A DNA stretch of 64,000 bases from Vairimorpha necatrix (taxonomy: Eukaryota), in the NCBI GenBank assembly GCA_036630325.1, contig CP142728.1, positions 1,054,001 to 1,118,000 on the forward strand, in the 5' to 3' direction. Below are positions 1-64,000 of this stretch, piece by piece. Under the pieces are notes generated by a model. That model saw nothing but the letters and a program-made list of their open reading frames with translations. It was not told the origin of the DNA and made no database searches. Positions within the stretch are counted from its first letter, which is position 1. The number at the start of each line of letters is the position of its first letter. The translations under genes and the position numbers were made by a program.

Positions 1-2270
1 AATATAAAATACAGAAATATACCACAGGCCCCAATGAAAGGAGCACAAGAAACAATCAACAAATTATTAGAACAAGGATATATAAAATGTTCGACATCAG
101 CTTGGTGTAATCCCATAAGACCAGTATTGAAACCAGATGGCACTGTTAGAATTACAAAAAATATGCAATTTCTGAATAACCTAGTTGAAGATAACAACTA
201 TACAACACCTGTAATGCAAAACATAGTAGATGCCACGCGAGGCAAAAGATTTTTTACAGTTATAGATCTGACAGATGCCTACTATTAAATATACCTGAAA
301 CCTGAACATAAATATAAAACCGCATTGTATTTTAAAAATAAACTACACCAATACACACGGATGCCACAAGGCTTTAAGAATTCACCTGGCATGTTTCAAA
401 TGATAATGGATAGACTACTAGAAAACCACCTTGAAACTGCTCGTTGCGTCTATTTAGACGACATAATAATTTTTGGAACAACAGAAGAAGAACATGACAA
501 TAACCTAGCTAATGTTTTGACAATACTTGAAAAAAACAACTTCGAGGTTAACCCAACTAAATTATAATTTAAACAAGAAACTATTAAATTATTAGGAATG
601 ATGATCGATGGAAAGAAACAATATCCAATAGAACAAAATCAAAAAAGGTATTAGATTTTAAAGTACCAACCACAGTTAATGAGGTACAACGATTTCTAGG
701 ATTAGCCAATTATTACAGAAGGTTTATCTCAAACCTATCTACAATTTTTGCTCCGCCTTATGAATTACTTAAAAAGAAGAATGAGTTTATATGGAAGAAG
801 GAGCAACAAAAAGCATTTGATATTATTAAAGAAAGAATCAACAGTAAGATTGCTAGACATAAACCTGAACACGACAAACTCTTTATACTATCCACCGACG
901 CATCAAATACAGGAATCGGTGCATGCCTAGAACAAGAGCACAATAACGAAATTGCAGTAGTAGATTGGGCATCAAAGAAGCTGACAGATGCTGAGAAAAA
1001 ATATGGAATTACAGAAAAGGAATTTCTAGCGATGGCTTGGTGTATTACACACTTTGATTATTATCTACGAGGAAGAAAGTTTAAAGTAATAACAGATCAT
1101 TCTGCAATTTTATTATGAAAGACAAACACATTTTTGGAAACCTACGACTAGAACGAATGAGAGAAAAATTACAGGATTATGATTTCGAAATTGAATATCG
1201 AAAAGGCAAAGAACTAATAGACGCCGATGCAATTAGCAGGATTTATGAGGATCCAAAAGGAGTTGAAGAACTTAGAATTAAAAATTAAAACGTATTAATC
1301 GCTTCTGATGGGAAGTGGTACTATAAAGTAAATGAAAATGAAATTAGATATTTCCCCGAAGTTCTTGAAAGAAAAGATATTTTATATAAAGCACACGAAG
1401 TACACACCGCGCATGGTGGAATAAGTGCCATGACTTACGAATTGAAAAAGAACTATTATTGGCCAAAAATGACAGAATCAATAACAAATTATATAAAAAA
1501 CTGTGAATCATGTGTCCGAAACGATCAAAAAAGCTTAGGAGGTGAAGAATTTGTAGAAACACAGAGACCGTTAGAAATATTTGGAATAGACCTAATGTTT
1601 ATTGACCAGAAGACGACACTTATGACTTGTATAGATTACTTTACACGTAGATGTATGATGAAACCCTTTCAATCAAAGAAAGCTAGCGTTTGTAGAAATG
1701 CAATAACAGAAATGTTTCAAGAGATTGGAGTTCCAGAGATAATTATTACACAATGGAAAAGAATTTACAGCTACAACTATTAAAGAAATCATGTCTAATA
1801 TGTTAATAAACCACCATAAAATTTCTATAGACATGCATCAGTCTAATGGTAGGATAGAAAGATTACATAGGAAAATTTGGCAAGCAAAAAAAAAAATAGA
1901 ATGTAATCAAAAGGAAACATTAGAAGAAATTTTATATGATGTAGAAAATAAAATTAATAATACATTTAATAGAGCAATAGGTTGTACCCCGAACGAAGCA
2001 TGGGATGATCCTGATAATAAAACATTGAAAGAATTGAATAAAAAAGATTCAAAATACGGAAAATAATTTAAAAAACTTCCAAGTGAAAAATTTGATATTG
2101 GAGAACAAGTGTTTATTCAACAAAATCCAATGCAGGCACAGGACAAGCTCAACGATAAATACATTGAAGAGGGAATGATACATACTGTGTTAGAAAATGA
2201 CTCTTACTTAGTAAAAGTAAACGATGAACTGATCAAAAAGAGCCACTCTCATCTCAAATCAGTACCAACT
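1..2270 (+). mobile_element. Decayed Ty3/Gypsy LTR retrotransposon pol (RT - RNase H - integrase), 5'-truncated by window edge
   Basis: ORF fragments in Gypsy order: RT (SAWCNPI, IDLTDAYY, MPQGFKNSP, YLDD), RNase H (STDAS, YGITEKE, FKVITDH), integrase (YYWPKM..C..C, GIDL, IDYFTR, SNGRIER). Several stops and frameshifts. Confidence 0.9.
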
Positions 2271-2520
2271 ATATGATTGCTTGTTATAAAAGCCAAGTTA
2301 TAAAAAATACTAGCAGACCGTAAATGTATTTTTAAGCAGGAAGTTGGATGGCTATAAATAGCAATATTATTTTTAAATACCCCTTATGTCTACTATTCTC
2401 AACACTTACAATTATCTTTAACAAATATAATCCAAAAAAGAATAAAAAATTTGTTTTTGTGACGGCCCAAGAAGTGGGGGGAAAAGTAGCCATAGATATA
2501 ATCGGCTCAGTAGAAAATCG

Positions 2521-3310
2521 TTTTTTTTTTCTTGCAAGTAAGAGGTAGGGAGAAACCTTACATAGGGACCAGAGGGATTTGGGTGTGATCCTCATCCAAC
2601 TGGTACTGTGAGATTCTTACTCACTAAAACTCCCTCCAGACAACTTTCCGGTGCAGCAAGCTCCGCCGTATCCATTGAACTTTGGCTCCAGGAGACACTT
2701 ATCATTTATACCTCAAATCGCGTCCAGAGTGACCTCACAGCGGATATACTTTACAGGCATTGTTATCTATAACCCGAGGAGAGACATCATCGTACTGACT
2801 CAAAGGTCCCTACAATCATCCGTATTGCACACACGGCTCCTTACACGACCACATCCCCAGCCCGGCGTTTTATTGGGCTGCGTTGACCACCAGTCTCCCA
2901 CTAGTTTCGGCCACCGTGTCACAGAATCATGTAGGATAGGGTCCACGAGACCTTCTATTGCCCTACTTCGTTTAGTCTCTTAGTTAGCTCTAGGATCCCA
3001 CTCTAGAGTGCACCAGCCATGGGCTCTAACTAGGCCGTACCCATTAAATACTTTTATGTGTCATTAAGTCACCAAAGGGCGATACTGCTTTTTGGCCTTG
3101 AGGTGCGTTTCTACACTAGATGCTAATCCCCTTGTTGCTGGACAAACACAAGTTTCATTGAATCAACTTGAATATTATCGTGGACATTTTCATCATTTGA
3201 GTTGTTCAAACTGCATCATAGAAAGTAGAAACAATTTTGGTGCCCCTGGGAATCGAACCCAGCCATTGCTCAATGGAAGCATTGCATTCTACCACTGTGC
3301 TAAGGGCACC
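2521..3310 (-). mobile_element. tRNA-derived SINE, full-length copy A
   Basis: Minus strand starts with a tRNA-like head (3310-3238) and ends in A10 (2521-2530). Flanked by the 13-bp direct repeat AGTAGAAAATCGT (2509-2521, 3312-3324). Multiple homologous copies in the window. Confidence 0.88.
3238..3310 (-). ncRNA. tRNA-like SINE head (Pol III A/B boxes; Gly-like), probably not a functional tRNA
   Basis: GGTGCCCTTAGCACAGTGGTAGAATGCAATGCTTCCATTGAGCAATGGCTGGGTTCGATTCCCAGGGGCACCA: perfect 7-bp acceptor stem, T-arm CTGGG-TTCGATT-CCCAG, A box TAGCACAGTGG. Anticodon arm irregular. Confidence 0.75.
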
Positions 3311-4378
3311 TAGTAGAAAATCGTATATAATATCTGAAATCGATTACTTTACAAGAAAAGGATTTGCCAAGATAATAGGTAGTAGGCAAAATCGTAATGT
3401 GCTCAATTTTGAGAAAAAACTACATAAAGATTTAAAAATCCAGATGCTAATTATAAATTTGTCTGAGAAAATCTGAGCAACAAAATCCAAGACTTTGCCA
3501 GAGAACAGAAATTTGACTGCATTATACCTCCTTGTTTCATCATTAATCAAATGGAAGGTTAAAAGATTTAACAGAACAATGCAAGACTTGATATATAAAA
3601 ATAAAAACGACAGCCTTCTTACAAATAAAGCAACTTAAGCTGTAAGGGTATATAATGAGTCATATCACACTGGGATAGAGATGGCCTAAGAAGAAGCGGC
3701 GAAATAAGAAAAAGATCGAAAATTAAGAGAAATACAATTCAAAAAAAGAATCAAATTAATGAAGAAAACTATGATATACCAAATATCATAAGATATATTT
3801 CTAAATTCTTTCCCTCCAGATTCGCCCAGTTTTCCCTCTAACATTTCTTTAAGTATTTTACCCGGAGGGGGGTACGGAGGAATAGAAAGAAGAGATAAAA
3901 TTAATAATAAAAATATTTTACATACTTTCCTCAGTGGCGGATACCACAAAAACCCAACAAAAGGGGGAGGGAATACAAAAAAAATGGTGATATTGTTTTA
4001 ATTAAAATGGGAGTAGGCTTAAATAGAGACAAGCCCAGATTTAAAGCTAGAGGAATAATTGTATATAATGCAGGTGAAAATCAATACAACATTAAGGCGA
4101 GAAAACGGGTTATCAAAAGACACGCCTCACAACTTAAGTACATTATAGACGAGCTTTCCTCTTGACCAGTGGGATGTTGTTATTATTTAAAAATTTATAT
4201 TTTTTTTTTCTTTGATTTTATGAACAGTGATCTTGAAAACAAAAATTTTAATATAGAGATATGTTGACAATATTAACAATTATGAGGGGTTACTGATGTT
4301 ATATAAAAATAATATTAAAATTCGTCTTTCAAATTTAATAAATTTTCTTTTAAATATCAATAAACATATACATATAAA

Positions 4379-5185
4379 GGCTAAAGGTGCTTTAGATCCC
4401 CCTCTGAGGGTGTCCACTTTATTTTTTCGAACCCCAAAAACGAAGTGCAAAATAAAGGAGGAGCAGGTTTGGGGCCCAAATTACTAAGCACTTATGACAT
4501 TAAAAACAAGAAATAAGCATACATTTATGCCCAAATTATATTTTAATATTAGTTTTTACAATCATATAAATTAACAAGCATTTTTTACCGTTCTGATTTT
4601 TTAGAATTGGGGACCAAAACGCCCCCTCTTAGGGTGTGCACTTTATTTTATTGAACTCAAAAAAACAAAGTTGAAGCAATCATTAGCACTCAAATTACTT
4701 GCATCTTTAAACATAAAAAATACCAAAAAAATAAATATTCGAAGACGAAATTTAATTTAAAAAAAGAATATAACCATAAAATTATATAATTCTAAATAAT
4801 TTCTCATATTTAAAATTAATTTTTTGATTAAACAATTTTTATAGATCTTTGAACATTTATTTAGTTTTTCTTATATAAATGTTATTTATATTTTAAATTT
4901 TTGGTTAATTATTAAGGTAGTTTTGGAAGAAAATCTCTTTTTATAATAAACCAAAAATTGAAAAAATAAGAAGGGCAAAAAAGAAACAATACCTTAAAAG
5001 ATTATTATAATTATAACTAAAATTATTTTCCGTTGTGTAAGCATATATTTATTTGTTATATTTAATGTCATAAGTGCTTAGTAATTTTTGTCCCCTTCCT
5101 GCTCCTCCTTTAATTTGCACTTCGTTTTTGAGGTTTAAAAATAAAGTGAAACAACTTTGGGCGGGGTCTTTCGGATCCCAGCTCC
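4379..5185. mobile_element. Non-autonomous MITE-like element, possibly Merlin-type
   Basis: ~130-bp imperfect inverted repeats (~4400-4525 vs ~5045-5170), internal direct copy of the left-end motif at ~4620-4700, GG..CC termini, 8-bp direct repeat CATATAAA at 4371-4378 and 5186-5193. Confidence 0.7.
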
Positions 5186-6078
5186 CATATAAATTGTACT
5201 GTAAACTTGAAATTGATTTACTCGGGTAAATGTTGCAGTGTTAATCACATATCATCAACTATAATGAAAAATTTATATAAAAATAACTTTATGGATGTTT
5301 AATCTGTACTTAATGCTTGTTTAGAATAAACATCAGAGACTAGTAGATTTGATATTATACCCTTTACGTTAAAAGTTATCGACACCTGCATTATTCTGTG
5401 TATTATTTCACTAATATCTCCTATGTATTTTTAGATTGTATGTGTATAGGATTCAAATTAGCTAATATGCTACTTTTAATCAGTTTTTTTTAATGTTGAT
5501 TCAAATAACGCCAACCCATGACTTTTAATATGGAAGTATATTGTTTCTGAGCCAAAGGTTTGGATAAATTCATTTAATGCAATTTCATATTTTCAAACTA
5601 AAGTGTTTTGGTTTTTTAAGTTATCAGTTGATGTAATGTCGTAGTTATTGATTAAAAATATTTGATACCATATATATTAAAAACAAAATCTGAACAATAT
5701 TGAATGGAAAAAAAAATTTAGCCAAATTTTGCACTCAACTGAATAGATGTTTTAAACATTTTGCACTTAAAGATTTCTTTTTTTTATTACAAAAAACGCG
5801 AATCTGTATGTCGAACATATAGATAAAAATAGTTTGCATATAATTGTTCAATGAAAAAAACATCACACGACATACTTTAAAACAATACCGACTTTTTGCA
5901 CCAAAACATATTGATTATTCACAATGGAAGATTTATTGTTTTGAAAAATATAATTATTGTATAAGAACATAAAAATACGTTATATAAAATTTATTTCCGT
6001 ATAAAAAAATATATCTTATAAAAAATGTAAAATATTAAAAACCTATACAATTAGAGAAAATCCTGTGTAAAGATTTAT

Positions 6079-6432
6079 TTATAACGCGATTATTACTAGA
6101 ATAAATCCAATAACAGTAATATACACTAATGATTTGCTTGAATTATTACTTACCGAATCTTCATCCACTTCTTTATCGTAGTTCTCTACTTTATTTTTCC
6201 TTTTTTTCGTTTGCGGTCTATAAGCTGCATTGTTTTGTTGAGAGGCTGGATTGTACTCATAAAAAGTAGGTCTAATGTAGGGTTGTATTCTGTGGTGCGA
6301 GCTGCCTCCCCGGCCGACCGGCTTGTTTGAATAGTTGGTATTCTTAAAATCTTTATCGGTTTTTATATTCCCCATGCCAACCTTAAGGGCTAGAAGTTCA
6401 TTCTTTAATGTTTTATGTTTAATTAGTGTCAA
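6079..6432 (-). pseudogene. Possible C-terminal remnant of a tail-anchored/surface protein
   Basis: ORF lacks an ATG start, has a hydrophilic body and ends in hydrophobic LVYITVIGFILVIIAL. Upstream 6440-7020 looks coding-like but is broken. Confidence 0.3.
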
Positions 6433-9400
6433 ACATTATAATTTATTGGGGGGATGGCCATTCTCTTGTACAGTTTCTTATATTGTGACAATATAACAAA
6501 TATAGACATTTTATTATTCGTCTTTTTTTGTTGACAATGACGCAAGTGTTTACGTCCATACTCGGCCGTGATTTGAGATATGACAGACGTGGGTTTAAGC
6601 TAAGAGACCTATTGAACTGTATAAGGGCCAGAAGGATGTCGTATGGCACGTTCATTCAGAAAACTTAAGATTTTACATTATAAACAGCGTCGATTGTTTT
6701 AAAGACATTAGCTATTTCGTTCTATTCTTGTTTATAATAATTAGATTTTACTGGTTTTAAATGATAATCGTTCGGGTTGGAGCACATAAATGCATGTTTT
6801 TGTTACCTTCGATCTTGATAATAAGAGCGCCAATTTTAAGTAATTTTCCGACATTCTCATGTTATTCAATCTTCTTAGACATACTCCATTATTATCATTT
6901 GGCCCTTTTGATTTTATTTCTATTCCTTCACTGCCTCAGGTCTTTATAGAATAGGCCACTTTGTCTTTTGGATCGCCTAAATTTAACTTATATGTCCTTT
7001 CTCTCTTTAAGACTAACATTTTTGAATACTGCAAGTTGCAATTTAATTTTTATTAGCCCCCATAAAAATTTTATTTATATTTTACAAGTTTATAACATTA
7101 CTAAAAAAGACTTTGAATTGACATTCTTAAACAATTAAATAACGAATTCTCTAAAACAAACATACTAGTATTATAAAATTTTTATGATGACTTTGATCAC
7201 TTTTTATTATAAGCGATAATTTGAATGTCCAAAGTCGATTTTATATGTCATGCATATTCTTATAAAAATCAAATTTTCTTGACTATCAAAGTTATATTTA
7301 TTGTATTTAGTCCTAACAACAAAGATGAATATGTAAATCTAATTAAAATTTGTAGAAAATATATATGTTGTAGAATGTTAAAAAATTGATTATTTATTTT
7401 CATGATTAGCAAGGTCGGGCCTAAATAATTAGAATCAAAAAAACATAGGACAGAGTATCGAAAAAACTTTTATTCAAGTATTAATTGCCTCATAATTTGT
7501 AAATAGCTATTCAATCATCTATACCATTTGTATTTGCTATTAAAATGCAGAATAAATTATAATAACAAAAACTCGTGTGATGACATAAATGCACGTTTTT
7601 GTGGAACACGGTGGAGCAAATTTATCTAAATATAAATAGAACTCTCCGATTTGCATCTACAGACCTTTACATGGTCAAATACTCAATGTGTGTTCAGAGA
7701 GTACACAGCCACAAAATCAGGTTCATAATATTTTTTAATCAATATATTATATAGCGATTTTCAAATAAATCAAAAAAATTAAATTATTCAACGACTAAAT
7801 TTTACGACATCAGGTAATGAATATATTACTTCTATCTATTGGTTGCAAACCAATAATCAATGGGATCACTAACAGAGGATGCTATTTATACTTAAAGGAA
7901 CAAAAAAAAGTATATTGTCAAATATGATCGGATTGCTTTTATAAAAAACATGCTAATACCTAAATTTGATTCTTACATTTGTTTCTATCAATTACTAAAT
8001 TTCTAAATTGTCGGAAACGAATTCTTTAGCGTTAAATTATATACACATAAAATTAATGAATCCCCTGTGTAAAAATACTGTAATAAAAGAAATTCGCACA
8101 TGTAATAATGTGAAAGAATTCTATTATTATAACTAATAAGCAGCTTATTTGGATTTACAGTACTGTGAAATACACACTAAGAAGAAACTTTTTTAGTGAT
8201 GTTTAATGTTGTCGTAATAATGAATATAATCCAATTTAAATATACGAATAAACTTTCAAAAGACTCATTAACAACAAAATTAACGGAAGTTAAAATGTAC
8301 AAAAATCTGTAAATAGCAAAAATGGCGAGTAATATAAACATATGGAAAATAAAAATCATTGAAGATTCACATTTTAAATAAAATTACTTTATAAAGAAAT
8401 AAACTTCTATATAAGAAATTAATAAAAAATTTTATGAAGTATTAATAAATTTTATTAAAAAAAAGTATGTTTTTTTGTTTTTAAATAAAAAATTTAACTT
8501 TTGATCTCTTAAAGATGCTGTAGATAATTATCCAACAAGTGTGGTCTAATATTGGAGTTTGATCATATAAAAAGACACAAGATATTAAGATTTGTAACTC
8601 TTAATATGTTAAAATATAGTTCCCAGAAGTTAAAAATACACATGGCCCCAAGTACCAAAAATTTTATTCTAATTGATCGGAAATAAAAATCAAGACGAAA
8701 GATCTACATATTTTAAAATATCCACGAACTTCCGATATTTTTATTTTGACAAGAAGAAAAGATAAAGATCAGTAGTTGAATATGAAATAATAACTATGAT
8801 CGAATTACTATAGTTGAGAATGTTAAGTTAAAGAAATATTTAGTCTTACTTTAGAAATTTAATACCATCTAATAATAGTTTTATAGAGATGACATGTGAT
8901 GGAGAAATTTCAATTTTTACTAATGTACAGGATAAAGATAAAAATCAAAACTTTCGAAGCGTACATACAATATTTTATGCCGAAGAAGGCTCTGGTTCTA
9001 ACTATTTGGATCAAAGACTAGAAATACGATCATTAAAGATACATAAGAAGAATAAGTGGAATAGTGGGCAGAATTGTATGTGCACTAGCTACAAGATAAC
9101 TGCTACAGAAATGGCATGCGAAGAGAATAGTAAGTAGTATAATATTAGATTCAAATAGCATTTATTACTTTGTTATTTGAAATCTGCAATTCGAAATTTT
9201 AAAGCGCTTTTAAATATAAGTACAATTTACATCTATCATCTGTTAAAAAAATATTCAATAAAATATAATATTTTATGGTATCTTTGCAAAAATAAAAAAT
9301 TTTTACATTCCAAAAAATTAACAAAATTGGAACATTGTATGTATAAAATTCATTTAATGTAAAAACGCCATAATTTTTTTTTCAATTTTACTACACAGCA

Positions 9401-11422
9401 TCAAAAAAAGAAACTATTGTTGTATATAATACTTTATATGGACTGCAAAAAAAGAAAAATAATTTAGAAAGGCCACTTTATGTGAGCATCATGCACATAC
9501 AGATTATATAGCGCATATTTAACATTACAATCCTTTTCGAGATTCATATATTTCGATTATTATTTTTTGCTTGTTGCAAATCATTACATAATAAAAAAGA
9601 ATAAGCTTTATTAAGTGTTTTCTAATTTTAAATATGTAAGAAAATATCTATGACCAAAAATATAATTGTTTTGGGCCAACAGTGAGCTTAGAGAGACTCA
9701 CAAGTTACAATTATTAAAAGAAACAAGCATCTAACTTATATGAATAAAAGAATTAATAAAAATATAAATGATTACATTGTAATTAATTTTAGCATAAACA
9801 AGCCATGCAGGTAGCCCAATTTATTTTCTCTAATATTAGAGACTTTTAAAATTCAACCCATCTTTATTTTTTTTAATTTACAAAAAAGTTTGCAAGATAT
9901 TTTTGAAAAGATCACTATATACCCAAATTATTTAAAACAGAACCAAGCCACAGAAACGTACTGTAAAAAAAAACATGAATTTTTTGCTATTACAAATATA
10001 AAATAAAAATCTCTTCGTTTATATTTCAAAACTAAAATACGAAAGTAATATTATGTGTTACAAAATGATAATATAATTGCTGTGATTAGTTTGTGAAATA
10101 TTTACATGAAAATTAATAAATATTTTAACGATCAAAAAAAAATATTATGAAACAGAAAAAACTAGAATATTTTTGGATAGTCAAACCAAATTAATTTAAA
10201 TAAGCTACCATAATTTTTTTGATTTCTATAACATGTTGCTAATTACATAATTTTCAAAATGCTTTAGCGAAGAATAACATTTAAAAAATGATTTATCAAT
10301 TTTTAGCATAATTACTTTGAGTACAGATAAACTTTTTTATATAATTTGTTAGTTTACAATTTTATTTATCTCAAAGCACAGTAGAAAATATCATTTTTTA
10401 TTTTTCTAGCTTTAAATGCCGATTTAGATGCAATTTAATTAAGTTGTCGAGCAATAGTGAATTTTAAAAGAATTCCCGCCGTGTACAGAACCCAATGTTA
10501 TATGAATAGGAATTTACAGAAAGATTTGAATACTTTATGTTTATTTTCAATTTCTTAGATTGGAGATAAAAAAACATATATGAAGGGTTGCCCGTCTTTA
10601 AGTCTTACAGTGTCTAAAAACAAACTAAAACGAAAGGACTACTTAGCAAATAAAGCGAAAAAAAATTGCGATATAGTCATGTAGCTTTTTTTCATCATAA
10701 AGCTCTTGGACAAGATGGTCTAGCGAGAGCTTCTAGATTTAAGTCTAGACCTAAAATGATTTAGAAAAAACAAAGATCTGAATAAGAATTTAATGAAAAA
10801 TCAAATACATAGTGTCATGAATATATTAGGCAATTGACAAAAAAAGATAGGATAAAAAAGCATATATTAGAAATTTGATGTCAAGAAAAGTGTAATTGTA
10901 ATAAGGGATAAAATTGTAGAAATTCACCTAATATGAGCCGATTGAACCCCATTACATAATTTGACTATTTTATTGCGCGAAAGACAATCATTAAAACAAG
11001 TTGATAATGAGTGTTAATCATAAAGATTATAAAATAAAATAACGAACAGTAATTTCCAATATTCTAGTAAATAAAAAAAAAATTGTTCAATAAAGAACTA
11101 TTTTGAAGAAAAGAAACTGTTTCTAACGAAAAATTATAAAAATTTGAATATAAACTAGAGAATTAGACATGATACTAAGCTGTGTTTTCCCTATTGACTT
11201 TGTGTATCCCATTATGTTCTTAAAAAAAAGATTATGACACTTATTGAACAATTCATGGATAAAGTTTTGGAATCAGTTATATTATATCTTCTTAGGATTT
11301 TTTCTACCAGGCAAAGTAAAAATCATATTGACCGAATGCTCTTTGTTGGTAAGAATTTTTTGTCTATCTGAATAATTTTTTATATTGTCTTCTAAATTTT
11401 TTTATTTTATAAAAATATAATT

Positions 11423-11947
11423 TTATTCAATGATATTCCAAATTTCCAAATAATTTATCTTAAATTTTTTATCGTTTTTAACAAAAACATTCTGTTCACC
11501 TTCTCTGATTGTTTTTTTAATAAAAATACTATAAACGCCCTCACTACATCCAAAAGCTAAAAATTCTTCATTACAGATTATTTTGACTTCATTAAGTTTT
11601 AATGAAATTACTTCATGTTCATTAAATAATTTAACTTTTCGTGCACCATATGGGTTTAATGCCAATTCTAAATGTTCTTCAAAATATATTCCTATTACTG
11701 TATTATTTGTTTTAATTAATAAAATAAATGGCTTCTTTTTACCTAAAAAAGATGAGATTAAAGATTTATATGAAAATCCATGTTCATAGGTTGAAAACAT
11801 CAGATTCCAATTGCGGCTATATTTATATCTTAGATCTATAAGTTCTCTAATTTTATTAATTATTTTTTTATTTAAAAAAGAGTTTTTGTATGGAATTGTA
11901 TTTAATACAAGATTTATAGGAATTTTGTCTAATTCAGGAAGGTCCAT
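11423..11947 (-). CDS. TLDc-domain (Oxr1-like) protein
   Basis: WNLMFSTYEHGFSYKSL, PFILLIKT, FLAFG, LEIW motifs typical of TLDc domains. Confidence 0.8.
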   Translation of the reverse strand: MDLPELDKIPINLVLNTIPYKNSFLNKKIINKIRELIDLRYKYSRNWNLMFSTYEHGFSYKSLISSFLGKKKPFILLIKTNNTVIGIYFEEHLELALNPYGARKVKLFNEHEVISLKLNEVKIICNEEFLAFGCSEGVYSIFIKKTIREGEQNVFVKNDKKFKINYLEIWNIIE

Positions 11948-13173
11948 AAATTAACCACATTTTATTTTTTATAATTTTTTGTGCACCAATAGAATTACAT
12001 AATAAAACATTACATTTATCTAAAAATAATGTAAATAATTTTGACACTTTCTCTAAAAATTTGTTTCAATAAAGTTTTTGTTTACAAGATGTTAGAATGA
12101 TTTTAGATGTAATTTTTTTTATTACTTTTTGTATAAATGTTACTCATATTTAAGATGTTACTATATTTAAATTTTATAAAAAATTTTAAAGTAAAATAGT
12201 GCTTTATAGCCCTCAAATTGCTTTTCTCACGATCTACAAATTTATTTTAAAAAACATAATAAATTTTTAATAACCTTTTTTAGTTGTAATAAACCAGGAC
12301 TTTCCCAAGCTTAGAGTTGGTGGTGGTATTTACATATTTTAATTGTAAAAAGATTATAATGTTTTATAAATACCCATTCCAAATTCCAACTCAAAAACTT
12401 GATAAATTTTATAAACTACTTAAATTTAACATTTATAAAATTTTCATATTCTAATGTAATAAGAAAACTAATAAACAATTTCAGGTTTACTTTCAGCAAA
12501 AGATATTATTTAATTGCAAAATATGCTTTTATATCATAGATAGATAAAACTTTTATTTGTTTTCAAGTTGTTTCAAAAAATTTCAATGTATAATTTTTCA
12601 GATTACCGTTAGCTAATAAGAAGCTCCTAGATTTTATAGAATCTATAAATGAAATTACTGTGCAATATTGCCTCCGAAATGTCATTTTTATTTTTAATAT
12701 TGTATGTAGCTTGTTCGGGCGTCTGCTCTAAACTTTTTCTTGCACTTCTTTTTTTAAATTGCAATTATCTATATATTTTTTAAGATAAGAAAGAAAATAA
12801 ATTGTACAATACGCTTAGTGCAACACATACAAATTTTCTGTGCAAGATTCTTGTATTTTTTCAATTGCGTAAGAGGCCAATTTTTTTTCTTGGGCCTATT
12901 CTGCAGATCAAAAAAGAACTAAGAATAGTTTTTTTAATAAACTTGAATATTGTCCAGTAATTAAGTCTATTTTATGTTTATAGTACAACCACAAAGCTAA
13001 ACGCCTTATTTTGTTTAAACTTAAACTATTGCATTGTTTTATGTCTGAATTATAAGGTTTAGCAATTATATAGACTTTATTGAACTTTTAGAGATATAAT
13101 TAGACTAGATGATTTTATTTCTTAAGTTTTTTTTGATTTACAACGTAAATATTTAAATTTTTTTTTATATATC

Positions 13174-13900
13174 TGTTGAAGATATATATCAATAAATTTA
13201 ACTCTTAACTTACAATTATCTTAAACATGGTATTGTATAAAATTATTGAACCCAAACAAAAAAAAAGAAGAGGTTGTAAGTTTCGTCGAGGCATTTGACG
13301 TACAAAAAATGCAGTATAGGTTAGAATGGGGATGGTTGGTTGTCTAACAGAAAAAAAGGCGATGGCTTGGACTAGTCGCCGGACCCGGACAGGTGAAGAT
13401 GTGGAGGTGCAAAGAAGAGCTATTAAGAAACAGTATTGACTGTAATAAGATCTAGCATAAGAGACGTGCAGATGTATGGAGTGGTACATTATACCATTAA
13501 CATTTAAGCTATCGTAGCTAGTAGCCGAATCCCTAGTGTTCAAAAAATTTAAAAGAAACTTTGTGTCGTTGAAAAATGAGATAGGCGGATAAAATCCGGT
13601 TTCATTGTTGGGGAGACATGTGCAAAGATAGTCCACATGCCCATAGACTATTAGTGTTTTAACAGGGAAAGAAGTGCCGTAAAGACTAATACAAGAAGGG
13701 ATAGTAAGACGCGAAAGAGTAAAGCGCAGCCCATGGTCAATTAACTAAAAAAAATGCATTTTTATTTTGAAAGCCATGTAGTAGGCGTAGGAAGTGTAAG
13801 TAATTGCATCACTCAGTTCTAAATTTATCGCGGGGATGCTGAAGATATATATATATATATATCAATAAATGTATCCTTTAACTTACAATTATCTTTAACA
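13174..13900 (+). mobile_element. TRIM-like miniature LTR retroelement
   Basis: Direct repeats TG..CA at 13174-13227 and 13837-13900, TGG (PBS-like) immediately after the left repeat, GCGGGGA (PPT-like) before the right repeat, 5-bp TSD ATATC (13169-13173, 13901-13905). Confidence 0.8.
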
Positions 13901-15453
13901 ATATCTATATCAAATGTTTCTTATAATCAAAATAACTTAACTATCTACACAGAGCGGCTACTTTGTCGTGGTGTAGATTTTTTTACCAATAAAAATATTA
14001 TAAAAACGGGTATTTCTGTAAAAAAATTTGAATGCTGAATAAATTTTTCTTGAATGATAGCTTGAATAACGATTTTCAAACTATGTTTCTAAAATCAATA
14101 TAAGTGTTTGAGAGGCTTTTATGCTTGTTGGTGCACATCAGATATAATTTTTAATAAAGCGTCACTTACAATAGCAATAAAATTTTTATGTAGTGTTTTG
14201 TTTTTAATGCCAAAAAATAGAGCATGCAGAGAAAGAATGAAAACCACAAAGATGTATGTTTTTATAGAGAAATTTTATAAATTTAGTGAAGTTTGTAGAA
14301 AAAAGTAAATGCAATTTTTTTATGTCGATATAACAACTGAAAATTAAATATGCTTCAGTATTGAGCTAAATTTAGAAAGCTTTAATTCCTGAGGAAGAAT
14401 TATACTCACCACAAAGACAGCTTTATATTTTTTTTGTGCAAATCCTTTTTGCCATCGTTTTATATAACATATTTATAAATATTACTTACAATGCACAAAT
14501 TACTAAAATATAATCAACGTAAAGATCTATAAAAATTATCAAGTAGTGCCACAAATAAGTTATATAGTATTTTATTCATCATACTAGTGATAATATTCTT
14601 GAAGATGTATAACTACAAATGCCTTAAAATTAAAAAAATAGAAGTAAGAATGCAAAGATTTTAAAATTAACATTTGTATAGTCTTTTTATTAAATCAATA
14701 ACGTCTTTTACAAATTAAAATTGGCAAAAGTTTTATTTTATAAGTCAACTCATAAATAAATTAGTTTAATTTCTGGCAGTAAGATGTTTAAATTTTAATT
14801 TTGCATATGTTTATTCTATAAATTGTAAATTTATAAAATTGGCAAAAAAAAAATTTTCCACAATGATTCTCAATGGGAGAAAAATTTTTTTTACAAATTT
14901 ATAGTTATATTAAAATTTGCAGTTAGAAAGAAAATCTATAAACCATAATTAAATTTTTTTTGAAAAAAGTGAAAATAGTTCATTGGCATAGAATAAAATA
15001 TAAAAGATATCTAATTAATAAATATATTATAAATTGTAGGTTTTTGTTTTCTTGATGAATATAAATTATAGCTTTTACAATGAATTAATTAACCTAGTTT
15101 ATAGACAGATAAGAAAATTAATCTTTCTTTAACGAGTAAAGTAAGGGAGAATTATATGGAAAAAAAAAATTAAAAACTAAGCAACTAGATTCAAAGGAAG
15201 TTACTATTAAATCGTTTACATTTGTATGAGTGCATTGTAAAATGCTTTCTAAAAATTGGAATAAAATAATTGGCTCTAATTGCAACAATCAATGGAACTA
15301 CTAGAATAAAAAATTTAATAAACTATTGTTTTTGAAGTAGTTGCGTTAATAAAAACGTACAAAAAGATGCATTATCTTCAACTTATAATTTATTTATTTA
15401 TATGAGAGATATCTTTAATTGTTTATAGCCCTAAACAATACCAATAACCCTTT

Positions 15454-16359
15454 ATGTACAAAAAATGTATAAACAAGATTCTTTCTTTAACTCTTTTAAC
15501 TACTAATGAAATTCAAGAAATTTGTGAAAAGGCGATAGAAGTTCTTATTAAAGAATCAAATTTGCCAAATGTACAAAGTCCAGTTCTTGTTTGTGGTGAC
15601 ATACATGGTCAAATTTACGATCTAGTAGAAGTATTTAAAATGGAAGGAGATCCGAGTAAACAAAAGTTCATTTTCCTTGGTAATTACGTAGACAGAGGAG
15701 AAAACTCAACTGAATGCATTTTTCTTCTATTAATTTATAAAATTTTATATCCAGAAAATATTTATCTTATTAGAGGAAATCACGAACAGAAAACTGTCTC
15801 AAAAAGTTATGGGTTGTATGACGAAATATTAAAAAAGTACGATGTTTATATTTGGAGACTTCTCTGTGAAGTATTTAGTTTTTTTAATGTTGGTTGTATT
15901 GTTGATGGTAGAATATTCTGCGTCCACGGAGGAATTAGTCCTAAGACGATGTCAGTTAATAAATTAAAACGAATTGACAGGTTTGTGCTTGACACTTCAG
16001 ATATTTACGAAGATATTCTTTGCAGTGATCCACACGACGAAGAAGGCTTTAAAAGTAACAAACAAGGTATAGGCAGTTTATATGGGGCAGATGTAGCAAA
16101 TAGTTTTTTAGAATGTAATGATTTGACGAATATTATAAGAAGTCATCAATTTGCTTTTGAAGGTTATAAATTTCATTTTCCCAATAGAAATGCAGTGACT
16201 GTCTGGGGAGCTCCAGATTTTTTAGGGAAATTTGGAAATCCGGGGAGTTTTATGAGAGTCAAAGAAGATTTGGTCATTTCAACTCGAAGATTGTGCATTT
16301 ACAATTACGCAACTCGGAGTGTAGCAAGCCTTGAAGCGCTTTATGATGAGAAATATTAA
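15454..16359 (+). CDS. PPP-family Ser/Thr phosphatase catalytic subunit (PP2A/PP4/PP6-like), divergent
   Basis: GDIHGQ, GNYVDRG, RGNHE, HGG, RSHQ motifs. CCC before ATG. Confidence 0.92.
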   Translation: MYKKCINKILSLTLLTTNEIQEICEKAIEVLIKESNLPNVQSPVLVCGDIHGQIYDLVEVFKMEGDPSKQKFIFLGNYVDRGENSTECIFLLLIYKILYPENIYLIRGNHEQKTVSKSYGLYDEILKKYDVYIWRLLCEVFSFFNVGCIVDGRIFCVHGGISPKTMSVNKLKRIDRFVLDTSDIYEDILCSDPHDEEGFKSNKQGIGSLYGADVANSFLECNDLTNIIRSHQFAFEGYKFHFPNRNAVTVWGAPDFLGKFGNPGSFMRVKEDLVISTRRLCIYNYATRSVASLEALYDEKY

Positions 16360-16440
16360 AGATTTTACAAAAAAATCCACTTTTTCTAAATTTATAAAAA
16401 AAATTAAAATTTTTTTTATAGTTCGTTTACTTTACAAATT

Positions 16441-18423
16441 TTATTTCTTTGCTTTTTTATTTTTCCCAAGGCTTTTTCTTTCATTCGTCTCCATGTAAGC
16501 CATTCCGTCAATACCAGTAGAGCCTTTTAATAACCCAGAATACACACCTACATCTTCTTTGTCTTCTTCGTTCTCTTCACTCTCTAATTCTTTATCTGAT
16601 GATAAAAGAACTGATACTAATAATTCTTTTTGTTGCGATCTCGTCTTGTAGACTCTTTTTTCATTTTTTTGTATGTCGTTTATTTCAGTCAAGATATTGA
16701 AGGAATAGCCTTGGTCTACTAGAAATTGCTGCCTTTTTGAGGAATAGAACATTTCATCTGTGTCTTTGCTAACCAAAGAATAGAAAAACACTTTAAAATC
16801 CGGATCATTTCTCCTTTTTGCACGGAGAATACGCCCAAGTCTTTGCGCTTCTTGTCTTCTTGATCCAAAATGAGAAGATATTTGGATAAGACAAGTGGCT
16901 TCTGGTAAATCAATTGACGTATCTCCGACTTTACTAAGGAATATTGTGTTTATTAAAGGATTTGTTTGAAATTGTTTTAGAATTCTCATTCTTTCTGTTT
17001 GTCCAGTAGGCCCGTAAATGTACGGCTTACCAAGTTTCAGGGCGTATGATTTCAAAGCTGCGACGCTGTCAGAAAAGACGATAATTTTGTCGCCTTTGGC
17101 TTCGTGCATATTAATTAAATATTCACAGACTTGGAATTTAGTAGGATTCATAATCGACAAAAGTCTTTTCTTTCGACTATTTTGTATAAGATATTCTCTA
17201 TAAAAATCTCCTGTCATTCCACACCAAACTTCGAAACATTCTACTTTTGCTATATGGCCTCTTGCGCTTAAATCTTGCCAATCCGCCTCGTAGAGTTTTG
17301 GGCCGATGAGGAAATTTAAGTCTTCGATTTTGTCGTCTTCCCTGACCAAAGTGGCAGTTAGGCCCAATTTACAATGATGAGTCACGAGTGATATAACTTT
17401 TCTAAACATCATAGCAGGGACTACATGTACTTCGTCCAGGAGAAGAAGGCCCCATTCAGTATTTTGAATATTGTCCATGATCTTTTGCGCCTCTGCTGAT
17501 CTTTTCCCGTTATATGCCAACATGGTGTAAGTAGTAATTAATATTCCACTTTTTTTTGTAAACCATTCCTTGTGGTCTGACGTGAATCTACAAATACTCT
17601 CGCCGTTTATATTAGTAAAAAACATATTCTGCTGCTTCCACTGTTCTACAGAGACAGCAGATGTACACAAAATTAGACATGATTTTTTTATAGTAGTCAG
17701 CGCAGTTATTCCTACGAGTGTTTTACCAGAGCCACAGGGCAAAACAATAATTCCTGATCTAGCTCTTCCATTACAAAACATTTTATTTAGACATGTTTCC
17801 TGGTAAGATCTAATAATAGTAGAAGGCTTCAAATCTATTTCTAAATTTTCTAAAGTGTCATCATTTCTAAAATCGTATTCTTCAATTAATGGATAGTCAA
17901 TTTCTATACATCTCTTTTTTATTAATTCTACGTTTGTAACTTCCACATTATCTTCACTAATAGTCAAATTATTTCTAATAACTTGGTCATTTAAAAGTTT
18001 ATTCAAGATTTCTTTATTAGAAGCTTCTATAAAATATTTACTAAATCGTATTAATAGTTTAATTTTCCCGTAACTTAACGTACATTCAATAATAAAATTT
18101 TTTACAGATCTGGGCATAAAATTTTTTGAAAAATGTGATAAAGTTGTCAAAATATCGTCAGTAGATAAACCGACACTTACAGCGGCATATAAAGAATATG
18201 AAGTTAATTGATATTCATGAATATATTTCGGCCTGCTTACTGGCTCCGCGATCGCGATTAAAAAATGACTAGCCTGAGTTGAATTGTTTTTAAAAGTTTC
18301 TAAGATTATCAATGCATCATAATTTATCCAAAGAGTGTGGTCTTGGTGATTTTCCTTTAAAATCAATTCTTCTGTAGGGAATTGATGCTTCTGAGCTTTT
18401 TTTGGCAGCAAGACATTATTCAT
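16441..18423 (-). CDS. SSL2: TFIIH helicase XPB (Ssl2/Rad25)
   Basis: [38 protein letters not shown]. Start placed at the ATG after CCCAAA (18423). Confidence 0.97.
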
Positions 18424-18810
18424 TTTGGGTATAAAAAAAAAGAGATTAAATTTACCCAAACAAAATAAGCAATTTATTTAAATTTATGGTTTCTTAATAG
18501 GCAGTTTACAAAGATATTATGACTTTGTCCTGTTCTGAAAACACATCTTATAAATTTATGCCAAGTTTATGCGGAAAATTTTACTCTCCCCCGAAAAAAA
18601 CACAAAAAGAAAAAATCTTCATTATTTTATGATACATCAACAGGCAATAAAGTGTCATTTTATTCTGTTTTGTCTATAAAGAAAGTACTTATCTTTATCT
18701 TGTTTATAAATAACTCATAGGACTAAATAATATTTTCTTTTTGAGTATCTTTGAAGCCCCTAAATCAAATTATTTCTTTTTGATTTTTTTGTTTTTTTTT
18801 TATCCCCAAA

Positions 18811-19086
18811 ATGATAGACGGAATTTCAATTTATTCAGGAAGAGCAATCCCAAAAGGATCATCCACTGTAAGAATTACCAATGATGGTAAACAACAACTC
18901 ACTGCCAATAAAAAAGAGAGATCTCTCATTTCTAGAAAAATCAATCCTAAATTAGTAAAATGGACAATACCAAGTAGAGTAGTGAGAAAGAAACACGAAT
19001 TATTTACTTCATCACAGAAGAATATTCCCAGACCAGCTAGAATTGAAAGAGGATTTAGGAATATTAGTGCGGATTTACTTAAATAA
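18811..19086 (+). CDS. RPL24: 60S ribosomal protein eL24, C-terminally shortened
   Basis: [27 protein letters not shown] pattern. CCCCAAA before ATG. Confidence 0.85.
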
Positions 19087-20577
19087 ATTTTAATTTTATT
19101 ATAAAAAACAAATGTCTTGTAAATTCAAAGACAAACAAACACTAATTTAGTTTATAAATTTTTAATAGAATTTCTTGTGTCACATCTTATTTCATTTTAT
19201 TCTTACTAAAGAAAAAATTCACATTTTTCTGCTTATTTTATATTTAATTAGACTTTTAATTGTCTTTTTTTATTGCTTAACATGATCTTTCTAAATGTGA
19301 AAGTTTTGCGGAAGCTTTTTTATAGTTAAAAATTTTTAACTCTTTATATTCCCATTTACCATATGAAAAATATAAAAACATCTTGCTACAAAATGAAAAA
19401 GAGTATAATTATACTTACGAAAATGATAATATATCATACTCATAATACTTTATTATATTCCTTCTAAAAATTTCTTTGTCTATATATAAGCTTCTTTTGA
19501 ATGGTATAAGAATTTGAGATGCACTTATACAGGATGCCTTAATTTTTGAATTACAGTCTATACATTTTAATACATTTCCCCTGTGATATTATAGATCCTT
19601 AAATTAAATAGTTACAATTAGTTTAATGAAAATTCCATCCATATCGTGTGTTTTTGACAATGTTTTTTTAATAATTTTATTACATTAACAGATTTATACT
19701 ATCGATTTACTAAGTTACAATATTAGAACTAACATATATACAAGTTAAAATTTCTTATTCTTTAATGATATAACAATTGGATTGATATTACATTTGTCCG
19801 TTGTGCTGTTTTTAGCCTTTTCTTTGAATATAAATCTTAATCTAAAGTTATAAATGATACATTTTAACATATTTATTACCAATATAAATCAAATAGCAAC
19901 ATAATTTTGATTAAAAAATTTTACTTTTTTCATTTTTTAAATAAAACGTTCTGAAATTTCGCAGAGACTTAAAAGCCTAGTTTTCCTGACAAATTTTTAA
20001 AAGAAACAATTAATTTGTATGTGCAGTCCCCATCTACATTGGCTCTTAAATTTTATTGTATGAGATACCTATAATATTAAGTTTTAAATGATATATTTTA
20101 TATTTTTATTAGACTAATATGTGCATTTGCTTTGTTTTTATACATGAATCACAAGTAAAATTTGATCAGTAAAAAAAATAATTTAAGTAAAATTTTTATA
20201 TTGTAAGTTAATTGCATTGTAAAAAACATATTAAAACAACATTAAGTTAATGATATACACAGTAAATAAATAAACAGTCTTTTTTAAATTATTGGACTTT
20301 ATCACTATACCAATATATTTTAGATTCTAAGTAGCTAACGCCCAAAATAAAATACCCAGATGGCATACGCCTCGTAAGATACATTTATTTTTAGAAATAG
20401 ATGTTTATCTATTTATATTAAGCGCAAATTTATAAGAATCATTGAAAGCCAGCTCATAAAACGTGAAATTATAATTTTTAATTACATGTCAACAAATTAA
20501 TAATGCAAAAATGTAATGGGATGGCACAATAACAAATAAGACGGCAAATAAAAATGTAAAATTTTTATTGAATAAAT

Positions 20578-21465
20578 TTAATTACTAGCAAGGTTAGCAA
20601 TACTGTGAACAGGAAATCTAGCGCCATTTTTAAATTTTCTCAATACCGCACTGTATACAGGTTGTACTTTCATGGTACTAGTATTTAAAGCTACAATATA
20701 GTCTCTTTCTGTATTATTTCGTACATCCATATAAGTATTCATTGTATTCTTCGATTCATTTTCTGATTTATTGAAATTACTCAACTTAACAAATTTTTTA
20801 TTAAGTAACGTTTTAGTATTGTCAGATAAGGCATTTATAGTACCGCCCATTATTATTACCTTATTTTTAATAGCTTCAGTATTATTTATATCATACAAAA
20901 TTGATGAAAGCTCAAGAGAGTCAACCAAAGATTTAGTGCTGTAAAGATTTATATTAATAACTATAAATTCAATATCTTTCTTAATCATTTTAAACAACGC
21001 CCACGAAGCAAAAGCATTTTTAACTAACGTATCATTTGTTTTAAAAACTCCGGAATTGAGAACTCGTAATTCTTCAGTGTCGTATAAAATCGGGTCGAAT
21101 GTCGTGTTTCCATTGGTAGGACTAATAACTTTAGATGTTTCACCTTCAACAATGCCATAATGAGGCAGTATCCTACTCCTCAAATCTTTAAGTTGGTCTT
21201 CATCAACTTCCTGAAGGCACAATATTGGCACATGTGTGTTATCAATTAGCTTTATTAAATCATTAGTTTGTTCATTAGAATTAAAATGCGTTTTCTTTTC
21301 CATATTGTAAGTTATAATAGATATATCTCCAAAAGATTTAACATCCACAGTCTTGCTATGATCTTTTAAGAATCCTGAGATCTCTTTTTGTCCACTAAGT
21401 AGATTTGGATCATATTTCGAGATTATAAACGAGAAAGCATTGCCTATTAATAGTACTAATATCAT
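20578..21465 (-). CDS. Predicted secreted endonuclease/exonuclease/phosphatase (EEP)-fold protein with degenerate catalytic motifs
   Basis: Signal-peptide-like MILVLLIGNAFS; ITYNM, LCLQEV, PILYD, IVININL, IMGGTIN, RDYI motifs. Start reassigned to the ATG at 21465. Confidence 0.7.
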   Translation of the reverse strand: MILVLLIGNAFSFIISKYDPNLLSGQKEISGFLKDHSKTVDVKSFGDISIITYNMEKKTHFNSNEQTNDLIKLIDNTHVPILCLQEVDEDQLKDLRSRILPHYGIVEGETSKVISPTNGNTTFDPILYDTEELRVLNSGVFKTNDTLVKNAFASWALFKMIKKDIEFIVININLYSTKSLVDSLELSSILYDINNTEAIKNKVIIMGGTINALSDNTKTLLNKKFVKLSNFNKSENESKNTMNTYMDVRNNTERDYIVALNTSTMKVQPVYSAVLRKFKNGARFPVHSIANLASN

Positions 21466-21575
21466 TGTGAAACAATAATGCAAAAATTTATATATAAAAT
21501 GTGAAACGTAATGTAACAAACCAAAACAAGTTTCATAACTGACTAATATAATTACAAACTCATTTATTAAGTAAT

Positions 21576-22523
21576 ATGGATAATATAGAAAAAATATATT
21601 TTTTATTAAACGAATTATATGATAGAAGTATAGATAATAAAAATGATGCAAGTAATTTTTCCAATAGCAAAAACGAAAAGTCTCAGGATGAAGTGTTCGT
21701 CGACGAAAAAATAAATGAAATGAACAAGAATATTAACAAAGAGGTCGAAGCTAGTGATGATGAGATGAGTATTAACGAAAGTATTAATAATTTATTAATT
21801 AACGAGAAGGTTGAACCTGAAAAGAAAGAGAGGTATTGGAATAAAAAATATCTTCCGTATTCATATTACATTTCTAAAATAAGTTCTAATCCTAGACTCT
21901 ATTTATATAAAGCAGCCAAGGCAGAGTCATTAGAAATTTATAAAATATCACCAAAAAAACTTAGTACATTAATAACACAATTAGATATATTTCTATTGCA
22001 AAATATCAAACCAGCAGATCTTTTGACTTCTGAAATCACATACCTAAAAAACAAGAACACTGGATTAATCAATTACATTTATGAACTACTTAAAGATAAA
22101 AAATTTCACTCATATTTTCTTAAAGTATTAAAATATTTACTAAAGAAAGAGAATTACAATTCAGCTGATTGTATAAAGAAAGCTTTTTTACGGCATAAAC
22201 TTGAAAAGAAAATTTTAGACAAATTAGTTTTTTATAATATTAAAAATTATGAAAAAAATGTACATACAGACAGTAAAAAAGAGATACCGCTTTTTGATGT
22301 ATTAATAAAAGATTTAGAAGATGCGAAAAATAATAAAAACCACGATGAAGCTTCTATTCGTTTTTGTAATATAGTAGAAATGTTATTGGTACTTCAAAAT
22401 AAGAAGATTAAAATCAATAAGAAGAGAGAACATTTTTTACTGTATAAAATTTTTATCAATATGGATAATAAAGAAGTCAAACAAACAAAAGTTTGCGATG
22501 ATTACTTGTTTATATTTTTGTAA
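21576..22523 (+). CDS. RasGEF (Cdc25)-like domain protein
   Basis: LSTLITQLDIFLLQNIKPADLL, FLKVLKYL..ENYNSA, IPLFDVLIKDL resemble RasGEF conserved regions. Confidence 0.6.
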   Translation: MDNIEKIYFLLNELYDRSIDNKNDASNFSNSKNEKSQDEVFVDEKINEMNKNINKEVEASDDEMSINESINNLLINEKVEPEKKERYWNKKYLPYSYYISKISSNPRLYLYKAAKAESLEIYKISPKKLSTLITQLDIFLLQNIKPADLLTSEITYLKNKNTGLINYIYELLKDKKFHSYFLKVLKYLLKKENYNSADCIKKAFLRHKLEKKILDKLVFYNIKNYEKNVHTDSKKEIPLFDVLIKDLEDAKNNKNHDEASIRFCNIVEMLLVLQNKKIKINKKREHFLLYKIFINMDNKEVKQTKVCDDYLFIFL

Positions 22524-23515
22524 TATCAAATAAAAATATTAAAGGTTGATTTTTTATTTTTTTTGTCATAATTTTTTTAAAAAAAACTAGAATCCAAAAA
22601 ATAGATCTTTCCTCTAGTTTCTTAAGAAGAATAAAAGTTATTAGTTTTTCATTAGTCTAAAAAACTTAAAAAATTGCAAAATCAAAGATCTTTTTACATT
22701 ACATTTTAAAATGAAAGACATAATATATCTAATAAGTAAAACAAAGCCACAATTATATTTTGATACATTAAAAAACAGGGTCTTTTCTTTTGATTATATT
22801 CTATAATATAACATCTCATTTTTATATAAATTAAATTCAGTATTATGTAAAATATTAAAATTTTTATTTAACATGCATTTTTTTCAGAATCCTTTTGAAA
22901 TTTAAATTAGGGGCAATCCCATTAAATACTTTGTTTGGGTAGAATAGTTTTTTTTCCATTAGTTCATATTACAACCTTTTTTTTCGTAATACCTTTTAAA
23001 TAGTCTAAGTTGTCATAATATTTAAAAACTGAACAAAAAAATTAAGAAGTAATAAAAGACACATTAATTCAAAACCTTTGTATTAAGTTCTATAAAATGT
23101 TCGAATAATCGGTTATAATAATCATTAGGCAAATATTATAAAATTATGTTTTATTACTTGTCTAATTTTACATATAACAACAGTAAATACAGTAAGACAT
23201 TCATAGTTTGTTTTTAATGTGTCAATTTTGAAATGTTTGTTATAAAAATTATAATGTCGAAAAAAACATTTTAAAAATAAATTAGAGATAAACTACACGT
23301 ATAAGAAGCAATAAAAGCATAAAATATGGCTTTAAAGCTTAACATTGCCACAGTAATAAAAAATTGTAGAAGCAAATTCCATAAGTGACCCCGTTTTACG
23401 TATGTAAACATCTAAAGTCAAGATAAATATAATTAAAAAAATTACACAGGAGCGTTACAAATTCTATTCAATTTATTTAAACACAAACCAAATCTAAATA
23501 ATATTTTTCACCCCA

Positions 23516-24082
23516 ATGCCAGTTTTAATTTTTTTAAATGATACCAAACATTTGCTTCCTCAATTAACTTCTTCTCTTTCCTCTTTTGATATAGAAATTC
23601 ATAAAGATAATTTCCTTTCTACTAGAAGTTTATTGTCTAACATGTCTTCCACTAAGCTTTACATTCTTCTCAATTGTGATCTGAAACCCCACAGATATGA
23701 AATTTATTGTCTTGCTAAAAAGCAGGAGTCTGCCTATTGTATTTTGTCCACTGAGCCGCTTAGCGGAGCCAAACATGACAATCCTCATATTCTCATAAAT
23801 AGTGAAATTTTAAATGAGCCGTTATTAAATGAAATAATGACATGTCTCAATAGAAAGTTGGTACCGACCACGGCACACAAAAAGAAAATTGTCAATGACA
23901 ATAATTATCTCTCTTCTGTCAAAGTTCTTATTAATAAAGTTAATGACGAATGTACTGGGACATTAAAAACAGTAAAGAAAGACTGCGAGCACAAATTATT
24001 GAAAATGTTAAATATCAATCCAATTGATATTAAAGAAATAGAGGAATTATATAAAAAGATGCTTGAAGAAGCGTCTTGTTAA
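23516..24082 (+). CDS. KTI12: Kti12-like Elongator cofactor, reduced
   Basis: MPVLIF start, HRYEIYCLAK..AYCIL, HDNPH, PTTAH match the Kti12 pattern. CCCC before ATG. Confidence 0.7.
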   Translation: MPVLIFLNDTKHLLPQLTSSLSSFDIEIHKDNFLSTRSLLSNMSSTKLYILLNCDLKPHRYEIYCLAKKQESAYCILSTEPLSGAKHDNPHILINSEILNEPLLNEIMTCLNRKLVPTTAHKKKIVNDNNYLSSVKVLINKVNDECTGTLKTVKKDCEHKLLKMLNINPIDIKEIEELYKKMLEEASC

Positions 24083-24448
24083 ATTAAAATAAATATTTTA
24101 AAATACGACTGTTTTATAAATTTTAAAAATATAGCCTCTATTTTTAAGGGGACTTCCCCTTTCCCCATTATTTAAAGTTATCAAATGTTAATTAAAATTA
24201 ATTGTAAAAAGGGACAGGCTCTCCTTAAAAAATGAACAGTAGCAAAAAACAACAAAATCTCGTTATTAATAAAATTAACTTAATTTAAAAATGATATCTG
24301 ACAATATATCTAAATTAACCAAATCAAAAAATAATAAAATTTAATTCATTAAAAATGTTATGCATTTAAATATTGAAAAAGTCAAGTGAATTAAAATCTT
24401 TGGCTTAATTTAATCAAATTTAAAATTTTTATTTTATCACCCTTTAAA

Positions 24449-25564
24449 ATGATATACATTTTACGGAATAATGTTTTACAGCTGATGAATGTCAACAGAC
24501 TCGGTCTATTAATTTTATACATGATTTATTATTTGCTAAAAACTGGTAAAAGGCATTTTCTACAATACCATAAAAGTAAAGAAAATTATATTAAAAAAAT
24601 GAAATGTTTACATCAACAATACAAGACAAATTTTATTACAAGTTTTGGGGTTTTACAATCTTATTTACAACTTTATAGGATAGTTCAGCCTATAAAAAGG
24701 AAAAGTTATCGGCTTAAAGTTCCGTATGATGGAGAAATTGTACTTGATGTGTGCGAAAACACGAATGATTTAAAAAAGAATGTTTTACTAATTCATGGGT
24801 TTAATGGGTCAAGTAATTCTAAATATATCATTGGCCTATCTCATCATTTTGAAAATGAAGGCTATAAAATATTCTGTTTCAATGCCAGAGGTACTAAGGA
24901 AATTTTAAACAATTCGATATTTTTTCATATTGGCTGGACTTTGGATTTGACCGTGGCTATAGAATTTATTTTACATAATTTTAGTGGTTCCTTGGAAATC
25001 TACGGATTTAGTATGGGAGCCAATTGGGTCACGAAATATTTAGGCAAAGAAAACCTAAATCCACGAATTATCAAAGGCGGAGCAATTTGTCTTCCTTTCG
25101 ATTTTTACGAAATCGAAAAATGGATGAAAAATGAAAAATGGGTATATAAAAAAAGACTTTTTAACAGGCTCTTGGCCTACAATTTTTGTAAATATATCAG
25201 GCGCAACAAAGAGACATTTAAAAATGCAGCGAATTTAGATTTAATTTTTAAGTGTAAATCATTAAGAGAAATTGATAAATTATTAACAAAAAAAATTTTC
25301 AATATAAAAAATTTATCAAAATATTATAAAAAAGAGTCAGCAGTGAAACATTTAAAAAATATTAAAGTACCATTTTTAATATTAAATTCTAGTGATGATC
25401 CTATAATTCCAGAGTTTATTATTAATAAAAAAGAATGTCAAAAAAATAAAAATATTTTATTGATTATAAATCCATGGGGAGGACATTTAGGATTTCTTAA
25501 GAATAATTTGAGACAATCACTGGCTGATGAAATAATTTTAGAATTTAGTAAATATTTTAATTAA
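24449..25564 (+). CDS. Alpha/beta hydrolase (ABHD1-3/Eht1/YheT family)
   Basis: IHGFNGSS, GFSMGAN nucleophile elbow, SDDPII, GGHLGF. Confidence 0.9.
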   Translation: MIYILRNNVLQLMNVNRLGLLILYMIYYLLKTGKRHFLQYHKSKENYIKKMKCLHQQYKTNFITSFGVLQSYLQLYRIVQPIKRKSYRLKVPYDGEIVLDVCENTNDLKKNVLLIHGFNGSSNSKYIIGLSHHFENEGYKIFCFNARGTKEILNNSIFFHIGWTLDLTVAIEFILHNFSGSLEIYGFSMGANWVTKYLGKENLNPRIIKGGAICLPFDFYEIEKWMKNEKWVYKKRLFNRLLAYNFCKYIRRNKETFKNAANLDLIFKCKSLREIDKLLTKKIFNIKNLSKYYKKESAVKHLKNIKVPFLILNSSDDPIIPEFIINKKECQKNKNILLIINPWGGHLGFLKNNLRQSLADEIILEFSKYFN

Positions 25565-26901
25565 TGTACTAAAAAAATAATAAAAGCAATAATTACGTAT
25601 GTTTTAAGTAAGTAAAATAAAATTTATTACATTATTCTATTGTAGCTTTTACAAGAGTATATAGCAGGGCATATACATCGCGCGATGACTTAAGGCAACA
25701 CTTAGGCGATATTGCAATGGCATCAAATTGTATCGCATGGCTTAAATATAATTGATTAACAAAGTATAATGATACAAAACACACATGATAAAATGATATT
25801 TATATTATTACATTTGTTCAAATTTCACATTTAAATATAAAAAACAGTTAGCACGCAAAACAGTATTTTAAATATGGTAATTGATTGTAACTTTATATGA
25901 TTGTAAAATGTGGTTTATGGTATTTTGGCGCATATCTTTCTACATTGAATTATTTGTAGCTCTATTGACAACAATAAAAAAATCTATACGATTGTAAATT
26001 TTTTATATCTTTTTAATATATTTAACTCGCGAAAAATTAAAAATTTTAAGGATTCCAATAAAACGCAGGGAAATTACGAGAAACACATGCGAAATAACTC
26101 AATAACTACATAAAAAAGTAACAAAAGAATTTAATTACAATACCTTTGATTTAACCTAACATTCTGCTATGTATTCAATATAATGAAGCATAAGAATAAA
26201 GATTATAACCGTGTTATATAGAAAATAATATATATTTTGCAATCAAAATCATTTATAAGGCTTTTATCGATGCCTTAACAAATATCTTAGATCATTTGTC
26301 GACTCAAAATGCAGCATATTAGTACAAGTGATAAAATATTGAGATAAAGACTTACTCGTATATATAGTAATGTAAGACATATGTATGGCACACGCCAAGA
26401 GAATATGAACCTGTAGTATTGGCTACGTAACAACCTTGTAATGTAAAGACAGCTGCCGAAGGCGAATATAAACAAAAATAAGAGCAAAAGTAAAGCGCTT
26501 TATAACTTAAATGAATAAAAATATAGCAAAAATCAATACCTCGTAAACTTTACAACTCGCATGCAGCAAATACAATATGAATTTAGTTATGCGGCCTGAT
26601 CTGGGAGGCTGTATGATATAATCTAAAAATTTTCTATAATTCATAAAAGACAAAATTGTAACATATAAATTCTAAAACAGTAACATTTATTAAATTTCGA
26701 CTTGCACTATTGTTAATTTTCCAAATATAAAATAAATTTAAAATTTTTTACACTTACGTGCATGGGGGCAATAAAAAAGTCTATTGGTAGCAAAACTGTG
26801 AAAATCTATGAATGAATTCAAAGCAGCGATTGTCTGTGGTATCAAGAATATTGCGTGTCAAAACTTAAAAATAATTTCAAATGTAGGGTATTTATTTTAA
26901 C

Positions 26902-27327
26902 TTATAATTTATTTGTTATGTATTTAGAAAAGAAGTCCCTGTTTATCACTGTCTTCTTCTTAAGCAACTCCTTAATTTCTGAAATATCAAAATCTATTTT
27001 ACTGAATAAATCATAGTCAAATATCTTGTGATTAATGGCATATTTAAAAATATCTGCTACTTCGAAATTATTAATATTTGTACAGACAATGTAGTATGAC
27101 AAATTTGTTAGTTTACAAACAAAATCTATATCTTTAATATTTACTGATAATTTATCAACAAGATAATAAAATTTATCTTTTCTATCAGTAGGAATTTTAT
27201 CAAAAATCTTGTCTATTTCTACTAGCCATAAATACTCGTCTTTTATATTTAAATTATCAACATATTCTTTCTGAACTTTCCACTTGGCTAAATTGTACAG
27301 TTCATTTAAAATATTAGTTATAGTCAT
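26902..27327 (-). CDS. Hypothetical protein (141 aa), copy 1
   Basis: CCC before ATG, stop followed by AATAAA, ORF kept in the duplicate. Confidence 0.7.
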   Translation of the reverse strand: MTITNILNELYNLAKWKVQKEYVDNLNIKDEYLWLVEIDKIFDKIPTDRKDKFYYLVDKLSVNIKDIDFVCKLTNLSYYIVCTNINNFEVADIFKYAINHKIFDYDLFSKIDFDISEIKELLKKKTVINRDFFSKYITNKL

Positions 27328-27344
27328 GAGGGTAAGAAAATTAT

Positions 27345-27536
27345 TTATTTTTTTATTTTTTCTTGTATTTTGTTACGTAGATCAGTGTTTTCTATTTCTA
27401 AGATTTCTAGTCTTTTTTCATAATAAATTATTGATTTCTCTAGTGACTGAATATCGTCTTGTAGATTTTTAATAGATTCGTGTAAATCAACATCTTCAAT
27501 ATTTGCAGACTTGTCTCTGTTAATTTTATAAGACAT
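27345..27536 (-). CDS. Small coiled-coil protein, copy 1
   Basis: Heptad-like LHESIKNLQDDIQSLEKSI. ATG follows a C-run. Conserved in the duplicate. Confidence 0.6.
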   Translation of the reverse strand: MSYKINRDKSANIEDVDLHESIKNLQDDIQSLEKSIIYYEKRLEILEIENTDLRNKIQEKIKK

Positions 27537-27750
27537 GTTACAGGGGGGAAATATCATAACTGAGAAATGTATTAAACAAATGAAGATTATTAGCCTATTT
27601 TATTGATGACCAAAATATATACAAAAGTTTGTTTGTTCCTAAAAATATAATTAAATTTGTAAAATATTAGCATAAATAAATGAGGACAAAAATAGAAAAA
27701 TAATTTTCGAAAAAAAGAAAACATATAAAGAGGTCTTTGTATTTTTCATA

Positions 27751-28396
27751 CAACTGATACTTTGAGATTCTTACTCACTAAAACTCCCTCCAATAATCCT
27801 AGCAATGTTATTCTGTCTTAGAGACTATTAGAACATGCTAATCACGTCTAGCAAGATTCACAGCAGATACAAATATCTGGCAAGATTTGAATATTCCGAG
27901 GAAATGTATCATCGTACTAACATAAAGGTCCCCACAATCATCTGTATCGCACATGTGGCTCCTTATACCGCCAATTTAACAGTCCGGCATTTTTATTGGA
28001 CTGCATTGATCACCAGTCTCCCATTGGTTTCGGCCAGCAGGTAAGAATCTTGTAGGATAGGGTCCACTGGACCTTCTATTGCTTTACTTCGTCTAGTCTC
28101 ATAGTTAGCTCTAGGAAACCACATTAAAGTGCACCAGCTATGGGTTCCAACTTGGCCGTACCCATTAGATACTTTTGTGTATAATTAAGTTACCAGTGGA
28201 GTATTACTGTTTTTCGGCACTGAAGTGCGTTTCCATATAAGATGTATTGAATCAACATAATATTATCATGGGCATTTTCATCATCTTGTTTGTTTTAACT
28301 GCATCATGGAAAGTACATACAATATCGGTGCAACTAGATTCGAACACAGCCATTGCTCAATGAAAGCATCGCCTTTGACCACTGGACTGGGGCACC
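27751..28396 (-). mobile_element. SINE copy B (diverged; tRNA head present, 3' end missing)
   Basis: Colinear similarity with copy A from GAGATTCTTACTCACTAAAACTCCCTCC to GGGCACC. Confidence 0.85.
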
Positions 28397-28659
28397 TTAT
28401 TTTGGGTTTAGATTACATTTGTCAGTCATTTTAATATCATTTATCGCATCATGCAAATCGAGCTTATATTTGTCTTTACCAAGTTGACTTATAACTAACC
28501 AAAAACAACTCTGTTTTTAAACGCTAAATTTCGCGATCTACCAAACATTAATACGGAAGCATCTCTTAAATGAAATAAGAGAACACCTCTGAGTAATTCA
28601 AATATATATATATATAGAAAATTATCGATGTTTATATGTATCAAAACAAGGTTGGTTTG

Positions 28660-28965
28660 TGATGTGGAGGTGCGTGTGAGATATAGATGATAGTGAAGAC
28701 CTTTATGCTAGTACGACGATGTCTCTTCTTGAGTTACTAGTCAAATATCCTCTGTATGGTCACCCTGGACACGATTTGAGATATGGACGAAAAACATCTT
28801 CAGGTGCAAAAATTCGATTTGATTCTGTAGAGCTTATTTGCCGGCAAGTCATATGGGGAGTTATAGAGAGAAAAAATCGTACAGTTTTAGTGGATAAGGA
28901 TCAATCACAGCTCCACCTGGTTCCCATGCAATGTTTCTCCCTTGTTGTTACTTGTAAAGAAAAAA
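28660..28965 (+). mobile_element. SINE copy C (5'-truncated, diverged, A-rich tail)
   Basis: Matches the 3' ~330 nt of the SINE sense strand, ending TTACTTGTAAAGAAAAAA. Confidence 0.75.
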
Positions 28966-29167
28966 TCGAATAAAAATAAATTTGCAACTTGTCCATTGCA
29001 CAAAAATCAATTTTTGTTTGCCAGTTAGTTTTTAAGATTGCGAATAAACTGATAAAAAGACATAAATGGTTATGTGTTGTTTTTAATTTGAATCAAAGGC
29101 TATTATTTAGAACATGATGTTGACATAAAAGAAAATATTGTAATTGTATACATTTATTGTATATTAG

Positions 29168-31669
29168 TTATGGAATATATTTTAAGGTACCTTCACATTT
29201 TTCTATAATTCCTTTTTCTATTAGAATTTTCACGCTACTGCTAAAATTGTCATTCGAGAAGATAAATTTGTCTGTGTGCATTTCTTTTATTGTTTTTAAA
29301 GTGTCAGACTCAGACATATTTTTATATTTTTTCATTGTATTAGATATTTTACAGAGGTAATACATTTCTTTATCAATCTCATGTTCTTTATTTAGATCTT
29401 CTTTAATAAAATAATCCACTACATTTGTAGTCTCTGATTTGCAATTTAAAATAAATTTATCATTTTCAGCGATTAATAATTTGGAAGTTATTAAAGATTT
29501 TACTGTAATTTCTAAAAGAGATTGAGTCATGCCTGTCTCATTTTTAATTATTAATTTTGTTATAAATTTATAGTTATTAAATAAATTAATAATTATGTAT
29601 TGTAGAAAATTAAGTCTAAACTCTTTATCTCCTAATTCTATAACAACTACGCTGTATTCCCAAGCCCAATTTACTCTACTTTTTTCTACATTCTTCATTT
29701 TATCTGTAAAAATAGCAGGAATTTTAATATTAATATTTTCAATATCCAAGGCCCAGGCAGATTCTGTTAATAAAATTATACCTGATTTTGTACTAGTAAA
29801 ATCTTTCATTTCACTAAACATGATTTCTCCTTTAAGTTTTAAATCTCGATCTTCACATGTCAATAATGTAAAAATCTCTAATTCTTTGTAATAATTCACC
29901 TCATACAAAAGAACTCGACGACTTACTTCGCGAAGATATTTTTTAAAAAAATCTATTTTATCATCTACCAAATCGTAAAGATAAACGAACACTCTAAGAA
30001 GCGCACTGTCTTTATACGAAACATTTGGTGCCTTTGATAAATCAGGTAGACTTACATTTCGTTTATGTGTGTAAACTTGATTTTTCATTGGAGGTTCTTC
30101 TTTAGATTTTAATTTCTCTGGATTATCAAATGGTATTATTTCTTCATAATTAACTTCTAAAATTTCTTCATTATTAGAACTTGACGATGACTCATTGTCT
30201 CCCCAATAATCAATGCCTTCTTCTTCATTAAAATTACAAATTTCACTTCTAGCGTAAAAATCAATAAATCCTTTTCTTAAAGTTACGTATTTTTTTTCTA
30301 ATACACAATCTCCAGAAATAATTAAATTACTAAACTTGATAAGTCTAGTACTTAATGAAGGATTAAGAGAATTATAAACTTCTTTTAACTTTTTCTTAAG
30401 AATTAAATTGTACATCTTAGAATTATGAAATCCTACCTTGACTACATGATTGAACAATGTATAAAAAATGTACAAAGTCTCAATATTTTTATCAAGTAAA
30501 TGATTAAAACTTAATATTTGATTAGTTAAAAATTTTAGTAATACACTTTCTAAAATATCAGAAGAAAATTTTACAATTGATAAATGTTTCGTGATAATTT
30601 TCATTTGTTTTAAAGCAGGCGTAGTGTAAGTGTATAAATTCTGAATATTACTAGAAAATAAAGCATAAAAATCATTTAAGGGGAAATGAGTCATTTCGTT
30701 CTTTGTAAAATTAGAAATTGTTTTACAATTTGATTGTAAATTTGTTTCTTTTTTAAAATCATTAATTCTATTACTCTTAACTTGGGGAGCATTCCCATTT
30801 CTAGTACCTGGAATAAAATCATCTGAACTAAAAGATTTTTTATTATCAGTCATGCTATTTCTAATTGTATTTAATATTTCTACTGGTAAATTATGTTCAA
30901 TTAATATTTTATAAATCTCGTTTTTTATCCATTTCTTTTTTTGTACAATTAAAATATCTTCAATTATTAAATCTAACTTGTTCCAAGATTCTTCTAAAAA
31001 AATATTTTTTCTTCTAACTCTTTCATTTTTTATAAAAATATTTACACTTTCTAAATATTCAAAGATATCATCTTTTTTAGATTTTTTAACAAAATCTGTG
31101 CATTTATCAATTATATTAGAAAAAGCATATTTTTCATATCTTTCTGAATAATATAAAAGTGGCATTTTCGGATCTACAATTATATTTTTTAAACTTTCTA
31201 TACATATTTTTATTTCTTCTGGATTATCATGAAAAATTATATGTTCTCCTAAATTAATTTTTTTATATTTGAAACATTTTTGTAAAATACATCTCTCCCA
31301 AAGTAAAAAGGCAAAGTTGTATATAGATTTTGTTGTTATATATTGATTTAAATAATCAGCAAGTTCATTTATACTTTTAACAAAGGCTAAATATTTTTTA
31401 TAAAATATTGTATATTCACTAATCCATCTATCTGACTCAAAAATTTTATGCTTATTGGCTTTTAAAATTTCATAGAGAAAATCTCCTATTTTCCAATACA
31501 AATCTTCTACAAATTTGTGAGAAGTTGATGTACAAATAATGTATACATTGTTGTAGATAATTAATGCACTACATTTCTTGTTATTGTATAACAAGTCCAA
31601 TTCATAATGTATTAAACTCCACATTTTCTCAAATTGTATTTCTGTCAAATAAATTTTTCCAATGTTCAT
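29168..31669 (-). CDS. Cullin family protein, copy 1
   Basis: N-terminal IYNNVYIIC..EDLY, DKIDFFKKY..RRVL, LTESAW, C-terminal TMKKYK..LIEKGIIE..YIP. Confidence 0.85.
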   Translation of the reverse strand: MNIGKIYLTEIQFEKMWSLIHYELDLLYNNKKCSALIIYNNVYIICTSTSHKFVEDLYWKIGDFLYEILKANKHKIFESDRWISEYTIFYKKYLAFVKSINELADYLNQYITTKSIYNFAFLLWERCILQKCFKYKKINLGEHIIFHDNPEEIKICIESLKNIIVDPKMPLLYYSERYEKYAFSNIIDKCTDFVKKSKKDDIFEYLESVNIFIKNERVRRKNIFLEESWNKLDLIIEDILIVQKKKWIKNEIYKILIEHNLPVEILNTIRNSMTDNKKSFSSDDFIPGTRNGNAPQVKSNRINDFKKETNLQSNCKTISNFTKNEMTHFPLNDFYALFSSNIQNLYTYTTPALKQMKIITKHLSIVKFSSDILESVLLKFLTNQILSFNHLLDKNIETLYIFYTLFNHVVKVGFHNSKMYNLILKKKLKEVYNSLNPSLSTRLIKFSNLIISGDCVLEKKYVTLRKGFIDFYARSEICNFNEEEGIDYWGDNESSSSSNNEEILEVNYEEIIPFDNPEKLKSKEEPPMKNQVYTHKRNVSLPDLSKAPNVSYKDSALLRVFVYLYDLVDDKIDFFKKYLREVSRRVLLYEVNYYKELEIFTLLTCEDRDLKLKGEIMFSEMKDFTSTKSGIILLTESAWALDIENINIKIPAIFTDKMKNVEKSRVNWAWEYSVVVIELGDKEFRLNFLQYIIINLFNNYKFITKLIIKNETGMTQSLLEITVKSLITSKLLIAENDKFILNCKSETTNVVDYFIKEDLNKEHEIDKEMYYLCKISNTMKKYKNMSESDTLKTIKEMHTDKFIFSNDNFSSSVKILIEKGIIEKCEGTLKYIP

Positions 31670-31894
31670 ATTTTTTGTTTATGCAATATTTTGAATTAAA
31701 AGTTTATAAATCAATTATTTTTATTTTGTTTATAAAAACAAACAAATTCATAAAAATTAATTATTTTTAAAAAAATAACAACGCTACGGTTAAAAATTTT
31801 ATTACTAATTCTGATACCATCATTTTATATTTGACATCGACTCCTATTTTAAACCCCTTTTAATGATTGAGTAGTCTTGATCTTCGTGCCCATC

Positions 31895-32071
31895 ATGAAA
31901 AGAAAGTTTAATATTCCTCTTAAAGAAAAAGAAGATAAAATTATATTTCAAATTGTAGTTGATAAACATATTTATGAAATGGCAAAACAGAATAATAATG
32001 AATTTAATGTCACAATTACAGTTCAAACAGACGACCCCAAGTTAAATTTCGATATATTAAAACGGAATTAA
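31895..32071 (+). CDS. Small hypothetical protein (58 aa), copy 1
   Basis: CCCATC before ATG, protein identical in the duplicate, divergent from cullin. Confidence 0.45.
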   Translation: MKRKFNIPLKEKEDKIIFQIVVDKHIYEMAKQNNNEFNVTITVQTDDPKLNFDILKRN

Positions 32072-33884
32072 AAATTATTTACTTTTTACACAACAGTCTT
32101 ATAAATATAAAATTATTTAACATTTATTTATTTTTTGTGCTCGTTTGTACCTTTTAAATTAAAAAATATTTTTCGATTAATTTATTAATTATGTAAATTT
32201 TAATTATATTTCTACATAATTTCATTATTCTTTCCCAGTCATGTATCTTATTATGATTATTACAAGAAACTAATTTTTTTTATAATTCGTGTTAATCATC
32301 TCTGAATATGAGTTAGATCAAACATGTAAATAAATGGGGAAAAAAACTACCGGACTAAAATTAGTGATATATGTCTGTTTAATTACTTACGAATGCACAG
32401 AATTACGAAATTAACAACAGTGATAAATTTCTTCAAGGCGCCATATTCTACAACAAAATCTCAAAACAACAACAATTTACAATACTTGACGAGATAATTA
32501 TGAATTTTTACCAAAAATACACGAATCCACAGAGACACGATATTTTAATTTATACTCGTAGGGATTTTATATATTACAGAACGAAAAAAATTATAGATCA
32601 CTCTTGCACATAGCCACATAACTTAGCCAGATTTATAGAGTAATTTCAATTTTTAAAAATTTTCCCCAAAAATTGAATTTTAAAATGAGAAAAAAATTAA
32701 AAACAATAATTCCTAATCGTCATAGCTTTGGTGTAATAAAAATCCATTAAAGCTTGATATTTAAGCCTAATATAATTTTACATATGCATATGCCTATCCC
32801 AATAAGACTATTAACTATAATTTTCTACATCTGTCAAAAACACATACTTTTAAGCAAAACATGTACCTTCTACTGCATTCGTATGCAATCCTGGTTCGGG
32901 ATCTATTATGTTTGTTATAGTTTATCGTATATTAACAATAATCATGTTTTTGAAGATTTCAAAAACTTTCAAACAATTATGAGTATAGTACCATTATTTA
33001 GGAGGTTTCGTGTTTAGAATTATGTCTAGGCCTTGTCATATCATCTACTTGATAATAAATATCCTTTATATATTCGCTTATAAACATGACAAAAAATTCT
33101 GCTCTTCTGCTGCAAGACCTTTATTTTTTATGCTCACCTATTTTAAATACAACAATGCCAACGATGTCGTTACTACTACTTATAATATTATCGATACTAA
33201 AATTTTTTATAAATGTTTGATTTTAGATTCTTAAATTTTATAAATTATTAAATGGATTTTATGCATGCTTAGCACTCAATTGGATTATAGCCCCTGCATT
33301 TCATTGCGTGCAATCATGCAATTTTTTTTTGAAAAGTAAAGGTCCCCGTTTATACATCACACAAATTTAATTTTTTCCGTCAATGGGTTGTAAATCTATA
33401 TTACGTGTCATATAAGCAGTTTATTAAATTCTCACAGGAGATTATAAAAGTGTCCTTCATATTTAATTAAATTCTTATCATAAATTTTATACTTATAAAT
33501 GGTTTTGAAATCGAATAACCACAATAACTAGGATAGATTTATATTTAAACCTCTTAAGAATTTTTATCCGATGTTACTTTAATTTTGTTTATGATTAGTG
33601 CTATGTCAACTAAAAATATTTTTATAACGTAAAGATTTGCCCCGGCCATAAATGACAGTCGTTCTCGGGAAAATTTCTTAAAAATAAATAATTTAACTAG
33701 CGATGGCGTGTTTATTATTTGAGTTATAGCAGACAATCCAAAATTTGGTTCAATTAAACTAAAGTTTATTTTTTTGTGTGTGTTATTATTTAATAAATTT
33801 TTTTACGTCAAAATCATAAATTTAATTTTAATATGAATAATTTAATAAATAAAGCAAAATATCTTTTATAAAATGGAGGATTTA

Positions 33885-34595
33885 TTAATGTTCACCTGCC
33901 ACCTTTAAGTCCCGATTTATTTTTTTTAAAATATCTACAAGATTCGTATTTCTTTCAATTTTATAACAATTCCAATAATACTCTTTAGCTTTTTCAATAT
34001 TGCAATCGCTATCATCAAAAAAATAAACATTCTGGTTATCTTTAAGATTTAAAAGTTCGATTATAAATTCGTAAGCGTAATTAAATGGTTTACCTTTTGT
34101 ACCCATTTCAGTATCATCGATACAGATGATACCATCAAAACAGTCTTCTATTCCTAAACATTGTAAAATTGATTGAGATCTTAATTTTGTGTTATTGGTA
34201 AAACAATACTTTTTATATTTAATGTTCGATAGAGCTTCTCTTAAAATAAAGTCTTTATTGATAAAATTTTTATATTCGAAATGTCCTCGCATATCTTCAG
34301 CTTCTTTGGCCGTTTTGTTAAACATTTGTAAAATTCCAGCACCTGTCATCGGACTACTTTTCAAAACCTCCCAGAAGCCCTTTTCAGTGATTCTCGGGCT
34401 ATTAAGTTTATTAAAAACATTTTTCCACGAGTTAAATTCGGCTTTATGTAATTCGGAGCTCATCTTGTACAAAGTATCATCAATATCAAATAAAAATACT
34501 GGTTCGTTTTTATCTGCTCTTAAAGATTCTTTGTATTTTGCTAAACTGTCATGATGAATTGTAATATATTTTTGAATTTTACATGGTATGGTCAT
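33885..34595 (-). CDS. HAD-superfamily pyrimidine 5'-nucleotidase-like (Sdt1/Phm8 family), paralog 1
   Basis: FDIDDTLY, CFTN, GKP, FFDDS. C-run before ATG. Confidence 0.88.
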   Translation of the reverse strand: MTIPCKIQKYITIHHDSLAKYKESLRADKNEPVFLFDIDDTLYKMSSELHKAEFNSWKNVFNKLNSPRITEKGFWEVLKSSPMTGAGILQMFNKTAKEAEDMRGHFEYKNFINKDFILREALSNIKYKKYCFTNNTKLRSQSILQCLGIEDCFDGIICIDDTEMGTKGKPFNYAYEFIIELLNLKDNQNVYFFDDSDCNIEKAKEYYWNCYKIERNTNLVDILKKINRDLKVAGEH

Positions 34596-34795
34596 TTTCT
34601 TGGGGGTACAAACTTAATTAATGTCGCGCGCCCAACGAGCGACCGCGCCCAGTGCGCGACCGGATTTTTTCCTAATTTTTTAAACTAACAGAATTTTTAA
34701 CATTGGAAATTTGTAATTATACAAGCTATGTATTTCTGTATGTTAACTGTTTGGATTATTCAACTACCTTTTTTATGACCCCTAAATAAATTTTC

Positions 34796-34867
34796 AACAC
34801 GTTGGGATTCGAACCTACGACCTTCAAAGTTACGGATGACCATAACAACCCCTGTGCCAAGCTTGTT
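34796..34867 (-). ncRNA. Degenerate tRNA-like sequence inside the Ginger element
   Basis: Minus strand has A-box-like TGGCACAGGGG and B box GGTTCGAATCC at tRNA spacing. Stems imperfect. Confidence 0.5.
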
Positions 34868-34935
34868 CAGGAAATAATTTTGCAATTAATTATAGTAAAG
34901 ATTCATCATTTTAAAAAATTTTTTTTTTTACTTTT

Positions 34936-36155
34936 ATGAAAGAAGTAAAAGACCAAGTTGAGTATGATCGGCTTGTCCAAATACTCAAAGGGGACGAGGT
35001 TGGCCTAGAATGTGACAAACATTTAAAATATAGGCTAAAGAAGAAATCCCAAAGTTTTATTCTTGTGGATAACATTCTTTTCTTGAAGGATGTGGGGGGC
35101 TGGCACAAAAGAGTATTTGTAAGTACTATGGTCCAAGCTATGAAAATAGAGGTCCAAGGACTTCATCGGCAGCATCATTATGGCGCGAACCGTCTCTATT
35201 ATAAGTGTAAGGAACAATACTTCAGTATACCTAGGTGTATTGTAAGGGAGGTTTGCAGTGAATGCAATATATGCATGACAGCACAACCTCTTAAAACAAA
35301 AGAAAAGTTCAAGCACATCTTCGGTAAAAGACCCTTTGAAAGATTTATTATTGATCTTGTTGATATGAGGACTTATAGTGATGAAAATGATGGTTTTAGT
35401 TGGACCCAACAACAATAGATGTATTTTCTAAATATGCTTTTATCTCTGCTTTGAAAACTAAAACCGCCGCTGAAGTCGTATCACGGTTAGAATACAAATT
35501 TCAAACGTTAGGCTTTCCTGCTATACTTCAATGCGACAACGGCAAAGAGTTTAAAAATGAAACATTAGTTGAATTTTGCAAACAAAATGAAATAATGCTT
35601 ATTCATGGCAGACCTCGTCATCCCCAGAGTCAAGGACAAGTCGAGAGGTTTAATCAAACCCTTACTCGCTACCTGCAAAAACATCTTTGCGAAAAAGGTT
35701 TTAACAATAAGAACTGGCTAGCGGTCATTAATAAAGTTGTTTATGACTATAATGCCGCAGTACATTCTGCTACAAAGAAGTCTCCCTATAAGTTATGGTA
35801 CGGAAGCCTTGGATACAATACATGTCTAAGGGAGAATGATGATGATTGCACTGATGAGAATGAAACAACTGTAAACACGATTACAGGAAGTGATGCAGTG
35901 AGTAATGAAAAATATTTGGCTCGAATGGACAGAAAATGTGTTCATAATTCCATCAACGATTTTTCTATTGGAGATTTAGTGGTTGTAAAAAAAGATTTCG
36001 ACACTAATACGAAAACAAAAAAACTAAAATTGAGTTCTTTTTATAGTGAACCACGGGAAGTAATAGAAATTTTATCGAATAGCCGATTAAGGTTAAAATA
36101 CGAAGGGAAGGAGGAAATTATATCAATGAATCTGGTTAAAAAATTAAATAAATGA
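34936..36155 (+). pseudogene. Integrase/transposase (HHCC - DDE - GPY/F-like), frameshifted near 35400-35418
   Basis: HRQHHYG..CNIC, IDLVDM, IDVFSKY, LQCDNGKEF, QGQVERFNQTL, FSIGDLVVVK, split over two frames. Confidence 0.85.
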
Positions 36156-39100
36156 GCCTTGAGATAAATTTTACTATTTGTTTTACTATAAATTTTAGTT
36201 GTTTACGATCTTTTTATATAATTTATACATTGAAAACTACATTTAATGTTTTATTCATGAAAATTGTATGTTTTTGAATTAAGAAAGTTATCTGTTTAAA
36301 AAGATATCACTAAGCCCGTTTTTTTTAATATAATTTATTTTATAATATATATATATATATATATATGATGTGCGTTATTTTAAAGAATAAAGTGTAAAAA
36401 TGCAAATACCAACGTACTAGAAATATAATATTCAAATGACCTTCGTAGACTATTTATTGAACGGGCGTCTAAATGTAATCTTTACACAGCTATGGGTACC
36501 TAATTAACTAAAATGAATTTTTGTGAACTCAAATTTAGGTATTTTTTCTAAAACTTTATATTTGAGCACAGCATCATAATTTTATTTTTTTAATTTATTT
36601 TTCCAAGATAATCAATACTTGAGTTAAGAGTTTTTAATGTAATAAAAAAATTACTCTAGTTTCTATATAAATGTCCCTTTTAATTTATTTTTATTGTTTA
36701 TAAAAATTCTTATAAATTGAAGTTTAATTAAATTCTAAGAATCTTCTAAGCTGATCTATAAAAATCAAACCATAAAAATAGAGCTAATTAAGCATTATGA
36801 AAAGAAATAATGGAATACAATGTACCCTTAAATTTGTAATTTTTTTTATGTATATGCATATAAATAAATAGCTTAATGAGTTATCCGTTAGAGCTCTTTG
36901 TTATAATCTTAATGCGCTTATAAAATTAAAAAAATCTTAACCCAATTTGACAAAAATCTACCTTTAATTAAAAAAATCTTGTATTTTGTTTATGTTCATG
37001 ATGTAAGTGGGCGTTAGTAAAGTGTTACTACAAAAATAAGAACTTTTTGTATATAACCTTGTTAATAATACACTTTTAATCTTCAAATCTATAGTTAGAT
37101 TGAACATACAATATGTTTATGTAAAATTTCTTCACGAATTCTTCCGGTCGCGCGCCGGGCGCGCGACAATTAATACCCAAAAATTAATTTATTTCGATTA
37201 TTAATATAGATATATCATGGGTTTATCAAAAATTTTGTTAAAGTAAATTTTACTATTTAAACAAGTTTTTCGTCTATTAATAGATTTCATCTGCGTATAT
37301 TCGATAATTCTCTGATGATGGTACATATACCATATAACATCAAATTGTATTTGTCATAAATCATCTGGCCCCGTCATAATTAAAAATAAACACAACAAAA
37401 TTCTTGTAAAAAATTTTACTGAAAAAAATTATAATGAATCATTACAAATAATTCTGAACCACATATAACATAATGAGTTTTTCTAATAAAGTTAGCGATT
37501 TGAAATTAAGTTCTGATAAACACAAGTATTACAACTCTTTAATATACATTTTTAGTGTTAAACAACAATTTTTAATATGCGCATGAAAGACAAAAAAATG
37601 GAATCATGATGTTATAAAACTTCATTAATTATTTTCACAGCTTATTCTGATACTTTTTAAGCATAAAAATGTATGTTTAATACAAAAATACATATTTTTT
37701 TAGTTGAAACATGTTTAAGGTAATTTTTTTCTCAATTTAGTCCATTTTTATATTTAATTATTTGTTACCATATTTAAAAATAGTATTATTTTTGAGTTAT
37801 AAATTTTATTGTTAGGTAGGGGCATCAACCTATAAGTACAAAGTAGTCTTATTTTTTGTTGTATAAAGTTTAATTGTATATCATTTTAATGTACTTTTTA
37901 CATGTGTAATATCATATCACTTGAATTCAAATGTTTATATTTAACTGTAAATAAACATAAAGCCCATTCACAAAAATTTTATTCAATTTTCTTCGTATGT
38001 TTAAATTTTTTTTTGCATTCATATTTTTTACGGAAAATGTTTGTTCAAGCGATCAATATTAAAATTCTTCGGATCTTTATTTGAAAGACATGTAAGATTA
38101 AGGCTTTTATATCTAACTTCGATAAATTCAATTGTAAATTTTTGATAGATCTGACTTTAAATTTAAATTTTTGAACTTTGACATAAAATTGCATATAAAT
38201 TTGTTCTAATATATTTGTTTTTTCACGAAAGTTTAGATTTTATTGTTTTACTGCCTTAAAAAATGATTTTTTTAACTTCATAACAAAAAAATTAAACTTC
38301 ACAAATAAAACGATTAAAATGCAGAAATACTGCTCAATTAGTTTTTGTTACAAGAATATGTTATTTTTTTTAACATATGACACATATAATTTTTATTCTA
38401 ATTGTTATTTATTTATTTTTTTCTTTCAAGGGTTCGCTAAAAAATAAAACTAAACAAAAAACTACACAATGTTATATTGATTTCCCGTTCTCAAATTATT
38501 TTATAAATTTTATTGTGTATTAAAGTTCTTGAGAAACAATTTGTGCTTCTATAAAAATTAAGACTTTAATTTCTTTTAGAGTTTCTATTCAATAAGAGAT
38601 GACTTAACAACATTTTGATGGATATTTGTAGATTTTAAAACTTTTCACTTAATTTTATTTGATCAACATGATATTAAATATTTTTTATATATGAGCTTAC
38701 ACACTTAGTTTTATACATTAATCTGTTTTTTTGCCTTGGATAGAAATTGATATAGAATATTATAAAAGAAACACATGGTTTCTTGGAGACTGTATAAAAT
38801 TTAACCTATGCAATTTCCTCAAGAAATTTCCCTGGAAAAAATAAAAAATTATTATTCTTTATTGAAATTGGGATGTTACAATAAATCAGATGAAATTTTA
38901 TTCAGTGTTCTTTGATTTTATAAATTGAACGAGGTTTATAAAAAATGCAAAATTTTTATTATTTTTTAAAAAAATATAGCAAAAATAAAAAAACAGTACA
39001 AATGATTAGCAAACACTTTCACATCCGTAAAATGAAAATCATCTTATAGTAGAAACCCCTTAGATAATAAACTAAATGTTCATTTAAACTTGTATTTCTT

Positions 39101-39471
39101 ATTGACGATGTTTTTTTTGAGACAAAACCAAAAATATACATTTTCCCTTAAAAATTAGTAAAATGATTATGGCAAGTAAAGCCCTTTAAAGATAAAAATT
39201 AACAATTTGCTGCTTTTTTCTAGTATACTCTCTTATATGGGACTTTCTTGTTAAATTATCAAAATTTGAGTTTATTTATTTGACATATGAATGAAACAAT
39301 AAACATTTTTTTTTACTAATGAAATTGTAAAATATTAATATTTTACAGACTCATAAAAAGCTAATGATTAAATCGGCAATTTATTTCTTTAAATTAAGTT
39401 TTTTTGCATATTTAAAAAATTATACATGTCATCTCAAATTTTTTACAAAAAAAAATTCTACTTGCCCCAAA

Positions 39472-40953
39472 ATGACAACTCAAAACATAAAAAAAATACA
39501 GAAAGAAAACTTTATGAACAAAGAATTTTCTAAAAAAACTAGCAATGAGAATATGACTACAAAACATACAATTGTAGAGTATTCACAGCCCAATTACTCT
39601 GATAATGGGTTTGCGATTCCACCAAAAAAACTTATTGAATCCCTTTGTTGTTGTAAAAAATGCGGATGTGGTCCAGACGTTGATTTAATCAGAATATTTC
39701 TATTATCAGCGTATTCAAATAATTATTTGATGTTTGAGAATTATAAGAAATCACAACTAGAGCTTAAAAGAAATTTAAAATTAGAAGAGAATAAATTAAA
39801 AAAAGAAAACGAAAAGACTAACGAGATAGTAGAAGATTTAAAAAACATACAAATCGAGGAGACGAAAGAAATAATAGAAGAAGTGAATCTAATAATAAAG
39901 GAGGCGAAAGAGAGGGGAAATACAATTAAAAATGAAAAAAAAGAAGTAAAAATCGAAAATGAAATAACCTATGAAATAGAAATGAAAGTAGAAGATAAAA
40001 TAGAAATAAAAATGGAAAATAAGGTTGAAGAAACGATAGAAGAAAAGAAAAATGAAGAAACAGAAATAAAAGAAATCGAAAATGCATTTGAAGAGACGAA
40101 ACCAGTCTATTTAGAGGATTTTGGAACTGAAAAAGAGGAATTAGATGAAATTTTAGAGAAAGAAACATTGAAAGGAGAAATTGCTGTTGAAAAATTAGTA
40201 AAAGGAGAAAGTGCAGATGAAAAGCTAGTAAAAGGAGAAATTGCAGATGAAAAAATCTTGAAAGAACAAGTTGTAGATGAAAAAATCTTGAAAGAACAAA
40301 TTGTAGAGGAAAAAATAATGAAAGAAGAAATTGTAGATGAAAAAATGGTAAAAGGGGAAATTATAGATGAAAAAACAATGAAAGAAGAAATTGTAGAGCA
40401 AGAATTGGCGCAAGAAGTATTTGTAGAGCAAGAATCAGAAGACGACGAAACGATTCCGTCTAGGCAAATCATAAGGAAAAGTGCTTATAATAGCCTCGTC
40501 AGTCAAAATCTAATAAACATGATTCCATTGATAAATAAAAATCAAAGGAATAGAAAAAATTTAAAACAAAATGTTGATTTCATATATGACGAGAGTAAAA
40601 AGAGGAGGAAAAGTTCTTTCAGATATTATGACGCGTCTTTTAATAATAGCTCTTCTATGTATCCATCGACCAATGAATTCGAACTCAACAGTAGTGCAAG
40701 AAAAAATTCAAAATTTCACAAATGCAATTTTTGTGAAACAGAATTTTTTAGTAAGGTTAAACACAATCAACACGTAAAAACACAACATCCCGATGAGCTT
40801 CCTTCGATTATTAAGCCTTTTTGTTGTCCCTTTGAAAATTGTCAAAATAGCTATAAAAATAAAAATGGGATTGAATACCATTTGATTCATAAGCATTCTA
40901 TTGTAGGTAAAAATCTACAAAAGATGGTTGCTAAGATCACCAACGAAGAGTAA
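39472..40953 (+). CDS. C2H2 zinc-finger protein (Sfp1-like C-terminal finger) with acidic repeat region
   Basis: CNFC..HNQHVKTQH and KPFCCPFENCQNSYKNKNGIEYHLIHKH. ATG after CCCCAAA at 39472. Confidence 0.8.
   Translation: MTTQNIKKIQKENFMNKEFSKKTSNENMTTKHTIVEYSQPNYSDNGFAIPPKKLIESLCCCKKCGCGPDVDLIRIFLLSAYSNNYLMFENYKKSQLELKRNLKLEENKLKKENEKTNEIVEDLKNIQIEETKEIIEEVNLIIKEAKERGNTIKNEKKEVKIENEITYEIEMKVEDKIEIKMENKVEETIEEKKNEETEIKEIENAFEETKPVYLEDFGTEKEELDEILEKETLKGEIAVEKLVKGESADEKLVKGEIADEKILKEQVVDEKILKEQIVEEKIMKEEIVDEKMVKGEIIDEKTMKEEIVEQELAQEVFVEQESEDDETIPSRQIIRKSAYNSLVSQNLINMIPLINKNQRNRKNLKQNVDFIYDESKKRRKSSFRYYDASFNNSSSMYPSTNEFELNSSARKNSKFHKCNFCETEFFSKVKHNQHVKTQHPDELPSIIKPFCCPFENCQNSYKNKNGIEYHLIHKHSIVGKNLQKMVAKITNEE
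40171..40400 (+). repeat. Coding 30-bp tandem repeat (~8 units, K[G/E][E/Q]I[A/V]DEKxx)
   Basis: Visible 30-nt periodicity AAAGxAxAAATTGxAGATGAAAAA. Confidence 0.85.
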
Positions 40954-43236
40954 TTAAATTTGTTATACATGTATCTTAAATTAGTCTATTCTAATTTTTA
41001 ATATAAAATACTTAGTTTTTTTTTCTACAAGTAAGAAGCTTTCATGTGTTCTAATTTTTAATTTTGTTGACATTATCACTGTACCATTTCTGAGTATATC
41101 TCAATAATAAAAATTTTAAATACTATAAACTTGGGGTTGTTTCTGATTTTGTTTACATATAAACAAATTATGTATTCATATTGGGTTGCATTTTGAGTTA
41201 CTGTCAAAAATTTATCAATTTTTATCACAACTATGAAATCCAAAAATTATTTACTGAATGGAAATAATTAAAATCTTAAATAAGTTTTGATATAAAAATT
41301 ATTACTGTAGTGGTATCATCAAATGAAGTGATCAAAAAATCACGTATTAAAAATTATCAAAATATATTGTGAGTCAGAAATGGCGTTGGAATAGAAATTG
41401 TCGCGAAATATTTGATGGTTTGTTTAACAAAAGGTCCTAAAGCTGCGGGGAGATGTTGTAAAAATACTAGAGCTGTTTTGGTGCGAACCCCTCTAGAGCC
41501 GCAGATCCCTGTACATTATATTTCGAATTTTACTAAAATTATATCAGAAATCTTCCCTTAAAGACGTGAATCAATTGGTATATTTTTTTTTCAGAAGAAA
41601 AAACGAGATCACTTATGCAATCAATGGGCACAATTTTAAATGAACTCATGGCCTAATTCAAAATACCTACAAAGATAAATGCTGTGAAACCTTTGCATAA
41701 AAAAGACGTTGCTAGTTGGTTCATGTCCTTATAATTTACAGCTTTGGATATCAAACAATATAAGTTTTTTTTGAAAGCTGATTTATAATGGCTATACAAA
41801 TCTAGATTGACTGTAGTGGCAAAGAAGATTTAAATGTAATGTGTCTCAATATTTGGTGACTACAAGTCGTAATTCATTTAATATGAACTGATCAAAGTCA
41901 AATATTTTTTTTTACATTTTGAATTTTATAAAACTTTGCAAATTGTGTAAAACTCATATTAAACTTTTTTTAAATTAAAGCAACTAAGAAAAATCATACT
42001 ACTGATACTTATCTCATTAATTAAATTTTATATTTATTTTAAGACAAAATGTTGATTTATGTTTTTTTAAAAATAAATAAACCGTTTTTATGTGTCGAAA
42101 CTTATTTAAACACATGTTTGTCTTAGATATTCTTTACACGGTTTATTTTTCAGTATCTGGGGGATTTCTAAAAAAAATAAATACAAGTCGATTTTTATAA
42201 GAAACATATTAAATTTTATCTATCGAATAAATTTGATTATAAAATTAAATCCTATCCCATACTTTTTCCTTAAATATATTATTGTAAAAAAATATATTTG
42301 GAAGACTACATAAAAATATTGGAAAGGTTTTTTTACAATATTAAACCTAAACATTTTTCATATACCTTATAGAGAGTTGGCTGTCTGGTCTATATATCTT
42401 TCCTTGTTGTTTATATCGTTTTTTAGATTTTCTGCATGGCTTATGTCTAAACAGAACCAATTGACATTGACTATTTGTAGTTTTAATGACTATTCCTTCG
42501 TGCTTTTTGAACCCTTTAACGATTTCAATTTTTTTTAAATGTTTTTTCCTTAGGTTATATTTTAATTAAAATTATATATAAAGCATGAAAAGCAATTAAA
42601 CGTACAGTTGATATATTTTTGTTAATTATAATAAAAATAATTAAATTTTAGCTTTCTCCTTCATGATTTTGTATGATTAAAATTTTTTATAAAAATAAAA
42701 TTTTAATTGCAATATAATGCTAAAATCATCATTAAAAATTCTAAAGAACATTATTTACAGTTCGTTTTACTTTTTTTTATTAAAAAAATATTAATAAAAA
42801 TGAAACTACCAATTAAAACATATAAAAGTGACAAAAAAAAAATTATTTTTAATGTTGATCAAATAAAGGAAAAGAATGTGAAAGATTAACTGTCTGAGAG
42901 CCAAAAAAACGTATAATTTATTTTTTTTTGCTATCAATACGTCTCTTAAAATAAAAAATAAACATAGAATGAAAAAAACATTTAGTTTTTTTGAGAAAAT
43001 TAAGTTAGTTACAATAGTCAATGCAAGTATGCATTATGCGGATCCTATCGCTGTTTATACAAGTTCAGCTACTATTTTATAAAATTTTGACAAAGAAGTT
43101 TTTTGCTTATATTTACATTTCTTATTGTATTTGCTTATAAACTTTATTTTTTTTGTAAAAAATTGTAAGCGTAATATTTTTAATATTGAAAAAAAAACAC
43201 ACTTTTTTTATTTTTATTTTGATAATTTTTTCCCCT

Positions 43237-44928
43237 ATGAAAACCAACTCAAAAGAAATCAATGTCATTCAACAAATACACAACCACGTTCATAACTTAA
43301 AAATCGATTTACCGTCAATTACTGTTGTAGGTCCACAATCATCTGGTAAATCTTCAGTTTTAGAATCTCTCATAAACAAAGATATTTTACCAAGAGGAAC
43401 TAATTTAGTAACGAGATGTCCACTAATAATTCATTTGAAAAAATGTCCTGATGAGGAATATGTCGAAATAAAAAATGAAAAAATTATTTTGAAAAACTCT
43501 AATAAAAATATTAGAAAAAAAATATTAAAATTAATGGATGAGATTTGTGGAACTGATAAAGAAATAACAAGTGATCCTATTATAATTAATATGTGGTTAA
43601 AAGATACTTTAGAATTTACTATTATTGACCTCCCTGGAATCACAAAAGTCGCTATTGGTAAACAATCAGCAGATATAGAAATTAAAATTCTTGATATGGT
43701 TCGGGAATACATTACTCCTAAAAATACAATTTTATTGGCAATTGTTAATTCAAATGTGGACATTTCTAATAGCGAAGCATTAAAAATATGCAAAGAAGTT
43801 GATCCAGAACTTAAAAGGACTATTGGTGTCCTTACAAAAATAGATCTAATGGACAAAGGTACTAATTGTATTGATATTTTAGAAAATAAAGTATTGCCTT
43901 TGCGTTTAGGATATGTTGGAGTAATTAACAGGTCTCAGGAAGACATAGCAAATGGTATAAATTTTTTATCTTGGAAAAAAAAGGAAAAAGATTTTTTTGA
44001 TAAAAGCGCGTATGCCAATTTAAAGAACATTGGATCACAATTTTTACTAGATGAAATATTTTCGCTGTACCAAACAAAAGTGAAAGAAATTTTCCCAAAT
44101 TTAATAGAAGAATTAAAAATTAAACTTAGATCAATACAAGGCGAATCTTTTATAGATACATATATACTTAGATATAAATATCATACAGTTCTTAGTAAAC
44201 TAATTACTAATAATGATATTAATAATGATCTTTTTGCTTATAATGATTCTAATATAATATTAGATTTAAAAAATTTTAAAAATTTTAAATTGACTTATGA
44301 TTTTTCATTAGTAAAAACTATGGTGTCTAAAGATCTCAGTATTTTTATTAATGATAATTTATTAATATCAATTATTAAACATAATATGAATATAGCAAAA
44401 AAAAGAATTTTAGAATTACAAAATCAATATAAAAAAATTTTAAACCATAAAATCCAGCAAATTGTCAGTAATAAATTCCCTGATGTCTGTAAAGCTTTTA
44501 ATGATAGTATTATGAAAGAAATAGACAGTTGGGATGTAGAAAAGAAGATATTAGAATACATTGATGTGATGAGTAATGTGATAGGCGACACAGATATAAT
44601 TTTTAAAAATGCTATTACTACTAATTTTCTTGGCACACATCTTTGTATTCCTGGAGGAAGTAAAGAAGATATTTTAAAAAATTTTAGTACAATTTATCTC
44701 GATAAACAAATTTGTAACATCATTGAATATGTTATAAAACTTAATTTTTTTAATATTTCTGAGTTGATTGAAAAAAGAGCTATGATTTGTATTAGTAAAG
44801 CGAATATTGAAGAATGTAAAGATCTTATAAATTATATGAGGAATATTGCAAATCGTACTAAAGATTCTAATGATATTTTAAAAGCTTTAAATGTCTTGAA
44901 AGAATACGAAAAAAATAATTTTAAATAA
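43237..44928 (+). CDS. Dynamin-related GTPase (Vps1/Dnm1-like)
   Basis: VVGPQSSGKSSVLE, LPRG..VTRCPL, DLPG, TKID, VINRSQ. ATG after CCCCT. Confidence 0.93.
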   Translation: MKTNSKEINVIQQIHNHVHNLKIDLPSITVVGPQSSGKSSVLESLINKDILPRGTNLVTRCPLIIHLKKCPDEEYVEIKNEKIILKNSNKNIRKKILKLMDEICGTDKEITSDPIIINMWLKDTLEFTIIDLPGITKVAIGKQSADIEIKILDMVREYITPKNTILLAIVNSNVDISNSEALKICKEVDPELKRTIGVLTKIDLMDKGTNCIDILENKVLPLRLGYVGVINRSQEDIANGINFLSWKKKEKDFFDKSAYANLKNIGSQFLLDEIFSLYQTKVKEIFPNLIEELKIKLRSIQGESFIDTYILRYKYHTVLSKLITNNDINNDLFAYNDSNIILDLKNFKNFKLTYDFSLVKTMVSKDLSIFINDNLLISIIKHNMNIAKKRILELQNQYKKILNHKIQQIVSNKFPDVCKAFNDSIMKEIDSWDVEKKILEYIDVMSNVIGDTDIIFKNAITTNFLGTHLCIPGGSKEDILKNFSTIYLDKQICNIIEYVIKLNFFNISELIEKRAMICISKANIEECKDLINYMRNIANRTKDSNDILKALNVLKEYEKNNFK

Positions 44929-45094
44929 AAATGCTTACTTTTTCATTGTTAAATGCCTCTCTAAATATAATGTTGAGTATTTAAGCGTTTTTTGTTTAAA
45001 AAATACTATGATTTTTTTTTAAATAGCTAATTACTGATATGTAAAAGAGTAAGTATTTTTAACCTTATAATTCGTTTGCAATTTTTTAAAAATT

Positions 45095-45622
45095 TTACCG
45101 AGTAAAATTAAATTTCGTTTTACATCTTTTACATACAGGTATAAATTTACAATAAACTCCCAAACACACTGGACACGTAAGCCCCACTAATACATCTTGA
45201 TTATGACACACACATTTTATATTAAATGACATTACACTCTGACTTTGTTTATTTCCCAACAAATTTATCAATCCTTTAAGCGTATTAGTAATATACAATC
45301 CTTTTGTTATTATACTACATTGTCTTAATATAGGATTATTAGTAGTACTAAGACAATCAATTCGTATATCGTATCTTTTTGCTGTAAAAGCGCAATTTAA
45401 TAATTTAAAATAGTCTTGTTCATGTATTTTATTTTCAGTACATATTAGAATTCTAGATTTGACTTTGCTTTTACATAAGACATAACCAATATTAATTACT
45501 ATGTTGTCAGAATAATCTACTTCAGTTATTTTATTTTCTATATTTGAAAGATTAAAAATGTTTTTGAATGTTGAAATGTTTTTTGTGTCTTTTTTTATAT
45601 CTGAGACGATAAATAAATCCAT
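45095..45622 (-). CDS. TFB4: TFIIH subunit Tfb4/p34, reduced
   Basis: LLNCAFTAKR..IDC..ILRQCS..TKGLY and C-terminal CVCH..CPVCLGVYC..CKRC. Confidence 0.88.
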   Translation of the reverse strand: MDLFIVSDIKKDTKNISTFKNIFNLSNIENKITEVDYSDNIVINIGYVLCKSKVKSRILICTENKIHEQDYFKLLNCAFTAKRYDIRIDCLSTTNNPILRQCSIITKGLYITNTLKGLINLLGNKQSQSVMSFNIKCVCHNQDVLVGLTCPVCLGVYCKFIPVCKRCKTKFNFTR

Positions 45623-46186
45623 GGGGTTATAAAAAAAAACCAAAAAATCTATTTTTTTAAAAAATAGGAAACAGAGTTAGATTTATTCCTATTAATTTAT
45701 CTATAGTTTTTACAATTAACTCTCTACATAATAATTACCATTTTAATATTGTATTAAATGATTTTCTTTAATGTACACGCAGCAATGAATAGAATTTTAA
45801 GTAATATCCAACTATTTAAGACATTATATTTCAATATATGCTAGAAAGAGGCTTATATTATGTTGAAGGAGTTAACGAGCATAAGGGGTTTATTTAATAA
45901 TTATTATAAGGACACCAACATATTATTTTTACATATTTTAAAATTAGAATTTTATTCTAAAAATTTTAGCATTTCAAATTTATTGAAAAAAACTAATTGG
46001 AAAAAAGATACAAATTTGATAAGAGTTATAATAGTACAATTACATGTGTAAAAATGTCACTGATGCATCGATATCATTCTTCGGCTGATAACTAAAAATT
46101 AAAGGCCTTAAATGTGTCAGCACCGCATTCAAATCTTATTTAGAATTGACATAAAATGTGACAGTAGACTTCTATTGTAAATGACC

Positions 46187-46702
46187 TTTTACAAGTAAAA
46201 AGATCCTCCACACACCAAGCTAACTATTTAGAAATGTGATCACAATCCAGGTTATTGAAGATGCAACATCAAACTTTTTAAAATGAACTTGCCAGAAATT
46301 GCAACCTTAGTATCCATCAGACCTCTGCCCAGAAAAATAAATGATCCACAGCAGATATGTCGACTAATAATAGTTTTAACACGAAATGTTTTTACTATCT
46401 TGTGTATTTCACACACAGCTCCTTACATCACCACCCGGCACTTTATTACTCTGCGTTGACCACCAGTTTCGGCCAAAGTGTCTAAGAATCCATTCATAGG
46501 GCAAACAGGCCTTCTTGCTCTACGCAATCTCTTAAATTAACATGATGAAAGAGCAAAGTGCACACTCATAAGGCCTTTCGATATGTGCATAGGCCTTTTT
46601 ATACATTAAGATGCTCTGGCTATACTATTTTCTGCCTTGGGGTCGTTATTTTACTAGACATAAATCCCCGTGGCTGGACACACACAAGTTTCATTGAATC
46701 AA
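46187..46702 (-). mobile_element. SINE copy D (old, highly diverged)
   Basis: Shared blocks GCTCCTTACA, CTGCGTTGACCACCAG, TTTCGGCCA, GCTGGACA..CAAGTTTCATTGAATCAA. Confidence 0.75.
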
Positions 46703-47384
46703 ATTAAAAATAACATAGACAGATTATACCATTCATAGAGTGCGATACCTTTTTAGTGTTTATCAAAATTAAGCCTGCCTTTTATGTGTCAGTACAATGC
46801 TTTCGATTTCTAAGCTACGTGCCTTATACATTTTTTAGACTTTATAATGCCATAAAAGCTTAGGCCTATACAATAATTATAGTAAACATGTAAGTAATGC
46901 TTAAGAATATCCTAAGGGAATAAAGGAATTTCTCCTATTATTTTTTTTTCGACCACATATAAATCAACTATAGCTTACTGCATTTATTGTCAAATTTTAC
47001 AGTTAAGTTTAAACAAGTTAGATCTTTTTAATGTACTGCATCATTGCCTTAAGATTAAAAAAAATATAAATCTTTTCAATAGTAACAAAAGTGTTTGCAT
47101 TGATACTTAATTAGATTTGTAACAAGAACTAAGTTAGTTGCAATCGAATGTATTTCAAAAAGACACTTAACTACACAACCCTAGTTGTTTTAATATGCTA
47201 AAATGCTCCATCTATAAGTTTATATTTGTAATATGCTTTTAAACCCCATACAAGTTTAAAGTTAATCCAAGGTATTTTATAGATATTAAATCCGTAAAAA
47301 TATTATTACATCTTTTTTCCATATTTTAAAATATGGAAAAAAGATGCAATTTTTTAATAAATAATTTTCTCGCCCCATTTTCTT

Positions 47385-47987
47385 ATGTCTTGTAAACATT
47401 CCTTAAGAATTGGCCTTTTGTGCTGCGACTGCGGCGAGGAGATCTCTGATGACACTAAATTGTACAATGTCTTACACAACAACCCAGACATCAAATTGTC
47501 AGAAGAAGAAGCATTCATTAGAAACAAAAAGACTATAGAAGATCTTCATCAATCTAAGAAATTAATCTTAGTACTAGACTTAGACCAGACAATATTGCAC
47601 ACTACCATTACTAAGGAATATATGGAAGGATACTATAATTTTATTATTAATGACATTTCTTATTGTGTAAAACTTCGTCCTTATTTAAATTACATGTTAG
47701 AATGTTTGTATAAAAAATATGAAATCCACGTCTACACGATGGGCAGCAAAGTTTATGCGAAAAAAATCGTGAAAATTATTGACCCCTCTAAAAAATATAT
47801 AGGAAATAGAATTTTGAGTAGAGATGAAAATGGACTGGGATTTAAGAAAGATCTAAATAGACTGTTTAGTATACATAGTAATGTAGTTATATTGGATGAT
47901 AGAGATGATATATGGGATTATAGTAGTAATTTGATACTAGTCAAGCCTTTTTTCTATTGGGATATTGGAGATATAAACAGTAACTGA
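47385..47987 (+). CDS. FCP1: Fcp1 CTD phosphatase, N-terminal/catalytic portion
   Basis: CKHS..LCCDCG, LVLDLDQT, VKLRP, YTMG, ILDDRDDIW, NLILVKPFFYWDIGDIN. Confidence 0.92.
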   Translation: MSCKHSLRIGLLCCDCGEEISDDTKLYNVLHNNPDIKLSEEEAFIRNKKTIEDLHQSKKLILVLDLDQTILHTTITKEYMEGYYNFIINDISYCVKLRPYLNYMLECLYKKYEIHVYTMGSKVYAKKIVKIIDPSKKYIGNRILSRDENGLGFKKDLNRLFSIHSNVVILDDRDDIWDYSSNLILVKPFFYWDIGDINSN

Positions 47988-48112
47988 CTAAAAAACAGTT
48001 AAGAAAGAAAAAACAAATTAATAAGTCATTTCTTATTATATAATCTATACATACAAATTTTCAAGTAATCTTAAAACATGATAAAAAATCAATAAAATTT
48101 TGATACCCCAAA

Positions 48113-48538
48113 ATGAATATAAAAAAATCAAAACAAAATAATGAAGATGAAGAACTTCTTCATCTTACAAAAATACTCTCACAAATCCATAAGGAATATT
48201 TCAGTATTCCAGAAAATAACATCATCGACATACTAAAAAACAAAAAGAAAATTTTTACTGGTCTAAATTTCTACATTTACAATTCTAAACTAAAAAAAAA
48301 AATAGAAGATTTTGATGGGGTAGTAGTCGAGACACTGGCAGAAGCTAATTATGTCATTATATCTAAAAATTTAGAACTAGATTTAACAAGTCTTAAAGCT
48401 GACCATTGTGTCGTAGTAGACGAGAATTATATCTTCGACTCTGTGTACAAATTAAGGAAAGTAAATGTAGAAAAATATGTTTTATACGATTTTAGTGGAG
48501 ACGATCAACTCATCAATGAAATATTTGATGATTTATAA
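48113..48538 (+). CDS. Fcp1 C-terminal portion (final FCPH helix + BRCT-like domain) as a separate ORF
   Basis: DEELLHLTKILSQIHKEYF..IIDIL..IFTG and VVDENYIFDSVY..VEKY. Has its own CCCCAAA-ATG. Confidence 0.75.
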   Translation: MNIKKSKQNNEDEELLHLTKILSQIHKEYFSIPENNIIDILKNKKKIFTGLNFYIYNSKLKKKIEDFDGVVVETLAEANYVIISKNLELDLTSLKADHCVVVDENYIFDSVYKLRKVNVEKYVLYDFSGDDQLINEIFDDL

Positions 48539-48586
48539 AAAAAAATAAATAAAAAAATTTTACCCTGTTTTTATTTTTTGGTTAAT

Positions 48587-48853
48587 ATGGAAATTACAAA
48601 TATTAAACATCCGAAATTGAAATTAAAAGGATATCGTATTAAATATCATTTTAAAAGTAAACCGAAATTTAGAATTCTTAATGCATTGGAACAATGCGTA
48701 GAGAAATATAATGAAGATTATATATATCTGGTTTTTAGATGTAAAAATGAAGAAAATGTAGGAATAAGAATAAGAAAATGCATCATTTTGGAAGAATTTA
48801 GTGTAGAAAAATATGAGGAACAAATATACCAACTAGACTTATTTTATATGTGA
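48587..48853 (+). CDS. Hypothetical protein (88 aa)
   Basis: ATG-started ORF with protein-like composition directly after the Fcp1-C ORF. Confidence 0.5.
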   Translation: MEITNIKHPKLKLKGYRIKYHFKSKPKFRILNALEQCVEKYNEDYIYLVFRCKNEENVGIRIRKCIILEEFSVEKYEEQIYQLDLFYM

Positions 48854-49008
48854 TATTACAAGAAAATATTATGATATTTTAAGAGGGCAATATAAGAATA
48901 AAAGAATTTTTTTTTTAGTGTATTATTTTATTATATTACTTTTAAGAAAGGGGCACAATTTGCATTGGTCGTGTTTTTAGACTAAACATATTTTTTAAGA
49001 AAAAAGGC

Positions 49009-49900
49009 CTAGTTTTTGCACGCTCACGGCGCGTATATTCGTTTCTAGGACTATTAAGATTTTATAAAAAAATGGCATAGTTTTTGTATGCTCATGGCGC
49101 TACTTATAATATACCTAATATTACACGGTAAAATATACTTATATTTGCTATTATTTCATCTAAGGTGTAGAAATGTAGGAGATTTTTTTACATCTAATCT
49201 TGTCGCTTTTAACTATTATTATGATCAATATTTCCTAACAACGTCATTTCTCTATTTATCTTTAACCCAATTTATGTGGAGATATTCCTGATGAATGTTT
49301 ATATTGAAGGACCTAAGAGAAAAATCCTTTTTGTTCTTCTTTAACATCAGAGCTCAAGTATGTCTTACAAAATTCAATATTAATATTGGAAAATTATAAA
49401 ATTATCGAACAATGGTAAATATTCGTAAAATTTCAACTAATTTGCCTTAATCGAGATACCTTTTAGGTTTATTCACCAAACGACTGTTGAACTCTACATG
49501 ATTATGAGTTCTCAATAATATCATTTTAGTAACCTTTATTACGAAGTTGGGCAATTTTAAAGTCACAATTTAAAAAAAAGTTTTTCTTCGGCGAATATTC
49601 TTTAATGTGTTAAATCAAAATTACTTCGTAATTTTGATTCAGTGCATGTTTTTACATCATAAAAACTTCATCTAATAGCAATTAAGAGATCTTTATTATT
49701 TTTCCGGTTGTAGTGTATTACTTCCAGTCTAATATGATGATCTCTATCAAACATACAGGAAGTTTTTGCTGTTTTTATTTTATAATATAATTTCAGCAAT
49801 ATTTATGATTGCCAAACTTCCTAACATGTTTTAAATGTATCTTAAGACAGGCAAATGCTAGATTATTGGCAGAATCTAGCCGTTACAACGTTTTCTTTTA
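49009..49900 (-). mobile_element. Probable decayed Helitron remnant (PIF1 helicase fragment + 3' end)
   Basis: Minus-strand fragments SGISPHKL and LKINREMTLLGNID resemble the Helitron SGLPPHKL-LKVG.P.MLLRNLD motif. GC hairpin ACGCGCCGTGAGCGTG followed by AAAAA-CTAG at 49009-49035. Confidence 0.5.
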
Positions 49901-50557
49901 TTTTATTAGTAATCTTGATGAAAATATCGTGGTTGACAAAATTAGTAAATAAACACTGGTTATATTGAAATTAGTTGTATTTTTGCAGATAATTTTTTTT
50001 ACAAGCTTGGTAGTACTTGATGGAAATGTCATATACATATTAAACTAAGCATTCGAATGATTCTTCCTACATTTTTAATGATTAAATTGAAGAGCTTAAG
50101 TTATTCGCGCTGACTTGTAGATTCTTAACTACATTGTATTGGATGTGGAGGATTCACCCTACCTTTTTTATAAAAATTTGTACTGCTTTGAAAAAAGGCA
50201 AATATTTTCAGTGCTTCGCCTATGCAGAAATATATCTTGATTTTTTAATTTTTTGCACCTATGGCGATAAAATATAATATCGCTAGTAGGTCTAATACAA
50301 ATTTAAGATTTGGAATGGTTATATTAAACTCCTTATCATTGTGTATAACATGGGCTTAAAAGAAATTGAACGAGTAAGCTTGCATATTATCGGCAGAGGA
50401 GGCGTATTTGATTTAAAGTCTCAAGGCTCGTTTAATTATTCGGTCTTGCTAGATAATGTTTTTAAAACTTTTTTTAAACTTATGACCCGACAAAACATCA
50501 TCTAAATAGTAGAGAGCATGGGGTTAGATCATTATTGACAAGCTTGAATTTTTTAAG

Positions 50558-51345
50558 TTTTTTTTTCTTGCAAGTAAGAGGTAGGGAGAAACCTTACATA
50601 GGGACCAGAGGGATTGGGGCGTAATCCTCATCTAACTGATACTGTAAGATTCTTACTCACTAAAACTCCCTCCATATAACTTGCCGGGTAGCAAGCGCGC
50701 CGGGGCCATTAGACTTTGGCTCCAGAGAACGCTTTCAATTTATACCTCAAATCGGGTCCAGAGTGATCTCACAGCGGATATACTTAACGGGCATGGTTAT
50801 CTATAACCCGAGGAGAGACATCATAGTACTGACTCAAAGGTCCCTACAATCATCTGTATTGCACACACGGCTCCTTACACGATCACATCTTCAGCCCGGC
50901 ATTATTATTAGGCTGCGTTGACCACCAGTCACGCACTAGTTTCGGCCACCGCGTTACAGAATCTTGTATGATGGGGTCCACGAGACCTTCTCTTGCCCTA
51001 CTTCGTCTAGTCTCTTAGTATGCTCTAGGATACCACACTTTTGTGCACTATCTATGGGCTCCAACTATGCTGTACTCAATAGATACTTTTATGTATCATT
51101 AAGTCACCAAAGGGCGATACTATTTTTGGGGGCTTTGAGGTGCATTTCTACACTAGATGCTAATCCCCTTGTGGCTGGACACCAACAAGTTTCATTGAAT
51201 CAACTTAATGATTATCGTGTACATTTACATCTTCTGAGTTGTTCCAACGGCATCATAGAAAGTAGGAAAATTTTTGGTGCTCCTGAGAATCGAATTCAGT
51301 CTTTGCTCAATATGCAACGCCTTCAACCACTGAGCTTAGGGCACC
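50558..51345 (-). mobile_element. tRNA-derived SINE, full-length copy E
   Basis: Colinear with copy A end to end, poly-A tail, 12-bp TSD AATTTTTTAAGT (50547-50558, 51350-51361). Confidence 0.88.
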
Positions 51346-52610
51346 TTCAAATTTTTTAAGTGGCATGTTTGAATTTCTTTAGTGTCATATCTCTTTGAAT
51401 TTTATGAGCTCTAATATGGAGAGAAATGAAAGAATAACAGTGCTAGTCATTATAACTTAGCGAGAGATCAAAACGATCTTTTGTTGAAATATCGAATAAA
51501 GTTTTTTTTACATTCGATATCGTAGTATTAATTATTAAAAACACATAATCAACCTACGGAGAATACTGCGCAGTGAAAAATAATATTTTTGCCGAGATAG
51601 ACCTTTTATTTAACAACATATTTGCTTGTCATTTGACTTTTAAAAACGTCTCCGATGAATAAAATTCACGGGTTACTGCAATCATGGCTATATCTGTGTT
51701 AACCAAAAAATCATAAAAAACTTGGCATTACAAGAAAAATGCTCTCGTTAATTCTAGTAAATCGTGATATCCTTGATAAAATTAATAAAAGGAGTATCTT
51801 AATACGAAATTAATAGGCACTCTAAAACCTACTTTTTTTTAAAAAAAGAAGGGAATAATGCTCAAATGGTACCAAGTTATGTATATTCGTAATCCCTTAG
51901 CAAAGCACATAAGAAATCGTTAACAAATAGTGGTCAAACTGTTTGGTGCATGTGTATAATTAAATTAAAAGATTGACTGCATTTGAGTTAAAACTTGGCG
52001 CCTAGAACTCAGAAAATTGTATAAATTTATTGATATTAATTTATCTATATTTTAGAATAATATAAAAACATGTCATAATTTTGTGCCAATTTTATACGAT
52101 CGCGTTATAATTTAAAATTATATGAGTTAGGCAGTATAATAAATTTCTGCCATCTTATTATTCACACTATTGACCTTTTATATAATTTTTTTTGTGCTAA
52201 GACGAGATTATATATTTAATCTCTACAGTTTGGGAATTAAAACAAGTCTTAAATGTTTTATGTTTAGATTATAGGCATAATTTCACAAATTTTACAGTTA
52301 TTTGATGGCTGGCTAGAAAAAAACAATAGATGACTTTTTGTAAGTAACTTTCAGATTTTAGAGAAGTTAGATATCATATATTATAGAAATTCAAACATGG
52401 CGCTATCTACTCAAATCTCGTAAAACAAAAGAGGGAAACATTTTTAAAACTACACTATTTTTTTTTACAAAAAAACAAAGAAGCTATAGGTATGGTACAA
52501 AGAGCACTTACAAGTATTTCAAAGATTCACGCAATGACAATTTTAGCAGAAAAAAAATTTTGCCAACAAATCGATTTTAAAGGGGACAGTCCATTTTTAT
52601 ATCATATTTA

Positions 52611-53615
52611 GGCTAAAGTCAGCTTTAACAGAAAAATTTCGATATAGGGTTTTTTTTGCCCCTTTTTTTAAAAAATGGAGGAGAGAATTCAAACAAGAGA
52701 AGAACTAGAAAATATATATTATGAATTGAAAATAGAAAAAGCGAAACGCAAATGTGGATCTTGTGGATCAGAGATGAAAATAAAGGACAAAAAAAGCATG
52801 AATTCGAGATGTAAATGGACTAAATGCAAATTTAATGTTTCTGTATGGAAAGATACTTTCTTTCAGCATTCTAGACTAGACCATATTACAGTATTGCAGA
52901 TACTTAATATGTGGATTCTTGGATATTCTCGTAAGTCTATCTGTCAAATCCTAGGTTGTTCTCGGCAATCAATATCTAATATACTAAAAAAGTTAAAAGA
53001 AATTGATATTTATCAGACATATCTGGCTAGTATCGGAATTATAGGTGGTAATAATACTATTGTAGAGATTGATGAATCTAAGATTGGTAAAAATAAATAT
53101 AATAGAGGCCAACCAGTAAAAGGTTTCTGGTGTTTTGGTATAGTCGAACGTACCATACAACGTCGAATTATATTTATATATATTGAGAAAAGAGACCAAA
53201 TAACGTTAACTAATCTTTTGTTAAAGTATGTAGACAGAAATAGTACAATTTATAGCGATATGTGGAGAGCCTACTAAAAATTGTGCTTAATATTTAACCA
53301 ACATCTGGTAATAAATTTTTCTCTACACTTCAGAGACCCAATAACCGGAGTTCATACAAATACCATAGAAGGTAATTGGCGCTCTTTAAAAAATTCTATT
53401 CCAAATAGAAACAGATCTGTTCGTAGTGCGAAACTTTATTTATCCAGGTATATGCTACAAAGGAACTCTTCTACCATGGGTTTTCACGCATTATTAAATT
53501 ATTTATTTTATTTGTTATTTTTGTTTCTTCCTCAACATTTTTTCTCCTCCATTTTTTAAAAAAAGGGGCAAAAAACCCCTATATCGAAATTTTTCTGTTA
53601 AAGCTGACTTTAGCC
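52611..53615 (+). mobile_element. Merlin (IS1595-like) DNA transposon
   Basis: ~75-bp TIRs beginning GGCTAAAGTCAGC, 8-bp TSD CATATTTA/CATATTTG, transposase inside. Confidence 0.92.
52675..53559 (+). pseudogene. Merlin/IS1595 DDE transposase with one in-frame TAA (53275-53277)
   Basis: CxxC zinc ribbon, VEIDES, IYSDMWRAY, HTNTIEGNW. The two ORFs are in the same frame. Confidence 0.9.
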
Positions 53616-54202
53616 CATATTTGTAAAAATATTCTATGGATCTTTATACTTAGATTATTCTTAATCGATGTCTGGTGTCTGTTCATTTGATCAAATGAAA
53701 CGAGTTTTATAAAGTATAGCTTTATAATAATCTTAGAAATACAATTTATTGATCTTTTTTCGTGTTCATGAACATATCCCTTGTTTTCTATTTTAGTCTA
53801 GAATATCGGCCCAGGATTTAGTCTTCATGCAAATTTTTCTTTTGATACTCATTAAAATTTTAAAAATAAATTTTCTGTAAATTTATTCCTGGTGATGAAC
53901 TAATGTTTTCTAATATTGTTTGCTCATACATTAAATATTTATTAATAGGACATTAACACATTTTACTGGAATATAAATTCGTAAAAGTAAAATATATTTT
54001 TTTTAAAAAAACAAATGTAAAAACCTACAGGTTTTTTTTTCAATAATTTTGTAATTGATTCAATATAGTTTATTTTCTAAATATAAATAAAATCTAAACT
54101 TTATCTTGTCATTCAGAATTAAATTTTGACATATTTCAAATTCAATCAAAAATCATTGATGCGTCATGGACGTCGTGATATTAAAAAATTATATCCCTTA
54201 AA

Positions 54203-54913
54203 ATGACTACAATCAGTGAGATTCTCAAGTATATTACAATCCATCCTGATAGTCTAGCAACTTACAAAGATTCTTTGGCTGTAAAGAAAAACGAGCCCGT
54301 GTTTATTTTCGATATTGATGATACATTGTACAAGATGAGTTCGGATATGCAAAAAGCTGAATATAAATCGTGGATGACTGTGTTTGATCATCTAAATAAC
54401 CCGAAAATTACAGATAAAACTTTCCATGAGATTTTAAACAGTAGTCCGATGCAAGGAGGCGGATTTTATAAACTTTTTGAAAAAACAGTCAAAGAAGCTG
54501 AGACACTGCGAGGAAACTTTAAATATGAAGTTTATCTCTCTAAAGATGCTTCTTTAAGAGAAGTTTTACTTGATCTGAAATATAAAAAGTATTGTTTTAC
54601 TAATGGCTCGAAATCAAGATCCCAATCTATTTTACGATGTTTAGGCTTAGAAGACTGTTTTGACGGGGTCGTATGTATTGACGATACTGAAATGGGCACA
54701 AGAGGCAAACCTTTTGCCTTTTCGTACGAATTTATAATTGAGCTTTTAAAGATTGAAGATAACCCGAATATATACTTTTTTGATGATAGTAAATTTAATA
54801 TCGAAAAAGCTAAAGAATATAATTGGAGGTGTTATAAAATTGAAAAAGATACGAATCTAGTGGAGATTATTAAAAAAATTAATGAAGACTTGAAGGTAGC
54901 AGGAGAACGTTAA
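54203..54913 (+). CDS. HAD-superfamily pyrimidine 5'-nucleotidase-like, paralog 2
   Basis: Same length and motifs as 33885-34595 but clearly diverged. Confidence 0.88.
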   Translation: MTTISEILKYITIHPDSLATYKDSLAVKKNEPVFIFDIDDTLYKMSSDMQKAEYKSWMTVFDHLNNPKITDKTFHEILNSSPMQGGGFYKLFEKTVKEAETLRGNFKYEVYLSKDASLREVLLDLKYKKYCFTNGSKSRSQSILRCLGLEDCFDGVVCIDDTEMGTRGKPFAFSYEFIIELLKIEDNPNIYFFDDSKFNIEKAKEYNWRCYKIEKDTNLVEIIKKINEDLKVAGER

Positions 54914-55666
54914 TAAACTTTTAATCTTTTATACAGAATTTAATTGGTATTTATATATTAGCTAACACTATTTAAAAAAAATTTCACAATTATACTGCAT
55001 TTTAAATAACTGTTACGTGTTAATTTAGATAAAAAAAACTCATTTTTTAACAGATTCTTGCTTAAATGACTTTTTTTTACAGACAAGAAATTTCTTTGCC
55101 TTTTAAAAAAACTCCGAAGTTTACATGGCAATAATCATAAAAAAAACAAATTTCATATTCTTAAAGCAATATTATATTACAAATTAATTTAAGGGTTTCC
55201 ACAGTGAACATTTAAATTGTCTTGACATAGAGGCAACGAATTTAATTTTATCAAATGAAATGAAATCGCCAGAATATGCTTAAATTAATCTGGGTTTAAT
55301 TGGTGAAAAAGAGTCTATACGAGTAATTGTATAATTATAAGCTCAGATAAATTAGTTTTACGAATTTTATACCTATTTATTTACATGTTTGATCTAACTC
55401 ATATTCAGAGATGATTAACACGAATTATAAAAAAAAATTAGTTTCTTGTAATAATCATAACAAGATACATGACTGGGAAAGAATAATGAAATTATATAGA
55501 AATATAATTCAAATTGGGCATTTAACATATTTATTTGTGCAACTATGAAATAATAAATTAATCGAAAAATATTTTTTAATTTAAAAGGTACAAACGAACA
55601 CAAAAAATAAATAAATGTTAAACAATTTTATTTTTATAAAACTGTTGTGTAAAAAGTAAATAATTT

Positions 55667-55843
55667 TTAATTCCGTTTTAATATATCGAAATTTAACTTG
55701 GGGTCGTCTGTTTGAACTGTAATTGTGACATTAAATTCATTATTATTTTGTTTTGCCATTTCATAAATATGTTTATCAACTACAATTTGAAATATAATTT
55801 TATCTTCTTTTTCTTTAAGAGGAATATTAAACTTTCTTTTCAT
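55667..55843 (-). CDS. Small hypothetical protein (58 aa), copy 2
   Basis: Mirror of 31895-32071. Confidence 0.45.
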   Translation of the reverse strand: MKRKFNIPLKEKEDKIIFQIVVDKHIYEMAKQNNNEFNVTITVQTDDPKLNFDILKRN

Positions 55844-56068
55844 GATGGGCACGAAGATCAAGACTACTCAATCATTAAAAGGGGTTTAAAATAGGAGTCG
55901 ATGTCAAATATAAAATGATGGTATCAAAATTAGTAATAAAATTTTTAACCGTAGCGTTGTTATTTTTTTAAAAATAATTAATTTTTATGAATTTGTTTGT
56001 TTTTATAAACAAAATAAAAATAAATGATTTATAAACTTTTAATTCAAAATATTGCATAAACAAAAAAT

Positions 56069-58570
56069 ATGAACATTGGAAAAATTTATTTGACAGAAAT
56101 ACAATTTGAGAAAATGTGGAGTTTAATACATTATGAATTGGACTTGTTATACAATAACAAGAAATGTAGTGCATTAATTATCTACAACAATGTATACATT
56201 ATTTGTACATCAACTTCTCACAAATTTGTAGAAGATTTGTATTGGAAAATAGGAGATTTTCTTTATGAAATTTTGAAAGCCAATAAGCATAAAATTTTTG
56301 AGTCTGATAGATGGATTAGTGAATATACAATATTTTATAAAAAATATTTAGCCTTTGTTAAAAGTATAAATGAACTTGCTGATTATTTAAATCAATATAT
56401 AACAACAAAATCTATATACAACTTTGCCTTTTTACTTTGGGAGAGATGTATTTTACAAAAATGTTTCAAATATAAAAAAATTAATTTAGGAGAACATATA
56501 ATTTTTCATGATAATCCAGAAGAAATAAAAATATGTATAGAAAGTTTAAAAAATATAATTGTAGATCCGAAAATGCCACTTTTATATTATTCAGAAAGAT
56601 ATGAAAAATATGCTTTTTCTAATATAATTGATAAATGCACAGATTTTGTTAATAAATTTAAAAAAGATGATATCTTTGAATATTTAGAAAGTGTAAATAT
56701 TTTTATAAAAAATGAAAGAGTTAGAAGAAAAAATATTTTTTTAAAAGAATCTTGGAATAAGTTAGATTTAATAATTGAAGATATTTTAATTGTACAAAAA
56801 AAGAAATGGATAAAAAACGAGATTTATAAAATATTAATTGAACATAATTTACCAGTAGAAATATTAAATACAATTAGAAATAGCATGACTGATAATAAAA
56901 AATCTTTTAGTTTAGATGATTTTATTCCAGGTACTAGAAATGGGAATGCTCCCCAAGTTAAGAGTAATAGAATTAATGATTTTAAAAAAGAAACAAATTT
57001 ACAATCAAATTGTAAAACAATTTCTAATTTTACAAAGAACGAAATGACTCATTTCCCCTTAAATGATTTTTATGCTTTATTTTCTAGTAATATTCAGAAT
57101 TTATACACTTACACTACGCCTGCTTTAAATCAAATGAAAATTATCACGAAACATTTATCAATTGTAAAATTTTCTTCTGATATTTTAGAAAGTGTATTAC
57201 TAAAGTTTTTAACTAATCAAATATTAAGTTTTAATCATTTACTTGATAAAAATATTGAGACTTTGTATATTTTTTATACATTGTTCGAACATGTAGTCAA
57301 GGTAGGATTTCATAATTCTAAAATGTATTATTTAATTCTTAAGAAAAAGTTAAAAGAAGTTTATAATTCTCTTAATCCTTCATTAAGTACTAGACTTATC
57401 AAGTTTAGCAATTTAATTATTTCTGGAGATTGTGTATTAGAAAAAAAATACGTAACTTTAAGAAAAGGATTTATTGATTTTTACGCTAGAAGTGAAATTT
57501 GTAATTTTAATGAAGAAGAAGGCATTGATTATTGGGGAGACAATGAGTCATCGTCAAGTTCTAATAATGAAGAAATTTTAGAAGTTAATTATGAAGAAAT
57601 TATACCATTTGATAATCCAGAGAAATTAAAATCTAAAGAAGAACCTCCAATGAAAAATCAAGTTTACACGCATAAGCGAAATGTAAGTCTACCTGATTTA
57701 TCAAAGGCACCAAATGTTTCGTATAAAGACAGTGCGCTTCTTAGAGTGTTCGTTTATCTTTACGATTTGGTAGATGATAAAATAGATTTTTTTAAAAAAT
57801 ATCTTCGCGAAGTAAGTCGTCGAGTTCTTTTGTATGAGGTGAATTATTATAAAGAATTAGAGATTTTTACATTATTGACATGTGAAGATCGAGATTTAAA
57901 ACTTAAAGGAGAAATCATGTTTAGTGAAATGAAAGATTTTACTAGTACAAAATCAGGTATAATTTTATTAACAGAATCTGCCTGGGCCTTGGATATTGAA
58001 AATATAAATATAAAAATTCCTGATATTTTTACAGATAAAATGAAGAATGTAGAAAAAAGTAGAGTAAATTGGGCTTGGGAATACAGCGTAGTTGTTATAG
58101 AATTAGGAGATAAAGAATTTCGGCTTAATTTTCTACAATACATAATTATTAATTTATTTAATAACTATAAATTTATAACAAAATTAATAATTAAAAATGA
58201 GACAGGCATGACTCAATCTCTTTTAGAAATTACAGTAAAATCTTTAATAACTTCCAAATTATTAATCTCTGAAAATGATAAATTTATTTTAAATTGCAAG
58301 GCAGAGACTACAAATGTAGTGGATTATTTTATTAAAGAAGATCTAAATAAAGAACATGAGATTGATAAAGAAATGTATTACCTCTGTAAAATATCTAATA
58401 CAATGAAAAAATATAAAAATATGTCTGAGTCTGACACTTTAAAAACAATAAAAGAAATGCACACAGACAAATTTATCTTCTCGAATGACGATTTTAGCAA
58501 TAGCGTGAAAATTCTAATAGAAAAAGGAATTATAGAAAAATGTGAAGGGTCCTTAAAATACATTCCATAA
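56069..58570 (+). CDS. Cullin family protein, copy 2
   Basis: 833 aa, about a dozen substitutions relative to copy 1. Confidence 0.85.
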   Translation: MNIGKIYLTEIQFEKMWSLIHYELDLLYNNKKCSALIIYNNVYIICTSTSHKFVEDLYWKIGDFLYEILKANKHKIFESDRWISEYTIFYKKYLAFVKSINELADYLNQYITTKSIYNFAFLLWERCILQKCFKYKKINLGEHIIFHDNPEEIKICIESLKNIIVDPKMPLLYYSERYEKYAFSNIIDKCTDFVNKFKKDDIFEYLESVNIFIKNERVRRKNIFLKESWNKLDLIIEDILIVQKKKWIKNEIYKILIEHNLPVEILNTIRNSMTDNKKSFSLDDFIPGTRNGNAPQVKSNRINDFKKETNLQSNCKTISNFTKNEMTHFPLNDFYALFSSNIQNLYTYTTPALNQMKIITKHLSIVKFSSDILESVLLKFLTNQILSFNHLLDKNIETLYIFYTLFEHVVKVGFHNSKMYYLILKKKLKEVYNSLNPSLSTRLIKFSNLIISGDCVLEKKYVTLRKGFIDFYARSEICNFNEEEGIDYWGDNESSSSSNNEEILEVNYEEIIPFDNPEKLKSKEEPPMKNQVYTHKRNVSLPDLSKAPNVSYKDSALLRVFVYLYDLVDDKIDFFKKYLREVSRRVLLYEVNYYKELEIFTLLTCEDRDLKLKGEIMFSEMKDFTSTKSGIILLTESAWALDIENINIKIPDIFTDKMKNVEKSRVNWAWEYSVVVIELGDKEFRLNFLQYIIINLFNNYKFITKLIIKNETGMTQSLLEITVKSLITSKLLISENDKFILNCKAETTNVVDYFIKEDLNKEHEIDKEMYYLCKISNTMKKYKNMSESDTLKTIKEMHTDKFIFSNDDFSNSVKILIEKGIIEKCEGSLKYIP

Positions 58571-58775
58571 CTAAGATACAATAAATGTATACAATTAAAA
58601 TATTTTGCTTTAATGTCAACGTCATGTTCTAAATAATAGTCTTTGATTCAAATTAAAAACAACACATAACCATTTATGTCGTTTTATCAGTTTATTCGCA
58701 ATCTTAAAAACTAACTGGCAAACAAAAATTAATTTTTTTGTGCAATGGACAAGTTGCAAATTTATTTTTATTCGA

Positions 58776-59080
58776 TTTTTTTTTGCAAGTAACAACAAGG
58801 GAGAAACATTACATGGGAACCAGATGGAGCTGTGATTGATCCTTATCCACTAAAACTGTACGATTTTTTCTCGCTATACTCCCTCTTATAACTTGCCGGC
58901 AAATAAGCTCTACAGAATCAAATCGAATTTTTGCACCTGAAGATGTTTTTCGTCCATATCTCAAATCGTGTCCAGGGTGACCATACAGAGGATATTTGAC
59001 TAGTAACTCAAGAAGAGACATCGTCGTACTAGCATAAAGGTCTTCACTATCATCTATATCTCACACGCACCTCCACATCA
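58776..59080 (-). mobile_element. SINE fragment F (duplicate of C)
   Basis: Mirror of 28660-28965; tail reads TTTTTTTTTGCAAGTAA on +. Confidence 0.75.
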
Positions 59081-59343
59081 CAAACCAACCTTGTTTTGAT
59101 ACATATAAACATCGATAATTTTCTATATATATATATATTTGAATTACTCAGAGGTGTTCTCTTATTTCATTTAAGAGATGCTTCCGTATTAATGTTTGGT
59201 AGATCGCGAAATTTAGCGTTTAAAAACAGAGTTGTTTTTGGTTAGTTATAAGTCAACTTGGTAAAGACAAATATAAGCTCGATTTGCATGATGCGATAAA
59301 TGATATTAAAATGACTGACAAATGTAATCTAAACCCAAAATAA

Positions 59344-59989
59344 GGTGCCCCAGTTCAGTGGTCAAAGGCGATGCTTTCATTGAGCAATGGTAGGGTTCGA
59401 ATCTAGTTGCACCGATATTGTATGTACTTTCCATGATGCAGTTAAAACAAACAAGATGATGAAAATGCCCATGATAATATTATGTTGATTCAATACATCT
59501 TATATGGAAACGCACTTCAGTGCCGAAAAACAGTAATACTCCACTGGTAACTTAATTATACACAAAAGTATCTAATGGGTACGGCCAAGTTGGAACCCAT
59601 AGCTGGTGCACTTTAATGTCGTTTCCTAGAGCTAACTATGAGACTAGACGAAGTAAAGCAATAGAAGGTCTCGTGGACCCTATCCTACAAGATTCTTACC
59701 TGCTGGCCGAAACCGGTGGGAGACTGGTGGTTAATGCAGTCCAATAAAAATGCCGGACTCTTGAATTGGCGGTATAAGGAGCCACATGTGCGATACAGAT
59801 GATTGTGGGGACCTTTATGTTAGTACGTTGATACATTTCCTCGGGCTATTCAAATCTTGCCCGATATTTGCATCTGCTGTGAATCTTGCTAGACGTGATC
59901 AGCATGTTCTAATAGTCTCTAAGACAGAATAACATTACTAGGATTATTGGAGGGAGTTTTAGTGAGTAAGAATCTCAAAGTATCAGTTG
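59344..59989 (+). mobile_element. SINE copy G (duplicate of B)
   Basis: Begins GGTGCCCCAGTTCAGTGGT..GGGTTCGAATC; mirror of 27751-28396. Confidence 0.85.
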
Positions 59990-60205
59990 TATGAAAAATA
60001 CAAAGACCTCTTTATATGTTTTCTTTTTTTTCAAAAATTATTTTTCTATTTTTGTTCCTCATTTATTTATGCTAATATTTTACAAATTTTATTATATTTT
60101 TAGGAACAAACAAACTTTTGTATATATTTTGGTCATTGATAAAATAAACTAATAATCTCCATTTGTTTAATACATTTCTCAGTTATGATATATCCCCCCT
60201 GTAAA

Positions 60206-60397
60206 ATGTCTTTTAAAATTAACAGAGACAAGTCTGCAAATATTGAAGATGTTGATTTACACGAATCTATTAAAAATCTACAAGACGATATTCAGTCACT
60301 AGAGAAATCAATAATTTATTATGAAAAAAGACTAGAAATCTTAGAAATAGAAAACACTGATCTACGTGACAAAATACAAGAAAAAATCAAAAAATAA
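60206..60397 (+). CDS. Small coiled-coil protein, copy 2
   Basis: Mirror of 27345-27536. Confidence 0.6.
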   Translation: MSFKINRDKSANIEDVDLHESIKNLQDDIQSLEKSIIYYEKRLEILEIENTDLRDKIQEKIKK

Positions 60398-60414
60398 ATA
60401 ATTTTCTTACCCTC

Positions 60415-60939
60415 ATGACTATAACTAATATTTTAAATGAACTGTACAATTTAGCCAAGTGGAAAGTTCAGAAAGAATTTGTTGATAATTTAAATATAAA
60501 AGACGAACATTTATGGCTAGTAGAAATAGACAAGATTTTTGATAAAATTCCTACTGATAGAAAAGATAAATTTTATTATCTTGTTGATAAATTATCGGTA
60601 AAAATTAAAGATATAGATTTTGTTTGTAAACTAACAAATTTGTCATACTACATTGTCTGTACAAATATTAATAATTTCGAAGTAGCAGATATTTTTAAAT
60701 ATGCCATTAATCACAAGATATTTGACTATGATTTATTCAGTAAAATAGATTTTGATATTTTAGAAATTAAGGAGTTGCTTAAGAAGAAGACAGTGATAAA
60801 CAGGGACTTCTTTTCTAAATACATAACAAATAAATATACACATTTATATATTCTTCTTTTATTTATGTGCTCTTTTCTTTTATTTTTTTTTTGCCCCCTA
60901 TGCTTGTCATTAATAAAAAATATAAAGTCGACGCCATAG
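60415..60939 (+). CDS. Hypothetical protein copy 2, with read-through C-terminal extension
   Basis: Near-identical to copy 1 up to KYITNK, then runs past the duplication breakpoint. Confidence 0.6.
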   Translation: MTITNILNELYNLAKWKVQKEFVDNLNIKDEHLWLVEIDKIFDKIPTDRKDKFYYLVDKLSVKIKDIDFVCKLTNLSYYIVCTNINNFEVADIFKYAINHKIFDYDLFSKIDFDILEIKELLKKKTVINRDFFSKYITNKYTHLYILLLFMCSFLLFFFCPLCLSLIKNIKSTP

Positions 60940-61265
60940 ACAAAGATGGCAAATTATACCAGAATGTCTCAAGAGCTTATCTTAAATCTTCTAATAATGA
61001 TGAATGTGTTATTGATTATCATTCCATACTCATGAAATTGAATAATGAAGATGTGCTCAATATTCAGATTTATGATGACTACGAGCAAGAAGTCAAATGC
61101 GATTATCAAATGAACGGGGTAGTTTACAAAATAGAAGATTTTAAAGATAAAATAAAAATTCATGCTAGTTTTGGAGGTCTCTTGATGATTCAGACAGTAG
61201 ATAAAGATGAGATACAAGGAATAAGTGACAGAAGTAAAATATCATGTTTATTAACTAAAATATAA
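60900..61265 (+). CDS. RPB8: RNA polymerase I/II/III shared subunit Rpb8
   Basis: IDKDGK.Y.NVSR, DYQMNGVVYK, ASFGGLLM. ATG after CCCCCT. Confidence 0.9.
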   Translation: MLVINKKYKVDAIDKDGKLYQNVSRAYLKSSNNDECVIDYHSILMKLNNEDVLNIQIYDDYEQEVKCDYQMNGVVYKIEDFKDKIKIHASFGGLLMIQTVDKDEIQGISDRSKISCLLTKI

Positions 61266-61276
61266 CAAAATAAAAG

Positions 61277-61365
61277 ATTTATATATATTTATAAAAGATA
61301 TATATATATTTATTAGATTTATATATATTTATTAGATTTATATATATTTATTAGATTTATATAAT
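61277..61365. repeat. AT-rich ~19-bp tandem repeat (GATTTATATATATTTATTA)
   Basis: About four visible imperfect units. Confidence 0.7.
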
Positions 61366-61420
61366 ATTTATAAGTCTTATAATATTAATAAGTCTTGTTT
61401 ATTTCGCCCTTGTTTTTTTT

Positions 61421-62164
61421 ATGCCATTAAAAAGAGTCAATTTTACAAAAGAAGATGCGACAAATTTGTATTTAGAAAATTACAGATATAAAATATTTAA
61501 TGAGTTGAAGATACAAGAAATACAGAAAAGAATAAAGAACAAGTTATTAAATCAAAATGATAAAGAAGAAAATATAGATTTGATATTTTATAAAAATAAT
61601 ATTTCTGGATTTAATTTGAGCGAGATGAGTGGATTTTTAAGCAATGAAGATTTAAATCAAGAAAGTCAAAATGAAGATTTAAATCAAGAACATCAAAATG
61701 AAGAACGTCAAATTGATCATTCTATTGATAATAATAATATAAATTTAAATAATGACGTAAGTAAAAATATTAAGAAAGATGTCTTAAAGAATAAATACAT
61801 AGATCTATCTGCAGAATGCAGTGAAGATGAATCAGAAGATTCATCTGAAGAAAACAGTGTAAACAGATCTTTCATAGACGAAGAAGATCAAATCCAAGAA
61901 GAAAATGACTTGTACTACGAGGAGAAACAAGAAACAGACTTGAAAATATTAAAAAACTTAAAATCAAAATTCATAAAAAGGAAATCTCAGAATTTCAAAG
62001 AGACAAATATTGAGAAAGAAGAATCTGAAGAATATGAACAAGAATTCAGTGAAATGGATTTTGAAGTAGAGAAAATTAAATTTAAGAAAATGGATTATGA
62101 AATAGTAAAAGAAGAAAATGAAGAGATAGAAGATTTTAATATAGAATTTACTAATTTGCAATGA
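61421..62164 (+). CDS. Acidic hypothetical protein (weak Mrc1-like motif)
   Basis: 247-aa ORF, CCC upstream; YIDLSAECSEDE..SFIDEE faintly resembles the Mrc1 domain. Confidence 0.6.
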   Translation: MPLKRVNFTKEDATNLYLENYRYKIFNELKIQEIQKRIKNKLLNQNDKEENIDLIFYKNNISGFNLSEMSGFLSNEDLNQESQNEDLNQEHQNEERQIDHSIDNNNINLNNDVSKNIKKDVLKNKYIDLSAECSEDESEDSSEENSVNRSFIDEEDQIQEENDLYYEEKQETDLKILKNLKSKFIKRKSQNFKETNIEKEESEEYEQEFSEMDFEVEKIKFKKMDYEIVKEENEEIEDFNIEFTNLQ

Positions 62165-62345
62165 ACTAAATATTGTACAACAAATAAATTTATACAGTAT
62201 TGATACTATTACAAGTATAAGATATTATAATAAACAAATCTAGTACTATATTAAACAAATATAATATTATATTTGACAAATCTAATATTATATTAAACAA
62301 ATCTAGTACTATTTTTTAAATATAATAGTATATTAAACATATTTT

Positions 62346-62912
62346 TTATTTCTTAAGACTCTTTATATTGGTATATTTATCTTCAAGTCTTTTTATTAAT
62401 TCTTCTTGTCTATTATCTTCTCGATTTAAAAGTTCTTCAAGTGATAAATCCAAATTGATCCCCATTTTCTTAGCAATTTCTTCTGCTTTTTTACTCTCAT
62501 TTCGTCTTTTTTTGATTTTTTTTTCAAATTTTTTATATTTTTTAATATTATTTTTTTTTATTTCATTTTTTAATATCTCCCGGATTTTCTCTTCTTCAGA
62601 ATCTTCTACAAGTATAAGACTGTCTAAAATTTTTTGCATGTCTCCTTTATATTTATTATAAGCTTCAATAATGTCTCTGAGTTCTTCCTCTGATCCTTTA
62701 TAATTTTTTATAAATTCATTTACATTTACATAAGATTGAGGATTATTTTGGATTGAAGCGTAGGCTTCTATTACTTGGTCGTAGAGAAGACGATTTCCTT
62801 TGGGGCGGTCTGGGTGGTATTTGTATCTTAGTTTTTTGAAAGAAGAAATTATTTCTTGGGGAGTGGATTTACGAGTAACATTGAGAATCTTGTAAGGATC
62901 ATTTTTGGGCAT
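62346..62912 (-). CDS. J-domain protein, DNAJC9-like
   Basis: DPYKIL, YHPDR, YKGSEEELRDIIEAYNKYKGDM. ATG after CCCCAT. Confidence 0.88.
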   Translation of the reverse strand: MPKNDPYKILNVTRKSTPQEIISSFKKLRYKYHPDRPKGNRLLYDQVIEAYASIQNNPQSYVNVNEFIKNYKGSEEELRDIIEAYNKYKGDMQKILDSLILVEDSEEEKIREILKNEIKKNNIKKYKKFEKKIKKRRNESKKAEEIAKKMGINLDLSLEELLNREDNRQEELIKRLEDKYTNIKSLKK

Positions 62913-63101
62913 ATGGGGTTGAGAAAAATTCAAAATGATAAGAAAAAGAAAAGATTTCTCGTATAAAAAGAGATATTATTCAATAAATATTTTGAGATAA
63001 GATGTAAACAAATATACTAAGATAACTAAGATCAATTAACATGTAATAAAACACACACTTAATAAACAAAATTAAAAAACTTTATAAACAAAAAAAACTT
63101 T

Positions 63102-63827
63102 TTACTCATTGTCTTGAAATATATCAACATCATCATAATATTGTAAATTATTATCAACCCAATATAACAAATCATTGATACTATCCTCATCACTATAATC
63201 AATCATCTTAAAATCAACCTGAGCCAAATCTAATATCTTCTTATACATTTTATTACCTTCAGAAAGATTTTCTAAATTTTCTAAAAAATTTTCAATTTTT
63301 TCTTTACCTACTAAATCAACTTTAGAAAAAACAAAAAACATAAAATAATCAAACCTAGACATCGAAATAAACCCACACAACAAATTCCCCATAAATTTAT
63401 TCACATCATAAACACATTGTCCTTCTAAAAAATACAAAATTGATATTTTAAAAAATTTCGAAAAATAATTAATAATATTATTCATACTACTAGTATGCAT
63501 AAATAGTTCTATTTGTCCAGGAAAATCAAATATTAAATATTCATTACTATATTCTTCAATTTCTATTTCATCAATATTTTTATATAACTCGTCGAATGCT
63601 ACCATTAAACTTCCATTTGGACCGAAATCGCATTCTTCCATGATTTCTGTAGTTGTAATGTATTTCCTAATGTCTATTAAATAATCAGTTTTGGTGTTAG
63701 TTTGTGCTGGGTCGAAATTTATAAGATTAAATTGTCTGTGGATAATTTTGCCATGTTCTACTAATTTAGAACAGAATGTTGATTTTCCTGTACCAGCTGG
63801 ACCAAAAATAAATAAAGCGTAGCCCAT
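63102..63827 (-). CDS. GPN3: GPN-loop GTPase 3
   Basis: GPAGTGKSTFC, NFDPA, FGPNG, FDFPGQIELF. Confidence 0.9.
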   Translation of the reverse strand: MGYALFIFGPAGTGKSTFCSKLVEHGKIIHRQFNLINFDPAQTNTKTDYLIDIRKYITTTEIMEECDFGPNGSLMVAFDELYKNIDEIEIEEYSNEYLIFDFPGQIELFMHTSSMNNIINYFSKFFKISILYFLEGQCVYDVNKFMGNLLCGFISMSRFDYFMFFVFSKVDLVGKEKIENFLENLENLSEGNKMYKKILDLAQVDFKMIDYSDEDSINDLLYWVDNNLQYYDDVDIFQDNE

Positions 63828-63862
63828 TTTTAAAAAAGCCCTTTAAAAAAAAAAATTTTAAT

Positions 63863-64000
63863 ATGAAAAAAATACAATTAGAACGGTTGGAAAAAAATAT
63901 TGACAGGATTAAAAATAAAAAGAAAAATGTAATAAATGGGAAAATATTGAATAGGAATGTGGAGAAAGAATGGAGAATTATTAAGAAGACGAGTAGAAGA
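63863..64000 (+). CDS. Partial ORF running off the window end (MKKIQLERLEK...)
   Basis: Open for 46 codons from an ATG downstream of a C-run, divergent from GPN3. Confidence 0.45.
   Translation, partial: MKKIQLERLEKNIDRIKNKKKNVINGKILNRNVEKEWRIIKKTSRR

What the first reader, a model, noticed from the sequence alone, without database searches (positions are those of the whole stretch)
2509..3324. A long tRNA-derived SINE family with TPRT hallmarks in a microsporidian-like genome
Seen: on the minus strand a 73-nt tRNA-like head (acceptor and T stems intact, A and B boxes), a ~710-nt non-coding body more GC-rich than the flanks, and a poly-A tail. Copies A (2521-3310) and E (50558-51345) have different TSDs of 13 and 12 bp. 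Older or truncated copies lie at 27751, 28660 and 46187, with duplicates at 58776 and 59344, giving five independent insertions in 64 kb. Established: tRNA head + A-tail + variable-length TSD + 5' truncation is the signature of a SINE mobilised by a LINE. Inference: an abundant, long-lived Pol III retroposon family. I am not aware of well-described SINEs in microsporidia, but could not search.
Basis: partly seen in the sequence, partly recalled or inferred. Interest (0 to 1): 0.82.

Follow-up and report, generated by a model that had tools for sequence, protein, structure and literature searches.

The report
tRNA-headed SINE family in a microsporidian
This is a real, repeatedly inserted, non-coding "jumping" element about 790 bases long, with a tRNA-like front end and an A-tail, in a Nosema-like microsporidian parasite; it is an ordinary kind of element (a SINE) in a group where none seems to have been described in detail.

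Summary
Copy A (2521-3311, minus strand) has a 73-nt tRNA-like head, a ~700-nt body with no protein-family match, an A10 tail and a perfect 12-13 bp target-site duplication. Copy E (50558-51349) is 87.8% identical and has a different 11-12 bp duplication. Three older insertions (B, C, D) and two duplicated copies also lie in the window; C is 5'-truncated and keeps its A-rich tail.

Contigs of public runs from two related organisms pile up on exactly 2510-3307, at summed depths 10-1000 times the flanks. One contig joins 2520 to 3324 and carries a single copy of the target, so it is an empty site.

The host is a microsporidian of the Nosema/Vairimorpha clade.

Best reading (0.88): a tRNA-derived SINE, transcribed from an internal Pol III promoter and inserted by a LINE's target-primed reverse transcription. 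Transcription and the partner LINE are inferred. The window holds no LINE, and no whole genome or RNA run was available.

A weak Rfam match of the last ~106 nt to the R2 3'UTR element is only a lead.

In the literature I found only an uncharacterised "SINE 0.18%" row for N. bombycis.

Verdict: new member of a known kind, moderate interest.

The parts
2521..3311 (-). Copy A, full length: A10 tail 2521-2530, body, tRNA-like head 3238-3310, one extra A at 3311
3238..3310 (-). tRNA-like head of copy A (CAT anticodon; A box 3302-3292, B box 3259-3249)
   Evidence: ARAGORN; Rfam tRNA 29.5 bits
2509..2520 (-). 3' target-site duplication of copy A (CGATTTTCTACT)
   Evidence: retained as the single copy in the empty-site contig of run X2
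3312..3323 (-). 5' target-site duplication of copy A
2541..2646 (-). 3'-terminal domain: best-conserved block of the family, with a weak sub-threshold match to the Rfam R2 3'UTR element
   Evidence: 20.4 bits, gathering score 38; MFE gives the same architecture
50558..51349 (-). Copy E, full length, 87.8% identical to A: A9 tail 50558-50566, decayed head from 51345, 4 extra bases 51346-51349
50547..50557 (-). 3' target-site duplication of copy E (CTTAAAAAATT)
51350..51360 (-). 5' target-site duplication of copy E
27739..28397 (-). Copy B, old: head present, last ~60 nt lost, profile positions 2-731
59343..60001 (+). Duplicate of B, made by the inverted segmental duplication (96.5% identical to B)
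28662..28965 (+). Copy C, old and 5'-truncated (profile 462-792), with an A-rich tail
58776..59078 (-). Duplicate of C (97.0% identical)
46190..46822 (-). Copy D, oldest and heavily decayed, with internal deletions. nhmmer aligns 46386-46817; the head remnant and 3' end motif were seen by eye

Best explanation
This is a family of non-autonomous, tRNA-derived retroposons (SINEs), about 790 nt long, living in the genome of a Nosema/Vairimorpha-clade microsporidian.

Proposed mechanism:
1. A master copy is transcribed by RNA polymerase III from the A and B boxes inside its tRNA-Met-like head, through a ~700-nt non-coding body that is GC-rich relative to the genome, into the encoded A-tail (inferred).
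2. The RNA is captured through its 3'-terminal domain and/or its A-tail by the reverse transcriptase and endonuclease of a co-resident LINE (inferred).
3. It is copied into a staggered chromosomal nick by target-primed reverse transcription. This leaves an 11-13 bp target-site duplication, and 5'-truncated copies when copying is incomplete (the footprints are shown).
4. Inserted copies are dead on arrival and decay towards the AT-rich composition of the genome (shown: GC 0.47 falling to 0.38 with age).
For: Structure of intact copies:
- Head, body, A-tail and perfect flanking duplications that differ between copies A and E. TSDs are readable in 2 of 2 intact copies.
- All 3 well-preserved copies that keep a 5' end (A, E, B) start at the same head position. 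D keeps only a decayed head remnant at the same end.
- Copy C is 5'-truncated but keeps the 3' end and an A-rich tail.

Non-coding:
- 0 of the open frames of 50 aa or more that overlap any copy, on either strand, match Pfam.
- A protein search with the longest antisense frame found nothing.

Insertion shown directly:
- One contig of run X2 (depth 320) joins 2520 to 3324. It skips 803 nt and keeps one copy of the 12-nt target.
- Its flanks differ from the window at 23 or more listed positions, so it comes from a related genome.

High copy number with exact boundaries:
- 247 records of X1 and 531 of X2 lie on the stretch.
- Summed depth in the bins 2510-3307 is 190-663 (X1) and 7,320-391,731 (X2). 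The flank bins read 0-51 (X1) and 0-1,167 (X2).
- Loose ends at 2521 run into T-runs (A-tails) and then diverse flanks. Loose ends at 3310 also run into diverse flanks.

Age series: A-E identity is 0.878 and A-B 0.73, and GC falls with age.

Host and possible partners:
- The host is a microsporidian.
- LINE families exist in Nosema species: 4-15 families in Parisot 2014, Table 1.
- Dong-R4 LINEs make up 1.04% of N. bombycis in Pan 2013, Table 2.
Against: - No LINE is in the window: 0 of 167 open frames of 50 aa or more lying outside annotated host genes match a non-LTR RT or endonuclease; the only RT belongs to a degraded Ty3/gypsy element.
- No whole genome was held, so the partner and any shared 3' end are untested.
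- The sense strand carries one T4 run (position 682 of 780), inside the conserved 3' block. It would stop Pol III in organisms where T4 suffices. The scarcity of T-runs (1 seen, 2.55 expected) is not significant (P=0.25).
- At 790 nt the element is long for a SINE.
- The head is a clean cloverleaf only in copy A (ARAGORN finds 1 of 5 heads). It has C, not U, before the anticodon, a 3-bp D stem and an A-A mismatch in the anticodon stem.
- Folding energy is not unusual (z = -0.76 for the whole element, -1.2 for the 3' domain).
- TSDs could not be read in the 3 old copies.
Confidence: 0.88

Rival explanations
1. These are retro-copies of a Pol II non-coding transcript (or of a tRNA-plus-downstream read-through transcript). 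Some LINE picked them up repeatedly, as it does for processed pseudogenes. On this reading the head is a passenger and not a promoter.
For: The element is long (790 nt) and ends in an A-tail like an mRNA. There is a T4 run inside it. No RNA evidence shows a Pol III start.
Against: No AATAAA lies in the last 40 nt before the tail. Hundreds of contigs in two related organisms start exactly at the head, which is typical of a self-promoting family and not of a processed pseudogene. The head keeps intact A and B boxes in the youngest copy.
Confidence: 0.06
2. The copies are 5'-truncated or internally deleted copies of an autonomous LINE, and the 790 nt is simply that LINE's 3' end.
For: Copy C is 5'-truncated, as LINE copies are. 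The last ~106 nt weakly resemble a LINE 3'UTR model, R2.
Against: All 3 well-preserved copies that keep a 5' end start at the same base of a tRNA-like head. Summed depth in related genomes drops sharply at that base. No RT or EN remnant adjoins any copy.
Confidence: 0.03
3. This is a genuine tRNA-Met gene with its neighbourhood, spread by segmental duplication and not by retroposition.
For: The window does hold a 5.5-kb inverted segmental duplication that copied B and C. The head passes the Rfam tRNA gathering score by 0.5 bit.
Against: The flanks of A and E share nothing beyond the element. Each has its own TSD and an A-tail. There is an empty site.
Confidence: 0.01
4. This is a non-autonomous element moved by LTR-retrotransposon or DNA-transposon machinery. 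Degraded Ty3/gypsy and Merlin-like elements are nearby.
For: Copy A lies ~450 bp from a degraded Ty3/gypsy pol. A Merlin-like transposase lies 1.3 kb from E.
Against: the repeat finder was not run; the alignments of the copies show no shared sequence beyond the head and the A-tail, so no LTR. The TSDs are 11-13 bp and of variable length, next to an A-tail. That is not the fixed short duplication of integrases or DDE transposases (established knowledge).
Confidence: 0.02

Closest known systems
tRNA-derived SINEs of animals, plants and fungi (for example rodent B2/ID, silkworm Bm1, Magnaporthe MgSINE; names recalled, not compared by sequence here)
   Same: A tRNA-like head with A and B boxes, a non-coding body, an A-rich tail, variable TSDs, many dispersed copies and dead-on-arrival decay.
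   Different: It is about 790 nt, against the usual 100-500 nt. The body is far more GC-rich (0.47) than the host genome (0.27). The host is a microsporidian. No sequence comparison with SINEBase, Dfam or Repbase was possible.
The 'SINE' row (28,669 bp, 0.18% of the genome) in the repeat table of Nosema bombycis, Pan et al. 2013, PMC3614468, Table 2 (passage seen)
   Same: Same clade of microsporidia and same class label. It may be the same family or a related one.
   Different: Identity with this family is untested.
Long SINE-like elements of fungal plant pathogens (Foxy of Fusarium; Eg-R1 and EGH24-1 of Blumeria; recalled from memory)
   Same: Non-coding, A-tailed, unusually long (0.7-1.6 kb as I recall) retroposons in fungal-lineage parasites.
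   Different: Relationship unknown; no sequences were available for comparison.
Entamoeba SINEs paired with LINEs (PMC3118788, abstract seen in the listing)
   Same: SINE/LINE pairs in an AT-rich parasitic protist with a compact genome.
   Different: As I recall, those SINEs lack tRNA heads and share both ends with their LINEs. No partner is identified here.
R2 3'UTR RNA element (Rfam RF00524) and the R2-derived non-autonomous 'SIDE' elements of Drosophila (the latter recalled)
   Same: The last ~106 nt align to model positions 79-206 of 212. An outer helix encloses two hairpins, and the match ends 10 nt before the A-tail, which is where a LINE 3'UTR would end. The dominant LINE class reported in N. 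bombycis (Dong-R4) belongs to the same R2-like group (the grouping is recalled).
   Different: The score is 20.4 bits against a gathering score of 38. Copy E scores 14.8 and copy C gives no match. R2 and its SIDEs insert in 28S rDNA; this family inserts at varied AT-rich sites with 11-13 bp TSDs.

Membership tests
SINE (tRNA-derived) | 5' head derived from a small Pol III RNA, with internal A and B boxes | tested here: met
   ARAGORN tRNA-Met(CAT) at 3238-3310; Rfam tRNA 29.5 bits against 29. The A-box-like and B-box-like motifs were read; the consensus motifs are recalled.
SINE (tRNA-derived) | No coding capacity (non-autonomous) | tested here: met
   No Pfam match for any open frame of 50 aa or more overlapping the copies, on either strand. 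The protein search with the 123-aa antisense frame found 0 hits.
SINE (tRNA-derived) | Dispersed, multi-copy family with defined ends | tested here: met
   5 independent insertions plus 2 duplicates in 64 kb. 247 and 531 contig records lie on it in two related organisms, with depth steps at 2510 and 3307.
SINE (tRNA-derived) | Flanking target-site duplications that differ between copies; empty sites exist | tested here: met
   A has 12-13 bp and E 11-12 bp. The TSDs of the 3 old copies are not readable. The empty-site contig in X2 keeps one copy of the target.
SINE (tRNA-derived) | A-rich or simple-repeat 3' tail | tested here: met
   A10 in A, A9 in E, an A-rich tail in C. Loose ends in X2 show runs of 14 or more.
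SINE (tRNA-derived) | Mobilised by a partner LINE, often sharing its 3' end | not testable with these tools
   There is no LINE in the window and no genome was held. Pattern scans of three collections found 0 hits. LINEs are reported in Nosema species.
SINE (tRNA-derived) | Transcribed by RNA polymerase III | not testable with these tools
   No RNA run was available to test this.
SINE (tRNA-derived) | Short length (commonly under about 600 nt) | tested here: inconclusive
   780 nt without the tail. This is above the usual range, but there is no strict limit and longer SINE-like elements are on record (recalled).
Functional tRNA-Met gene | Canonical cloverleaf with U33 and complete stems, standing as its own gene | tested here: not met
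   C precedes the anticodon, the D stem has 3 bp, and the anticodon stem has an A-A mismatch. The head is always followed by the co-mobilised body.
R2 3'UTR RNA element (RF00524) | Score at or above Rfam's gathering score | tested here: not met
   20.4 bits (A) and 14.8 bits (E) against 38; no match in C; not listed in the whole-window scan.

The most novel reading that the evidence does not exclude
The conserved 3'-terminal ~106 nt may mimic or derive from the 3'UTR of an R2-like (Dong/R4-type, restriction-like-endonuclease) LINE, the LINE class reported as dominant in Nosema bombycis. This would then be a tRNA-headed SINE that hijacks an R2-superclade LINE yet inserts genome-wide rather than at one specific site. 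Its GC-rich body, foreign to a 27%-GC genome, may have come by horizontal transfer from an arthropod host.
Probability: 0.15. Interest if true: 0.7.

Novelty: new member of a known kind. Interest (0 to 1): 0.45.

Why it matters
Microsporidia are the textbook case of eukaryotic genome reduction, and their mobile elements have mostly been catalogued by protein-based searches or automatic classification. Parisot 2014 used TBLASTX and TransposonPSI. De Albuquerque 2020 used RepeatModeler and has no SINE mention in its text or in the 6 supplement files held. Non-coding retroposons escape protein-based methods and probably sit in the large 'unknown' repeat fraction, which is 14% of N. bombycis.

Here one family makes up about 6% of a 64-kb window and is highly repeated in two relatives. 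A curated consensus would:
- improve repeat masking and gene calling in Nosematidae genomes;
- give presence/absence markers for strain and species typing, since an empty site already separates two relatives;
- offer a handle on which LINEs are active, and on Pol III promoters and terminators, in these parasites.

Tried and rejected
- Whole genome: none is held for this window. Genome-wide copy counts, a TSD survey and a search for the LINE partner could not be run.
- Exact-pattern scans: a degenerate 24-mer from the 3' end and a 24-mer from the conserved block gave 0 hits in metagenome contigs, viral contigs and genome contigs (conserved block only).
- Sequencing runs: no RNA holder was listed, so nothing can be said on expression. 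X4 (freshwater metagenome) gave only 6 short pieces, 5 of them under 90% alike, which is not usable. X3 (bat gut metagenome) gave 19 pieces, 17 of them 90% or more alike, over 2611-3297 only.
- Paralogous empty sites inside the window: none; the flanks of A and E are unique.
- Protein search with the antisense 123-aa frame, done to find mis-annotated copies in named genomes: 0 hits.
- Earlier notes of this scan: nothing on this genome or sequence, and the word search returned only unrelated prokaryotic elements.
- T-run depletion as a Pol III signature: not significant.
- Thermodynamic stability: not significant.
- ORF 20578-21651(-), with a weak Exo_endo_phos match (E=0.005), was considered as a LINE endonuclease. 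Its only PDB sequence match is an uncharacterised 257-aa protein (E=7e-4) and no RT adjoins it. Rejected as a partner.
- Dfam, Repbase and SINEBase are not available here.
- bioRxiv supplements and PDF supplements could not be seen. Pan 2013's supplements were not opened, so a SINE consensus hidden there cannot be excluded.

Full report
**What is at the coordinates.**
Read on the minus strand, 3310 to 2521 runs in this order:
- a 73-nt tRNA-like sequence;
- about 700 nt with no protein-family match;
- the end motif ...CTTACTTGCAAG;
- ten A's.

ARAGORN calls the head tRNA-Met(CAT) at 3238-3310. It draws a 7-bp acceptor stem, a 5-bp T arm, a 3-bp D stem and a 4-bp anticodon stem with an A-A mismatch, with C rather than U before the anticodon. 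Rfam's tRNA model scores 29.5 bits against a gathering score of 29.

The stretches at 3302-3292 and 3259-3249 fit the Pol III A-box and B-box consensus as I recall them.

The 12-mer CGATTTTCTACT stands directly after the A-tail (2520-2509). It stands again one base before the head (3323-3312). Counting the adjoining A, the duplication is 13 bp.

**The second intact copy.**
Copy E (50558-51349, minus strand) aligns to A from head to tail at 87.8% identity. Similarity stops exactly at the head and at the tail.

E has an A9 tail and its own duplication, CTTAAAAAATT, at 50557-50547 and 51360-51350. Four extra bases lie between the 5' duplication and the head.

At this base composition, two given 12-mers match by chance with probability of about 6e-7 (my arithmetic).

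**Other copies.**
A profile of A+E, run with nhmmer over the window, gave 7 hits: A, E, B, B-duplicate, C, C-duplicate and D.
- B (27739-28397, minus) keeps the head but has lost the last ~60 nt.
- C (28662-28965, plus) starts at profile position 462 and keeps the 3' end and an A-rich tail. It is a 5'-truncated copy.
- D is aligned at 46386-46817. By eye it keeps a head remnant near 46822 and a recognisable 3' end motif near 46190.

B and C were copied by a 5.5-kb inverted segmental duplication (26907-32345 against 60835-55365, 97.5% identity). There are therefore five independent insertions.

Together the copies make up about 4.1 kb, or 6% of the window (from the coordinates).

GC falls with age: 0.467 (A), 0.449 (E), 0.398-0.404 (B, C), 0.382 (D). 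The window as a whole is 0.270.

**Not coding.**
Together, searches covered all 167 stop-to-stop frames of 50 aa or more that lie outside annotated host genes. No frame overlapping an element copy matched Pfam.

The only retroelement proteins in the window are these:
- a degraded Ty3/gypsy pol at 289-1780 (RVT_1, RNase H, integrase zinc domain);
- an integrase fragment at 35400-36155.

A Merlin-like transposase fragment also lies at 52675-53277. No non-LTR RT or endonuclease is present.

**Host.**
The genes in the window are intron-free and divergent. The XPB helicase at 16441-18459 is 79% identical to those of Nosema granulosis and N. bombycis. Below those come other microsporidia. The window is therefore from a Nosema/Vairimorpha-clade microsporidian.

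**Evidence from outside the window.**
No whole genome was held. One look-up of public runs found four partial holders, and I laid their contigs on 2300-3550.
- In X1, 247 records lay on the stretch; in X2, 531.
- Nearly all lay on 2510-3307. Summed depth there is 190-663 (X1) and 7,320-391,731 (X2).
- The flank bins read 0-51 (X1) and 0-1,167 (X2).
- The tool warns that summed depth is not a copy number. It does show a highly repeated family whose ends coincide with the head start and the tail.
- Loose ends at 2521 run into T-runs of 14 or more and then into unlike flanks. Loose ends at 3310 also run into unlike flanks.

The most telling item is one X2 contig (depth 320). It joins 2520 to 3324 and skips 803 nt. 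It keeps a single copy of the 12-nt target, with one different base beside it. Its flanks differ from the window at 23 or more listed positions.

That contig is an empty site in a related genome, either orthologous or in a paralogous copy of the flank. It shows that copy A arrived by an insertion that duplicated the target.

Exact-pattern scans of JGI metagenome contigs, IMG/VR and GTDB genomes found nothing.

**Mechanism.**
These footprints together are the established signature of target-primed reverse transcription by a LINE acting on a non-coding RNA:
- an A-tail abutting a variable 11-13 bp duplication;
- a common 5' start at a tRNA-like head;
- one 5'-truncated copy that keeps the 3' end;
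- decay after insertion.

Pol III transcription from the head is inferred from the intact A and B boxes of the youngest copy.

The sense strand has one T4 run against five A4 runs, but this is not significant (2.55 expected, P=0.25). The one T4 run lies inside the conserved 3' block. It would be a terminator only if T4 suffices in this organism, which is unknown. As I recall, yeasts need longer runs.

**The 3' domain.**
The last 49 nt are identical between A and E. A 30-nt block (element positions 673-702) is identical between A and the old copy B. Each is the longest exact run of its pair. By my arithmetic, neither run is individually beyond chance.

Rfam, run with E-value thresholds on the element alone, aligns 2646-2541 to positions 79-206 of the 212-position R2 3'UTR model:
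- 20.4 bits, with E=0.09 in the 951-nt search and 0.025 in a 261-nt search; the gathering score is 38;
- an outer helix enclosing two hairpins, ending 10 nt before the A-tail.

An energy-only fold gives the same architecture, with an ordinary z-score of -1.2. Copy E scores 14.8 bits at the same place; two of its C-to-T changes turn G-C pairs into G-U pairs. Copy C gives no match.

I treat this as a lead, not a finding. It is made somewhat more interesting by Pan et al. 2013, who list Dong-R4 as the main LINE type of N. bombycis (Table 2). That type belongs with R2 among LINEs with a restriction-like endonuclease (recalled).

**Literature.**
I ran nine full-text searches and read passages of nine papers.
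- Parisot et al. 2014 (PMC4202319; term search and Table 1 read): 4-15 LINE families in Nosema species, and the word SINE never appears.
- De Albuquerque et al. 2020 (PMC7313128): no mention of SINE in the text or in the 6 supplement files held.
- Pan et al. 2013 (PMC3614468): one table row, 'SINE 28,669 bp, 0.18%', with no description.
- Of the 26 papers that hold both 'Nosema' and 'SINE' as whole words, judging from titles, abstract starts and the passages read, only Pan 2013 reports a SINE fraction for a Nosema genome.

I found no characterised microsporidian SINE. Subscription journals, Repbase Reports and SINEBase were outside my reach.

**Verdict.**
It is a new, or at least uncharacterised, member of a well-known kind. 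It is notable for its length, for a body that is GC-rich relative to its genome, and for its host group. Its partner LINE and its transcription remain to be shown.

Noticed in passing
window 26907-32345 and 55365-60835: A 5.5-kb inverted segmental duplication at 97.5% identity carries a cullin-like gene (29168-31669 and 56069-58570) and SINE copies B and C. The neighbouring HAD-hydrolase genes (33881-34598 and 54200-54917) are only 77% identical, so they come from an older duplication or a different history.
   Followed up: partly
window 289-1780 (+): A degraded Ty3/gypsy pol (RVT_1, RNase H, integrase zinc domain), broken into several frames, lies about 450 bp from SINE copy A. A second integrase fragment lies at 35400-36155.
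   Followed up: partly
window 52675-53277 (+): A fragment of a Merlin-like (IS1595-type DDE) transposase with an HTH domain lies 1.3 kb from SINE copy E.
   Followed up: no
window 20578-21651 (-): A 357-aa ORF has a weak endonuclease/exonuclease/phosphatase match (Pfam E=0.005). Its only PDB sequence match is an uncharacterised bacterial-type protein. It is not adjoined by an RT, so it is probably a divergent host gene and not a LINE endonuclease.
   Followed up: partly
window 4415-5148: Short inverted and direct repeats of 43-102 bp at 86% identity lie in the AT-rich spacer downstream of copy A's site. This may be another small repeat family.
   Followed up: no
run X3 laid on window 2611-3297: Contigs of a bat gut metagenome run carry pieces of the SINE, 17 of 19 at 90% identity or more. 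This suggests DNA of this or a closely related microsporidian in that sample, but only 19 short pieces were laid.
   Followed up: no
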